Shown here piece after piece: positions 1 to 64,000 of a DNA stretch of 64,000 bases. The stretch is from Octopus vulgaris (taxonomy: Eukaryota): positions 46,376,001-46,440,000 of the forward strand of contig OX597825.1 in NCBI GenBank assembly GCA_951406725.2. Direction: 5' to 3'. The position numbers and the translations under genes were made by a program. Every line of letters begins with the position of its first letter. Within the stretch, counting starts at the first letter, position 1. The notes under the pieces were generated by a model. The model had not been told where the DNA came from. It did not search any database and worked only from the letters and a program-made list of their open reading frames with translations.

Positions 1-3
1 TGT

Positions 4-6
<3 letters not shown>

Positions 7-39
<33 letters not shown>
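7..39. repeat. (TA)n microsatellite
   Basis: Direct dinucleotide run. Confidence 0.95.
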
Positions 40-43
<4 letters not shown>

Positions 44-74
44 GCATACATATGTACAGAAAGACTGATAGAAG

Positions 75-220
75 GCACAGGCACGTAGTTCCCTTCTAAA
101 ACATATGGTTTTGAGTTCAGTCCCAGTGCATGGCAACTTCGCCAAGTATCAATTATGATAGCCAAGATTGACCAAATCCTTGTGAGTGAATTTGATAGAT
201 GGAACCTGTAATAAATCTAT
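75..220 (+). mobile_element. Degenerate tRNA-derived SINE, 5' half
   Basis: gagttcagtcccagtgcatggcaac...gaccaaatccttgtgagtgaatttgatagatggaa aligns with the SINE at 41503-41660 (B-box-like gttcagtccc). Confidence 0.7.
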
Positions 221-324
221 CTATATAATATGTGTGTATATCTGTTTATGTTTGTGCTCTATAAAAGTTGCAAGCTACAAGGTTTGCTGTTGTCATTTCT
301 CTGGTTGACAAATTGTCTGCTTAC

Positions 325-402
325 TTCAAGCCTTTCAAGACATGTGTAATTAAGAGATTCCTTATTTAAAACACAGTCAAGTGTTAATGACAGGAAAGGC
401 AT
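325..402 (-). other. Candidate 78-nt host exon (MPFLSLTLDCVLNKESLNYTCLERLE)
   Basis: On the minus strand: pyrimidine-rich ...ttctttcacaaccAG acceptor, GAA|GTAAGC donor, open frame, length a multiple of 3. No homology recognised. Confidence 0.25.
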
Positions 403-557
403 CTGGTTGTGAAAGAATACTTCAATCATTTTTTCATTTAAAACATACTTGACTCGAAAAACATGTAAATCAAACAAGACATATTCAAATACATACATGT
501 ATTTGATGATATTTATATGTATATATACATATGATATATGTATATATGATTGAAATA

Positions 558-607
<50 letters not shown>

Positions 608-1329
608 AATTAATGATTCCTATCAATATAAGTATTCCCCCACTACATGTCTACTATTACATGTCTTAAAAAAGAAACAAAAATCTCATTGTTTTGGGCG
701 AATGATTCAACCATTATGAAACCAAAGATTTTTTACTGTTGTTTCTGAAGGCAGCTGTGCACCTCACCAACCCACCCATCACACTTTACATGACACATTC
801 ACTTGCATTCTTTTATTTATTCTGATCTCCCACCCAAAGAATATTCATCCTAATAATTTCAATGACTTTTGTTTTGGGTGAACTTCTACTTAGAAGGAAA
901 TTCCATTTATGCATGTATGCATACATTTACACCGAGAAAAGTCATTTAACATTGTCTTTACATTTGGATGTTTATCATTAAAAAATGTTTTGAAACCTAG
1001 AATTGTTTCTTCTTTTATTAATTTCAGTCAGTGTGCTATGACCATGCTCAGGCACTGTCTTTGGGTGTCTTTCATTGATCCTATCAATATTAGAGATAAG
1101 TTCAAACATAGGGCAGTGTCCCATTTTAACGATGCATGTTCATTGAAAGTAACCTTTGATAGCCTAGTATACTAGAGCAGTAAACATGTAAATGAACACA
1201 CACACATACACACAAACACATCTTGCGGGCTTCTTCATAGAATCATTCTCCCAATTTGACTCACATGACATTGATCAACCTAAGACTACAGTAAAAGACA
1301 ACCCAGAAACCCATGGGTGTGAAGCAAAT

Positions 1330-2488
1330 CTTTCAACCACAAATCTATCCTTTGAATGTAATGCCATCATGACAAATTATTCCATGAAGAAAGTTAAGCT
1401 GGAGCAGCACCAGAAATTAAGGCATCCATCATCTGTTGGTAAAGGTCGGGAATATTTTGAGAATAAAAAGAAAATACAGCTAATCAAACTACCTGACTTT
1501 GTAAAGAAGATAAATATTGAAAAAGTAAAGATACTCAAACCAAGTTATTTGGTTTCTGAAATTATTGCCAAGGTTGCAGCACCTCAGATTTAAGGTGAGA
1601 ATCTTGTCAAGCCTGTTATGATAGCTTGTGCAAATGAGGTTCTGGGAAAAGATGCTGCATCTACTCTGAGTACAATTCCACTTTCAAATAACACAATTAC
1701 AAGAAGACAGGATGAAATGTCTAATTTTGTTGAGGAGAAAGAAGACTGTGGAAATTCTCCGAACGACCAATTTTTCTATCCAGGTTGATGTTAGCACAAT
1801 TCATAACCAAGTTATCCTTCTGGTCTATGTCAGATTCAACCATGAAGATGATATAAGGGAAGAAATGTTATTCATTAAAAGTTTTTTCTGAAACAACTAA
1901 TGGAGAAAATATATTCAATGAAGTAATGCAGTATTTTAATGATAAAAATATTCCATTGACTAATTTGATCAACACTGCATCAGATGGAGCTGCAGCCATG
2001 ACTGGAAAAGTGAAAGGCTTTGTTTCTAGAATGAAATCAGTTGCTCCTCACATTTTAAATATACGTTGCATTATCCACAGACAGCATGTGTGGTTGCTAA
2101 GAATATTGGAGGACACATGGAAAATGCACTCAACACTTCCATACATACAAATAACATTGTCAAATCAAACTCTGTGAATAATAGATTTTTTATGCAATTC
2201 TGTGAAGATGAAGATTTTAAAACCCTATTGCTTCACACAGAAGTAAGATGGGTCAAAAGGCCTGAGCCTTGAAAGACTAGTGAATTTGTGGGAGCCATTA
2301 ATCCACTTTTTCATGTTCAAGAGTCAGATGACTCATTACAACTTCAAGACAAACTGATACAGCTAAGAAAATTTTGGAAAGACTTTCTGAGTTTAAAAAA
2401 AATATTCTACTTGAGTGATATTTTTAAAACAGTGAATCTGCTTAACTGCAAGGTAGAAAATCAGATTTGGTCACCTGTATACTGCTAG
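1330..2488 (+). pseudogene. hAT (Charlie/Buster, SCAND3/ZBED5-like) transposase relic
   Basis: Frameshifted motifs KLEQHQKLRHPS, IPLSNNTITRR, SDGAAAMTG, CIIHRQ (CxxH) and LLLHTEVRW. Confidence 0.85.
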
Positions 2489-2500
2489 TATACATATATA

Positions 2501-3000
2501 CTAGCAGTAAAACCCATTGTTGATCAGGTAATTACTTTGACTGTTTATCGAGAGCCACATTTAAAGTATTATATGTATAATTTACTTCTCCTGTGTGTGT
2601 GTGTATTTTTATAAGAGAAAACCATGTAATAATTGAAGTAGAAGAAAGATTAATATCATACATGAATTTGTGTTTGTTTATGATAGCTAAGGCGGTGATA
2701 GACCGCTAATGCGTGCATGAATGCGATGCGATCTCTGCCCAGTATGCCGAAGTGAAGAATGCATTAAGTAAATAAAAAGCAAGCGATTATTGGAGAGCAA
2801 TAGCTGCCTTAGCCGCGTGCATAAACGCGATGCGTCCATGTGTTACGTACGCTACCGGACACACACTCCCGGGCGATATCGCCACCGAGATGACAGCTTT
2901 TCGATCGATCGCATCGCTGGCCGCCAACTCTTTGCTCGCTCCAAATGCTATTGCTCTCTACTACAAATCCCTTGTCTGCACCCAACTTTATTACTAATAT
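2501..3000 (-). mobile_element. Probable non-autonomous Helitron remnant
   Basis: ACTAGCAG terminus (minus-strand ...CTGCTAG|T) resembles the other Helitron 3' ends in the window; interior is CpG-rich. Confidence 0.35.
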
Positions 3001-3014
3001 AATTATCGTTGTTG

Positions 3015-3215
3015 TTGTCATCATCATCATCATCGATTAACGTCCGTTCTCCATGATGGCATGGGTTGGACAGTTTGACTGAAGTCTTGGAGAGCCAGCT
3101 GCTGCAACAGGCTCCAATCTAGTCTAGCATAATTTCTACATCTAAATGCCCTTCCTAACGCCAACTATTCTGAGAGTGTAGTGGGTGTTCTTTATGTCTC
3201 ATCAGCACAGGAGCC
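3015..3215 (-). mobile_element. RTE-type LINE/SINE 3' end with (GAT)n tail
   Basis: (CAT)n followed by ttaacgtccgttctccatgatggcatgggttgg; the same motif occurs inverted at 49170-49245. Confidence 0.6.
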
Positions 3216-3299
3216 AGCTAGCGGGTCACCGGCCCCCAGCTACGGTATTGGTTTTACTTGACTCAAGCATACTGCAAGCTTACGTATGTCCTCGGCATT

Positions 3300-5250
3300 C
3301 ATGGCCCATGTTTCACTACTGTATAGCATGGCAGTTCACACACATGCATTATACAGTCCACCTTTCCCCCTGAGTGAGAGGCCATTAGCTGCCAGCAGAA
3401 GTAGGAGCTCCCTGAATTTGCTCAGGCTATTATTACTCTAGTTGCTACAGTCGCAGAGCAATCACTCCCACTACATACTTGGTCGCCTAGGTAGTAGAAA
3501 GTATTTATTACTTCTAGTTTCTTCCTCAGGCATGTAATGGAAGCTGTTTTCTGAACACCTTCAGTGCTTATTGCCCCACTGCATCTGCCACACACAAGAA
3601 ATAATTTTCCCAGTTAACCTTCCTTTGATATTGCTGCACCTTTTATGTGTCCATAGCTTACACCGGGTGCATCGTATGGAGTTTCTACCAATGCCTTTTC
3701 TACAGAGGAGTTTGTGATTTGACAGCCTGCACACTAACTAAAACTTTGGTTTTGGCTAGGTTAGCCCTAAGGCCATTCAATTCTAGACTTTGCTTCCAAG
3801 CCATAACCTTTGGCTCCAGTCCCGGCAGTGACTCTGCTATTAGTGCAAGGTCATCAGCATAGAGGAGCAGCCTCTCTTGAATTCCTCTGTTATTGCCTGG
3901 AGAACTATAATGAATAAGAGGGGGCTGAGGACTGATTTTAGGTTGACCCTTACCCCTACCCGATATTCTTCACTGTACTCGTTGCCAACCGTCACCTTAC
4001 TGTACATGGCTTGTACAGCTCTCAATAAACATTCATCCATCCCTAGTCTCCTCATTGACCACCAGATAGGGGATCGGGGGACCCTGTCAATGAAAGCCAG
4101 GTACAGAGTTTTATCTTGGACTAGCTATTTCTCCTGCATCTCTCTTATCAGAAATATAGCATCAGTGGTGCTTTCCCCTGGCACGAACCGAAACTGCATC
4201 TCATCTAGACTGCCTCTCTCCCTAATTACTTGGGCTATGACCCTCTCCGTGACCTTCATTACCTGATCCAACAACTTGATACCTCTGTAATTATTTGTAT
4301 CTAATGCGTCACCTTTACCTTTGTTAGCAGTTGACTATGGTGCTGCTACACCAGTCATTGGGTATGACTCCTTCATGTATCACCTAGTTGACTATGCTAT
4401 AGCCGACACCGCTAGATAGTTTGAGCATCTGTGGTGATTCCTGATTGCCCAGGGGCTTTCCCTGTCTTCATACCCTTAATTGCTTTACCTACCAAGGCAC
4501 TGTCAATTTAGTTAGATAGCTGGTCCCTCTGTTGGGCCGGCATTCGGCAGACTCTCTTTTACACATTCATTCACTTTATTTAGCAAACTTTCATAATGGC
4601 GTCTCCAAACCTGTCTCTTTGCAGCTTCATTTAAAGCAAGTGAACCATCACCCATGAGGACACATTTCTCTCCTAGGACATCGCGATTCTCTCTCACACA
4701 CTGTCTGGCAACAGGAAAATACTTCAAGTCATTGGTCATCACAGCGCAGAACATTGGCAAATTTTTCCTTATCTGCTTCCCCTCTGGCCAAATAAACCTA
4801 TCTCCTAGCTTCCCTTTTGGCAGTCTGATACAATTCCCTGCTATCACCGGTCTTCCATTCCTTCAAAGCCTGTTTCTTTCCCTTACTAGCCCTGTCAACA
4901 ACATTGTTCCACCACCACATTACCTTGGGTTGAGAGGAGACTTTGCACCATCCACAGATCTGGTCACTAGCCCTCAAAAGGTTGTCCTCCAGTTGTCTTC
5001 CACAGCTTTGAGTAATATGTCTCTCAATCTCTTTTTGCAGGATCCTTAAGCTTCCAGACCCTTCTCCTCCATTCTGGTCGTCTTCTGGGCATCCATTTAG
5101 CCCTGATCCTGAAGTTGCTAACTACTAATCTATGTTATGGGGTACATTCTTCACCTGGGAAGGTTTGGGCATTTACAAGTAGTTGTCTTTCCTGTTTCCT
5201 AGTGAGGATGTAGTCAATTTGACTAGTGTGTCTACCAGATTGGTAGGTTA
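3300..5250 (-). pseudogene. Degenerate RTE-clade LINE (EN C-terminus plus RT), with a Cys/His finger insert
   Basis: Translates to VWRRHYESLLN, LLRAVQAMY and SVLSPLLFIIVLQAITEEF; many stops and frameshifts. Confidence 0.8.
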
Positions 5251-7056
5251 CTAAATGGCCCTAAATATGCTAATCGATTAGCATTTAGTAATTATGATAC
5301 TTCTACAATTGAAAATAATTTTAATAAATAATGAATTTATGTATTGTGGCATTTGATACTTGTCAATTGTCTACATTGTTCACATAAATGCCAGTACCAG
5401 GCAGAGGTGGTTTCCAGCAGTAAGAGAAGCTTAAGAATAAATAAATGGAAATTTGTCGGCAGAACAAAGTTAGCAACCTCTTACACTCTCAGTGTTGTGA
5501 TGAGAGCCAAGGTACCCTCTTGTGAGGAATGGACTGAACCAAGAGAGTGTATATAGTTTGTGTCATTTCATAGTGAAGTTCGAGAGTGTGGGTTGGTTTG
5601 TTCATTTGGAATATTTGTTTATTCTTAAGAGATAGTTATGTTGTTATTGCTGCTGCATTATCTTATTTTATCACACTGGTACCACATATTTCAGGCCATA
5701 ATTGCAATAGTGGTGGTACTACTATATTGGATACAAACCATGTTACAGCATCTGGTGGCAAAAGGCTCGAAGATCACGTAGCATGTAATTCACCTGCAAA
5801 CTAAGCATTAAATTCTTTCCTACCAGATTGTCATCCTTCTGAAATTCCCTTGTCCATGTTATTTCCTCTGCAGCCATCCACACATTTTATTCAAGATCAA
5901 CTACGTCAATCTTACCAGTTTTGAAGGCACAGCTCTTGTCTCAGAAGGAATGCAAAAGGCAAGGATACAGCCCCCTTTATCCAGCCAAATTGTTCAAATA
6001 AAACATGGGAAAAAAATCCTAACACCCACTACTATTCCTGTGAATTAGTAAGCTGTAAACTATATCAAACTGAGCCCACATCATCATCTTTAACATGTCT
6101 CACAGCTAGAACCCTTTTACTAAATATTTTAGCCAATCATTTATCTCCAGAATGGCAGCTTCTACATGGAATCACATTCTCATCAGACATTAATTTACAC
6201 AAGTTGAAAAAAAGACATCATCTACATTCACATTAACAGTTTAGGAAAGCCTACAGATGTTCTCTTGCTCGCACTTTATATTAATACAAATAAGAATTTT
6301 TAACAAAGGTACATAGCCAAAAATTTTATAGGAGGAAATAATGTCAACTATATTGACCCACCCCTGGTCTTGGGGTTGTGGTGGTGGCATTGGAGGTTGT
6401 AGTAATGGTTGTAGTGGTAGTTGTGAAGATGATTCTGATATTGATAGTATTTGCATTGAGGTGGTGGCAGAGTCAGAGTAAATAATAAGAGCCCAGTTAA
6501 CACAAGATTCTTAAATTTCGGAGATCATAAGATAGAGAGCAAGAAGTTAAAAGTTCCAATACTGTCCCAATTCCTACACCCCAGATTCTTCAAATATTTT
6601 ATAAGAAAGGGGTTAATTTCAGGATAGGGATTCAGCTTAAAAATAAATTGTATAACAAAAAATACATAAATAAATTACTGCTCCAACGATGTAATTTTAG
6701 TATGTGTGTATGTATGTATGTGTGTGTGTGTGTATGTATGTATGTATGGATCAAAACAGTTTGATTCAAATTCTGTGGTACTTATATATTCATACATATA
6801 CATGTAGATGTATATAACATATATATATATTGTATGCAAACATCTTTTATAAATATATATAATTCATGCATCTATAATACACACACATTATAAATATATA
6901 CACATATATGCATATGCATTAGAATATGTGTGTATAGGTGTATATATATATGCATATGTTTGTATACATGTGTGTGTGTGTGTATAAAAATAAATATAAG
7001 CATAACCAAGGCAAACAATGGAAAATAATTTAAACACTCATTTTATATATACTCAG

Positions 7057-7512
7057 GATCTACACAAATTTTATATATACTCCACGAAGTTCAAAAGGTA
7101 AAAATCCGGTATTTTAAATTTTTGTTGCATTTCTAATCTTTCTGATGTCTAAGGATGGATATTTATGCGTATGAATCTTTTTCTTTTTATTTTGTTTCAA
7201 ATATAATTCTAGGGAACTGAAAAACTGTGTACGATTACGATAAAGCAATGTTTAGCAATGTTTACATTTTGACAAATTGCTTTCCACGTCACAGATAACA
7301 CTACGCAGATAATAAGTTCACATAAATACAGACAATACGATTGGCTAAAATTCGCAGTTTTAATCTACGATTAAAGTCATAAAATAGATTTTTCTCAAAT
7401 AAACTAGTTTTAACTTGTGTCTTGTTTTGAGATACTCTATGAGTACACGAAGTTTCAAATTATTTAGTTAACTAGAAAGATCTGGGGTCCTGGCCACGAT
7501 ATTGAAAAGATC
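7057..7512. mobile_element. MITE-like remnant related to the GGATC-ended element family
   Basis: Ends GGATCT...AAAAGATCC and shares gattggctaaaatt and acgaagtttcaaattatttagttaactagaaa with 12600-12797; no TSD seen. Confidence 0.35.
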
Positions 7513-8275
7513 CCAGTTGGCGAATGAGAAACACTAGATCTCAATCCAGAGTTAAGTTAACTTCATAAGCTTAACACCAAACTAGCCTTTAATCCCATAT
7601 CATTTTTGTTTACCTTCACCTTATTTGTATTATTCACATGCTAAGCGTTCTTGAGGTTTTCGATTCCTAGCGAAGCAAGCCGTTTCTTTCAAATTCATGA
7701 TTGTCCATTGCTGCTATTTCGATTCCCTTGTGACGAAGTCAACCACTCTTTGACCACTCCTGGTTTGTAGCCTATAAAACACATGGCTTTCCACTCCCTC
7801 TTTCTTGCTGTACTATCTAACACCATCATAAACTTCGTAAGTTTAACGCGAAGCTAGCCCGTACTCCCATTTCATCATTGTTTACTTTCATCTTAACTGT
7901 ATTATTAACATACTAAACGTTCTTGAGTTTTTCAGTTCCCTTATGACGAACCTAGCCATTTCCTTCAATTTCACGATTGACCATTGTTGCTCTGCAGCCT
8001 ATAAAACACATGACTTTCTTCTCAAACCCTCTTTCTTGCTGTGCTATCTCACACCATCATATCGCAACGCGTAATATCCAGCCGATAAGCCAACAAATTC
8101 ACCAGAATTTTAATCGTTCATTATTGTCTTCTTCATTTATTTAAGTTGTATTCCTAATTTGCCAAACAACCCTGAGTTAAATAAACGGATCTTTTCGCAT
8201 TGACCGGCAGATTGTTAAATTAATTTCTTTGTAACTAAACACTTTTAAACTTTGTATACTGGTAGAATGTGTTTA

Positions 8276-8489
8276 TGTTATGTGTAGTTTGGGTTCTAAT
8301 GGGAAAGATAACCAGTTGAAAACCATGTTATTATTTGCGTGTTTTATTTACTATTCATGATACACGGACGACTACAGCGTAGTAATACATTATATACTTT
8401 ACTTACAGTTTGTACTGTTCACTAACAAATAGTGCCAAGAGTAGGGAGTAGTTTGGCATTTGCAAACACACACATATGAATGTGTAACA
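8276..8489 (-). mobile_element. 3' LTR of a Ty3/gypsy element
   Basis: TGTTA...TAACA termini; minus-strand PPT AAGAAGGGA immediately before it; TATA-like and AATAAA motifs in the minus sense. Confidence 0.7.
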
Positions 8490-8583
8490 TCCCTTCTTGA
8501 AAAAAATAAAGGGGCCTCTTGGCAGTGAAGACAACTATGAGTAGTTTCCCTTGCTCTATGGATTGTCATCATTTTTTTTTTCT

Positions 8584-10830
8584 TTAGCGGTATCGAACCG
8601 GTGGCAGAATGTTCTTTCTCCATCTGGTGGATCTTCTGCTTCGCTCCGGTGTCTGAGTTGTGTTGTTGGGCTGCTGATTTGTGGTTTGCACACGTTGGGG
8701 TGATGATTCTGTGGGTGTTGTCACCAATGCAGCAGGTGTTGTACACGTTTTCCTCGGCAGCTCTGGTGTTGGGCGGATGTGGGCCCTGTTGCGTCTCAGC
8801 TGCCTACCAGATTCTGTTTCTATTATATATGATCTTGGAGTTTCAGCTCTACTGACAACCTTTGCTGGGATCCATGTTTTAGTTATGGGATCTTGAGTAT
8901 GCACATGTTGTCCTCCAAGCATCTCAGGTAGACATTGTGCATGTTTATTGTAATACTTCTGTGATTGTTCTTGAGTGGCTGCTAGCTTTGCCCTTGTTTA
9001 TTCCTGGTCAATAGGAGGTTGGATCTTAATTGGCAGGGTAGTTTTATACTTCCTGCCATTCAGCAATTCTGTTGGGGATTTCATATCAGCTCTCAGTGGT
9101 GTCGCTCGTAGGGACAGAAGTGCCAGGTGTGGGTCTTCCTTAGTTTCTCGGCATTTGACTAGTGTTCTCTTCACTGTCTGCACCTGTCTTTCTATAAACC
9201 CATGGCCTTTGGGATAGTGTGGAGATGAAGTTTTAATATTGAACCCATACTCATCGGCTAGCTTTTTGAATTCTTGTGACGTGAACTGGGTTCCATTGTC
9301 ACATATGATCTGCTCTGGTATTCCTTGCTCTGCTAGGAGTCCTCGGGCCACTGTAGTGATTGCTTTGGCTGTCAGGTCTTTCAATTTTCTCACAAATGGA
9401 AATTTGGAGTAGTAGCAGGCCATTATTAAATACTATTCTTGGCCCTCTGTGAATAGATCTACTCCAATAGTTTGCCATGGCCTTCTTGGGATGTCACTAG
9501 ATATAATTTCCTCCTTTTGTTGTGAGGTTCTGTACTTTTGGCAGATGCGGCATGTAGAAACTGTCTTTTCTATGTCTTTGTACATGCCTACCCAATATAC
9601 TGCTGACTTGGCTCGGAGCTTGCATTTTTCCATTCCTAGATGCCCTTGGTGGATCTTGTCAAGAATCTCTTCTTGCATTGACTTGGGTATAATGATTCGG
9701 GATCCAGCCATCAGGATCCCATTCTCCACTGATATATCATCATGGATGGCCCAATATTCACGAATCAGGGGTTGCACCTGATGTCTCTTTTCTGGCCACC
9801 CCTGAATCACCATCTGAGTAAGGAGCTGGAGTTCTTCATCTTTGCTGGTCTCCTCTTTGATTTCCGCTATCTTTGTGGTTGTCACATTTACAATGTGGTG
9901 GACCTTTATGCTCAGTCCTTCCATCTCCTGTTTATCATGTGAGGATAGTCTGGAAAGAGCATCCGCCAATATCATTTCTTTTCCTGGCTTGTACCCGATA
10001 TCATAGTCATATGTTTGAAGCCTTAGCAGTAATCTTTGCAGTCTGGCTGGTGCTTTCATGAGGTTTTTCTTGTGTATTTGTTCTAGCGGGCGATGGTCTG
10101 TTTCTATATTGAAGTGTCTGCCATAGAGGTATGTATGGAACTTTTCGCATCCATATACTACTGCCAGGAGTTCCCTTTCAATATTCGCGTACCTTGTCTC
10201 TGTGGGTGAGAGAGCTTTCGAGGCAAATGCAATGGGTTTACCTTCCTGTATCAGTGCTGCGCCAACTCCTCTCCTAGAAGCATCGACTTGGAGTGTTACT
10301 GGTTTGCGTCTGTCATAGTATTGCAGAGTTGTCTCCTTACTGATGAGCTTTTTGATTGTGTTGAAATCCTGTGTGTGTGAAGCACACCAATCAGACTCTA
10401 CGTCATCTCTGTTTAGCTCTCGGAGATTTGCAGTGTGATCGGCCAGCTTGGGTATGAAGGCTCCCATGTAGTTGATGAGTCCCAGGAAGCTCCTGAGTTC
10501 CTTCCTGTCTTTAGTATCTTTAATATCTCTGATGGCTTCCACTTTAGCGGGGTCTGGCTTAACTCCCTCTGCAGAGTATATAATTCCAAAGAATTTGCAC
10601 TCCTTTGCTTTTATCACACACTTGTCTGCATTGAGTTTGATGCCTGCTTGTCGGGTTTTCTCCATAGCTTCATGTAAATTGAAGTCATGTGTGGTCTCAT
10701 CCTTGCCATGCACTTGGATGTCATCTGCTATTCCAATTGCTCCCTTGCAGCCTTGGTATGTCTCATCTATTTGGCGCTGGAAAACATCTTGGCTCACCTT
10801 CAATCCAAATGGGAGTCGGTTGAACCGATA
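8584..10830 (-). pseudogene. Ty3/gypsy pol (RT C-terminus, RNase H, integrase), 5'-truncated, two in-frame stops
   Basis: RLPFGL..., IADDI, LQVDAS, ERELLAVV, ETDHRPL, HHCC (HQGHLG...CRIC), DNGTQF and GFIERQV all lie in one frame, broken by stops at 9433 and 8998. Confidence 0.95.
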
Positions 10831-11136
10831 TGGTTAGGGGTGGGAGAAGGGTATCTTTTTTTCTTCACAAATGTAAATAAACCCAATCTGTTTCTTAAAC
10901 GAGGGACATATTCACAATGTACAGAATGCTTTCACCTCAATAGATAGTCATTGATTGGTTGAAATTGCCGAAATGCAAGAAATTAAAGACGAAATATGTT
11001 ACAAACTACAGAATTTTCTCAAGAAAGCCAAGAGAAAATGATGTTTTATAAATACATTCTACTAGTATACGAAGTTTTAAATTTTTTAGTTACCTAGAAA
11101 TTATGTTAAAAACTGCCGTTCAAACCGAAAAGATCC
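10831..11136. mobile_element. Partial copy of the GGATC-ended foldback/MULE-like MITE
   Basis: Closely similar to 12490-12797 and ends AAAAGATCC; a matching left end is at 8187-8275. Confidence 0.75.
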
Positions 11137-11214
11137 TTCTCTTCATTTATTTAACTTGTTTTATTAGCATTCAAAACAAACCTGAGATAAATTAACTTCG
11201 TAAGTTTATCGCCA

Positions 11215-12957
11215 AGCGTTTTGACCCGAGCAAAAAAACCCAAAAAAGAATAGTGTAATAAGTGTAAAACAACTTGCTCTAAACGAATATGAAAAAAAAT
11301 GTGCACTCGCGAAAGGGGGATGGGGAGAGAATTCGAACTGTCTGTATAAAGAGTAATAAAAAAAAAGTTAAAAGAGTGGAAAGTTTTGTAAATAGGGGCA
11401 GGGTAAGGTTGAATATTTAAGTGAATTTGCAGGGTGTAAAATATTTGTAAGCAATTCCAGAACAACAAAAGCTGTTACTTTCACTGCAAAATTTAAATTT
11501 CGTTTGTGTCTAAATATTTTCATTCTTTGAAACCATGGCGAAACTCTGACAAAAACTCGTGCTGCATCTGTTTTGTCAGTGAACAAGTCTCGGTTTCAAA
11601 GCGACAAAAATATCGAGATTGAAATGAAACCAACTGTTTCTCTTTGTTTTTTGTTTTGTGTGTGTGTGTGTGTGTGTGTTCTTTCTTGAATGGCTTACAA
11701 ACCCCTACTCTTCAAATTGTTTTACACCAATTACACTATTTTTTCTTTTCTTGGGGGGGGGGGCTCGGGTCAAACACTATAGTTCAAAGGCCATGGTCTT
11801 TTTTTTTTTTTCCATATACGTTTAAAGCAAGTTGTTTTACATCTATTACACTATTTTTCTTTTGTTTCTTGGCTTTGGTGAGGTGACTACGATGTGAATT
11901 TTCCGAGTCCTCTCCTCCACCCCCTTTCACGAGTACACATTCTTTTTTTCATATACGTTTAGAGCAAGTTGGGATCTTTTCCTTTTGAACAGCACTTTGT
12001 AACATAATTTCTAGGTAACTAAAAAGTTTTAAACTTCGTATACTGGTAGAATGTGTTTATAAAACATCATTTTCTCTTGGCTTTATTGAGAAAATTCTAT
12101 AGTTTGTAAGATATTTCGTCTGAAATTACTTGCATTTCGGCAATTTTAACCAATCACTGGAGTCCATTTAGGTAAATAACATTCTGTGCATAATGAATAT
12201 GTCCCTCGTTTAAGAAACAGATTGGGTTTATTTACATTTGTGAAGAAAACAGATACCCTTCCCCTAACCCTAACTAACCCTAACTCTAACCCTAAATCTA
12301 AAATAGATTGAAATGCAATAGATCGATACTAGGGTTATAATTATGGGTGACAATTTCATACAACACCGCTACGGAAAATGGGATTTTTTCTAGCGGTGTC
12401 AAATGAAAATGTCACCCATAATTATGGCCCTAGTATCGATCTATTGCATTTCAATCTATTTTAGATTTAGGGTTAGAGTTAGGGTGAGTTAGGGTTAGGG
12501 GTTGGGGAAGGGTATCTTTTTTTCTTCACAAATGTAAATAAACCCAATCTGTTTCTTAAACGAGGGACATATTCATTATGCACAGAATGTTATTTACCTA
12601 AATGGACTCCAGTGATTGGTTAAAATTGCCGAAATGCAAGTAATTTCAGACGAAATATCTTACAAACTATAGAATTTTGTCAATAAAGCCAAGAGAAAAT
12701 GATATTTTATAAACACATTCTACCAGTATACGAAGTTTAAAATTTTTTAGTTACCTAGAAATTATGTTAAAAACTGCCGTTCAAACCAAAAAGATCCGAT
12801 GTTTTATAAACACATTCTACCAGTATACGAAGTTTAAAACATTTTAGTTACCTAGAAATTGTTACAAAGTGCTGTTCAAAAGGAAAAGATCCGCAAGTTG
12901 TTTTACACCTATTACACTATTTTTCTTTTCTTTTTTTTTTGCTCAGGTCAAACGCTT
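11215..12957. mobile_element. Foldback-type element with about 125-bp inverted ends, hosting nested inserts
   Basis: 11215-11340 is the approximate reverse complement of 11900-11971 joined to 12901-12957. Confidence 0.5.
11972..12892. mobile_element. Palindromic foldback MITE (MULE-like) with 8-bp TSD and TTAGGG-like repeats
   Basis: Terminal inverted repeat GGATCTTTTCCTTTTGAACAGCACTTTGTAAC; TSD GCAAGTTG at 11964-11971 and 12893-12900; about 400-bp arms centred near 12380. Confidence 0.85.
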
Positions 12958-14325
12958 TAGTTTAACCGTTTCTCGGTTCTCTTGTGACGAAGTCAGCCAC
13001 TTTTTGATCGCTCCTATCTGTAACCTATAAAACACATGGCTTTCCTCCCAACGCCACTTTCTTGATTTGTTATTTGATACCATTATATGACGACGCGTAA
13101 TGTCCAGCCAATAAGCTAATAAATTCTCTTGTTTTTTAATCGCTCATCATTCTCTTCATCTATTTAACTTCTATTACTAAAATGCAAAACAATCCTCACT
13201 TAAATGAACTCATAAGCTTAATGCCGAGCTAGCCTGCATTCCCATTTCATCATTGTTTATTTTCATCTTAATTGTATTATTAACATACTGAACGTTCGTG
13301 AGTTTTTCGGTTCCCTTGTGGCAAAGCTACCCATTTCCTTCAATTTTGCAATTGTCCATTGCAGCTACTTCCATTCCCTTGTGACAAAGTCAGCCACTCT
13401 TTGACTACTCCTGGTCTGCAGCCTATAAAACACATGGCTTCCCTCCCAACACTTTACTCTTCTGAGTTAAATTAACTAGTAAGTTGAACGCCAAGTTAAC
13501 CTGTACTCCTATTTCATCATTATTTATTTTATTCTTAATTGTAGTATTAACATGCTGAACGTTCTTGAGTTTTTCGGTTCCCTTCTCATGAAGCTTGCCA
13601 TTTTCTTCAATTTCATGATTGTCCATTGCTGCTATCTCAATTCCTTTGTGACGAAGTCAGCCACTCATTGACCACTCCTGGTCTGTAGCCTATAAAATAC
13701 ATGGCTTTACTCCCAAACCGTCATCTGTTGCTATCTGACACTGTTATATCACGACGTGTATTGTCCAGACGATATGCTAAGAAATTCTCTCGTATTTTAA
13801 TTGTTCCTCATTCTTTTCATTTATTTAACATGGATTACTAACATGCAAAACAATTCTGAGTTAAATTAACTTGTAAGCTGAACGCAAAGCTAGAGACTGT
13901 ACTTCCATTTCATCATTGTTTACTTTCATCTTAATTGTATTATCAGCATACAAGACATTCTTGAGATTTTCGATTCTCTTCTGGCGAAGCTAGCCAATTC
14001 CTTCAATTTTACGATTGTCCATTGCTGATGAAGTCAGCCACTGTTTGACCACTCTTGGTCTGTAACCTATAAAACATCATATCACGACGCGTAAGATCAA
14101 GCCGATGAAATAAATTCTAACGCTTCTTAATCGGTCCTCATTCTCTTCACTTATTTGACTTGTATTATTAACATGCAAAACAACCCTAAGTTAAATTAAC
14201 CCGTAAGCTTAATGCCAAGCTAGTCTGTACTCCCATTTCATCATTGTTTACTTTTGCCTTATTTATATTATTAACATGCAAAACGTTGTTGAGGATTTTG
14301 ATTCCCACCTGTCGAAGCTAGCCAT

Positions 14326-17210
14326 TGTAGTGAGCTCTGGCGGTAACGTTAGGAGGCAAAACGGAAAAGAGATTTAACGAGAGTAATCTCCCTCGAGCTT
14401 CTAGAAAGTTCTTGAACATTCTGGAAGCTTTTTGTTTATGAGGAAGTTGGGTACTTTTGGTTTATCCCTTATATAAAGGAAGGAATTTCTAAATTCGCGC
14501 CATTCAGTGTCTGTTAGATGGGAATGCCCTACGAGATTTCCTGGCCGGCGGCCTGCATCTTTTGGTGTGAGATACTGAGTGCTGTGAATGGCCTATAATG
14601 GTTGAGGAGGTAAAAGTGGTACTTTCTGAGAGACCCATGAATTTTATAAAAGTATGCCACACTTGTTTGGGAACATACTGGCCGGTGTTTACGCGAATTG
14701 GCAGCAGAATGGGAGAATTCCCAAATCTGTGAGCCAAGGAGTTGTGACACTGATCATAAAGGACTCGAGTAAGGGGGATAACATAAATAATTTTAGGTCC
14801 ATAACTCTGCTAAACACAGAGTTAAAGATTTTGGCCAAGGTGTTAGCAAGGAGAATGAGGATTGTCATTGGAGACCTGGTGAAAGAGGAGCAGACATGTG
14901 CCATCCCAGGAAGGACGATATTCGACAACCTTCATCTCATTTGCTACACCATAGAGAGGGTTGGCAAAGGTGGGGCACTAGTGAATTTGGACCAGTCTAA
15001 GGCATTCAATAGGGTTGACCATCGGTATCTGGTGACGGTTGGACTGGGCCTGACCTTCCAAGGCTGGATCGAAGCTTTGTATTGTAACATCGAATCTGCT
15101 GTCCAGGTGAATGGGTTCCTCTCGAGCCTGTTTGCAATTGAACGTTCGGTTTGTCAGGGCTATTCCCTGTCCCCGCTCCTATATGTACTGGCTCTTGAGC
15201 AGCTGCTGTGGAGATTGAGGACTTTGGGGGGAGACCCGCGTGCTCTATGTTATAGCAGAAGTGTAACAATCTATGCGGATAATGTCACCATCATCGTGTC
15301 TGATGACGGGCAGCTACCTTGTGTAGAAGATGCCATCAAAGGATACGAAGCGGTGGCAGGGGCAAAAATTAACCAGGAAAAATCTGTCGGCTTGCAGCTT
15401 GGTACTTGGCGTGGCAAGTCGATGCCTTCCAACAGCGTTGTCGGACATTGGACGGAGGGCCTGGTTAAATTGCTCGGGGTCTGGTTTGCGTCAGACCTCC
15501 AGGTGGAGAAAGACTGGAGCGAGGTGGTGAGTAAGGTGATGGCCAAAACCCAGACCTGGTCTGGGAGGTCAGTATCCTTGCTAGGGAGGGCCGAGGTTAC
15601 ACAGGTGTTAATAGCATCTATGATAACCTACTGCTTAACCGTTATGCCTTGCCCCGGTTTGTGGATGAACAGGTTCAAAAGGATCCTTTTTCGCTTTTTG
15701 TGGAAAGGGAAACCATCACTTGTGAGGCATTCCATTTGCTGTCAGAAACCGTTAAAAGGTGGACTGGGGATGCCTTGGCTGATGATACGCAAGTATGCGT
15801 TGAGGCTGAGGTACCTTCATTGCTACCTGGATGGTGAGTAGGTGTGGTCACCGCATGCCAAACAGCTTTTTTCTCAATTGGAGTTCCTTAGGGACTTAGG
15901 CACATGGATCAGGCAGAGACCTAAGATGGGGGAATGGTAGAGAGAGTGCAGACAAGCACTCACTCTGTTCTCTTGGGTGAGCAATGCCAGCAGTGAGGTT
16001 ACCATTGCAGATTTCTATAGAGGGTTGTAGAGTTTAAGTCTGACAACGTCCAGCGGGAGACTCTGGGCTTGGATAACAAACAACTAGCCAGCCTGTTTGA
16101 GAGGACAATCAGGCCAAGGTATCTGGATAATTTCCAGAAATCCTTGGCTCCGTCATGTTGGTACGGACATGTCAGTAAAACTGTCGTGCATGCCTTCATA
16201 CATTGTGTGGAATTGTGGTTGACTGGTGACCTATGTTGAACAACTAATGTCGGATGGGGAAAGAGTACAGCTCTCGACTGAGTCCATAGTTAAGATTGTA
16301 CTGCCTACCTCCTTTAACAAGGAAAGGAAGGCTGCTTTCTTCTGTGTAGTTGCTATAATGAAAGAGACAGTGAGGAGAACATGTGCAAAAGGATTGAGAC
16401 AGGTCACTTCATCTTCGGACAGGGGTTTGAAAGCTCGTTCAACTTACATCTCATGAGGAAAATCTGTCTGGAGAGGAAGTACCTGCCTCAAAGTGTATAT
16501 GAGAAAAGATGGATAAGCATGGTAAGAAAATTGAGAATGAATGGAGCCATGTTGGTGTAGCCGGTCAAGGGAAACGAAGAAAGGAAGGAAGCGATCCTAC
16601 CTCCCCACCGAACCACAAAAAAAAAAAAAATAGGAAGTAAAACAAAGGTTTAAAGTCAGCAGGTTGAAATGAAACCCGGAAGAAAATTTTGTAAAAATTC
16701 TTAATTATATATCATTAATTTTTAATCACATAACGTTTCTGTCATTTTAACTCTACATTCGTAATCACAGATGCATGGACTCCAATACCCTGTAATGCAT
16801 GTCCGTTGTTTGTCCCCAACCAACCTTTGTATTTTTTTATATCTTTGTAAGGCCTTTATAGGCAAATAAAGAAATCATTCAGTGCCTGTTGATTCCTTGA
16901 CATGCATTGGGTCAGGCCACCACATTTACACACAAGCTTGCGCGCACGTTCACCTCACTTCCTTGAAGACATGTGATTGCAAACAGAACATATTCATGTA
17001 ACGTTATAAGCTATCCTTCAATTAACCTTGTATGTTAACGCATTACCTCCACTGATAAATATGTTATGACATTACAAATGTCTCGAAAATTTCCATTTTC
17101 TTGTTGTTACGTAGAAGATGGTGACCCCTCTTTCTCTCATACTCATTAAATTATAGTGTGTCATTTAATCGATATTACCACAATAAAACGGTAACCCTGA
17201 CATCACTATA
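14326..17210 (+). mobile_element. Solo LTR (about 510 bp) interrupted by a Tx1 LINE
   Basis: TGTAGTGA...TCACTATA ends, CCAT 4-bp TSD (14322-14325 and 17211-17214), TATA at about 14470, AATAAA at 17182; the host repeat unit resumes after the TSD. Confidence 0.75.
14516..16875 (+). mobile_element. 5'-truncated Tx1/L1-clade LINE (RT ORF 14654-15841)
   Basis: NFRSITLLNTELKILAKVLA, LDQSKAFNRVDH, QGYSLSPLLYVLALE, YADN, GGLGMP; 15-bp TSD CATTCAGTG(T/C)CTGTT at 14501-14515 and 16876-16890; AATAAA at the 3' end. Confidence 0.9.
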
Positions 17211-17639
17211 CCATTTCTTACAATTTCACTATTGTCCATTGCTGTTACATCGGTTAACGTGTGACGAAGTCAGCAACTCTTTGACCACTCCTGGTCTGGA
17301 GCCTATAAAACATGTGGCTTCCCTCCCAAACAAGATTTTCGATTCCCTTGTGGTGAAGCTAGCTTTTTCATTCAACTTCACGATTGTCCATTGCAGCGAC
17401 TTCCATTCCTTTGTGACGAAGTCAGTCACACTGTCACCTCTCCTGGCTGTAACCTATAAAACACATGGCTTTCCTCCCGAAGCCGCTTTCTTGATTTGGT
17501 ATCTGACACCATCATATCACGGCGCGTAATGTCCAGCCGATAAGCTAAGAAATTCTCTTGTTTTTTAATCGTTAATTCATTCTCTTCATCTATTTTACTC
17601 TGTTTACTTTTACGTGTACAAATTTCCTTATTTAGTAGT

Positions 17640-18590
17640 CAATTTTACTTTCTACTGAAAACACTTTAGAATTTTTTTCCATTTGATCTTCTGCAGTATG
17701 AACTCTTGTGTCCAAATTTTTGACAACTGTAATATTTTTGATTTTTAAAAGGACAATCTTTTCTGAAATGTAGGCCTCCACATCCATAACATGGATTAAG
17801 ACCTAGCAATCTTCTTTGGTTATACTTTCTTGGTTGACATATCTGTATTTTTGCGAAATCCTTTACTTGAATTTTTCTTACATTGTGTTTTAGGTTCAGC
17901 ATCCATTGACACTCTTCTGCAACAATCTGCAGGGTTAAATCTTGGTTTTCTTGTTCAACTTTTGAAAGAATTCTTGCCTGTTATTCTGTATCGGCATTTG
18001 CTGTAAGGCCTTGTACAAAAATGAGGCACTTAAATATCTCAGGAGTAAATTCTTTAAGTTTAAAACTTTCACACATTCTGCTGACTGTTCCTGCATATGT
18101 AATAAAGTCATAGTCCTCTTTTTTTTTTTAGTTAAATTCCAACAATCCATTCGGATGTTAAATAGAGAAGTTTTATCACCAAACATGCTAGACAGTAATT
18201 TGATTGTTTCCTGAAAATAAATTTCACTAGACTTTTTGGGCAATATGAAATTACAGTATCGTTCATGCTCAGACGGAGCTAATTTAAATAATGCAAACCT
18301 TACTTTTTCTTTATCCGACCATGTTTTGCAATCTTCCTTAAAAATCTCCTCATACCTTCTGTAGTTTGCTGCAAAAATTATTCCCTCATGTGGGTTATAA
18401 CTGAATTCCATTATGGAGTTCGATATGCTGTCCAATGAAAACAAACTTACCTCATTCTCGGAGTTCTTTGCATATAGTGCCAATAATTGTTGTTGTAGTT
18501 GTTGCTGTACTAGTTGCTTCTACAACTCCTGTTGCTGTTCTTGTTGCTTTTGCAGCTGTATTATAGAAGCTAATAGATCTTTCATCATTT
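17640..18590 (-). pseudogene. Ty3/gypsy gag relic with zinc knuckles
   Basis: YRRYEEIF...LLSSMFG...R and CYGCGGLHFRKDC / CQKFGHKSSYC; frameshifted. Confidence 0.8.
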
Positions 18591-18642
18591 AACAAGTTGT
18601 ATCATGAACAAATTGTTAAATAGCTTGCGTGAGCTTCGACAC

Positions 18643-18938
18643 CCTTGTTGCCAGAATGTTGTATTCTCTGTGTCCAATGTTGTGGTACTGCCACAATATT
18701 GTGACAGATTGTTAAGATACACTGTACCAGTGTAGTAACAGCAAACAAGATAACAATGCGACAGTAATAACAACGTAATGATCCCACAATCAATATTCCA
18801 AAGGAACTAACCAACTGACACCTTCTGACTTTGCTGTGAACTCAACTCGAATTAACACACAAGCTTTACTCCACCTGCTACTATTTATAATTGCTTGGTC
18901 CAGTTTATTTCTCACAAAGAGGCGTCATGATTCTCACC

Positions 18939-18941
<3 letters not shown>
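18643..18941 (-). mobile_element. 5' LTR (18657-18941) and PBS of the same gypsy element
   Basis: Minus strand TGTGGTG...TACAACA followed by PBS-like TGGCAACAAGG; abuts (TA)n. Confidence 0.7.
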
Positions 18942-18986
<45 letters not shown>

Positions 18987-18993
<7 letters not shown>

Positions 18994-19900
18994 ATATAAT
19001 AAATAAATAAAATATATGCATATATACATACATATATGTACATACTTACATCTACATGTATATATACATGCATACATATATATATATATATGAGTACAGG
19101 ACACCACAAATAAACGTAGAAAACAACGAGAGACGAGAACATAAAATCAAACAAGGAAACGGACTTTTTTTAAACAACGAAAAAACAGTAGAGGACTAAC
19201 AATACAAGGAAAATTCCCCTTCATCAGCTGTCCCTGGTTCGACTCAAAGTGTGTTTCGAAGGTAAGGATAGAACACAGTCGAAGCAGTCCTTCCTGCAAA
19301 AGGAATTAAATAAAATTATTTTGCAGAGGGGTAAAACAAGTGACAAAAACAGGACATAAAAGCAATACATATGAAGAAAAAACAATACAAATGAAGAAGA
19401 AACAGTACAATAAAATGAAGAAAAAACAGTACAATAAAGAAACAACAGGAAACAGACAATAAGGGTTTTTTTTGCCTGGACGGTGGAAAAATTAGTTAGA
19501 ACGCTTGTTTTTTCTTCATTTGTATTGCTTTTACGTCCTGTTTTTGTCACTTGTTTTACCCCTCTGCAAAATAATTTTATTTAATTCCTTTTGCAGGAAG
19601 GACTGCTTCGACTGTGTTCTGTCCTTACCTTTGAAACACACTTTGAGTCGAACCAGGGAAAGCTGATGAAGGGGAATTTTCCTTGTATTGTTTGTCCTGT
19701 ACTCTGTTTTTCGTTGTTTAAAAAAGTCCGTTTCCTTGTTTGATTTTATGTTCTCGTCTCTCGTTGTGTTCTACGTTTATTTGTGGTGTCCTGTACTCAT
19801 ACATATATATGTATGCATGTATATATACATGTAGATGTAAGTATGTACATATATGTATGTATATATGCATATATTTTATTTATTTATTATATTACTATAT
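18987..19900. mobile_element. Inverted repeat (about 400-bp arms), Penelope-like pLTR remnant
   Basis: 18987-19384 is the near reverse complement of 19505-19900, the head-to-head layout typical of truncated PLE insertions; contains CTGATGA. Confidence 0.65.
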
Positions 19901-19961
19901 GACCGAACGCAAACGTTATTTCTCTATTTCTCTTCTCCCAGTTTTTATTTATATATATATA

Positions 19962-20806
19962 CTAGCAGAATTGCCCGGCGTTGCTCGGGGCTGAATTGCT
20001 TGAAAGTACTGTTAATGATTGCACTGAATTATGATGATTATTCAGGCAAATATTGATATAAGTTTACGGTGGGAGATAAGGACTTAACGATCAAACGTGT
20101 GCCATTGCATTGTTTTGGGGGAACCAAATTTCTGATGAGCATTATAGGGGCACCAACTTTAAGTTTGAGAAAGTGTGGTGGTAGTCCGGGGTGCTCAAAG
20201 GAATTGAGTACCTCTATTGGATAGTTGATGACGTCCTCTGGGTCAGGAGTTGTATCGATAGACTGATATATAGACTTCCCCAGGAATGAGTTTTAGCATT
20301 TCATCATTAATATGGTGAACAGTTTTATTCCTCGGGGCCAGTATAGCCTTTTTGCCAATCCAATCCATATTCTGATAATTAGCTTGTAGATCTGGGAACA
20401 CTGCATCTCTCAGATCAGAAGGCGTCTTAACAATGGTACAAATGGAATCGATGGCAATATTACCATTTTCATCCCCTGGTATTTTGCCTTCGCCAAGTGC
20501 AAGGAGGGTGTGAGGAAATGCTGCTGATGTGTTATTACGTCGCATATGAGCACGCATATTGGTGTGAAGTTTGAGAGTTACTTCCCTTTATTAAAAAAAA
20601 TATGCATTAAAATGGAAAAAAATGATGGTAAATTATTTGTAAAATCGTAGACTCATCGTAGACGCGCGCTAATACCCAGAAGGGCTCGATATGAATCAGG
20701 ACTATAAGATACCCGGTTTTTGTTAAACTGCATCGCAAAATGTGGGAGTAGTTAGGAATCTAAATCGGAGTAGACAGACACACAACCTTTCTTTTATATA
20801 TAAATA
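19962..20806 (-). mobile_element. Non-autonomous Helitron carrying a Pif1-type helicase fragment
   Basis: 3' hairpin CCCGAGCAACGCCGGG then CTAG|T; AILAPRN and LKLKVGAPIMLIRNL motifs; near-identical to 58330-59001 apart from a 2-bp deletion. Confidence 0.9.
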
Positions 20807-21208
20807 TTTTCGTCCTAAAAACTTTGTATGGATTGAATGGTTACCTCTATGGAAATATATACACGCACATTATACATACAAGTGTGTATAGATGAATATA
20901 TAAATACATTTATATATCTATATACACTTTTGGGCGCTCTTTGTGCTACTTAGAGATAACTTTAGATCTTATTTTCGTCCTAAAAAACTTTGTGCGGAGT
21001 GAATGGTTACCTCTATGGAAATATATACACACACATTATACATACATCTGTGTATAGATGAATATATAAATACATTTAAATATCTATATACACTTTTGGG
21101 CGATCTTTGTGCTACTTAGAGATAACTTTAGATCTTATATTCGTCCTAAAAAACTTTGTATGGAGTGAAAGGTTACCTCTAAAAATCTTTCCTGTCACAC
21201 ACTCACAC

Positions 21209-21244
<36 letters not shown>

Positions 21245-21735
21245 CCTCACACACACACACACACACGCACACACAGACACACTCACACACACACACACAC
21301 ACACACACACGTTAGCTTACAATTTTATTTATATATTTGCGTGTCTATGTGTGTAAAGAGGAAGTGGGAATGCAGAGTGAAAGAGTCACTCACTACAAAA
21401 GTGAATTACTTTCACTTTAATCGTTGCACACTTGCAAAGAGGAAGGAGGAGAAATTAGTGTCATAGCGTCAGTGAAACAGTTCGCTCCGTTTGTGTGTGT
21501 GTGCGTGTGCGTGTGCTGTAGCCCACACTAAGAAAAGCATTTGACTTATACACCACAATGTGAGTTTTCTCTAAATTTTGCTTAATTGGGGTTGAAATTT
21601 TAAAAACCGGACCTGGCACGACCCGATGCATTCTACTCTTAAAAATGCTAGGTAAATTGTAATTGAAGAAATCCTATATTGTAGATTTCTATAAGAGACA
21701 AAGGGAGGCAGATAAAATCTGCCTTTTATAATAAG

Positions 21736-21736
<1 letters not shown>
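20807..21736 (-). mobile_element. Non-autonomous Helitron-like family B (5' part) with (CA)n and internal duplication
   Basis: A|TCTTATTATAAAAGGCAGATTTTATCTGCC start, also seen at 53334, 53999 and 56740. Confidence 0.7.
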
Positions 21737-21808
<72 letters not shown>

Positions 21809-21819
21809 GGTATATATAT

Positions 21820-21859
<40 letters not shown>

Positions 21860-21860
21860 T

Positions 21861-22856
21861 TGTTACGGAATCACCCGTCGCCGCTCGCCCGAACGGGCAA
21901 GTTCGCCACGGAACCCGTCGGAGAGGAGAGAGGAGAGATACAACAACAACAGCAGCACAGAGAGATACAGAGGCAACCGAGAGAGACACAAAACGGCAAG
22001 GCAACAACTGGCTTACATTTAAGAACTAGTTTATATGACAATCAATTTTTATAACATCAAAGCATTTAAAGGAAACAACAAATCAATACAGGTATACAAC
22101 AGATCAAAGCATTTAAACATGCAAGTAACAATATAACAGTCCGGAGACAACAGTTCTATTTCAAAGGTACACGTCCGAAGAAACATTAAAGGCCTAACAG
22201 TTCAATTGTTCATTATACAATGTTCGTATCACAACAATTCACGTTACAATTCAAAGTCCCCAACGACTACATCAGAGTCCTTCTTTTTTTCTCTCTTTCT
22301 TTCTCTTTTTTTCTTTTACATCGTAACACGTATCAATACAATTAAATACCTTAATTCCTAATTAGAATAGCCAGTGTCCCATATTGCACTTCATCTCTCC
22401 CTCTGCCGCTAACTCCAACTTGCCTAGCTCCTGAATCCCAACCGCTTGCTCCTAAAATTCCAACTGCTCGCCCTGACTTCCAAAATCCGAACTGTTCGCT
22501 TTGACGACCGAATACCCGACTGTCCCTCTATCACTACCCCTCAATCTGTCTCTCGCAATCACTCTCTCCCTTAGCTCTGCCATACTCTCTGCCTGTCTTC
22601 CTCTGCCCCTCATCCTCTCTCACTGCTAATATCCTTTCTATCTACTCTCAGATTCCTTACTCTATCTTTCTCACTACTTTCCTCTTCTTCGGCCCTCTCT
22701 TCTCTCTGACCCCCAATCGACCGCACAAGGCCAAAAGTTCCCTCCAAAAAGCCATTACTCTTCCAGTAAACAAAGGGCTGTTGCTTTTCTTCCAGACGTG
22801 CCGGCGCCACTCCCACAAAGTGGGTCAAGAAATACTGCACTAGCCATACCATAACA
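21861..22856. mobile_element. Solo LTR (about 1 kb) inserted in (TA)n
   Basis: TGTTACGG...CCATAACA inverted ends with ATAT on both flanks. Confidence 0.75.
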
Positions 22857-22910
22857 ATATATATGTATATAGGTATATATATGTATATAGGTATATATAT
22901 GTATATATAT

Positions 22911-22961
<51 letters not shown>

Positions 22962-22990
22962 AGTATATATATTATATATGTATATATATA

Positions 22991-23066
22991 TATATATAAT
23001 ATTAATTCGAGACAAAACCACTATTTTGCAAAATAGTGGTTTTGTCTAGAATTAATATTATATAAT
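22991..23066. repeat. Near-perfect snap-back palindrome
   Basis: aattcgagacaaaaccactattttg|caaaatagtggttttgtctagaatt, no spacer, one mismatch. Confidence 0.9.
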
Positions 23067-23142
23067 ATTTTACTATAAAATTGGATTTAATCCTAAATCT
23101 GATTTTTTCCCTGTAATTTTGGATTTATTCCCTAATATTTAT

Positions 23143-23185
<43 letters not shown>

Positions 23186-23390
23186 GGTATATATATTATA
23201 TATGTATATGTATATAGGTATATATATGTATATATGTATATATATATATATATATAAATTAATTAATAAGGGTGAGAGAATTAGATACTAATTTAATAGT
23301 ATATTTATTCCACACCAAGTGGCCTAGTGCTACGAGAAACCTGGATTATTATAATATTTTATAACATATTATAATATTTTTACAAAATAA

Positions 23391-23912
23391 ATATAAGAGA
23401 GTGGTCACTATATTGCTCACTCTAGCACCAGTTAATCCAAAAGGTTTCAACCACGAAAATACATGTTTCCCATGAAAGCCAGTACGACTGTTAGCTCACA
23501 CGGACAGGGCAAATAAAAAATAACAAAAATACAGATTATTTTGGGACAATTGTTTCGCTATTAATGAATTAAATGTAATATTACTTACAAAAATCCATTT
23601 GTAGCTCAAATCCAATTGAACCACACGCGTATTTATCGTTATGGTAAAATCTGGCGTGTGATTGAGTGGATTTCATCCAGATAGTCTTGGCTGACGAGCT
23701 ACAAATGGATTTTTGTAAGTAATATTACATTTAATTCATTAATAGCGAAACAATTGTCCCAAAATAATCTGTATTTTTGTTATTTTTTATTTGCCCTGTC
23801 CGTGTGAGCTAACAGTCGTACTGGCTTTCATGGGAAACATGTATTTTCGTGGTTGAAACCTTTTGGATTAACTGGTGCTAGAGTGAGCAATATAGTGACC
23901 ACTCTCTTATAT
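23391..23912. mobile_element. Inverted repeat (217-bp arms), Penelope-like pLTR remnant
   Basis: 23391-23607 is the reverse complement of 23696-23912; contains a hammerhead motif. Confidence 0.85.
23687..23762 (+). ncRNA. Type I hammerhead ribozyme (canonical core)
   Basis: TTGG-CTGACGA-GCTA[loop]TAGC-GAA-ACAATTGT-C-CCAA. Confidence 0.8.
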
Positions 23913-23916
23913 ATTA

Positions 23917-23964
<48 letters not shown>

Positions 23965-24117
23965 GGTATATATTATATATATATATATCAGAATTAAACA
24001 GCCGAAATCTGCGATGAGGCATCAGTTTCTGACTGAAGAATGAAGGCTTGAATGACTTGTTTGTCTTTTTGTTCGTCTCTTCGTGTATTTCACGTTATTT
24101 ATTTATATAAAGGTCTA

Positions 24118-24384
<267 letters not shown>

Positions 24385-27300
24385 TGATTGATTGATTATT
24401 GATTGATTCTAGTTTCAGCTTATGAGCTGTGGCCATGCTGGGGCACCGCCATTTGGTGTTGCTACTTGGTTTCACTTCATGGAGGCTTTCTAGCAACTGC
24501 TATTTGGTGCATGAGAGAGTTCGATGCAGCTGCCCTCATCTGCCCCTCCTGCCGTGAAGTTGGTTCATCTGGGACACCTGACAGGAAGAGATCCAGTTCC
24601 ATTTTAAAGACATCTGTATCCACCCCATGCAGGTCTCTCAGGTTCTTCGGGAGGATATTGAAGAGCTGTGGGCCTCGGAAGCCCAGGCTATCACAGAATC
24701 TTGTCCTACATCTTGATGGCAAGTTTGGAGTCCTAGGCACCACGCAGTGGCGCCCAGTTCTGGCATTTGCGTAACTCTCAATACCAAAGTTCAGGACACT
24801 TCCCTCCAGGACCTTCCAGATGTATATTATGGCGTATCTTTCCCGCCTACGCTCCAGGGAATATAATTTTAATCTCTTGAGTCTTTCCCAGTAGCTTACA
24901 TTCTGCATAGAGGCTATCTTCTTCGTGTAGCTTCGTTGGATCGCCTCAAGTTCTGTGATCAACTTGACACTGGATGGTGACCATAGCTGAGAGCAATAGT
25001 CAAAGTGGCTTAGGACAAGTGTCTTCCAGAGGACCATCATGGTTTCTTGTTCTCTTGTTCTAAAGGTTCTAAGAATCCATCCAGCCAGCCGTCTGCATTT
25101 CATTGTCAGTTTAGCAACATGTACATGAAAGGTCGCGTCATCACTCATGTGAATACCCAGGTCACGCACTGATTGTGCCTCTGGGATTGCAATCCCTCCG
25201 GGTCCAGTGTATTCATTGGGTATTGCATTCAGTTTTGCATGCTGATAGTATAAAGCTTGAAACTTTTCAGCATTGAACTGCATGCTATTCTTTTCAGCCC
25301 ACTTGTATATTTCGTCCAGCTCATATTGCAGGTGCTTAGTGTCTTCAGGGTTCTGTATTGCCTGTGAAACTTTTGTATCATCTGCATAACTTGTGATCGT
25401 GGCTCTCCGCGTGGCTGAGGGCATGTCTGAGAGGGCCATTATGAACAGTAGTGGTCCCAAAACAGTGCCCTGTGGAACACCGCTCACTATTTGCGTGCTA
25501 ATGGAAGTGACCCCATTGGCTGCTACCACCTGACTTCTATTCTTCAGAAAGTCATGAAGCCATTCTCCTAGTTTTCCAACTATGCCAAGATCACGCAGTT
25601 TGTGACATATCATTCCATGATCGACTTTATCGAAGGCCTTTGCGAAGTCGAGATATATGACTTCCACATTTGAGTGGTTGAGCAGTTGTTTCAGCACCCA
25701 GTCATAGTGCTGCAGGAGCTGAGTTAAGCAGCTTCTTCCTGGTCGGAAACCATGTTGGGTGTCAGGTAGCAAGTCATTTTCTTCAAGGAAGGTGATTAGT
25801 TTCCTTCTGACTATTCGTTCCATGACCTTGCTGATGTGTGAGGTCAGAGAGATAGGTCTGTAGTTCTTGGCCTCCGCTCTGCTACCTCCTTTATGAATAG
25901 GGCATATTTTACCTTCCTTCAGTTTTCTTGGAAGTTTGCCAGCTGCAAGGAAGCTCTGAAAGAGGAACTGCAGTGGTCTTGCTAGGACTCTCTTACATAC
26001 TTTTAGGAGGATTGCCGGGAATCCATCGGGGCCAATAGCTGAGTCTATTTTCATTTCATCTATAGCCTTTATTACATCGTCTTCCTTTATATCGATGTAA
26101 TTTATCGTCGCCGCCTCTGATTCTATATCTGCAGTGGTAAAGAAGTCAGTTGGATTGCTGATTTGGAAATGCCCAAGGGGTGGAGTGAAAACACTCTTGA
26201 ATTGTTCATTCAGTATTTCACTTACCCTCATTGGTTTTCCTGTGAGTGTGCTATCCTTTTCAAGGAGTGGCCCTATCCTACAGTGCACCGTAGCTGTTTC
26301 TTTGGCATACCTGTAGAAAGCTCTGGGGTTAGTTTTTATGTTGTCTATAGCCCAGGCTTCTTTGTCTGCTCTTTCCTTCTCATGGGAGAGTTGCAGACAA
26401 TTTTCAATTTCCAACAGTTTTATTTTCAGGCGGGACTTTTCACTGCTTTCAATTTGTTTGTTTAGGCGATTTGAAATTTTTGTACGCCGTCTCATTAAAA
26501 TTTTCCTCTCTCTGGGGATTTTGTTCTTGTGTACAGTGGCCTTTCTCTCTGGGACACATTTGTAGCATATGGCTTGCATTACAGACATGAATTGTTGAAG
26601 TATCATGTCGATGTCCGGCGAGGAGAGACATTCAGGCCAGTTTTGTTTGAGGATCTCTTTCTCAATTTGTTTCCAGTTTGCCTTATTGAAGTTCAAGCTG
26701 GAAAGATTCTGAGGGTTTCTTGTAGGCTGCATGTCCGTGCTCTCTTTTGGCCCGTACATGGTCAGCTCTACCATGTTGTGATCCGAGAGTAGTGTCGGTG
26801 TCACTTTCACATTATGGATGAGATCCATATTATTTGTGAAGCAGAGATCCAGTGTGTTACCTGCTCTGGTTGGTTGGAGTATTACTTGCTCCATGTACAG
26901 GGTGTTGATGAGGTTCAGGAGGGACCTCGCCTGTCCTCGTTCACATCTTGTCATTCCTGGGAGAGAAAGGCCCTCGGGCCATCTGACATTGGGTAGATTG
27001 AAGTCTCCCATGAGAAGTACACTTATGTGTTGTTCTAATGTGGTTAGAACTTCTTCTATTTTTAAAAGGCAGTCCTCAAACTTGCCCATATGACTTGGGG
27101 CATCTGGAGGGCGATATGTAGCACACACAACTACATCAAGTTGCCTTATGTGTACAATTAGTGTGTCACACACCGAGTTTGAGTATGACAAAAGGACCTG
27201 GGGTGTGAGGTCCCCACGGATGTACATAGCAACTCCTCCATGACTCCTTTCTTTCCTGTCGGTCCGTAGTACAACATACTGTGGTATGTGTAATTCCGCA

Positions 27301-27752
27301 TCTGCTATGTCCGGTTTCAGATGCGTTTCTGTGAGTGCTATGCATAAGGCTTGATTGCATGCGACAAAGTTTCTCAGGAACGGGACTTTTGTCCTGTTAC
27401 TGTGTGTTAGTAGTCCTCTGATGTTCAGTAGGTGCATCGAGGTGAGATGTATGCTGTTGCCGGCGGTGTCCACCCTGGGTCCATCTGCTGTGGCAGTCTT
27501 GTGAACCGTGGGCAGTTCCATCTGCGAGCCTGAGCCTGATGGAGCCAGGTTAGCTGCTGTACAATCTTTTGTGCCATGCACAAAAAAGATTCCTGCTCAG
27601 CAGCTGCCCTTTCAACAACACGTTGGTGGTTTGTGGTACGCACCACATCTGCGTACCTCCGTTTTGGGGCAGGTGATGCGTGGTCCATCCTATTTCCTTT
27701 CGGTGGTTGGTTTCTGTGGCAGGGTCCCGGATGTGCAAAGCGGCAGCCTGCA
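24385..27752 (-). mobile_element. CR1-clade LINE copy 1, 5'-truncated within ORF1, (ATCA)n tail
   Basis: Intact ORF2, 3' stem motif GGCGGTGCCCCAGCATGGCC, flanked by (TA)n. Confidence 0.92.
24477..27581 (-). CDS. LINE ORF2: APE endonuclease plus reverse transcriptase (uninterrupted)
   Basis: LNIRGL, LTETHL, YRPP, GDFN, LDL, SDH; NYRPISLTS, YLDFAKAFDKV, GVPQGTVLGP, YADD, RYSLERRR-like C-terminus. Confidence 0.95.
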   Translation of the reverse strand: MHGTKDCTAANLAPSGSGSQMELPTVHKTATADGPRVDTAGNSIHLTSMHLLNIRGLLTHSNRTKVPFLRNFVACNQALCIALTETHLKPDIADAELHIPQYVVLRTDRKERSHGGVAMYIRGDLTPQVLLSYSNSVCDTLIVHIRQLDVVVCATYRPPDAPSHMGKFEDCLLKIEEVLTTLEQHISVLLMGDFNLPNVRWPEGLSLPGMTRCERGQARSLLNLINTLYMEQVILQPTRAGNTLDLCFTNNMDLIHNVKVTPTLLSDHNMVELTMYGPKESTDMQPTRNPQNLSSLNFNKANWKQIEKEILKQNWPECLSSPDIDMILQQFMSVMQAICYKCVPERKATVHKNKIPRERKILMRRRTKISNRLNKQIESSEKSRLKIKLLEIENCLQLSHEKERADKEAWAIDNIKTNPRAFYRYAKETATVHCRIGPLLEKDSTLTGKPMRVSEILNEQFKSVFTPPLGHFQISNPTDFFTTADIESEAATINYIDIKEDDVIKAIDEMKIDSAIGPDGFPAILLKVCKRVLARPLQFLFQSFLAAGKLPRKLKEGKICPIHKGGSRAEAKNYRPISLTSHISKVMERIVRRKLITFLEENDLLPDTQHGFRPGRSCLTQLLQHYDWVLKQLLNHSNVEVIYLDFAKAFDKVDHGMICHKLRDLGIVGKLGEWLHDFLKNRSQVVAANGVTSISTQIVSGVPQGTVLGPLLFIMALSDMPSATRRATITSYADDTKVSQAIQNPEDTKHLQYELDEIYKWAEKNSMQFNAEKFQALYYQHAKLNAIPNEYTGPGGIAIPEAQSVRDLGIHMSDDATFHVHVAKLTMKCRRLAGWILRTFRTREQETMMVLWKTLVLSHFDYCSQLWSPSSVKLITELEAIQRSYTKKIASMQNVSYWERLKRLKLYSLERRRERYAIIYIWKVLEGSVLNFGIESYANARTGRHCVVPRTPNLPSRCRTRFCDSLGFRGPQLFNILPKNLRDLHGVDTDVFKMELDLFLSGVPDEPTSRQEGQMRAAASNSLMHQIAVARKPP

Positions 27753-27782
27753 TATATTATATATATATATATATTATATTTA

Positions 27783-27817
<35 letters not shown>

Positions 27818-27821
<4 letters not shown>

Positions 27822-30800
27822 TTTGATTTTGATTTTGATTTTTCCAGTTTCAGCTAATGAGCTGTGGCCATGCTGGGGCACCGCCATTTGGTTTGCTACA
27901 CGATTTTACCTCACGGATGCTTTTTAGCAAACGCCATCTGATGCATGAGAGAGTTCGATGCAGCTGCCCTCATCTGCAGCTCCTGCCGTGAAGTTGGTTC
28001 ATCCGGGACACCTGACAGGAAGAGGTCCAGTCCTACTTTAAAGAAATCCGCATCTACACCATGCAGGTCCCTCAGGTTCTTTGGGAGGATATTGAAGAGC
28101 TGTGGGCCTCGGAAGCCCAGGCTATCACAATATCTTGTCCTACATCTTGATGGCAAATTTGGAGTCCTTGGTACTACGCAGTGGCGCCCGGTTCTGGCAT
28201 TTGTGTGACTCTCGATGCCAAAGTTTGAGACAAGTCCTTCCAGGATCTTCCAGATATATATTATGGCATATCTTTCTCACCTACGCTCCAGGGAATAGAG
28301 CTTTAATCTCTTGAGTCTTTCCCAGTAGCTCATATGCTGCACAGAGGCTATCTTCTTCGTGTAGCTTCGTTGGATCTCCTCAAGTTCTGTGATCATCTTG
28401 ACACTGGATGGTGACCATAGCTGAGAGCAATAGTCAAAGTGGCTTAGAACAAGTGTCTTCCAGAGGACCATCATGGTTTCTTGTTCTCTTGTTCTAAAGG
28501 TTCTAAGAATCCATCCAGCCAGCCATCTACATTTCATTGCCAGTTTAGCAACATGTACATGAAAGGTCGCGTCATCACTCATGTGAATACCCAAGTCACG
28601 CACTGATTGTGCCTCTGGGATTGCAATCCCTCCGGGTCCAGTGTATTCATTGGGTATTGCATTCAGTTTTGCATGCTGATAGTATAAAGCTTGAAACTTT
28701 TCAGCATTGAACTGCATGCTATTCTTTTCAGCCCACTTGTATATTTCATCCAGCTCACATTGCAGGTACTTAGTGTCCTCAGGGTTCTGTATTGCCTGTG
28801 AGAATTTTGTATCATCTGCATAACTTGTGATTGTGGCTCTCTGCGTGGCTGAGGGCATGTCTGAGAGGGCCATTATGAACAGTAGTGGTCCCAAAACAGT
28901 GCCCTGCGGAACACCGCTCACTATTTGCCTGTTAATGGAAGTGGCCCCATTGGATGTTACCACCTGACTTCTATTCTTCAGAAAGTCATGAAGCCATTCT
29001 CCCAATTTTCCAACTATGCCAAGATCACCCAGTTTGTGACATATCATTCCATGATCGACTTTGTCAAAGGCCTTTGCAAAGTCGAGATATATGACTTCCA
29101 CATTTGAGTGGTTGAGCAGTTGTTTCAGCACCCAGTCATAGTGTTGTAGGAGCTGAGTTAAGCAGCTTCTTCCTGGTCGGAAACCATGTTGGGTGTCAGG
29201 CAGCAAGTCATTTTCTTCAAGGAAGGTGATTAGTTTCCTTCTGAGTATTCGTTCCATGACCTTGCTGATGTGTGAGGTTAGGGAGATAGGTCTGTAGTTC
29301 TTGGCCTCTGCTCTGCTACCTCCTTTATGCATAGGGCTATTTTACCTTCCTTCAGTTTACTTGGAAGTTTGCCAGTTGCAAGGAAGCTCTGAAAGAGAGA
29401 CCGCAGTGGCCTTGCTAGGACCCTCTTACATACTTTTAGAAGGATTGCTGGGAATCCATCGGGGCCAGTAGCTGAGTTTGTTTCCATCTCATCTATAGCC
29501 TTTATTACATCGTCTTCCTTTATATTGATGTAATCAATCATCTGACCCCATATCTGACCCCATATCTGCAGTGGTGAAGAAGTCAGTTGGATTGGTGATT
29601 TGGAAATGCCCAAGGGGTGGGGTGAAAACACTCTTGAATTGCTCATTTAGTATTTCACTTACCCTCATTGGATTTCCTGTGAGTGTGCCATCCCTTTCAA
29701 GGAGTGGCCCTATCCTACAGTGCACCGTAGCTGTTTCTTTGGCGTACCTGTAGAAATCTCTGGGGTTAGTTTTTATGTTGTCTATAGCCCAGGCTTCTTT
29801 GTCTGCTCTTTCCTTCTCATGGGAGAGTTGCAGACAATTTTCAATTTCCAACAGTTTCATTTTCAGGCGGGACTTTTCACTGCTTTCAATTTGTTTGTTT
29901 AGGCGATTTGAGATTTTTGTGCGCCGTCTCATTAGAATTTTCCTCTCTCTGGGGATTTTGTTCTTGTGTATAGTGGCCTTTCTCTCTGGGACACATTTGT
30001 AGCATATGGCTTGCATTACAGACATGAATTGTTGAAGTTTCATGTCGATGTCCGGCGAGGAGAGACATTCAGGCCAGTTTTGTTTGAGGATCTCTTTCTC
30101 AATTTGTTTCCAGTTTGCCTTATTGAAGTTCAAGCTGGAAAGATTCTGAGAGTTTCTTGTAGGCTGCATGTCCATTGTTTCCTTTGGCCCGTACATGGTC
30201 AGCTCTACCATGTTGTGATCCGAGAGTAGTGTCGGCGTCACTTTCACATTATGGATGAGATCCATGTTATTTGTGAAGCAGAGATCCAGTGTGTTACCTG
30301 CCCTGTTTGGTTGGAGTATTACTTGCTCCATGTACAGGGTGTTGATGAGGTTCAGGAGGGACCTCGCCTGTCCCCGTTCACATCGTGTCATTCCTGGGAG
30401 AGAAAAGCCCTCGGGCCATCTGACATTGGGCAGGTTGAAGTCTCCCATAAGAAGTACACTTATGTGTTGTTCTAATGTGGTTAGAACTTCTATTTTTATA
30501 AGGCAGTCTTCAAACTTGCCCATATGGCTTGGGGCATCTGGAGGGCGATATGTAGCACACACAACTACACCAAGTTGCCTTACATGTACAATTAGTGTGT
30601 CACACACCGAGTTTGAGTATGACAAAAGGACCTGGCGTGTGAGGTCCTCGCGGATGTACATAGCAACTCCTCCATGACTCCTTTCTTTTCTGTCGGTCCG
30701 TAGTACAACATACTGTGGTATGTGTACTTCCGCATCCGCTATGTCCGGTTTCAGGTGTGTTTCCGTAAGTGCTATGCATAAGGCTTGATTGCATGCAGCA

Positions 30801-31430
30801 AAGTCTCTCAAGAACGGGACTTTTGTCCTGTTACTGTGTGTTAGTAGTCCTCTGATATTCATTAGGAGCATCGAGGTGAGGTGTATGCTGTTGCCGGTGG
30901 TGTCCACCTTGGGTCTATTTGCTGTGGTGATCTTGTGAACTGTGGGTAGTCCCATCTGTGAGCTTGAGTTTGATGGAGCCAGGTTAGCTGCTGTACAATC
31001 TTTTGTGCCATGCACAAAAAAGATTCTTGTTCAGCAGCTGCCCTTTCAACAACACGTTGGCGGTTTGTGGCACGCACCACATCTGCGTACCTCCGTTTTG
31101 GGGCAGGTGGTGCGTGGTCCATCCCTTTTCCTTTCGGTGGTTGGTTTCTGCAGCAGGCTCCCGGATGTGCAAAACGGCAGCCTGCACCTTCCTCTCCATG
31201 TCGGCAGGCACCTCTCAGGTAGAACCTACATACCCGTGTGCGCTGCTTAGGTTTGCTTCTATCCTTGGCTGTTTCGTTTTTGGGTTTTAGTTTTTCCTCC
31301 TTTTTTGGTTCTTTCATCTCCATGTCCATGGCTTTTGGTGCCGGTAGGAGCACCCGGACTTGGGTTTACCTCCCGGGCAGGTTTCTCACTGGAGTTTTCT
31401 CCCTGGGCGTCTACCAGGTGGTGGTGACCT
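27818..31430 (-). mobile_element. CR1-clade LINE copy 2 (CCCH ORF1, frameshifted ORF2), (AAAATC)n tail
   Basis: ORF fragments 29534-31015, 29278-29646, 28277-29332 and 27911-28156 are highly similar to copy 1. Confidence 0.92.
30862..31353 (-). CDS. Short LINE ORF1 with a CCCH zinc finger
   Basis: [23 protein letters not shown] and YADVVR; homologous to 40764-41429. Confidence 0.7.
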
Positions 31431-34789
<3,359 letters not shown>

Positions 34790-34790
<1 letters not shown>

Positions 34791-35645
34791 CCTGTGTACA
34801 CATACAATATGAATAGTCTCCAGGCTCTCAGAGATGCAAAGGTCACAGCAGATATGGCCTCCTGTGTACGAACACGCCTCTGTAGTAGTCTCCACTTGAT
34901 CTTGAAGGGGATGGAGTTCCTTTTGAGGTACCAGATGTGGGCGGTGAGAGTGGTTTGGTTAGATTTGTCAGGTCGCCTGAACGAGTGTGTGTGGGCGTAC
35001 CAACGAGTCTTAAAGCTGTTTGACGTCATTCCGATGTACGATTTTCTTTTATCATCGGGGCCTGATCGTACCTCGCATGTGTAGACGAGGTCCTTCTTTA
35101 GGCAGTTGTTGTTGAGGGGGCAAGTGGTTTTATCAGGGCAGTTGCAATTGCTTTCGGATGTTGGATGGGCCTCGGAAAAAATAGATTTATTAAGTTTTTT
35201 CACGTTATTGTTGGCTAGGTTCCTGGCTAGATTGGGCGTGGTGGAATAGGAAAGTTTAATGGTGTTCTTATTTAGGATTGTATAGTACTTATGTTGGGTG
35301 GGGAAGTGTTTTTGTAGGAGAGTGAAGAAAATTTTGGCTACAGGTGTAGCGACCTCACGGTTGTACCAGCTAATGTGTCTTCGCCTATTTTTCCTGGGTT
35401 GGCGTGGGGCTATGCTACTGTAGGTGATCTTATCTTTAAAGCCACTGCGGGCCAGGGCCTCGTTGTAATAGGGGGCTGCGGCGTTAAAGATATCTTCAGT
35501 AGCGGACAGGCTAGATATTCTAATTGAGACACTTTTCACTAGGTTGTCTAATATATTTTTGGAGTGGTTAGAATTAATGTCTATATATCTAAGGGATTCA
35601 TTTGGTTTATGGTACGGGTAATAAAGTGAGGTTTTTAAGTCGAGG
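34790..35645 (-). pseudogene. Penelope-like element (Naiad-type) RT thumb plus GIY-YIG endonuclease fragment
   Basis: PYHKPN...SNH thumb motif, CNC(x5)CP(x4)C linker, LVY...YIG...R...H, and a frameshifted CDLC..E C-terminus. Confidence 0.85.
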
Positions 35646-36468
35646 ATATGTATGTGTATGTGTATATATATATATATATTTGTGTATATATATGGACTAG
35701 TCTTCTGTGTGTGTGCAGATGCGTGTAGATATGAATTTGTAGGTACGTGTACGTATGCGTATATATGTGCATGTATGTATATGTATGAGTGTAGGTAGAT
35801 ATATATAGGTATGCTTTTATGTACACGTGTATGCGTGCATGTGTGCTAATATGTACTTAAGGGCGTATGGATGTGTATATATGCGTATGTATGTTTATAT
35901 GCACAAATGTCTGTATATAGGCATATGCGTCTATATATGTGGGCAGATGTTCTTGTGTGTTTATGTGTACCGAAGTACATTTATATATATGTTATTTATA
36001 TATATGTGGTTTTGCGTGTACATAGTTATGTGTACGTTTATGTGAAAGTCGGTACACTTATGTATGTATGAATATAACACGTGCGTCTGTGTATATGTAT
36101 GAGTGTGCATGTGAGTGTGTGTGCGTGTGTGAGTGTTTGTGTTCGTATCAGTGGGAGGAAAGATAGAAAGGAAGGGAAAGGGGCAATAAATGGTTTTTAA
36201 GCCAGCCAGGCAAGCTCCCTTGGGAGAACCCTACTTCTGTGGCTTGGATGGTCGAGGTCAAATACAAACAATAACAATAAAAATAAAAATGAATATATAA
36301 AAATAAAAATAAAAATAAGGGAAGAAATGTGTGTGTATGTGTGTGCATGTATATGCAAATGTTTGTGTATGTATATGTATATATGTGTGTGTGTATATAT
36401 ATATATATGTGTGTGTGTGTATGTATGTATATATATATATATATATATATATAAGTGTGTGTATGAAG

Positions 36469-36509
<41 letters not shown>

Positions 36510-36736
36510 TATGTGAGCGTGTGTGTATGGGGGTGTATATCCTCTTTTATATTTATTTATTTTTTTATATATATATATGTGTGTAGATATTTGTGTGTAT
36601 GTATGAGTATGGGTATGGGTGTGTACGTAGATGTATGTAAATGGGTGCATATGTACATGTGTATATGGATGTATGTGTGTATGTGTATGTATGTATGTAT
36701 ATATATATATATATATATGTATGTATATATATATAT

Positions 36737-36786
<50 letters not shown>

Positions 36787-37035
36787 AAGTGAGCGTCTCC
36801 TTATTTACTTAAACTTTATTCTTTTATCTACTTTATCACTGATTCCTTTGACCACTCCCCTAAGAATGATAGATTGCGCCATGCCTACCCCAAAAAGTCC
36901 CCCACCACCACCCATTTAAACCTGCCTAAGTGTATAAATGCCAAAACTATTCTTGTCACCTAGCTTCCTGATGATTTCTTTTGAATGAAATAGTTCTAGT
37001 CCTGTAGAAGCTCCTTCTATAAAATAAATATATAT

Positions 37036-37090
<55 letters not shown>

Positions 37091-37149
37091 CATACACACG
37101 TCCAGACCTCTCATACGCACTAATACTCTCTCATACACACACACACACC

Positions 37150-37465
37150 CTCATGTTGGAGCTGGTCATTCAACCCTATTATCAACCCTATTATCTCCCC
37201 TTATTTCGCTCTCGCGTCTCATGTTTGATCTTTGACCTCTGGCCGAAATCAGATCGCCATGTTGATTCGTTAGTTACTGCACGCATTTTTTTTCTCTCCT
37301 ACTTTCTGTGTTTTTTTTCTCTTTGTGTATCTTTCTGTTGAAGAGCGTAGGGTCGAAACGTTAAAGACTTGTTTTATTTATATTTCCTGAGCGCCATACT
37401 AATACAATTGTTTGTTTGTTTCCCACCTGCCTTCGTCTTTTGTCTATTTTCATAAAGCTTCCCGT
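37150..37465 (+). mobile_element. Penelope-like pLTR remnant
   Basis: Contains a hammerhead-like motif and sits in (TA)n. Confidence 0.55.
37329..37368 (+). ncRNA. Minimal hammerhead-like motif (A6>U variant)
   Basis: TCTTT-CTGTTGA-A-GAGC(GTAG)GGTC-GAA-ACGT-T-AAAGA. Confidence 0.55.
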
Positions 37466-37487
37466 TATATATATATATATATTTATG

Positions 37488-37674
<187 letters not shown>

Positions 37675-37680
37675 TTATTT

Positions 37681-37715
<35 letters not shown>

Positions 37716-37743
37716 TATATATATATTTATATTTATTATATAT

Positions 37744-40700
37744 CTCTTTTACTTTTACTTTTACTTGTTTCAGCCATCCGGCTGAGGCCATGCTGGGGCA
37801 CCGCCCTTGTTGCTACCCTCTCTAAGTCCAGTTTGCCGTGGCTGGCCACTGATCTAAGAGAGAGTTTGTAGCTGCTGCCCTTAGGTTACCTTCGTACCTT
37901 GCAGTGGGTTCATCTGGGATCCCGGAAAGCAGCTTGTCTAGATATTTTTTGAAAATGTCCACATCCGCATCATGTAGATCTCTTAGTTTTCTTGGCAGTT
38001 TGTTGAACAGCTGAGGGCCCCTGAACCCCAGGCTATTACAGTATCTGCTCCTTACCCTGGATGTGGAAGACGGGACCTTTGGCACCACACAGTGACGTCC
38101 TTTACGGGGATTGGAACAGCTCTCAATTCCAAAGTTTGGTGCTAGTCCCTCCAGGATTTTCCATATGTATATCACTGCATATCTCTCTCGTCTTCGTTCC
38201 AAGGAGTACAAATTGAGTTCCCTAAGCCTCTCCCAATAGTTCTTTTCTTTCATGGTGGAAATCCTCTTGGTGAAATGTCTTTGGATTGTCTCAAGCTCTG
38301 TGGTTAGTTTGACACTATGCGGTGACCACAGTTGGGAGCAGTAGTCCAGGCGGCTTAGGACAAATGTCCTCCATAGTGTCAACATGGTCTCGCAGTCTCT
38401 TGTCCGGAATGTCCTCAGGATCCAGCCAGTGAGTCGTCTGCACATTGTCGCCACCTTCGCGATGTGTGAAGAAAAAGATGCATCGTCACTCATGTCTATC
38501 CCCAGGTCCCGTATTGATTTCGATACTGGGATTTCGATCCCTCCTGGACCAGTATAGTTGTGTTGTAATGTATATGTGTTTACAGCTTGATATTGTAAGG
38601 CTTGAAATTTACCAGCATTAAATTGCATGTTGTTGTCTTCAGCCCATTTGTATATGGCATCCAGATCTTGTTGTAAAAGGTCAGCATCAGCTGGGTTTTT
38701 GATTGCCTGTGCTACCTTTGTGTCATCAGCATAGCTAGTGAGGGATGTTGTTTGTGCTACCAAGGGCATGTCAGAGAGCGCCACCAAAAACAGCAAGGGT
38801 CCCAAGACTGTGCCCTGTGGCACCCCGCTTGCTATTGGTGTCTTTCCCGAGAGGGCTCCATTGGCTGCAACCATCTGGCTTCTGTCCTTCAGGAAGTCAT
38901 GTATCCACTCACCTACTTTTCCTGTTATGCCGAGTCTGAGTAATTTGTGACATATCACTCCGTGGTCGACTTTGTCAAAGGCCTTCGCAAAGTCGAGATA
39001 TACCACATCCACCTGTGAGCGATCCAGTAGTTGTTTCAGTACCCAGTCGTAGTGTTGTAACAGCTGCGTAAGGCAGCTTCTTCCTGGGCGAAAGCCATGC
39101 TGTGTGTCAGTGAGACGGTTAGTTTCTTCGAGGAACGTGATCAGTTTTTTTCTGATGATTCGTTCCATGACCTTACTTATGTGTGACCTCAGGGAGACTG
39201 GCCTGTAGTTTTTGGCCTCTGCTCTACTCCCTCCTTTGTGGATAGGGCATATGGTGCCTTCTTTTAGCGCCCTGGGCAGTTTACCGTTAGCCAAGGAACC
39301 ACTGAAGAGCTTCTTCAGTGGTCCCGCTAGGGCATGCCTGCATGTTTTTAGGAGGACTGCTGGGAATCCATCTGGTCCAGCAGCTGAGTTTATTCACATT
39401 TCTTCTATGGCAGATATTACATCCCTCTCTGTCATGTCTATGTGGTCGATGGTTGTTGTTTGGTTTTGGAGTGTTGTGGCATCAAAGAAAACTTCTGGGT
39501 TTGTGATTTGCATGTGCCCCAGAGGGGATGTGAACACACTTTTATACTGTTCCTTTAGTATTTCACTTATCCCTTGGGGGTCGTCAGTTAGAGTGCCCTT
39601 TTTATCAAAGAGTGGGCCAATCTTGCAGTGTACCGAGGTGGTTTCTTTCGCAAATTTAAAGAAGGCTTTAGGGTTTGTTTTAATATTCTCTATGGCCCTG
39701 GCTTCTCTCTCTGCCCTCTCCTTCTCATAGGAAAGTTTGAGTGCAGTTTCCGTTTCAAAAAGTTTCAGGTGGAGTCCCTCATTGTTTCTCTGCCGTGCAT
39801 TCAGTTGCTTCGAGAGCTTAGCTCTTCGCCTCATAAGTATTTTCCTGTCTCTGGGAATAACGTTCCTATGCTCGCTGGCTTTTTTCTCCGGGACAAACTT
39901 ATGGCATATGTTCTGTATTGTTGTCATGAAATGTTGGAAATGTGTGTTGGTGTCTTGTGTGGTGATGAAGTCACTCCAGTCATGTTTTCGGATCTCTTCG
40001 TTGATCTTCTTCCAGTTTGCCTTATGGAAGTTTAGACTGGATAGGCCTGTGGTATTTTCTAATGGCTGCGTCTCAACTAACTCTCTCATACCATATATCA
40101 TTACCTCTACTAAGTTGTGATCTGAGAGAATTGTTGGTGTTACCATTATGTTGTGGATGAGCATCGGGTTGCTTGTGAAACAGAGGTCCAAGACATTCTC
40201 ACCTCTTGTTGGCCGAAGCACTGCTTGCTCCATGAAAAACTTGCGTGTGAGAGCCAACAAGGACTCTGTCTGTCTCTGTTCAAGTGATGTAATTCCAGGG
40301 AGGAGATGGCCATCTGGCCATTTGACTTTCGGAAGGTTAAAATCTCCCAGCAGTAGAATGGTGTTACCCTGGTCCAGTTTGTCCAGGACTTCTTCTATTC
40401 TTCTGAGGCTATCTTCAAACACTCCTTCATGACTAGGGGTGTCTGGTGGCTGATATGTGACACATATTACTATTTTCGGTTGTTTCATGTGTACTATCAG
40501 TGTGTCACAGACTGAGTTTGAGTGTGTCAACAGTACTATGGGTGTGACATCTTCACGGACGTACAGGGCAACCCCACCATGAGTTCTTTCCTTCCTGTCT
40601 GACCGAAAAACAGTATACTTTGGTATGTGTATTTCTGCATCTGCTATACTGCTTGACAGGTGCGTTTCAGTCAGCGCTATGCATATTGCATGGTTGCTTG

Positions 40701-41446
40701 TGCTTAAGTCCCTAAGGTGAGGAATTTTACTCATATTAGTGGGTTTCACCAGACCTCTGACATTCAGCAGAAGCACTGGTGAGATATTTGGGGTGTCAAT
40801 AAAGACTGAAGGTGTGGCACCTGGGCTGGTGTCAGCGGTGGCCACCCTGGGTCCCTTGATTGTGGTGGTCTTGAGTGCTGTTGTGAGTGCCCCTGGCTCT
40901 GAAGACGATGTATCCAGGCCAGTTGTCCCACAATTTTCTCTGCTATTTCCACAAAATTTCTTTGTTCTGCTGCCGCCGTCTGCATTTCCTCTGCAAATGT
41001 GCGCCTTCTCCTTGTTGGGGCATTACGCACTATGTCTGCATATTTCTGGGGCAGCTTGTATTTGTTCTGGTTTTGGTTTCGGTCTTGGTTTTGGTTAAGG
41101 CATTTTGGTCGAGTGGGTTTGATGCAATTTCCATAGGGCCTGGGATGAGCGAACCTGCATCCTTCCCCTGTTTCTCCATGCCAGCAGGTTCCATTCCGGA
41201 AGAATTTGCATGTTATCTGGGTTTTCTTGTCCCCAGTTCCTCTCTGTTTTTTCTTCCTCCGTTGGACGGTTGTCCACTGGTTCCTTTCTGCATAGGTATT
41301 TTCATCCGGGTGGTTATTTTCCGTTTCCCCATCGCCGCCTATCTGTTGTTTGCCCTGCTTGCCTTCTTCGACTGTGGCAGTGGGCGTGTCATTTTTTGAC
41401 ACTCTGTGGTTGGTGTTTCCTGTTTCCATCTCTCTCTCTTTGTCTT

Positions 41447-41447
<1 letters not shown>
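37744..41447 (-). mobile_element. CR1-clade LINE copy 4 (divergent family), near full length, one ORF2 frameshift near 39395, (AAAAGT)n tail
   Basis: ORF1 40764-41429 (CCCH), EN 39394-40845, RT 37822-39294 with YADD. Confidence 0.92.
40764..41429 (-). CDS. LINE ORF1 with a CCCH zinc finger
   Basis: ATG start; CKFFRNGTCWHGETGEGCRFAHP and KYADIVR. Confidence 0.7.
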   Translation of the reverse strand: METGNTNHRVSKNDTPTATVEEGKQGKQQIGGDGETENNHPDENTYAERNQWTTVQRRKKKQRGTGDKKTQITCKFFRNGTCWHGETGEGCRFAHPRPYGNCIKPTRPKCLNQNQDRNQNQNKYKLPQKYADIVRNAPTRRRRTFAEEMQTAAAEQRNFVEIAEKIVGQLAWIHRLQSQGHSQQHSRPPQSRDPGWPPLTPAQVPHLQSLLTPQISHQCFC

Positions 41448-41485
<38 letters not shown>

Positions 41486-41502
41486 ATTTATATATAATAT
41501 AT

Positions 41503-41915
41503 AGGAGTGGCTGTGTGGTAAGTAGCCTGTCTACCAACCACATGGTTCCGGGTTCAGTCCCACTGTGTGGCACCTTGGGCAAGTGTCTTCTACTATAGCC
41601 TCGGGCCGACCAATGCCTTGTGAGTGGATTTGGTAGACGGAAACTGAAAGAAGCCCGTCGTATATATGTATATATATATATATGTATGCGTGTGTGTGTT
41701 TGTGTGTCTGTGTTTGTCCCCATAGCATTGCTTGACAACAGATGCTGGTGTGTTTGTGTCCCCGTCACTTAGCGGTTCGGCAAAAGAGACCGATAGAATA
41801 AGTACTGGGCTTACAATAGAATAAGTTCCGGGGTCGAGTTGCTCGATTAAAGGCGGTGCTCCAGCATGGCCGCAGTCAAATGACTGAAACAAGTAAAAGA
41901 GTAAAAGAGTAAAGA

Positions 41916-41916
<1 letters not shown>
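41503..41916 (+). mobile_element. tRNA-derived SINE with a CR1-derived 3' tail
   Basis: A box TGGCTGTGTGG, B box GGTTCAGTCCC, internal microsatellite; tail GGCGGTGCTCCAGCATGGCC...CTGAAACAAGTAAAAGAG is shared with the CR1 copies. Confidence 0.88.
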
Positions 41917-41959
<43 letters not shown>

Positions 41960-42032
41960 TATATATATATCTTCTTTATCTTCTTTATCCCCGTCTGTCT
42001 TGATAGACAATGGGTTGCGCCAAGGGTGGGGC

Positions 42033-45000
42033 CTACTTTGATGATGTGCAGCGTCTGCTGTGACTGAACAGTCCAATTCTAGAGTGGCAGTCCTTGGTAC
42101 AGTTGCTGCACACGAACATCGATGGGTACGTGTAGGGTGTTGCTGCAGTTGTCCTCCTCCTGTCCCGCCTGTCCAACCACAGCTGTGCTCTCCTCTCCTC
42201 AGCCATGGAAACGCCTTTCCTCACCGTCCGACGCCAGGCAGAGCGGTCAGCAGCTGTTTCCTCCCACGTGTCCACACAGATGTTGGCAGTCCTCAGGTCG
42301 CGCTTGCACACGTCCCTGTATCGTAGCTGTGGATGTCCCTTGGGTCGGGATCCCGTGGTGAGTTCGCTGTACAGGATGTCTTTAGGCATGCGACCGTCCT
42401 GCATGCGGCAGACGTGTCCGAGCCAGCCCAGTCGTCTCCGCACGAGGAGGGCATACATGCTTGGCATATTAGTCTGTTCCAGGATGACTCCGTTTGGTAC
42501 TCGGTCCTTCCAGGAGATGCCAAGGATCCGTCGAAGACACCGCATGTGGAAGCCGCTGAGGCGGCATTCCTGCCGGGTGTATGTTGTCCAGCTCTCGCTA
42601 CCGTAGAGTAGGGTGCTCAGCACGCAGGCTCGGTACACTGCGATCTTGGTGGTTATTGTGAGCATGTTGTTTTCCCACACTCTTCTGGAGAGCTTAGCCA
42701 TGGCAGCAGCAGCCTTCCCAATCCGTCTGTTCAGCTCCGGCTCGAGGGACAGGCTGCTGGAGACCGTCGATCCCAGGTAAGTGAACTCGTTCACCACCTG
42801 CAAGCTGTGGTCGCCGACACTGATGCTGGGGACCCCTCCGACGTCCTGGCCCATGATCTCTGTCTTTTTCAGGCTGATGGTAAGGCCGAACTCTTGGCAG
42901 GCATCCGCCAGGGAGCTGACCAGCCTCTGGAGACCCGGTTGGTTGTGTGATGTTAGGGCGGCATCGTCAGCAAAGAGGATCTCTCTGATCAGCACCTGAC
43001 GGACTTTGGTCTTAGCTCTGAGGCGCGCAAGATTGAACAATCCACCATCAGCCCTGGTGTGGAGGAACACTCCGTCGTCGGACGTTCTGAAGGCATAGGA
43101 CAGGACAAGGGAGAAGAAAATTCCGAAGAGCGTCGGCGCTAGAACGCAACCCTGTTTCACTCCACTCTGGATGGGGAATGACTCCGAGGGCGATCCGTCA
43201 AACTGCACTGTTCCCTGCATACCGTCGTGAAAGGAGGTGATGAGTTTCAGCAGTCTGGGAGGGCAACCTATCCTACCCAGGAGCGCAAACAGCCCCTCCC
43301 TGCTGACTGAGTCGAACGCCTTAGCCAGGTCGATGAAGGCCACGTATAGGGGCTGTCTCTGTTCTCGATTCTTTTCTTGAAGCTGCCTGAGTGAGAAGAT
43401 CATGTCAATTGTAGACCTCTCTGCCCTAAAGCCAGACTGAGACTCGGGGTACACACGCTCTGCAAGTATTTGCAACCTCTTCAGGACCACCCTGGCAAAT
43501 GCCTTGCCGACCGTGCTGAGCAGTGATATGCCCCTGTAATTATTACAGTCGCTTCTGTCCCCTTTGTTTTTATACAGTGTGATGATGTTTGCGTCATGCA
43601 TATCCTTAGGGACAGAGCCCTCCTCCCAGCACTGACAGAGCAGCTCGTGGAGATGGCCCAGAAGGGCTGGCTTCCCGCACTGGATGACTTCTGCGGGGAT
43701 GCCGTCTTGCCCTGGTGCCTTGCCCCGAGCGAGTGAGTCAATTGCTTTGCTCAGTTCTTCCTTTGTTGGAGGCAGGTCAAGCTCCTCCATGACAGGCAGA
43801 GCAGGAATGCCGGCGAGGGCAGACCTGGTGACCACATTCTCAGTGGAGTAGAGGTTCTGGTAATGCTCGACCCACCTCTCCATCTGCTTCGCTTGGTCCT
43901 TGATGACCTCGCCATCTCTGGACTTCAGTGGAGCAACCTTTCTGACAGTGGGCCCGAATGCTTTCTTCATCCCCTCATACATCCCTTTCATGTTACCACT
44001 GTCAGCACAGCACTGGATGTTCTGGCATAAGTTCTGCCAGTAGATGTTGGCGCAACGTCTGGCCGTCCTCTGGGCGTCGCTTCTGGCTGTTCTCAGAGTA
44101 GCCAGGTTCTTTTTTGATGGGTCGCACTTATAGTTGACCAGTGCTTCCCTCTTGGCAGCAATGACAGGCTCCATCTCAGGCAGGTGAGCTTCAAACCAGT
44201 CTTGATTTCTCCGCTCCCTCTTTCCTAGGGATGACATGGCTATTCTGCAAGTGGTGTCGCGAATAATCTGCCATCTCTCCTCGATGGACGTGGCTGCGTG
44301 ATCTTTAAGGGCCTCCTCCATGCGGTTGGTGAATTCCGAGCGGAGGTCGGGGTTGGTTGTCCTGGCGGTGTTGATGCGTGGGCGGCTTTTCCCTACGGGA
44401 CGGTTGATTTTCTTTGGGGCCAATCGGACCCTGCTGCACACCAAAGAGTGGTCTGTATCACAGTCAGCACCATGGTAGCTGCGTGTGAGAAGCACACTGC
44501 TGAGGTGGGCTCGCCGGGTGATGACCATGTCCAGTTGGTGCCAGTGTCCGGACCTTGGGTGCCTCCATGAGACCTGGTGATGCGGCTTAGTCATGAAGAA
44601 TGTGTTGGAAACGCAGAGTTTCCGGTAAGAGCAAAGCTCCAACAGTCTCTGGCCATTCTCATTCACCTTCCCCACGCCAAAGCGTCCAAGGCAATCTGGT
44701 CATGCCCCATGATCGGATCCCACCCTTGCGTTGAAGTCGCCCAGAAGGAAGATGGGCTCCGACCCTGGTATCTGGCTGATGGTGGCGTCGATCTCCTCAT
44801 AGAACCGGTCTTTTATTTCCTGAGGAGAGTGGAGTGTTGGGGCATAAGCACTAATTATGTTTGCCTTCCCCGTTGATGTTGCAAGGTTAAGAGTGAGGAT
44901 GCGCTCTGAGCCATTTGAAGGAGGGATCACCATGGGGAGCAAGCTGTTCCCCACGGCAAACCCCACGCCATGCTGGCGGGCCTCCTCGACGGGTCTCCCC

Positions 45001-45284
45001 TGCCAGTAGAAGGTGTAGTCCTTCTCCCGTAGCATGCCGTCTGTGGCGAGCCTGGTCTCTTGCAGCGCCGCTATGTCGATGTTCAGCCTTTTCAATTCGG
45101 TGTTGATGACTGCTGTCTTCCTACTGTCGTTCATCTGTCGTATATCGTCAATGATGCCAGGGCACATGGTCCTGACATTCCAGGTGGCCAGTCGCAAGAC
45201 TGGTGACTGGGTATTTGTTTTTCCTTTGTTTGCTGGTGCAGGGTTTTCAGTCTGCTTTTCAGATTTTGTCCTAGCTCCAATCAC
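42033..45284 (-). pseudogene. RTE EN+RT ORF interrupted only by one TGA (44700-44702)
   Basis: ATWNVRT, LQETR, YAPT, GDFNARVG; NYRGISLLS, GVKQGCVLAP, FADD; C-terminal CSNC...HSRIGLFSH; both ORF pieces are in the same frame. Confidence 0.92.
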
Positions 45285-45848
45285 CCATTGAAGCGGGCAG
45301 TCTGTGGCAGGTCAGCACCATTATTGGCCGGGGGCTGCCCAGCTTAAGGCGGGCGGTAGCTGACCAGTGGGACTTCAATGATCCCTCCCACCGTTAGAGA
45401 CGGGCCGTAGCGCCCGGGATTACGCCAATTCACCCTGGCTTATAACTCGTAACTGCCATCTCAGCTTGTTCCATCGATGGAGTAGTTTCTCCATGGCGCA
45501 AGCCTGGGCGGTAGAAACGAAGACACTGGGCTGCCCAGACACCAGAATCTCCCTCTCGGCCCCCCAGACATAATCCAAAGGAATGCAGTGCAGTACGTTT
45601 GGAGTCTGGTTGGCTGCAGGAGTTGCCGGAAAGGGGTCGAGATTCGACACCCTACCGCCTTCGGGGCTCCGCTCCGGATTTTCTGTCTGGGTTTACTCCC
45701 ATAGCCTTTCCCTCTCCCAAGAGCATCCGCAAGGCAGCGGAGCGAGGGTTTGGAGTCAGAGTTTTCCTTCTCCTAGACTGGCTGCCAACCAAGGCTAACG
45801 AGCCCAGTCTGCCCACCTGGTTATACCGCCAAGCACCCGGTCGCGCCA

Positions 45849-46029
45849 CACAGCAGGCTCAGTGAGAACAGGGGGTACCGCGTGAAGGTGCTGCTGTGGA
45901 CACAGTAGTGCAGGAGAGGCCATTAGCAAGAACTTTCTGCAAGGCGCAGCCAAGTAGAAGTTCTGCAGCGATCATTACACCTGGAGAGGAGAGGCTATGA
46001 GTGACGCAATAACTTTCCTTTGCCCCCCC
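45849..46029 (-). ncRNA. HDV-like ribozyme at the RTE 5' end
   Basis: P1 GGGGGGC/ACCCCCT, P2 CACAGCAGC/GCCTGCTGTG, P3 ACC/GGT, L3 TTCACGC, J4/2 CTGA; long J1/2 and no clear P4. Confidence 0.72.
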
Positions 46030-47651
46030 TATATATATATATATATAAAACACAATGTAAGAAAAACAATACCTCAATATATATCTAGCCAACCCAATCT
46101 AATCTCGAAAATAGATGGGAAATGAATGAACAAAGTTGTTTGTGAATAAATCACCATTTACACCATATTTTTATGGAATTAAATAGCATTTTCTGTCATT
46201 ATTAACAAGAGAACAGCTAATAGACATAGTTCCACCAAAAGTACACATATAAAGTCTGTAGTAATTTATTAACCAATGATATTTTATTGATTCATTCTAC
46301 ATAGATATATTTAAATGATATATTTTTAAAATATATGTCTTCATAAGTCTTTATTTAGTTGAAAGTTGAAAACTCATTAGACAATTTCTTCAGTTTCAAA
46401 ACTTCAAATTCATACTGAGAGTAAGGATTTCTGTTTGCACAAGTCAGCCAAGAAACCTATATAGTTGTTCACTCTTTTATAAATGTCAACCAAATCTCTT
46501 TCAAATTATGTCTTACCATCCTGACAGTAAGAAGGGCACAGTACTTAATGTAACCTAGGATACTCTACAGGTTTAAAAATATTAAATGGATAGTCACAAC
46601 TGGAACAGTGTTGATCATAGATCTAATTAAGCTGAACTAAGGCTAAACAGCAACTTTTGTTTTTCAATGTATTGCAACTGGCTTAAAAAAAAAAAACAGG
46701 TGATAGGATTACTCAAAAAGATTAAAAGATTGACATATTTACTGTTATCTTACTAAGACATCAATAAACTGTGACTTATATAGTTAGGGATTAAATCATT
46801 ATGAAATGTTGCTCTGTAGACACTTCATAGAATATATGTTAATCTCATAACATTTTACTTTTTGGCCACATGCCATTACTCTTTACTCATTATATCATAC
46901 ATTGTATGTATTGAATGAGATTACTTTGATCATCACACCATATGACACAATAATCTTCTTAATTAGACTTTTCATTTCCTCTATACACTGACAAGTCACT
47001 GGAAGAAGAAATAACATTTTGCAACTGATTCACATACTTATAATGGATATTAATGTGAATCCCCAAAGGTTAGCAAACTATTTCATTTAAAAAAATATAT
47101 TTTTCATTTAAAAAAAAGTGTCTACAAAAATATGATTTTTTCTGTGTATGTCTATATGTATTTATTATTGTTTTTGTGAATGCATGTGGATATATCCTGT
47201 TTGTATTTATGTGAGCATATGTTTATACTCACATCAAATTTTAAAAATTCCTATTTTTCAACAAAAAGAAACACAATCATCCTCATCATTGTCACTATTT
47301 TAACCTCATTTTCTCTACTGACATGGACTGAATGGAACTGTGGCATAGCAAATGTTCTGCATCTTATTATCTTGTCTTTAAGGTCTAACATATCAAAATT
47401 TCAGACTGATTCTGGGGTCTTTAGATGACAACTTCTTTTTTTAAACTGGTAACAGAATTATTATTTGCATTCATTGTCAAATGGAAGCATGTATTCTAGA
47501 CTTTTAGTAGATTGATGGAGTCCTGGTAGATTAATCAGCTTTTATTTCACCAATATAATTTGTTTGATAAAGTTTTTGCGACAGCATTTTGATATTATTT
47601 GCATTTTGTAAGCATTCATTTACTGGTAGTGATATTTTATCTACCATGCAG

Positions 47652-47712
47652 TGTTGTCTTGTTCTATCAAGGATATGGAATGTTGTCTTGTTCTATCGAG
47701 GATGTGGAATGT
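47652..47712. repeat. 29-bp tandem duplication
   Basis: tgttgtcttgttctatc(a/g)aggat(a/g)tggaa occurs twice. Confidence 0.85.
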
Positions 47713-48358
47713 TCAATTGACTAGTTATTCTTGAAATAGTTTGTGGGGATGAGGTGAACTGGAAGGAAAGGGCTGTGATGTCAACAGTTGAAGAGGAAGA
47801 GGGAATGACAAAGTGAAGACCAGCATGGTCCTCTTTGACTTGGAGGCAGTTGTGGTTAATAGATGCATGTCGATGTGAGAGCAAGATAGGGCTTTAGCAG
47901 TATCTACTAGTGATAGGTGAGACAGGTAGGGCACATCTTGGATTTAACACAGCTGGACAGCTACACTAAGAGGCAGATGAACTGTATTTTGTTCCTCAGA
48001 TTACAGTTCCCTCACACTGCATAGTTCACACTGTGGTCTTTCAATTTCCATACATGTTTCTCTTTTCCTAATACTTTATGGAAATGACTTTGTAACTAAA
48101 TACACTTCCTCCATATCTTTTTCAGAGATAGAACCGCCCAACTTTTAGTTGTGGGTTTTATTATTAACTTAGTAGATTTCTTATAACATAAGAGGGATCA
48201 GCCATCTGAATGTGGCTAGGGTCAGGGCGGGGTGGTGGGGGTGTTACTGATGCATTTAGCCCCAGGCGAACATCGACGTCACCAGAAGAGCTGACACCAT
48301 CTCGGTGTCCTTGCCAGCCAGCAAAGGGAGATCAGCCTCCCCGAAGATACGGATACTA

Positions 48359-48401
48359 CACACGGACCGGTTTCGAGGTTATTGCCTCTTGTCAACGTAT
48401 G
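48359..48401 (-). ncRNA. Type I hammerhead, U3-A8 variant (minus copy)
   Basis: Reverse complement of 48599-48641. Confidence 0.75.
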
Positions 48402-48598
48402 GTAAGCACCGCTCTTCGTTGAGGGACTTCCTCTATCGGCTGGATATATATAGATTTTCACAGTAACCACAGTCACTGGCGTAGAAAATCTGTTCGAAAA
48501 CAATAATAAATCTCTGGGCGAGATATAAACTGTAACTGCTCTATAACATAAGAGGGATCAGCCATCTGAATGTGGCTAGGGTCAGGGCGGGTGCTTAC

Positions 48599-48641
48599 CA
48601 TACGTTGACAAGAGGCAATAACCTCGAAACCGGTCCGTGTG
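48599..48641 (+). ncRNA. Type I hammerhead, U3-A8 variant (plus copy)
   Basis: CATACG-TTGACAA-GAGG(CAATAA)CCTC-GAA-ACCGGT-C-CGTGTG. Confidence 0.78.
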
Positions 48642-49064
48642 TAGTATCCGTATCTTCGGGGAGGCTGATCTCCCTTTGCTGGCTGGCAAGGACACCGAGA
48701 TGGTGTCAGCTCTTCTGGTGACGTCGATGTTCGCCTGGGGCTAAATGCATCAGTAACACCCCCACCACCCTGCCCTGACCCTAGCCACATTCAGATGGCT
48801 GATCCCTCTTATGTTATAGAGCAGTTACTGTTTATATTCAGGAATTGCTGAAAAGATACAACTTTCTATGGTAATCCTTGTTGCCAGTTCCCAAACACAA
48901 CAGATATTTAATGTTTTTGAATTTGGAAACCTAGACAATAATTAAAATTATAACTGTTAAGACAAAGTTTCAAGAGTACTGTTGCTCTAAGAGAAAAATA
49001 TTATATATATCCCGTTCTTATTTTTGTTTTTAGCAGACATCCAAAAGTCATGCCAAAACTAACC

Positions 49065-49248
49065 TCACCTGTGCTAGTGCCACATAAAAAGCAATGAATT
49101 CACTCCGCATCCAACTGTAAAATCCCTGCCAAAATAGTCACAGTAGCACAGGGTAGTTTTTCAACATGGCCAGCTCCTGTCAACCGACCTACCCATGCAT
49201 GCATGGAAGATGGACGTTAAATGATGATGATGATGATGATGGTGATGA
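49065..49248 (+). mobile_element. RTE-type SINE/LINE 3' end with (GAT)n tail
   Basis: cccatgcatgcatggaagatggacgttaaa(tga)n; same family as 3015-3215. Confidence 0.6.
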
Positions 49249-49949
49249 AGAGAAATCAGTTACCATCAGAGAAATCTGAAGCTAAAGACTGAAAATTTAA
49301 ATTTATAGGATGATTTAATCAGAAACAGGATTGTATGTGGGATCAAAATAAAGATACTTGAGAAATAATGTTCAGGATACAGAATTAAAATTGAAAAAAA
49401 TGGGGACATATTGAAATAAGTGCCACAGTTGTGAAAAGCATCACTGAAAATTCTTTAGTCTCAGCAATGACACAAAAATTATTAACATTGAAAAATGCCC
49501 GAGTGATTTTGGATTAAATGTGGAATACAAATATCGGATCATTTCCTTTATTCTCACCTTCTTGTGATACTACAGATGAAGACTGAGAACGAAATACTTA
49601 TCTGATCAAGTGATATAGCATTTATCAACCTTTATTGTTGTGATCTTTCTGAGTTTTCTTGGAAATGTCTGACTATCACTGGTTTTTCATGTATTTTGAA
49701 CTGGTGTGACAATTTTAACTCTCTGAGACTCTGTAATAAAGACTTTGGATCTTTATCTGGTGTACTGAGTTATTTTTGCTGGAACATATTTTTATCTTCG
49801 AGAAGTTTAGTGATTTGAGAATAATTTTCATTAAACCAATCCTGATATTAATGTTTTCTTTTTCTGACACCAAGAACCTCACCCTGACATTGTAACTCTT
49901 GGTTGTAAACTGATCCCAAGTTCTGTCAAATTCAACTTCGTTATAGCTT

Positions 49950-50850
49950 TTTGAAGATTTTCATGCACATTTGAGCCCTTCGATTTCAACAGGTCAATAT
50001 ATTTAAGAATTTTTATTCTCTAAGGTTTTATTTTATGTATGGTGTAGAATTTTAATTTGCCACTCTTCCCCTTACATGACTTTAACAGTGCACACCATCC
50101 GAAGATCTCATTTCCTGATGATAATGTAATCAAAAATATGTCCATGTTTAATCTTGGATGTATCTGAAGCTGAAGAAGGTGAAGACCATTATTGTTCATC
50201 TTCTCCAGTGCATACCAAATCTAATGATTGCATCCAATTCAACCACTGAACTCACCAAACATGTGAATGTTATCTGCATTTTGAATCAATATTACAACTA
50301 AAAAGCTATGATAGATTCATTACTGTTGTCAAAATTGGGTGCATAAACAGAAAAAAACTTTCATAAAATAGTTGCATGATAAAGAAACTTGAAAGTACAT
50401 GTTCTATCAAAAACTATGAAGTTGTTCTAGTTGGTTGGTTAATTCTGCCCAAATGGCAAAAACAATACACATCTTCTGGCTTAACTTTCCAGAAGGTGTA
50501 TCCAACACATATTTCTGTCAACTGGTCTTCATCACTCAATTGAGTTTCTGAGAGTGCAGCAATGACAATGTTGTACTGAGTCAACTCTTTCACTATCATG
50601 CCAGTTTGTTGTTCAAGGTTACTTCACCTTTCACAATCAAGAAGTGTCCTAACATTTTACATTCCCAACCATAATACATATTTCTTACTAGAGGATTTTA
50701 TTTTTGTGTTTCTTCTGCTGTTGTGAACAGCTATAAACTGTGGGTTGCTGAACAGCTTTATGGTTGAAAAGTCATTTGTTTGGGGTCACATTTCCAGTCT
50801 CTTCCCAGATTCCTGAGTGAGCAGTGTTATCCTAGAGAGGGATGCTCAGA
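49950..50850 (-). pseudogene. Old RTE endonuclease relic
   Basis: KELTQYNIVIAALSETQL...GYTFW resembles the RTE EN N-terminus at 44700-45284. Confidence 0.65.
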
Positions 50851-51021
50851 TGTTTGTGACCTTACTATAACAGTTGCAGTTCTGTTATCAACATAGTGAC
50901 GTTAAATGGGCATAAGCCTGCACATGTTGCCACTATTCCTTTGCCTTAGGGCTTGAAGAGATATCTGTACATTTTGATTGCAATGCTACATGCTTGTACA
51001 ACATGCAAACATGAAATAATT

Positions 51022-51062
<41 letters not shown>

Positions 51063-51151
51063 TACACATATTATTGACATCATACAAATTTAAAACATTC
51101 AAGAGAATGTGAAATAATTGTTTTGGAATGAATCTCAAAGCACCCATAAAA

Positions 51152-52413
51152 CTATGTGTCCCAAAAAGATTTACCCATTGATATTTCCTAATTATTCAAA
51201 ATAAACTTTAAGTAGGATAATGAAATTTGGCACACATGTTCTAATGTAAATTGTTAATCCATTGCAGTAATTACATTTCAAAATGACCACCTTTCACCTT
51301 GATCATAGCCTGCAAATGAGTGGTCACTGAGTTGCATGAGCACCATACTAACTCTTCATCCAACTTGACCCATGAAGACAGAAGGTCATTTTTCGGATCT
51401 GTCACATTTGAATAAGATTGACCAGATAGCAAAGTCCATGAGATTGATGTCTGGACTTGAGGAAGGCCAAATTGTCTTGTCCCCAAAACTGCTGAAATGC
51501 TCTTTGTACCACCTCTGTGTCAAATTGGATGTGTGGGATGGAACCCCATCTTGAGTGAAGATGTAACGGTCACCAAAGGTTTCTGTGACCCAGGGTAACA
51601 CTTTCTCCAACATTTCCACATAAACATCACTGTTGACCTTGATGCCAGCATCAATGGAAACCAAAGGAGACTTGGACCTATCAGATGCAACTGCTGCCCA
51701 TACCATGAGTGAAGCTGGATTCTGATGGCATACATGACTCCTGCTACCTTCAGGCAAGTCTCCTGCATTACATGCATAAAGTATGTCATTCTGCCTCTTG
51801 GTAACTGTCTCCATAATGAAGATCTCATTGGACCAGATCAACATTTTGTTTGTGGTGTGCTTCATCTCAGCTGACATAGTTTTACTCCTGTTGAGCTGTT
51901 TCTTCTTGGAAACTACTGAAAATAACTATCAGGATTGTTTCTTGTATGCAGTTAGCTTTAAATCTTCTTAAAAAATCCTGTACATTGACGATTTCAAAAT
52001 ATCAAATGTTTTTGCCGTTTTTCTTGCACTCCTGCAGAGATTTCAGTACATTTGCTTCTTCACAGCTTCAGCAGTTTGTTTGGTATGAATTGATCATTTC
52101 CTACCAGGAATTGGCTTGCTACAGGTAGTAGCAAACTCCATATATCGTTTCCAGGTATTGAACATTGTTTTATGTCACACATTGTTTTGTTCTGCCCTTG
52201 TTACTCACTCCAACTGTTTTCAAAGTGACAAGCTGGTCATGTTTTGCTTTTGATGCTATGTTTGTTTACAAATCTCTTATAGACAAATAAAACAATAGGA
52301 ACATGAACAAAAGACATATGCAAATCTTTATGTAAAATGTAGATAATAATTACCTGAACCAATATTCTTTAGGAAGAGTTTTAAATATGGGTAAATCTTT
52401 CTGGGGCACCCTG
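51152..52413 (-). mobile_element. Tc1/mariner DD37D (maT) transposon relic
   Basis: MVWAAV, FTQDG..SH and WPSSSPDINLMD, with 37 residues between the last two D; TIR ...AAAGATTTACCCAT at both ends; TA at 52414-52415. Confidence 0.85.
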
Positions 52414-52716
52414 TAAATAACAGCCTTCTATTTTTACCAAAAAGGATTTTTCCAACTCAATTTCACATGCTATTATTTATAGTATTAGGTATACTTTGAG
52501 ATTCATTCATGCTTCAGAATAAAGCATTTGTTGAGTATAGAGCATAATATGAATTAATGGAAGACAATGGACCAGGAATTACATAATCAACTTCGTTGGT
52601 ATACAGTTGTTTCTGCTACAAGAAGCAGTGCATTCTTGGTTGAGTGCTTGGGCATCACCTTACAACCTCCTCATAGCTTTTAAAAATAAGTGCATGTTTA
52701 TTTCAGAAAGTACATG

Positions 52717-52718
<2 letters not shown>

Positions 52719-52780
<62 letters not shown>
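52719..52780. repeat. (TG)n microsatellite
   Basis: Direct dinucleotide run. Confidence 0.95.
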
Positions 52781-52782
<2 letters not shown>

Positions 52783-52869
52783 GGCAAACTTGAAATTAAT
52801 ATGGAAGACAAAGAAGTGGCATGAAAGGGCTACAGGAAAGGCTGTTGAGTGTGGAGAATACATGGTGGG

Positions 52870-53205
52870 ATAAATAGGGGTTGCTACATGCTGACCCTAC
52901 AAAAGAACCAACAATATTGAAAAGACACTCAAAATATTTGGTGATGTACGGTATGTGATTACCATCTGGATAGTTTATCAAGTAATGCAGGAAGGTGTCA
53001 TACCTGATAACTGCTGATGCAGTGTCATCATAAACTGCTACAAAGGCAAAGGAGATGTTTTAGAGACCAGGATATGAAAGTCATAGAAAACGTTATATTA
53101 CTAATAATATTACAGAGTAAACTAGATGAAATTCAGTTTAGCATCAATTACCACAAATACAATGTTCCTAGTGAGAAGGCTGCAAGAGAAGAACTTGGTT
53201 AAGAG
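52870..53205 (+). pseudogene. Old RTE RT relic (continues at about 59086-59290)
   Basis: Degenerate ...CYKGKGD.. segment similar to the minus strand of 4100-4400; resumes after the pogo-like MITE. Confidence 0.5.
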
Positions 53206-53333
53206 TACAGTAATCCCTTGACTATTATGGGTGTTATGTTCCAAAACCTCCTGTGATAGGTGAAAATCCGCAAAGTAGAAACAATACCGTACTGTATATT
53301 TTTTTTATAATCTTTATAATTTGCAAATATCTA

Positions 53334-54670
53334 TCTCTTATTATAAAAGGCAGATTTTATCTGCCTCCCTTTGTCTCTTATAGAAATCTACAATATAGGA
53401 TTTCTTCAATTACAATTTACCTAGCATTTTTAAGAGTAGAATGCATCGGGTCGTGCCAGGTCCGGTTTTTAAAATTTCAACCCCAATTAAGCAAAATTTA
53501 GAGAAAACTCACATTGTGGTGTATAAGTCAAATGCTTTTCTTAGTGTGGGCTACAGCACACGCACACACACACACACACAAACGGAGCGAACTGTTTCAC
53601 TGACGCTATGACACTAATTTCTCCTCCTTCCTCTTTGCAAGTGTGCAACGATTAAAGTGAAAGTAATTCACTTTTTGTAGTGAGTGACTCTTTCACTCTG
53701 CATTCCCACTTCCTCTTTACACACATAGACACGCAACTATATAAATAAAATTGTAAGCTAACGTGTGTGTGTGTGTGTGTGTGTGTGCGTGTGTGTGAGT
53801 GTGTGACAGGAAAGTTTTTTAGGACGAAAATAAGATCTAAAGTTATCTCTAAGAAACAGAAAGATCGCCCAAAAGTGTATATAGATATTTAAATGTATTT
53901 ATATATTCATCTATACACACATGTATGTATAATGTGCGTGTATATATTTCCATAGAGGTAACCATTCAATCCGTACAAAGTTTTTTAGGACGAAAATATC
54001 TCTTATTATAAAAGGCAGATTTTATCTGCCTCCCTTTGGGAGTTATACAAATCTACAATATAGGATTTCTTCAATTACAATTTACCTAGCATTTTTAAGA
54101 GTACAATGCATCGCGTCATGCCAGGTCCAGTTTTTAAAATTTAAACTCCAATTAAGCAAAATTTACAGAAAACTCACATTCTGGTGTGTGTGTCAAATGC
54201 TTTTCTTAGTCTGGTTTACAGCACACGCAAACGCACACACACAGTGTGCAATGAATAAACTGAAACTAATTCACTGTGTGTTGACAGGTAGAAAATAGAA
54301 TGCGATGGCGATGGCTATGGCGATGGCGATGGCTATGGCGATGGCGATGGCGATGGCTATGGCGATGGCGATGTAATATTTGTTTCTCTCTATAACGCTC
54401 ATAAAAGCATTGATGTACATGTGTGCGTGCGTGAGTGTGTGTGTGTCATTCCTCACACACACGCATACACATACATATATGAGAGTGGCAAACACAAACG
54501 TTTCAAACAACTACATACAAACACGTGTGTGTTTGTTATTAGTAAAAAAAGGCGCCAAAACACAACTCACTTATCATTCCAACACATTTGCAAAGACACA
54601 CGGACGGTCGAATAACAATACAGAAAAGGTAAATTGGTTTTTATTTTACTCTGTATATATTTTATTATAT
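53334..54670 (+). mobile_element. Two tandem Helitron-like family B 5' segments, including (ATGGCG/T)n at 54300-54372
   Basis: A|TCTCTTATTATAAAAGGCAGATTTTATCTGCC at 53334 and 53999; the first segment is an inverted match to about 21000-21736. Confidence 0.7.
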
Positions 54671-54672
54671 AA

Positions 54673-55065
54673 CTAGCAGTATCGCCCGGCATTGCTCGGG
54701 TTTGTAAGGGAAATAATTATATAAGCATTTTTAGAGATGTGAAGTATAATAGCCATCTCAATATGGCTAACCACAAAGGGGGAGGGGTGTTACTGTAGCT
54801 TTTTACGTTCTGAGATTTAATAATAAATTTTAGAGAGTTACTTCCCTTATATATGTCAAAAATGGATTAAAAATGGGAAAAATTGATGGTAAATTTTTTT
54901 AAATCGTAGACTCATCGTAGACGCGCGCTAATACCCAGACGGTCTCGATATGAATCACGACTATAAGATACCCGGTTTTGGTTAAACTGCACCGCAAAAT
55001 GTGGGAGTAGTTAGGAATCTAAATCGTAGGAGACAGACACACAACCTCACTTTTATATATAAAGA
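54673..55065 (-). mobile_element. Complete non-autonomous Helitron of about 390 bp (family A)
   Basis: Minus strand A|TC start, 3' hairpin CCCGAGCAATGCCGGG and CTAG|T end. Confidence 0.88.
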
Positions 55066-55128
55066 TTTCCTCTATTTACATAATATTGAGGTCTCTTTCT
55101 TTCTTTTGTTATCTTACTGTTTTTACCA

Positions 55129-55165
<37 letters not shown>

Positions 55166-55237
55166 TATATATAGTTACAGAGATGTACTTGCATAGCAAG
55201 TGACTTGATCTGAGATCGTGTGCTGGAACGAAAACAG

Positions 55238-55496
55238 TTGCAGCGTTGAAGGTGTTTATAAGCCATTTAAGAAACACACAAAAACCGTTAGATTCACTTC
55301 AACATTTAAATTTAATTTGTCAAAATATTTTCATCGCTTTGAGACCGCGACCTGTTAGCACGATATTTTTGTCAGTGAACAGGTCGTGGTCTCAAAGCGA
55401 CGAAAATATTTTGGCAAATTAAATTTAAATGTTGAAGTGAATGTAACGGTTTTTGTGTGTTTCTTAAATGGCTTACAAACACCTTCCACGCTGCAA
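55238..55496. mobile_element. Inverted repeat (about 118-bp arms), Penelope-like remnant
   Basis: 55238-55356 pairs with 55378-55496; a related degenerate copy lies at about 11440-11710. Confidence 0.75.
55368..55418 (+). ncRNA. Hammerhead-like motif with a G3-C8 swap
   Basis: TTTGTCA-GTGAACA-G-GTCG(loop)CGAC-GAA-AATATT-T-TGGCAAA. Confidence 0.6.
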
Positions 55497-55514
55497 TATA
55501 TATATACACACATA

Positions 55515-55545
<31 letters not shown>

Positions 55546-55584
55546 GTGTATATGTGTATGCATGTATGTGTGTGTGTGTGCGTG

Positions 55585-55798
55585 TCTGTGCTTGTGATTG
55601 TCCTCCACCACTGCTTGACAACGAATGTTGGTTTGTTTACATCCCTGTCACCTAGTGGTTTGACAAAGGAAACAGATAGAATAAGTACAATGCTTACAAA
55701 AATAAAACGAGTTGATTCATTAAACTACAATTCTTCAAGGCATTGCCCCAGCATGGCCACAGACCAATGGCTGGAAAAAGCAGAAGAATAAAAGAATA
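55585..55798 (+). mobile_element. SINE 3' half (same family as 41503-41916)
   Basis: gcttgacaac...gatagaataagtac...ccccagcatggccacag...(aaaagaat) tail. Confidence 0.75.
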
Positions 55799-55861
55799 CA
55801 TTCTCTGCTTTGGTCTTATGTTCAAGGCATGAGAAAGCTTGAGTTTACATGAGAAGGCCTA

Positions 55862-56235
55862 ACAGACCTGGTAGAAACAGCAGCCAAATCTCCCTCAAAT
55901 CACACCTTACTGTCATGTATGTATATATATATGAGCCAATGAGGGGGACCTCTACATGGTAGCTAGACCTGGTAGAAATAGCAGCCACATTTCCCCCAAA
56001 TCACACCTTACTGTCTTATCTATGTATATATGTATGTATGAGCCTATGAGGGAGACCCCTACATGGCAGCTAGACCTGGTAGAAATAGCAGCCAAATTTC
56101 CCCCAAATCACACCTTACTGTCTTATCTATGTATATATGTATGTATGAGCCTATGAGGGAGACCCCTACATGGCAGCTAGACATGGTAGAAATAGCAGCC
56201 AAATCTCCCTCAAATCACACCTTACTGTCTTATCT
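55862..56235. repeat. Minisatellite, 107-bp period, about 3.5 copies
   Basis: agacctggtagaaatagcagccaaat...cacaccttactgtc repeated; identical ORF starts at 55956, 56063 and 56170. Confidence 0.9.
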
Positions 56236-56740
56236 TTCTGCTACTTGGATATAGGTGTTATATTCGTCGTAAAAAACTTTCCTGTCACACACTCACGCAC
56301 ACGCACACACACACACACGCACCCTCACACACACACACACGCGCACACCCACACACACCCAGTCACACACACGCACGTTAGCTTACAATTTTATTTATAT
56401 ATTTGCGTGTCTATGTGTGGAAAGAGGAAGTGGGAAGCAGAGTGAAAGAATCACTCACTACAGTAAGTCAATTACTTTCATTTTATTCGTTGCCCACTGT
56501 GTGTGTGCGTTTGCGTGTGCTGTAAACCAGACTAAGAAAAGCATTTGACACACACACCAGAATGTGAGTTTTCTGTAAATTTTGCTTAATTGGAGTTTAA
56601 ATTTTAAAAACTGGACCTGGCATGACGCGATGCATTGTACTCTTAAAAATGCAAGGTAAATTGTAATTGAAGAAATCCTATATTGTAGATTTGTATAACT
56701 CCCAAAGGGAGGCAGATAAAATCTGCCTTTTATAATAAGA
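56236..56740 (-). mobile_element. Helitron-like family B 5' segment
   Basis: Inverted match to 53999-54270 and to part of 53690-53830. Confidence 0.7.
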
Positions 56741-56846
56741 TATTATATATAGATATATGTATATATAATTGCAGTATGAAACAGTGTTTATGTATAAACA
56801 GACGACACTTATATATAGTTATTAATAAATGTATGCATCCGTTTAA

Positions 56847-57668
56847 CCCTTTCGTTACCAAACCGCCCGAAAAAAATTTTGGTTAATGTGACCAAGCCGC
56901 CCGAATTTACCTATTCATATTTAAATGAGAATATCAGAGTAAATCTCTTTAGAACATTCGTGAAAACACGTATTATACTTCGTAAACAGTTCAACTACAG
57001 TTTTGTACAAAAATCGAAGTGTAATTTTAATTCCGTGAATTATGGGAGACTTTTTTCCGAAATTTGTTCCTATTGTGTTTTCAAAATTTGTAATTCTGAC
57101 AAAAAATGGATACGAATTTCATTATATCAAGCAGCGAGTCAGAATTCGAAGGATTTTCTACTGAAGACCTTCATAAATATAACTCTATGACTGAAAAAAA
57201 AAGCATGTGGTATTTGATCTCAACCTAAACAAAGCGAAAGAAACGATAGTTTGTTATTTCCCACAACCTTAAATGAAATTAAGGCCTATTTTGCCATAAA
57301 TATTATTATCGGTATTAGAAAGTTACCCAGAATAACAAATTCTATCGTAAAATTTTGTTGTATACCCAATTGAATATTAGCTAATAACCCATTTTCTATA
57401 GCGATGTTTGAACAAAATTTTAATAATTTTATATATTGTTGAATTTACCTGTATCTACCTGCAATTAGAGTCACTTTGTGACAAAAATTATAGTATAGAA
57501 TTGGTTGAGAACATTTCACTAAATTATCTTCCAAAAATCAGATTAATATATTCATAAATAAAAAAGTTATAGTTTTTTAATGAAACCAGACTAAATTTAT
57601 GATTACGTTAGAAATTAATTGAAACACATAAGGGGTGTATTTTGGTCAGAAATATAGTAACGAAAGGG
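56847..57668. mobile_element. piggyBac-like MITE
   Basis: TTAA|CCCTTTCGTTAC ... GTAACGAAAGGG|TTAA. Confidence 0.88.
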
Positions 57669-57780
57669 TTAAGAAAAACCAAAAAATATTTTATTCTTTG
57701 TAAATGTTGTGTTCAAAATAACATTTTCTTTTAAGAATGTGTATATAACAAAGTATGTGTATATAACTACGTGGCTTATA

Positions 57781-59001
57781 TCTTTATATATAAGAGTGAA
57801 GTTGTGTGTCTGTCTCCTACGATTTAGATTCGTAACTACTCCCACATTTTGCGGTGTAGTTTAACCAAAAGCGGGTATCTTATAGTCGTGATTCATATCG
57901 AGCCCTTCTGGGTATTAGCGCGCGTCTACGATGAGTCTACGATTTTAAAAAAATTTACCATCATATTTTTCCATTTTAATGCATATTTTTCGTTATTATA
58001 TAAGGGAAGTAACTCTCTAAAAATATCTACGATGTGTCAACGATTTAAAAAAAAAAATTACCTTAATTTTTTTTCAATTTTTAATGCAGTTTTTTGCTAT
58101 TTTTTGGCTATAACTCTCTAAAAATGCTTATATAGTTATTTCCCTTACAAACCCGAGCAACGCCGAGCGTGTGTGTATATATTTCCATAGAGGTAACCAT
58201 TCACTCCATACAAAGTTTTTTAGGACGAAAATAAGATCTAAAGTTATCTCTAAGAAACAGAAAGATCGCCCAAAAGTGTATATAGATATTTAAATGTATT
58301 TATATATTCATCTATACACACTTGTATATTTACCATCATTTTTTTCCATTTTAATGCAAATTTTTTTTAATAAAGGGAAGTAACTCTCAAACTTCACACC
58401 AATATGCGTGCTCATATGCGACGTAATAACACATCAGCAGCATTTCCTCACACCCTCCTTGCACTTGGCGAAGGCAAAATACCAGGGGATGAAAATGGTA
58501 ATATTGCCATCGATTCCATTTGTACCATTGTTAAGACGCCTTCTGATCTGAGAGATGCAGTGTTCCCAGATCTACAAGCTAATTATCAGAATATGGATTG
58601 GATTGGCAAAAAGGCTATACTGGCCCCGAGGAATAAAACTGTTCACCATATTAATGATGAAATGCTAAAACTCATTCCTGGGGAAGTCTATGTATATCAG
58701 TCTATCGATACAACTCCTGACCCAGAGGACGTCATCAACTATCCAATAGAGGTACTCAATTCCTTTGAGCACCCCGGACTACCACCACACTTTCTCAAAC
58801 TTAAAGTTGGTGCCCCTATAATGCTCATCAGAAATTTGGTTCCCCCAAAACAATGCAATGGCACACGTTTGATCGTTAAGTCCTTTTCTCCCACCGTAAA
58901 CTTATATCAATATTTGCCTGAATAATCATCATAATTCAGTGCAATCATTAACAGTACTTTCAAGCAATTCAGCCCCGAGCAACGCCGGGCAATTCTGCTA
59001 G
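57781..59001 (+). mobile_element. Composite non-autonomous Helitron with a Pif1 helicase fragment (ORF 58404-58925)
   Basis: A|TC start, a truncated first terminator at about 58150-58168, then a second hairpin and CTAG|T at 59001; AILAPRN, GLPPH.LKLKVGAPIMLIRNL and CNGTRL motifs. Confidence 0.9.
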
Positions 59002-59419
59002 TTTTATTATAAATGCAAAACAACACCACAAAAGAATCAACATAAGCTTAAATAATAAACCGCAATATGGCAAGGGATTACTGTAAACTGCTTAGCCTAA
59101 CTTTAGTTCATTTGGACAAGAAACTTTAGAGTGTACCTCATTCAGTAATTTGGTGTTCACTAAGGAAACTAGGTGTTGACAAATGACTTATTTGGGTTGT
59201 ACAAGCCATATACAAATATGTACGGATTTAAATTATGAATTTAGCATGAGGTTAAAAGTCCATCAATGTTCAGACTCCTCCTCCACTAAGCCAAGTACCT
59301 CCACACACACACACACACACACAAAACACAGACACACACACACACATGCACATGCACACACATGCACATGCATTATATGTGTGAGCAAGAGTATACTAAT
59401 TAATCAGCCAGTTATAACA

Positions 59420-60715
59420 ATGGGCAACAATTTCTTTTTAATTTTCTGTTGCACGAGAGTTTTTACTGATTCTAACTGACTTTTTTGTGCTAATTTCAAA
59501 TCTGTAATTGGTTTTGCTCTCCATGCTCTTGCTTTTTGCAATTTGAAGATTAACTTTTTATACATTTATAGTTAAAGGTGATATATTGAGATATGTATAT
59601 CCTACTCTCAATGAATTGACCATTGTGTTTTTTCAGATCAGATCATGATTTCTTCAAGTAGACATAGATGTATGAATAGTCCTGATGACTTTTGCTATGT
59701 CTGTGGCTCCTTCACACTTATTTGTCAAAAGAACACTATCACATTGTTTGTGGGATGGGCTTATGAAACTTATTTTGGACTTCCCCTAGGTGACCAAGAC
59801 CAAAAATGGGTCCCCTCGTGTTTTGTGTCATAACTGTGAGGAAATAAAAGAAAAATGAAGGTCCTGCTGTTTGGAGTTCCTATGGTTTGGCAAGAGCCAA
59901 GGTACAACATAAGTGAATGTTATTTTTGTATTGTCAACACAAAAGGCATCAGCAAGAAAAATAGGTGTAAAATATCTTTATCCCAATATTCCTTTAGCGA
60001 TTAGACCTATTATGCACTCTGAGACACTTCCAGTTCCAGTTTTCCTTGGTTTTATCTTTTCCAAAGATGAAGCGAGTGAATGAGAGTATGAGGATGATAA
60101 TGAAGATCAAGTTCTGCTCACTGGCAACTATTTCTAGATAGTTCTAAGCACAGCCTTATGTGTGTTCTCCTACACAATAGCAATGTTTATGGAGCTGTCT
60201 CAGTTGGTCACTCAGTGTGTTTTGAAGAAGAATACAATGACATAAAAAGAGGTTATTGACCAACTAATATATCATGAGCACAACTGAACCATTTGTATAG
60301 ATTTGAAAATGGTCAATTTTTTTCCTCAGCTAACAGAAATGTTTCACAAAGTTTCCTTGCTATCTCTGCATGTGGGACATCTGAGCTCAAGAGAAACACT
60401 GGATTCAGAAGAAGTGGCCCATTTGTGAAACTCTGGAAATAGGCATGCTAAATATTGTGAATGATTCAATTGGCAGGCGAGAAAAGATTATTTTCCCACC
60501 ACTCCATATAAAGCTGGTCATCATGAAACAGTTCACTAAGTCATTGAATACAGATGGTGAATGTCTTCAACATATAGTCTCTGCATTCCCTGGTTTGCCA
60601 TTTGAGAAGATCAAAGCATATGTGTCTGACGGACCTCAGATTCATGTCTGTGTACATGATATGGAATTTGTTGGAAAGATGAACGACAAGGAAAGAGCAG
60701 CATGACTGTCATTCA
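59420..60715 (+). pseudogene. Chapaev-like (CMC) transposase relic
   Basis: NSPDDFCYVCG, GDQDQKW, VPMVW..P...CYFC, KIIFPPLHIKL and DGPQI; family assignment is from recalled motifs. Confidence 0.7.
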
Positions 60716-63700
60716 TGTGATGTATGCGGGAGATTTGAAGTAAGACACCTACCTTCTCTTCGTCGACGCAGACTTCTCCATCGGTAATGCACCCTTCCAC
60801 GTGGCCCGACTTGAATGCTAAAAATAGCAGCTGCTTTTCCCTCACCTTGCTGAAGCATTCACATGTCCAGCACTGTCAGCTACCCCGATTGAAAAGGCCC
60901 AATTGTCCCCTGCCTGCACGCGCATCACTCCTGTGCCCTTCCTCTTCTGGTCAGCTCCCCAGCTGCTAATGTCATCCCACATGCCAGCCTGATCTTAAAG
61001 ATCGCATTATCTCTACTCCACATCGAAGTCCACCATCCAACTGGGAGGGCACTTTGCATGTTGAGATCTTCTCAGGCTAGGCACCTTGTTCTCCTCCTCT
61101 CCACAATCATCATCCGATGAAACGACAATCCTGCGAAGGTCCAAGATGTGTCACAGCATTCCATCCACAGAGACATTGTTTCTGGAATTGACCACCGTCA
61201 CCATTCCTCTGCTCCATTGAGATGTACAGCGTGCCTTCAGTGGCTTAACTCAGGCTTCCTCCCCTATTTTCACGCAGGTGGGTCCCTTCTTTTCCTTGTG
61301 ACACTCCGGTGCTTTACTCAGATGCCTCCATTCATATTTAAATAGCGCTCTGTGTGGCACAGATTCTTCGGCTTGTCTGGATCGGGGAGACATGTTGTAC
61401 CAGAAAACTGCCTCCAGTGGCAAAATGTGCCCTCTTTCTGCTATGGCCTTGACTATCCAATGGTGCCTCTCTATGATTCCATTACCACTCAGCCTATATG
61501 CTGCTCTGAATAAGCGATGCACTTTCCACCGGTCGAGCATATCCCTCAACGCTTCTGAACGAAATGCCACCCCTTTATCCATTAGCAGTTCTTCCACGGG
61601 ACCCCTCTCTAAAAATATCCTGTTCAAAATCCGCTCAATCTTGTCAGCAATGCCCGTCCTCAGCTCCCTCCAAATGGCCAGCTGGCCCGCAGTCGACCAT
61701 GGAGAGATACATTCCCTGATGGTAATGCGTCACATCCACAGCTAGTCTCTTCCAGTTGTGCTCCACCAAAAGGTTTCCTTGCTCATGCCGACATGGAGCA
61801 GGGTCAATGGACTGGCACCTGTCACAGCTCCCGACCACTTTCCGGATGCTTCTCCGAGTGACATCAGCATCAATCATCTTCACGAGATACAGAGTCCTGT
61901 CCACACCCAAGTGATGCATAGCATGTAGTCTCTTAGTTTGGAGTCATCCAACTAACACACCATAGCTATCCCTTTCTTTGCCTCCTCTAGCTCTTCCAAC
62001 CACACCCTTTTCACCCTGGTCAGTGCGTCTGCCCTGTTTTTCTCCGAAGGCATGAAAACCACGTTCAGCTTCAGTCAAAACTTGGCAATCAATTCTCCTA
62101 GAACTCCTAGACATCTCCGGGGCACCTTTCGTTCGAATTCTCCTTTCACCGGTGATCACCGATCCTACCCAGCCAAGCACAGTGGCTGAATCCATTCAGA
62201 TTTTGATTGAGCGCAGCCCCCATTTCAGGGCCAAGTTCACCCCCTTCAGCACCATGTCTAATTCGGTGACATTGATGTGGTTAAAGTCATCTGCTTTCCG
62301 AAACCAGGCTGCGTCCTCCACCTCGGTGCCTTCGATCTCCAACACAACCTCTATCGCTATACTGCTAGCATCACACCAGACAGTCCCGCATTCTGTCTTG
62401 GGCACATATCAGTTCCCCCTGACCGGGTCTTCCGCTCTCGTCCTCTCTAAGATTTCCTGCATCATCGCCACTGTCCCTTCTGCCACCTTGTTGCCCTAAC
62501 TCTCCCCCTCCGCTCATCTCTTGGTGTAATTGCACGCTGTGCATAGCCATCCAGCAATCAGGTAGTGACTGACCAACTTCCCTTACACCGAGAACAGCTC
62601 TCTCCTGCTGATGCTGGAACTCAGCTCTGGGATTTCATTCCCTCTCCTGAACACCAACTCACCTGATCTATCTCTTCGCAGCTTCAGCCCCATTGCAGCT
62701 CCCCCTTCTATTGAATCTGGTGACTTCGCAATCAGCCCGAACTTCTCCAGATGTCTCACTACCTTGTTGGCTGGCACTACAGTTTCATCCACGAAAATGT
62801 CATCTATGTAGGAACTGGTGGCCTTTCTTATCTTGTCCTCTTTCCTTAGGATGGACTTAAGCACTGCCGCCATGATCTTTGGAGTGGAATTCAGTCCGAA
62901 AACCAGCCTGTTAAACAGTACATCCGGCCCTTGTACCACACCTGCTGATATCGCCACAGTTTGTCACACACATGGAACTGCAAGTATGCCGATTTCAAGT
63001 CTACAATCGTCGCTGCCTTGATCGACTGTCTCCACACACATAACGACTCACCACAAACGTCCATCGCCTTGCCTCCCATGTGGCACAATATATGCTCGTT
63101 TAGCTCTCTAAAGTCCAGCACCGGTCTGACTTTTCCCTTCGTTAGCTGCACCTCTGCCATCAGCGGTAGCATTCTGCCCACTACCTCCTCCTCCCACAAG
63201 ACAAGGACTCTTTCTTTGACCCAACTCTCTACCTCATCTTCGAACTCGATCCTGGCGTGGCCTTTCCGGGTACGCTGGTAGCAGCTCACCCTGTTCTTCA
63301 GCATCGGGGTCTTGTCTTTCCATCGCCATTCTATCATGCACTGCTGACCATCAAACGCCGTCTGAAAATCCTTGCCCTCAATGGTGTAAGCAGTGCAGTC
63401 CCTTGAAGTCACGATGGTGGTTGTGCAACCCGTATACACAAGGGCATTAAATGTCTTCCCTCAGCCTCAACATCAATTAAGGGCAGCATCTCCAAAAGCA
63501 CCTCTACTCGTTTGCAGGGAAAGCTCAAGAGGCAGCAACTTCCCTACGGTCGTTTCCCTGGTCGCAATCATGGGCGATGTGCCCTGTTTTCTTGCATCGA
63601 TAGCAGACGGACCCCGGTTGTGTACACTCCCTCACCATGTGTGACCCCTACATTTAAAATACCAGCCTGAGAACAGCTGCTGTCGTTGTACAGTAAGCTT

Positions 63701-64000
63701 CTTCGCATCTTTCTCCGGCCGTCGGCCGTCTTTATGCACCTCTGTTACTGCCATCGCTATTGCCTTCCATCCAGTGTTTCACGTCAACACAAGGACTTAA
63801 GTCACAAGTTTGCTCAGTGCCATCTTTTTGCTTCTGGGCAATTGTTGCAGTTGAATCCCTATATTGTCAGGTAACCCACTTACGAACGCCAGTTGCACTG
63901 CTCTGTCCAGCCTTCTCTCGTTAACCCAGCCAGTGTGGCCAACCTACACACCTCCGCCATGTATACATCCACCTGCTCTCTCATCCATCTAATTATGCCC
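60716..64000 (-). mobile_element. Degenerate Ty3/gypsy element (protease, RT, RNase H, integrase, 3' LTR near 60716-60930) running off the window
   Basis: ALVYTGC (degenerate DTG), RPVLDFRELN, DLKSAYLQ, YIDD, WCDASS, HHLG...CDRC and GNGIIER. Confidence 0.88.

Follow-up and report, generated by a model that had tools for sequence, protein, structure and literature searches.

Does the RTE-type retrotransposon on the minus strand of this octopus DNA begin with a self-cleaving ribozyme, and how far would such a ribozyme depart from those already described? We refer to the whole analyzed stretch of 64,000 nucleotides as the window. Judging from the analysis set out below, we give a probability of roughly 0.78 to the reading that the first 180 nt of the element fold as an HDV-like double pseudoknot lacking P4, likely self-cleaving, and that they constitute a working but possibly slow ribozyme.

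The element measures 4,059 nt (46029-41971, minus strand) and is bordered by (TA)n on both sides. Below the ribozyme-like head, the remaining 5' UTR (45312..45848, minus), compared by blastn with the loci of related elements, shows stretches of 67-80% similarity. It is followed by a single reading frame (42033..45311, minus) for an APE endonuclease, a reverse transcriptase and a C-terminal CxxC..HxxxC motif. PF03372 and PF00078 share a frame that is broken once, by a stop at 44702-44700; close homologs carry Trp there, so that the window copy is probably not autonomous. The 3' tail (41971..41989, minus) consists of two GATAAAGAA units (9 nt each) and then (TA)n. Among the best 120 protein matches listed, identities were 58-73% and the named homologs came from starfish, lancelet, shrimp, snail and fish. 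Two of the 10 homolog clusters contain members named craniofacial development protein 2-like, a name which we take to be a mark of the RTE/BovB endonuclease. No second copy of the element was found within the 64-kb window, and viral contigs yielded neither an endonuclease relative nor an exact match to two family motifs. The microsatellite-like 3' tail of the element is of a kind described as common in RTE (PMC9115989, accessible portions). We filed the element as RTE from its anatomy, the cluster names and its match to the descriptions in that source. Identity with the octopus element RTE-2_OV was considered and rejected, as none of 3 primers matched the window within 3 mismatches (12 LINE cloning primers are published).

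In the reading frame, the first ATG past the last upstream stop lies at 45167, some ten codons into the endonuclease domain and beyond the conserved WNVRT motif (45200-45165, minus), and many homologs (P0001-P0030) are called from the same Met. To be made in full, the protein would have to start at a non-AUG codon or by re-initiation from an overlapping 16-codon ORF at 45321, the ATG of which is absent from two related loci, L001 and L002.

By sequence inspection and a pair table, P1, P2, P3 and P1.1 occur in the correct order for an HDV-like nested double pseudoknot on the minus strand from 46029 to 45849. The G-run (46029-46023) comprises seven G and is followed by C46022. The 5' strand of P1 (46022..46028) takes six of these G and C46022, with G46028 as the predicted G1. 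Since L001 has six G plus a pyrimidine, the register with G1 at 46028, one G inside the run, is favored and most likely the right one. The predicted cleavage site would then lie directly 5' of G46028, leaving G46029 as one extra base beside the upstream (TA)n flank (46030..46046), within which a target-site duplication is indistinguishable from the microsatellite. The 3' strand of P1 (P1', 45870..45876, ACCCCCT) provides a G1.U wobble, five G-C pairs and a C.A mismatch at position 7. J1/2 (45899..46021) is 123 nt long and includes a hairpin at 45966-45926. P2 is built from a 5' strand at 45890..45898 and a 3' strand at 45849..45858, which form 8 contiguous base pairs (from 45898-45891) plus a junction pair, C45890-G45858, with C45857 bulged; the same arrangement recurs in L001 and in two further loci, L049 and L014. 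P3 (45889-45887 with 45879-45877, 3 bp) closes the 7-nt L3 (45886-45880, TTCACGC), which holds the equivalents of U20, U21, C22 and G25. P1.1 involves G45869-T45868 (U45868 in RNA) and consists of one C-G pair plus U.U. A 5-nt linker (45867-45863, TCTCA), equal in length in L001, replaces P4 and leads into J4/2 (45859..45862) with the predicted catalytic C45862 and the terminal A45859. A pyrimidine-paired G1, U20.G25 and C22-G37 are all present in both the window and L001. The fold also has weak points that add up, namely the C.A in P1, a P1.1 of one pair and the absent P4.

Most of this had been anticipated. An earlier note on this DNA had described an RTE-type element headed by a P4-less double pseudoknot, and all parts of that fold were found in place, including the G1-U wobble, the J1/2 of about 123 nt and its hairpin. 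Two details needed correction. The six G and C assigned to P1 do fit, but the run has seven G and G46029 is left over; likewise both P2 strands are present, but they pair as 8 bp plus one junction pair, with C45857 unpaired.

We then asked whether related elements carry the same head. Scans with the endonuclease alignment yielded 85 loci, 79 from metagenomes and 6 from genomes. A strict core scan and profile searches covered all 85, and a looser scan with inspection covered 42 of them. The strict scan returned one strong core, the head of L001, and weak cores in 5 other loci; the looser scan and inspection added L049, L002 and L014, and the profile searches added L055 (E 1e-11) and L036 (E 6e-7). 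The P4-less type was thus present in 3/85 loci (L001 intact, L049 and L055 decayed) and a P4-bearing type in another 3/85 (L002, L014 and the decayed L036), while many of the remaining loci were cut short on the 5' side, had other heads or were distant matches.

L001 belongs to a related element whose protein is 69% identical. Relative to the window, it replaces a C-G pair of P2 with U-A, the junction C-G with U.G and the C.A at P1 position 7 with U-A, and it keeps the 5-nt linker; its J1/2 is about 280 nt, enlarged by a hairpin of about 160 nt. L049 has altered 2 of 3 P3 pairs and the first P2 pair on both sides. It has also lost the P1 5' strand, its G25 is changed, and its P2 is interrupted by a (TTG)n microsatellite expanded within the 3' strand (about 3452-3490). 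Overall, U20-U21-C22, G37, the catalytic C and the terminal J4/2 A are kept in all four P4-less sequences (window, L001, L049 and L055), and the catalytic C and J4/2 A also in the P4-bearing L002 and L014, whereas G25 is lost in the decayed L049 and L055. A rise in G+C across G1 was found in both intact heads, from 0.26 to 0.52 in the window and from 0.26 to 0.66 in L001. With one intact homolog among 85 loci, the covariation rests on two to three sequences, and the P1 5' strand is comparable in L001 only. Within that frame, the pairings whose conservation the earlier note had made its test are kept, with compensatory pairs in P2 and P3 (L001, L049). Its catalytic C45862 is present and is C in L001, L049, L002, L014 and L055, the catalysis itself being a prediction.

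P4 is present in L002 (67% identity) and absent in L001, both of them close relatives, so that P4 is evidently open to gain and loss. A tree built from 31 endonuclease-side rows was compatible with either one or more than one origin of P4-less heads: 2 changes are needed, the starred branches force 1, and shuffles do equally well. Some observations on these loci are of separate interest. L004 (about 3075-3250) and L025 (about 110-210) carry a different 5' head in which no HDV-like core was found, so that heads vary between close relatives. The P4-bearing ribozyme of L014 has an L3 of 26 nt (3260-3285) instead of 7 nt. Finally, L080-L083 are RTE-type endonuclease matches of up to 63% identity on short contigs in bacterial genome records, and are probably host DNA carried into bacterial assemblies.

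Sequencing data revealed how the window copy compares with the rest of its family. The head was found in part in 20 of the 24 sequencing runs listed, 15 of them with half or more of its words, across four organisms. Runs X16-X20, X23 and X24, with a word share of 0.04-0.05, carry no weight as evidence. Contigs from 4 of the 24 runs (X3, X5, X9 and X10) were mapped onto the window, and in all four they cover the core, with the cover of X9 ending at 45923. Contig depths over core and flank were 724/17.5 (X3), 873/21.9 (X10) and 221-422/3.4 (X5), depth not being a copy number. The core depth of the three large runs is about 40-65 times that of the flank, and this is what a multicopy family gives. 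Between 45783 and 45923, no variant at 5% share was listed in the four runs; the absence of P4 and the form of the P1' strand and of J4/2 therefore belong to the family and do not reflect private damage of the window copy. Two differences (45938 and 45939) lie inside the J1/2 hairpin and a variant site, 45924, just after it, and no covariation was found inside the young family majority of the four runs.

The same contigs bear on where the family begins. Deep contigs reach 46001-46017, the repeat at 46018-46059 was passed over, and beyond it, starting at 46060, depth equals that of the flank, which places the family boundary somewhere within 46018-46059. One X3 contig crosses the junction of element and flank without differences, though X3 may be the very source of the window sequence, and in L001, L002 and L014 the G-run stands at the apparent element boundary. 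A family start at G1 is consistent with these observations. The earlier claim that the ribozyme starts exactly at the 5' terminus fits the place of the head beside (TA)n, but one extra G (46029) precedes it and the ends of other copies are located only to within 46018-46059. Further into the 5' UTR, a stretch of about 45 nt (45756-45802) is common to many diverged contigs whose ends run into other sequence, as if it were carried by other repeat families; SINEs are described as having taken up RTE 5'-UTR domains (PMC5786205, in part).

HDV-like ribozymes at RTE 5' ends are in print, as the earlier note had stated: the sections available of PMC6765202, PMC5786205 and PMC3774820 credit them to Ruminski et al. 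2011, and PMC5786205 names RTE as one of six LINE clades in which 5' ribozymes have been reported. The window ribozyme shares with them the type of element, the 5'-terminal position, the double-pseudoknot core and a proposed release from host co-transcripts, and differs from the related P4-bearing L002 and L014 in lacking P4. The earlier note had singled out the absent P4 and the long J1/2 as its outstanding features, but both have precedents. The R2 ribozymes of the silkmoths Bombyx mori and Samia cynthia have a J1/2 of 216-498 nt and no P4, and cleave in vitro; a C-to-U change abolishes their cleavage, and a J1/2 segment is needed for activity (PMC3774820, in the parts available). They are, like the window head, non-LTR 5' ribozymes with a long J1/2 and without P4. 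In contrast to the window element, which supplies its own G-run, they belong to the R2 clade and take the P1 5' strand from 28S rRNA. Similarly, an HDV-like ribozyme of the abalone Haliotis discus replaces P4 with 5 nt (PMC3774820, in part, citing its ref. 30); it resembles the window head in this linker and in its marine invertebrate host, is known here from a one-sentence description, and may belong to the same subfamily. With active silkmoth R2 ribozymes and the abalone ribozyme in print, the lack of P4 and the length of J1/2 are no novelty, and a P4-less RTE subfamily may already be contained in Ruminski 2011 or Webb and Luptak 2011.

Minimal HDV-like or theta ribozymes such as drz-Mtgn-1 also lack P4, and almost all are from gut phages, often 3' of tRNAs (PMC10879173, in part); they are compact and phage-borne, whereas the window fold heads a retrotransposon in repeat-rich eukaryotic DNA. 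The ribozyme drz-Agam-2, as far as it is described in the available part of PMC4908430, shares a large structured J1/2 and an extended P2, but its J1/2 is a stable P1.2 helix, whereas that of the window is no stabler than shuffled sequences (z = -0.78).

How might the element use such a ribozyme? According to the accessible text of a review (PMC6765202), RTE elements are without promoters and are released by ribozymes of this kind. For the element studied here, read-through transcription would enter from the host flank and the head would then fold, with C45862 as the presumed general acid and Mg2+ at the U45886.G45881 wobble, by analogy with the HDV family. Cleavage would likely occur just before G46028 and likely free the element RNA from read-through host transcripts. 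The 5'-OH product, again by that analogy, would be translated without a cap and serve as both message and template. Target-primed reverse transcription would copy the RNA up to G1, and under this proposal the genomic copy would begin at the G-run. The long J1/2 is likely a P1.2-type domain that would bring P1 and P2 together; structured or stable J1/2 domains and a long P2 are reported to speed cleavage (PMC4908430, in part).

The composition of J1/2 complicates this picture. A block common to L001, L049 and L055 (about 45995-45962 and 45925-45899, minus) flanks a variable hairpin; in the homologs it spans 344-434 of L001, 3326-3410 of L049 and, decayed, 7297-7210 of L055. Duplex energies and a pattern scan marked two pyrimidine tracts on the minus strand, the first (45981..45995) ending in CAG/G and the second at 45912..45920, as alternative partners of the G-run. 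Their duplexes with the G-run reach -15.8 and -15.7 kcal/mol in the window versus -13.0 for P1', and both are transcribed ahead of P1'. The free MFE fold takes the alternative pairing (z = 0.74, pseudoknots being outside the model), in which C46022 pairs with G. The order is reversed in L001, with -15.9 kcal/mol for native P1 versus -12.4 and -10.3 for the tracts. The tracts likely compete for the G-run, so that members of the family may cleave slowly or incompletely. When three J1/2 sequences were folded jointly with RNAalifold, 19 pairs resulted, of which 3 showed two-sided change; the covariation term was -0.88, too thin a basis for a structure. The tract at 45981 is the sole match to a pyrimidine tract plus YAG on the sense strand of the element and reads like a splice acceptor; no paper on RTE ribozymes with a splice acceptor or trans-splicing was found in the literature searched. 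Going by its letters, the block may be a P1.2-type scaffold, a decoy or a splice signal.

From these features comes the main rival to a working ribozyme, which we consider unlikely: the fold would be inherited and mostly silent, its G-run trapped by the J1/2 tracts, and the 5' end would come from a putative internal promoter or from splicing at 45981. The greater stability of the alternative pairing over native P1, the C.A mismatch of P1 that becomes a C-G pair in the alternative helix, and the retention of the tract with its CAG/G block in the window, L001 and L049, as the single such site in the element, all suit this reading, as does the double use of 77 nt of the L1Tc ribozyme as a promoter (Pr77; PMC8256844, in part). 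However, the catalytic residues and all pairings are retained in a young, abundant family, and L001 prefers native P1. Splicing at 45981 would moreover take out the G-run, which the genomic copy retains. A working, possibly slow ribozyme is our preferred reading.

A separate question, concerning origin only and compatible with a working ribozyme, is the resemblance to CPEB3. Core identity to the human CPEB3 template (bioRxiv 2022.09.22.508989) was counted by eye, with P4 and J1/2 excluded. The window matched at 36/49 positions, L001 at 35/49 and L049 at 27/42, versus 22/49 for the P4-bearing L002. The likeness that the earlier note had pointed out is thus real and a trait of the P4-less subfamily. 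Shared features are a P1 with a G-run, a 7-nt L3, a P1.1 of one G-C plus U.U, and the letters of P2. In contrast, the CPEB3 ribozyme has a P4 hairpin and a very short J1/2 where the window has a 5-nt linker and a J1/2 of 123 nt; its P3 differs and its P2 has no bulge. It also resides in an intron of mammalian CPEB3, while the window fold heads a multicopy retrotransposon. The C.A mismatch ending P1, proposed earlier as a further link, does not hold as one, because it is human-specific, with C7-G30 in chimpanzee (PMC4836649, in part) and U-A in L001. By our analysis, the window ribozyme would resemble the CPEB3 ribozyme in its working but is not a CPEB3 member.

Could the mammalian CPEB3 ribozyme nevertheless have been domesticated from an RTE ribozyme of the P4-less subfamily? 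Beyond the core counts, positions 45897-45891 (7 nt) equal CPEB3 positions 8-14, whose letters are not fixed by pairing alone; the P3 of CPEB3 is found in L049, and the close relatives L002 and L001 differ in whether they have a P4. Against this, the counts take paired strands twice and include about eight catalytic positions. L001 and L049 carry C instead of A23, two bases of CPEB3 correspond to one base plus a 3' bulge in the P4-less RTE heads, the mismatch is human-specific, and no Rfam CPEB3 match was obtained (45835-45915, E <= 10). High identity within the HDV fold also has a precedent, since the R2 core agrees with HDV at 21/27 nt (PMC8256844, in part). Descent is doubtful, and convergence more likely; the likeness most probably stems from the small number of sequences that such a fold permits. 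No paper stating a link between CPEB3 and RTE ribozymes was found in the literature searched. We are just as skeptical of a broader proposal, in which the P4-less RTE heads (window, L001, L049 and L055) form a distinct marine-invertebrate subfamily and the closest mobile kin of the CPEB3 ribozyme, itself a domesticated RTE 5' end, and the J1/2 block serves as an inbuilt switch, controlling cleavage through capture of the G-run.

The structural descriptor behind our chance estimates was composed after viewing the window sequence, so the resulting figures are optimistic and the homologs are the stronger evidence. It returned 2 cores in the window, the present one with a P2 of 9 bp and a weak one with a P2 of 6 bp. 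Cores with a P2 of at least 9 bp numbered 13 in 399 block-shuffled windows (0.033 per 64 kb) and 8 in 44,598 shuffles of the 830-nt head of the element itself, and loose cores (P2 of at least 6 bp) occurred at 0.53 per shuffled window. Rfam scans of 44000-48000 and 45835-45915 (E <= 10) gave chance-level matches only and no self-cleaving ribozyme family; those of L001, L002, L014 and L049 (E <= 5) gave no ribozyme match, missing the P4-bearing L002 and L014 as well. That the fold is a chance match in a G+C-rich UTR is highly improbable: the descriptor was tuned on this very sequence, loose cores are frequent in shuffles and weak ones turned up in 5 other loci, but the rarity among UTR shuffles, the location at the first bases of the element and the recurrence of the fold in L001 and L049, where changes are compensatory, already largely refute it.

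The host genome is AT-rich, and the surroundings of the element are rich in other repeats. Another APE+RT LINE family occupies 24308-33467 and 37676-41452, with a trio of related copies and a fourth that is more distant; every copy is on the minus strand, sits in (TA)n and has short tandem tails, and the descriptor scan found no HDV-like core in them. Counting the RTE element, five LINEs stand in line within 22 kb. An LTR-type pol fragment (RT, RNase H and integrase zinc domain) lies at 8399-10833, short telomere-like repeats at 12263-12498, a DUF7083 fragment at 17935-18519 and a Pif1 2B-domain fragment at 58374-58925.

In summary, the window contributes an RTE family, young and abundant, that naturally carries a P4-less ribozyme of predicted activity, and such heads are useful for testing how J1/2 domains compensate for a missing P4. 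If the likeness to CPEB3 were due to descent, they would offer a concrete donor for a memory-linked mammalian ribozyme. Should the J1/2 tracts act as a gate on cleavage, the element itself would adjust how readily it is released from host transcripts.

Follow-up and report, generated by a model that had tools for sequence, protein, structure and literature searches.

A multi-copy 360-nt repeat carried by the window analysed here (the whole 64-kb stretch of DNA) is probably a gutted and non-autonomous Penelope-like element (PLE), equivalent to an animal non-LTR retrozyme, that is copied in trans by an intact relative. In the simplest reading, the unit is a PLE which has lost nearly all its ORF and has retained its cis signals. 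Within the 64-kb window, it was found at one insertion only, consisting of two arms joined head to head (Table 1).

Structure of the insertion

Table 1. Coordinates of the insertion, its arms and the elements of the 360-nt unit
Feature	Position	Strand	Basis
Whole insertion: two 5′-truncated arms, head to head, 3′ ends outward	48182..48837	.	
Left arm, 410 nt = 1.14 units (360-nt period + 50-nt redundancy)	48182..48591	-	
Complete 360-nt period, comprising tail, short body, TATA box, hammerhead and 3′ part; 49% GC	48182..48541	-	
Left-arm hammerhead, identical to that of the right arm; U3 at 48395, predicted cut after 48365	48352..48410	-	
TATATATA, putative pLTR promoter box	48445..48452	-	inferred
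30-codon ATG frame + stop, possible vestige of parent PLE ORF start	48473..48565	-	
PLE-type "tail", ~41 nt, predicted hairpin, recurrent contig end	48501..48541	-	contigs + fold
Terminal redundancy, 50 nt; partial upstream pLTR without hammerhead	48542..48591	-	
Inversion junction, 2-nt overlap	48590..48591	.	
Right arm, 248-nt inverted 5′-short copy, 2 mismatches to left arm	48590..48837	+	
Right-arm type I hammerhead + distal stem; core 48605-48611, predicted cut after 48635	48590..48648	+	
Right-arm outer end = first 19 nt of tail	48819..48837	+	

The period is defined by a direct repeat of 50 nt with 100% identity (48182-48231 versus 48542-48591) at a spacing of 360. A preliminary description of this DNA had recognized the 360-bp period with its terminal redundancy, but had placed the repeats at 48183 and 48543, 1 nt off the actual positions of 48182 and 48542; the near-identical inverted copy that it had described as joined head to head was confirmed, being a partial copy of the unit. 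The right arm consists of the last 229 nt of the unit followed by its first 19 nt, with mismatches at 48771 and 48829 relative to the circularly permuted unit. With sense defined by the hammerhead strand, the left arm is on the minus strand and the right arm on the plus strand, so that the 5′ ends meet and the strands diverge. The join lies within an imperfect GC-G(n)-TG microhomology, in which the left donor has a run of 4 G residues, the right donor a run of 2, and the join itself a run of 3.

The 40 nt beside the insertion ends had AT contents of 75% and 65%. No poly(A) was present at the insertion, and no target-site duplication was found, the best direct match between the flanks being 7 nt long and located 20-40 nt off the ends. 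The host is probably an octopod, Argonauta hians being the only named organism among the close matches of a PLE fragment in the window; if so, the 2 differences over 248 nt between the arms suggest, on the scale given in PMC13282606, a rough insertion age of about a million years.

Hammerhead motifs

As had been proposed, each arm was found to contain a well-formed type I hammerhead. In the right arm, helix I has 6 bp (48599-48604/48636-48641) and is followed by an internal loop and a 6-bp distal stem, helix II has 4 bp (GAGG/CCUC) closed by a 6-nt loop, and helix III is the palindromic ACCGGU next to a GUC site with the cut predicted after C48635. The core is UUGACAA with a U3-A8 pair, and GAAA is present; the motif thus shows three helices round the core, a 3-8 pair (U-A), GAAA and a UH cut site, as expected for type I. 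A hammerhead descriptor run over the whole window gave 2 matches, one per arm, whereas 100 dinucleotide-shuffled versions of the window gave a mean of 0.03 and at most 1; none of 5000 shuffles of the unit gave a match. Searching Rfam yielded no hammerhead at the gathering score, and at E<=10 there were only 4 weak matches, to unrelated families. Helix sizes of 6/4/2 bp with a palindromic helix III are canonical for animals, and a U3-A8 covariation has been described for Schistosoma PLE motifs (both PMC4209133). The latter paper was the sole match of a literature search pairing "U3-A8" with "hammerhead", and no cleavage data for a U3-A8 core were found in the literature.

The active hammerhead fold differs from the predicted minimum-energy fold of the monomer; this would agree with cleavage in a dimer, which the palindrome in helix III also suggests. 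The circular fold of the 360-nt unit was predicted at -109 kcal/mol (z -2.8; none of 100 shuffles reached this stability) and the linear fold gave z -2.97, although a stable circular fold is unspecific, as any highly paired RNA would give one. With its two hammerheads on opposite strands, this copy is unable to excise a circle, and the insertion is probably inert, with no release of monomers. A transcript reading through both arms would form a long hairpin. A 4-fold drop in contig depth at the cut site in one run (X2) was dropped from consideration, since it was absent from another (X3).

Tail, TATA box and short reading frame

Along the unit, the order is TATATATA, hammerhead and then an ATG. 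The box is located 51 nt upstream of helix I and is not invariant, family variants occurring at 48451 and 48452. The tail was predicted to form a hairpin (z -2.26), with 4 of 200 shuffles being as stable.

The ATG opens a frame (48565 to 48476, minus strand) that spans the period junction and meets a stop at codon 31, the ATG leaving 8 codons up to the 3′ end and 22 up to the end of the tail. Neither an ORF for RT plus GIY-YIG in the unit nor a Pfam match for three of its frames was found, and the longest ATG frames have 30 codons in sense and 70 codons in antisense. The view that there is no credible ORF requires a qualification, in that the 30-codon frame may be a vestigial PLE ORF start. 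Sister variants were gap-free over this frame, but one sister group has GTG in place of the ATG. The 30-aa peptide had no credible protein homologue (one search was empty, and the best score in another was 0.76), and a repeat protein (E 2e-4), the sole match of one peptide search, was judged spurious. When the peptide was compared with the N-termini of 43 long PLE proteins, the best score was equalled by 40% of the shuffles. The interpretation as a vestige of an ORF start is thus only partly supported, the layout fitting that of known PLEs. Conservative-looking codon changes past the tail in one loose contig end (X12) were given little weight, as they may reflect a local tail duplication. Identity as a tRNA SINE was rejected, since no tRNA gene lies nearby, and a bacterial promoter scan is irrelevant to this host.

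A multi-copy family in public contigs

Part of the unit was present in 20 of the 24 public runs listed, under five organism codes. The contigs of four runs were compared with positions 48000-48541 at 85% likeness; X2 and X3 were guessed to be DNA runs and X7 and X12 RNA runs, none of the runs being listed as RNA. The comparison revealed that the unit is multi-copy, with 1146 contigs in X2 and 560 in X3, all of them on the unit save the flank contig; 828 of the 1146 X2 contigs were less than 99% alike. The left junction between flank and element was spanned by one contig in both DNA runs, which represent organisms A and B, with 0 and 2 differences over 212 nt and depths of 62 (X2) and 27.7 (X3). 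The left junction is real and common to organisms A and B.

The short body was bridged from tail to TATA at depths of 3066 (X2) and 921 and 706 (X3), which are 49, 33 and 25 times the single-copy (flank) depth, by contigs with 6-9 differences from the window; two RNA-like contigs extend over 287 and 299 nt of the unit. Since several distinct variants bridge it at high depth, the short body is a feature of a diversified family, not a deletion private to this copy. Restriction of the unit to the ends of ORF-bearing PLEs, which the preliminary description had named as evidence against itself, was not observed: contigs joining tail, TATA and hammerhead stand at 25-49 times the flank depth. These data leave very little room for an internal deletion that arose once in an abundant coding PLE, stayed rare and was never amplified; such cases are known in rotifers (PMC3846280), but several high-depth bridging variants occurred in both DNA runs, and even in the lowest body bins the depth sums to 28,240 (X2) and 8,870 (X3), compared with 62 and 28 in the flank, by which this explanation is largely refuted.

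Near the sense 3′ end, the summed depth was 24-43 times that of the lowest body bin, and over 48494-48531 it rose 6-12 times again; with the proviso that summed contig depth is not copy number, the profile is loosely compatible with 5′ truncation plus a tail. Among the best 24 of 140 rows of loose ends, contigs ending before 48501 were found in all four runs (15, 13, 1 and 6 contigs), and the flanks at these ends were mixed and AT-rich, with an agreement of 0.56-0.57 in the three multi-contig rows. Position 48501 marks another terminus, located about 41 nt past the 3′ end. Three runs have the last three consensus letters in common, and the end may therefore lie a few bases further. One X7 contig left the unit at 48182 into a different flank, representing a tail-less end.

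Loose ends behind 48539 (17, 14, 2 and 6 contigs; agreement 0.79-0.93; same best 24 of 140 rows) and the sole go-back joint (X12, period 360) were found by eye to be gap-free homologues of the 3′ end. They represent diverged sister families with a common tail, to which some of the 48501 ends may also belong. It was also noticed that one sister-family contig (X12 record 2; 445 nt, depth 135) keeps the 3′-end/tail junction and then continues for 317 nt unlike the unit; this extension is a candidate for the 5′ part of an autonomous partner or of another mini-family. Both arms of the insertion carry the minority alleles T48222 (8% of the depth in X2, 16% in X3) and A48320 (7% and 18%), and because they differ at only 2 of 248 positions amid so diverse a family, they probably stem from one template. 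DNA pattern scans of metagenome contigs and viral contigs were empty.

The contigs in X7 and X12, whose library type is unrecorded, covered the unit and not the flank. A go-back joint for this 360-nt family was found in 0 of the 4 runs, contigs being an unreliable indicator of circles. With X7 record 24 continuing for 495 nt of other sequence beyond the 3′ end, and X12 record 5 extending past the start of the unit by 659 nt, the RNA-like contigs have a linear appearance. In the longest contig of each RNA-like run, common changes at 48408, 48434 and 48435, rare or absent in the DNA runs, suggest one particular expressed copy. In the deepest of the long X7 contigs, C3 faces A8, and such a mismatch should impair the hammerhead core. 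On the plus strand, A>G changes were seen in these longest contigs at 48408 and 48435 (X7 and X12) and at 48395 (X7), reflecting either the expression of one rare copy or A-to-I editing of antisense RNA.

Origin of the insertion

PLE insertions are characterized by a partial tandem, an adjacent inverted 5′-truncated copy and an optional tail of 30-40 bp at one end (PMC8557442). A partial tandem and an inverted 5′-truncated copy are both present here, and the 48501 ends provide a tail of about 41 nt that is common to the sister families, whereas the right arm stops 19 nt into the tail and not at 41, which speaks against the PLE reading. The preliminary description had treated a short PLE pLTR as a separate alternative to a retrozyme; however, the unit appears to consist of a pLTR, a tail and a short body remnant, so that the two readings merge.

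If the unit is moved by a PLE, a master copy in partial tandem would be transcribed from the TATA box, and the PLE protein (RT-endonuclease of an intact relative) would bind the 3′-end/tail hairpin, cut both strands of AT-rich DNA and prime one cDNA per cut end. The left cDNA, of 410 nt, would be primed at the tail-less site, and the right cDNA, of 248 nt, would begin within the tail, after which the two would join by microhomology at 48590-48591. Since the left arm crosses one 3′-end/tail junction and would have begun at a second, its template would have been longer than one unit, either a tandem or a circle. For comparison, purified PAc protein cleaves AT-rich DNA on both strands, extends each of them and reverse transcribes from two internal sites delimiting the tail, with uncut RNA being preferred (PMC11167929); self-priming on an antisense template is an alternative route to head-to-head joins (PMC3846280). 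No autonomous partner PLE was found in the window or in the contigs compared, the loose ends read being the best 24 of 140 rows; ends leading into an ORF could occur in the other 116.

In a tandem master RNA, two same-sense hammerheads would lie 360 nt apart, equivalent to a retrozyme dimer, and could release a monomer by dimeric cleavage. A retrozyme cycle, in which tandem RNA cleaves itself and a ligated 360-nt circle serves as template for the arms, is thus a refinement compatible with the gutted PLE, which we regard as possible and somewhat doubtful. The unit has a suitable size (mussel retrozymes of 350-390 nt form circles; PMC7229834), GC content (49%), canonical-type helices and a stable circular fold, its template exceeded one unit, and both arms read through the predicted cut site; the latter fits uncut and re-ligated RNA equally, and uncut tandem RNA, which is the substrate of PAc (PMC11167929), accounts for the arms just as well. 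A circle is further opposed by the lack of a go-back joint for the 360-nt family in the contigs, by RNA-like contigs running into other sequence, by the lack of U3-A8 cleavage data in the literature found, and by the observation that 8 of 9 Xenopus retrozyme dimers were uncleaved in vitro (10.64898/2026.07.22.740005). The fuller proposal that the family is a circle-forming retrozyme with a working U3-A8 hammerhead and a full Penelope signature, whose tail hairpin is the cis signal for PLE reverse transcription, is held a shade more tentatively still.

It is unlikely that the unit merely belongs to the terminal repeat of a PLE with an ORF, the end of which contains tandem 360-nt units, and that the insertion is a truncated end of this PLE. 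Truncated PLE ends are common (10.64898/2026.07.22.740005; PMC8557442), depth lies mostly at the sense 3′ end, X12 record 2 extends past the tail into other sequence, and the 116 rows beyond the best 24 could lead into an ORF. Nevertheless, the repeat returns to its own beginning after 360 nt and has its stop at codon 31, the searches revealed no coding signal, and no multi-contig loose end among the best 24 of 140 rows leaves the body at 48447-48494.

An inversion of other origin, whether by twin priming of a LINE, by recombination of two copies or through an error of assembly, is quite improbable. The window is rich in LINEs, and contig support is confined to the left junction, the inversion and right junctions not being observed in the comparison with 48000-48541. 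On the other hand, both sense 3′ ends point outward, poly(A) and duplication are absent, the asymmetric arms have 2 mismatches and share minority alleles, and the left junction occurs in 2 of 2 DNA runs.

Other elements in the window

Remains of further mobile elements were noted in the window: 1) a PLE fragment (34778-35656, minus strand) with the end of an RT, a cysteine-rich linker, a GIY-YIG-like part and an apparent frameshift near 34870, which is buried in TA/CA microsatellites and has relatives including an Argonauta hians protein; 2) a LINE cluster (24477-33685 and 37822-41471, minus strand) of several related copies with endonuclease and RT, one open frame of 1039 aa, an upstream CCCH zinc-finger frame and interleaved long (TA)n tracts; 3) a GC-rich LINE (42033-45311, minus strand), RTE-like by appearance, whose endonuclease-RT frame is near-intact with a single internal stop, and at which Rfam detected no ribozyme; 4) an LTR-retrotransposon pol fragment (9433-10833, minus strand; RT, RNase H and integrase zinc finger); 5) a Pif1-type helicase fragment (58374-58925, plus strand), possibly Helitron-derived; and 6) nested inverted and direct repeats of 246-278 nt (53332-56743), up to 97% alike and MITE-like, together with a hairpin of 119 nt whose spacer is 21 nt long (55238-55496) and a tandem repeat of 107 nt (55864-56245). 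A SINE in the window is, we presume, octopus-like.

The PLE fragment demonstrates that PLEs occur in this genome. It was considered as a partner of the unit, but no link emerged, as their DNA similarity amounts to low-complexity matches of 9-25 nt and the N-termini of its 43 long relatives are unlike the 30-aa peptide. The descriptor found no hammerhead near it.

Significance

Mobilization of retrozymes by PLEs has already been proposed on the basis of shared hammerheads, co-occurrence and phylogeny (10.64898/2026.07.22.740005), in a paper that terms its own evidence on the retrozyme life cycle limited. The kind of element is known and the gain is incremental. A report of a cephalopod retrozyme, or of tail or inversion marks on any retrozyme, was not found in a search covering mainly non-subscription papers and part of the supplements; the accessible main text of 10.64898/2026.07.22.740005 contains none of the words "tail", "mollusc" and "cephalopod", and the accessible text of the octopus repeat annotation (PMC13282606) never mentions ribozymes. 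Two motifs of the unit, in both orientations, were absent from the readable supplement of PMC8557442, as was one motif from that of PMC13282606.

A retrozyme-sized family with a PLE tail and a head-to-head form points to retrotransposition in trans and not merely to local tandem expansion. In addition, it names a candidate 41-nt recognition hairpin that is testable in the existing in vitro PLE assay, and provides a natural, canonical-shaped U3-A8 hammerhead for assay. Should the circle with a Penelope signature be true, the insertion would be direct anatomical evidence for the movement of animal retrozymes and for the birth of one by internal deletion of a PLE, probably in a cephalopod.

Comparison with known systems

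Animal non-LTR retrozymes, as described in PMC7229834 and 10.64898/2026.07.22.740005, are non-coding, multi-copy repeats of 150-450 nt with GC <50%, a type I hammerhead, a short palindromic helix III, no LTR, PBS or PPT, and kinship to PLE terminal repeats. The unit resembles them in all these respects, its 360 nt and 49% GC being within their range. In contrast, the present copy is dispersed and inverted rather than in a tandem array, has a U3-A8 core, and bears a PLE tail as well as what may be the vestige of an ORF start; according to a 2020 review, by contrast, animal retrozyme repeats lack a motif pointing to the mobilizer (PMC7761336). At least 2 consecutive hammerhead units are typical of retrozymes, and two on the same strand define an "active retrozyme" (10.64898/2026.07.22.740005); the insertion has 1.14 units on one strand. 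Hence the retrozyme assignment of the preliminary description holds for a non-coding, retrozyme-sized, hammerhead-bearing and multi-copy unit, but not for an active retrozyme, no two same-strand hammerheads being present here.

Among hammerheads, those of Cercyon-type PLEs in Schistosoma share the U3-A8 covariation of the unit (PMC4209133). The same paper places them among the minimal hammerheads, for which it mentions dual motifs 100-700 bp apart on opposite strands; minimal hammerheads have a long helix II, a short helix I and an extra base before helix II, unlike the canonical sizes of the unit. Chlamys MRC1 (PMC8557442) is, as the unit probably is too, a non-autonomous PLE derivative forming pLTRs, although the Chlamys elements belong to an algal clade and mostly lack hammerheads.

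Further close parallels are Adineta Pen2a (PMC3846280) and Anolis PAc/Poseidon (PMC11167929), which have a TATA box, hammerhead and ORF start in the pLTR, as well as a one-end tail, a head-to-head inverted 5′-short copy and AT-rich flanks, as seen here, where the ORF start is a possible vestige. The unit differs from them in lacking the RT-endonuclease ORF, in its period of 360 nt, and in a tail of about 41 nt versus 31 (Pen2a) or 30-40. Target-site duplications accompany some Adineta copies and are absent from others, as from this insertion. In Pen2a, the pLTR contains TATATATA and includes the ORF as far as codon 12, or codon 22 with the tail, and copies are joined mostly head to head (PMC3846280); the corresponding numbers of codons in the unit are 8 and 22.
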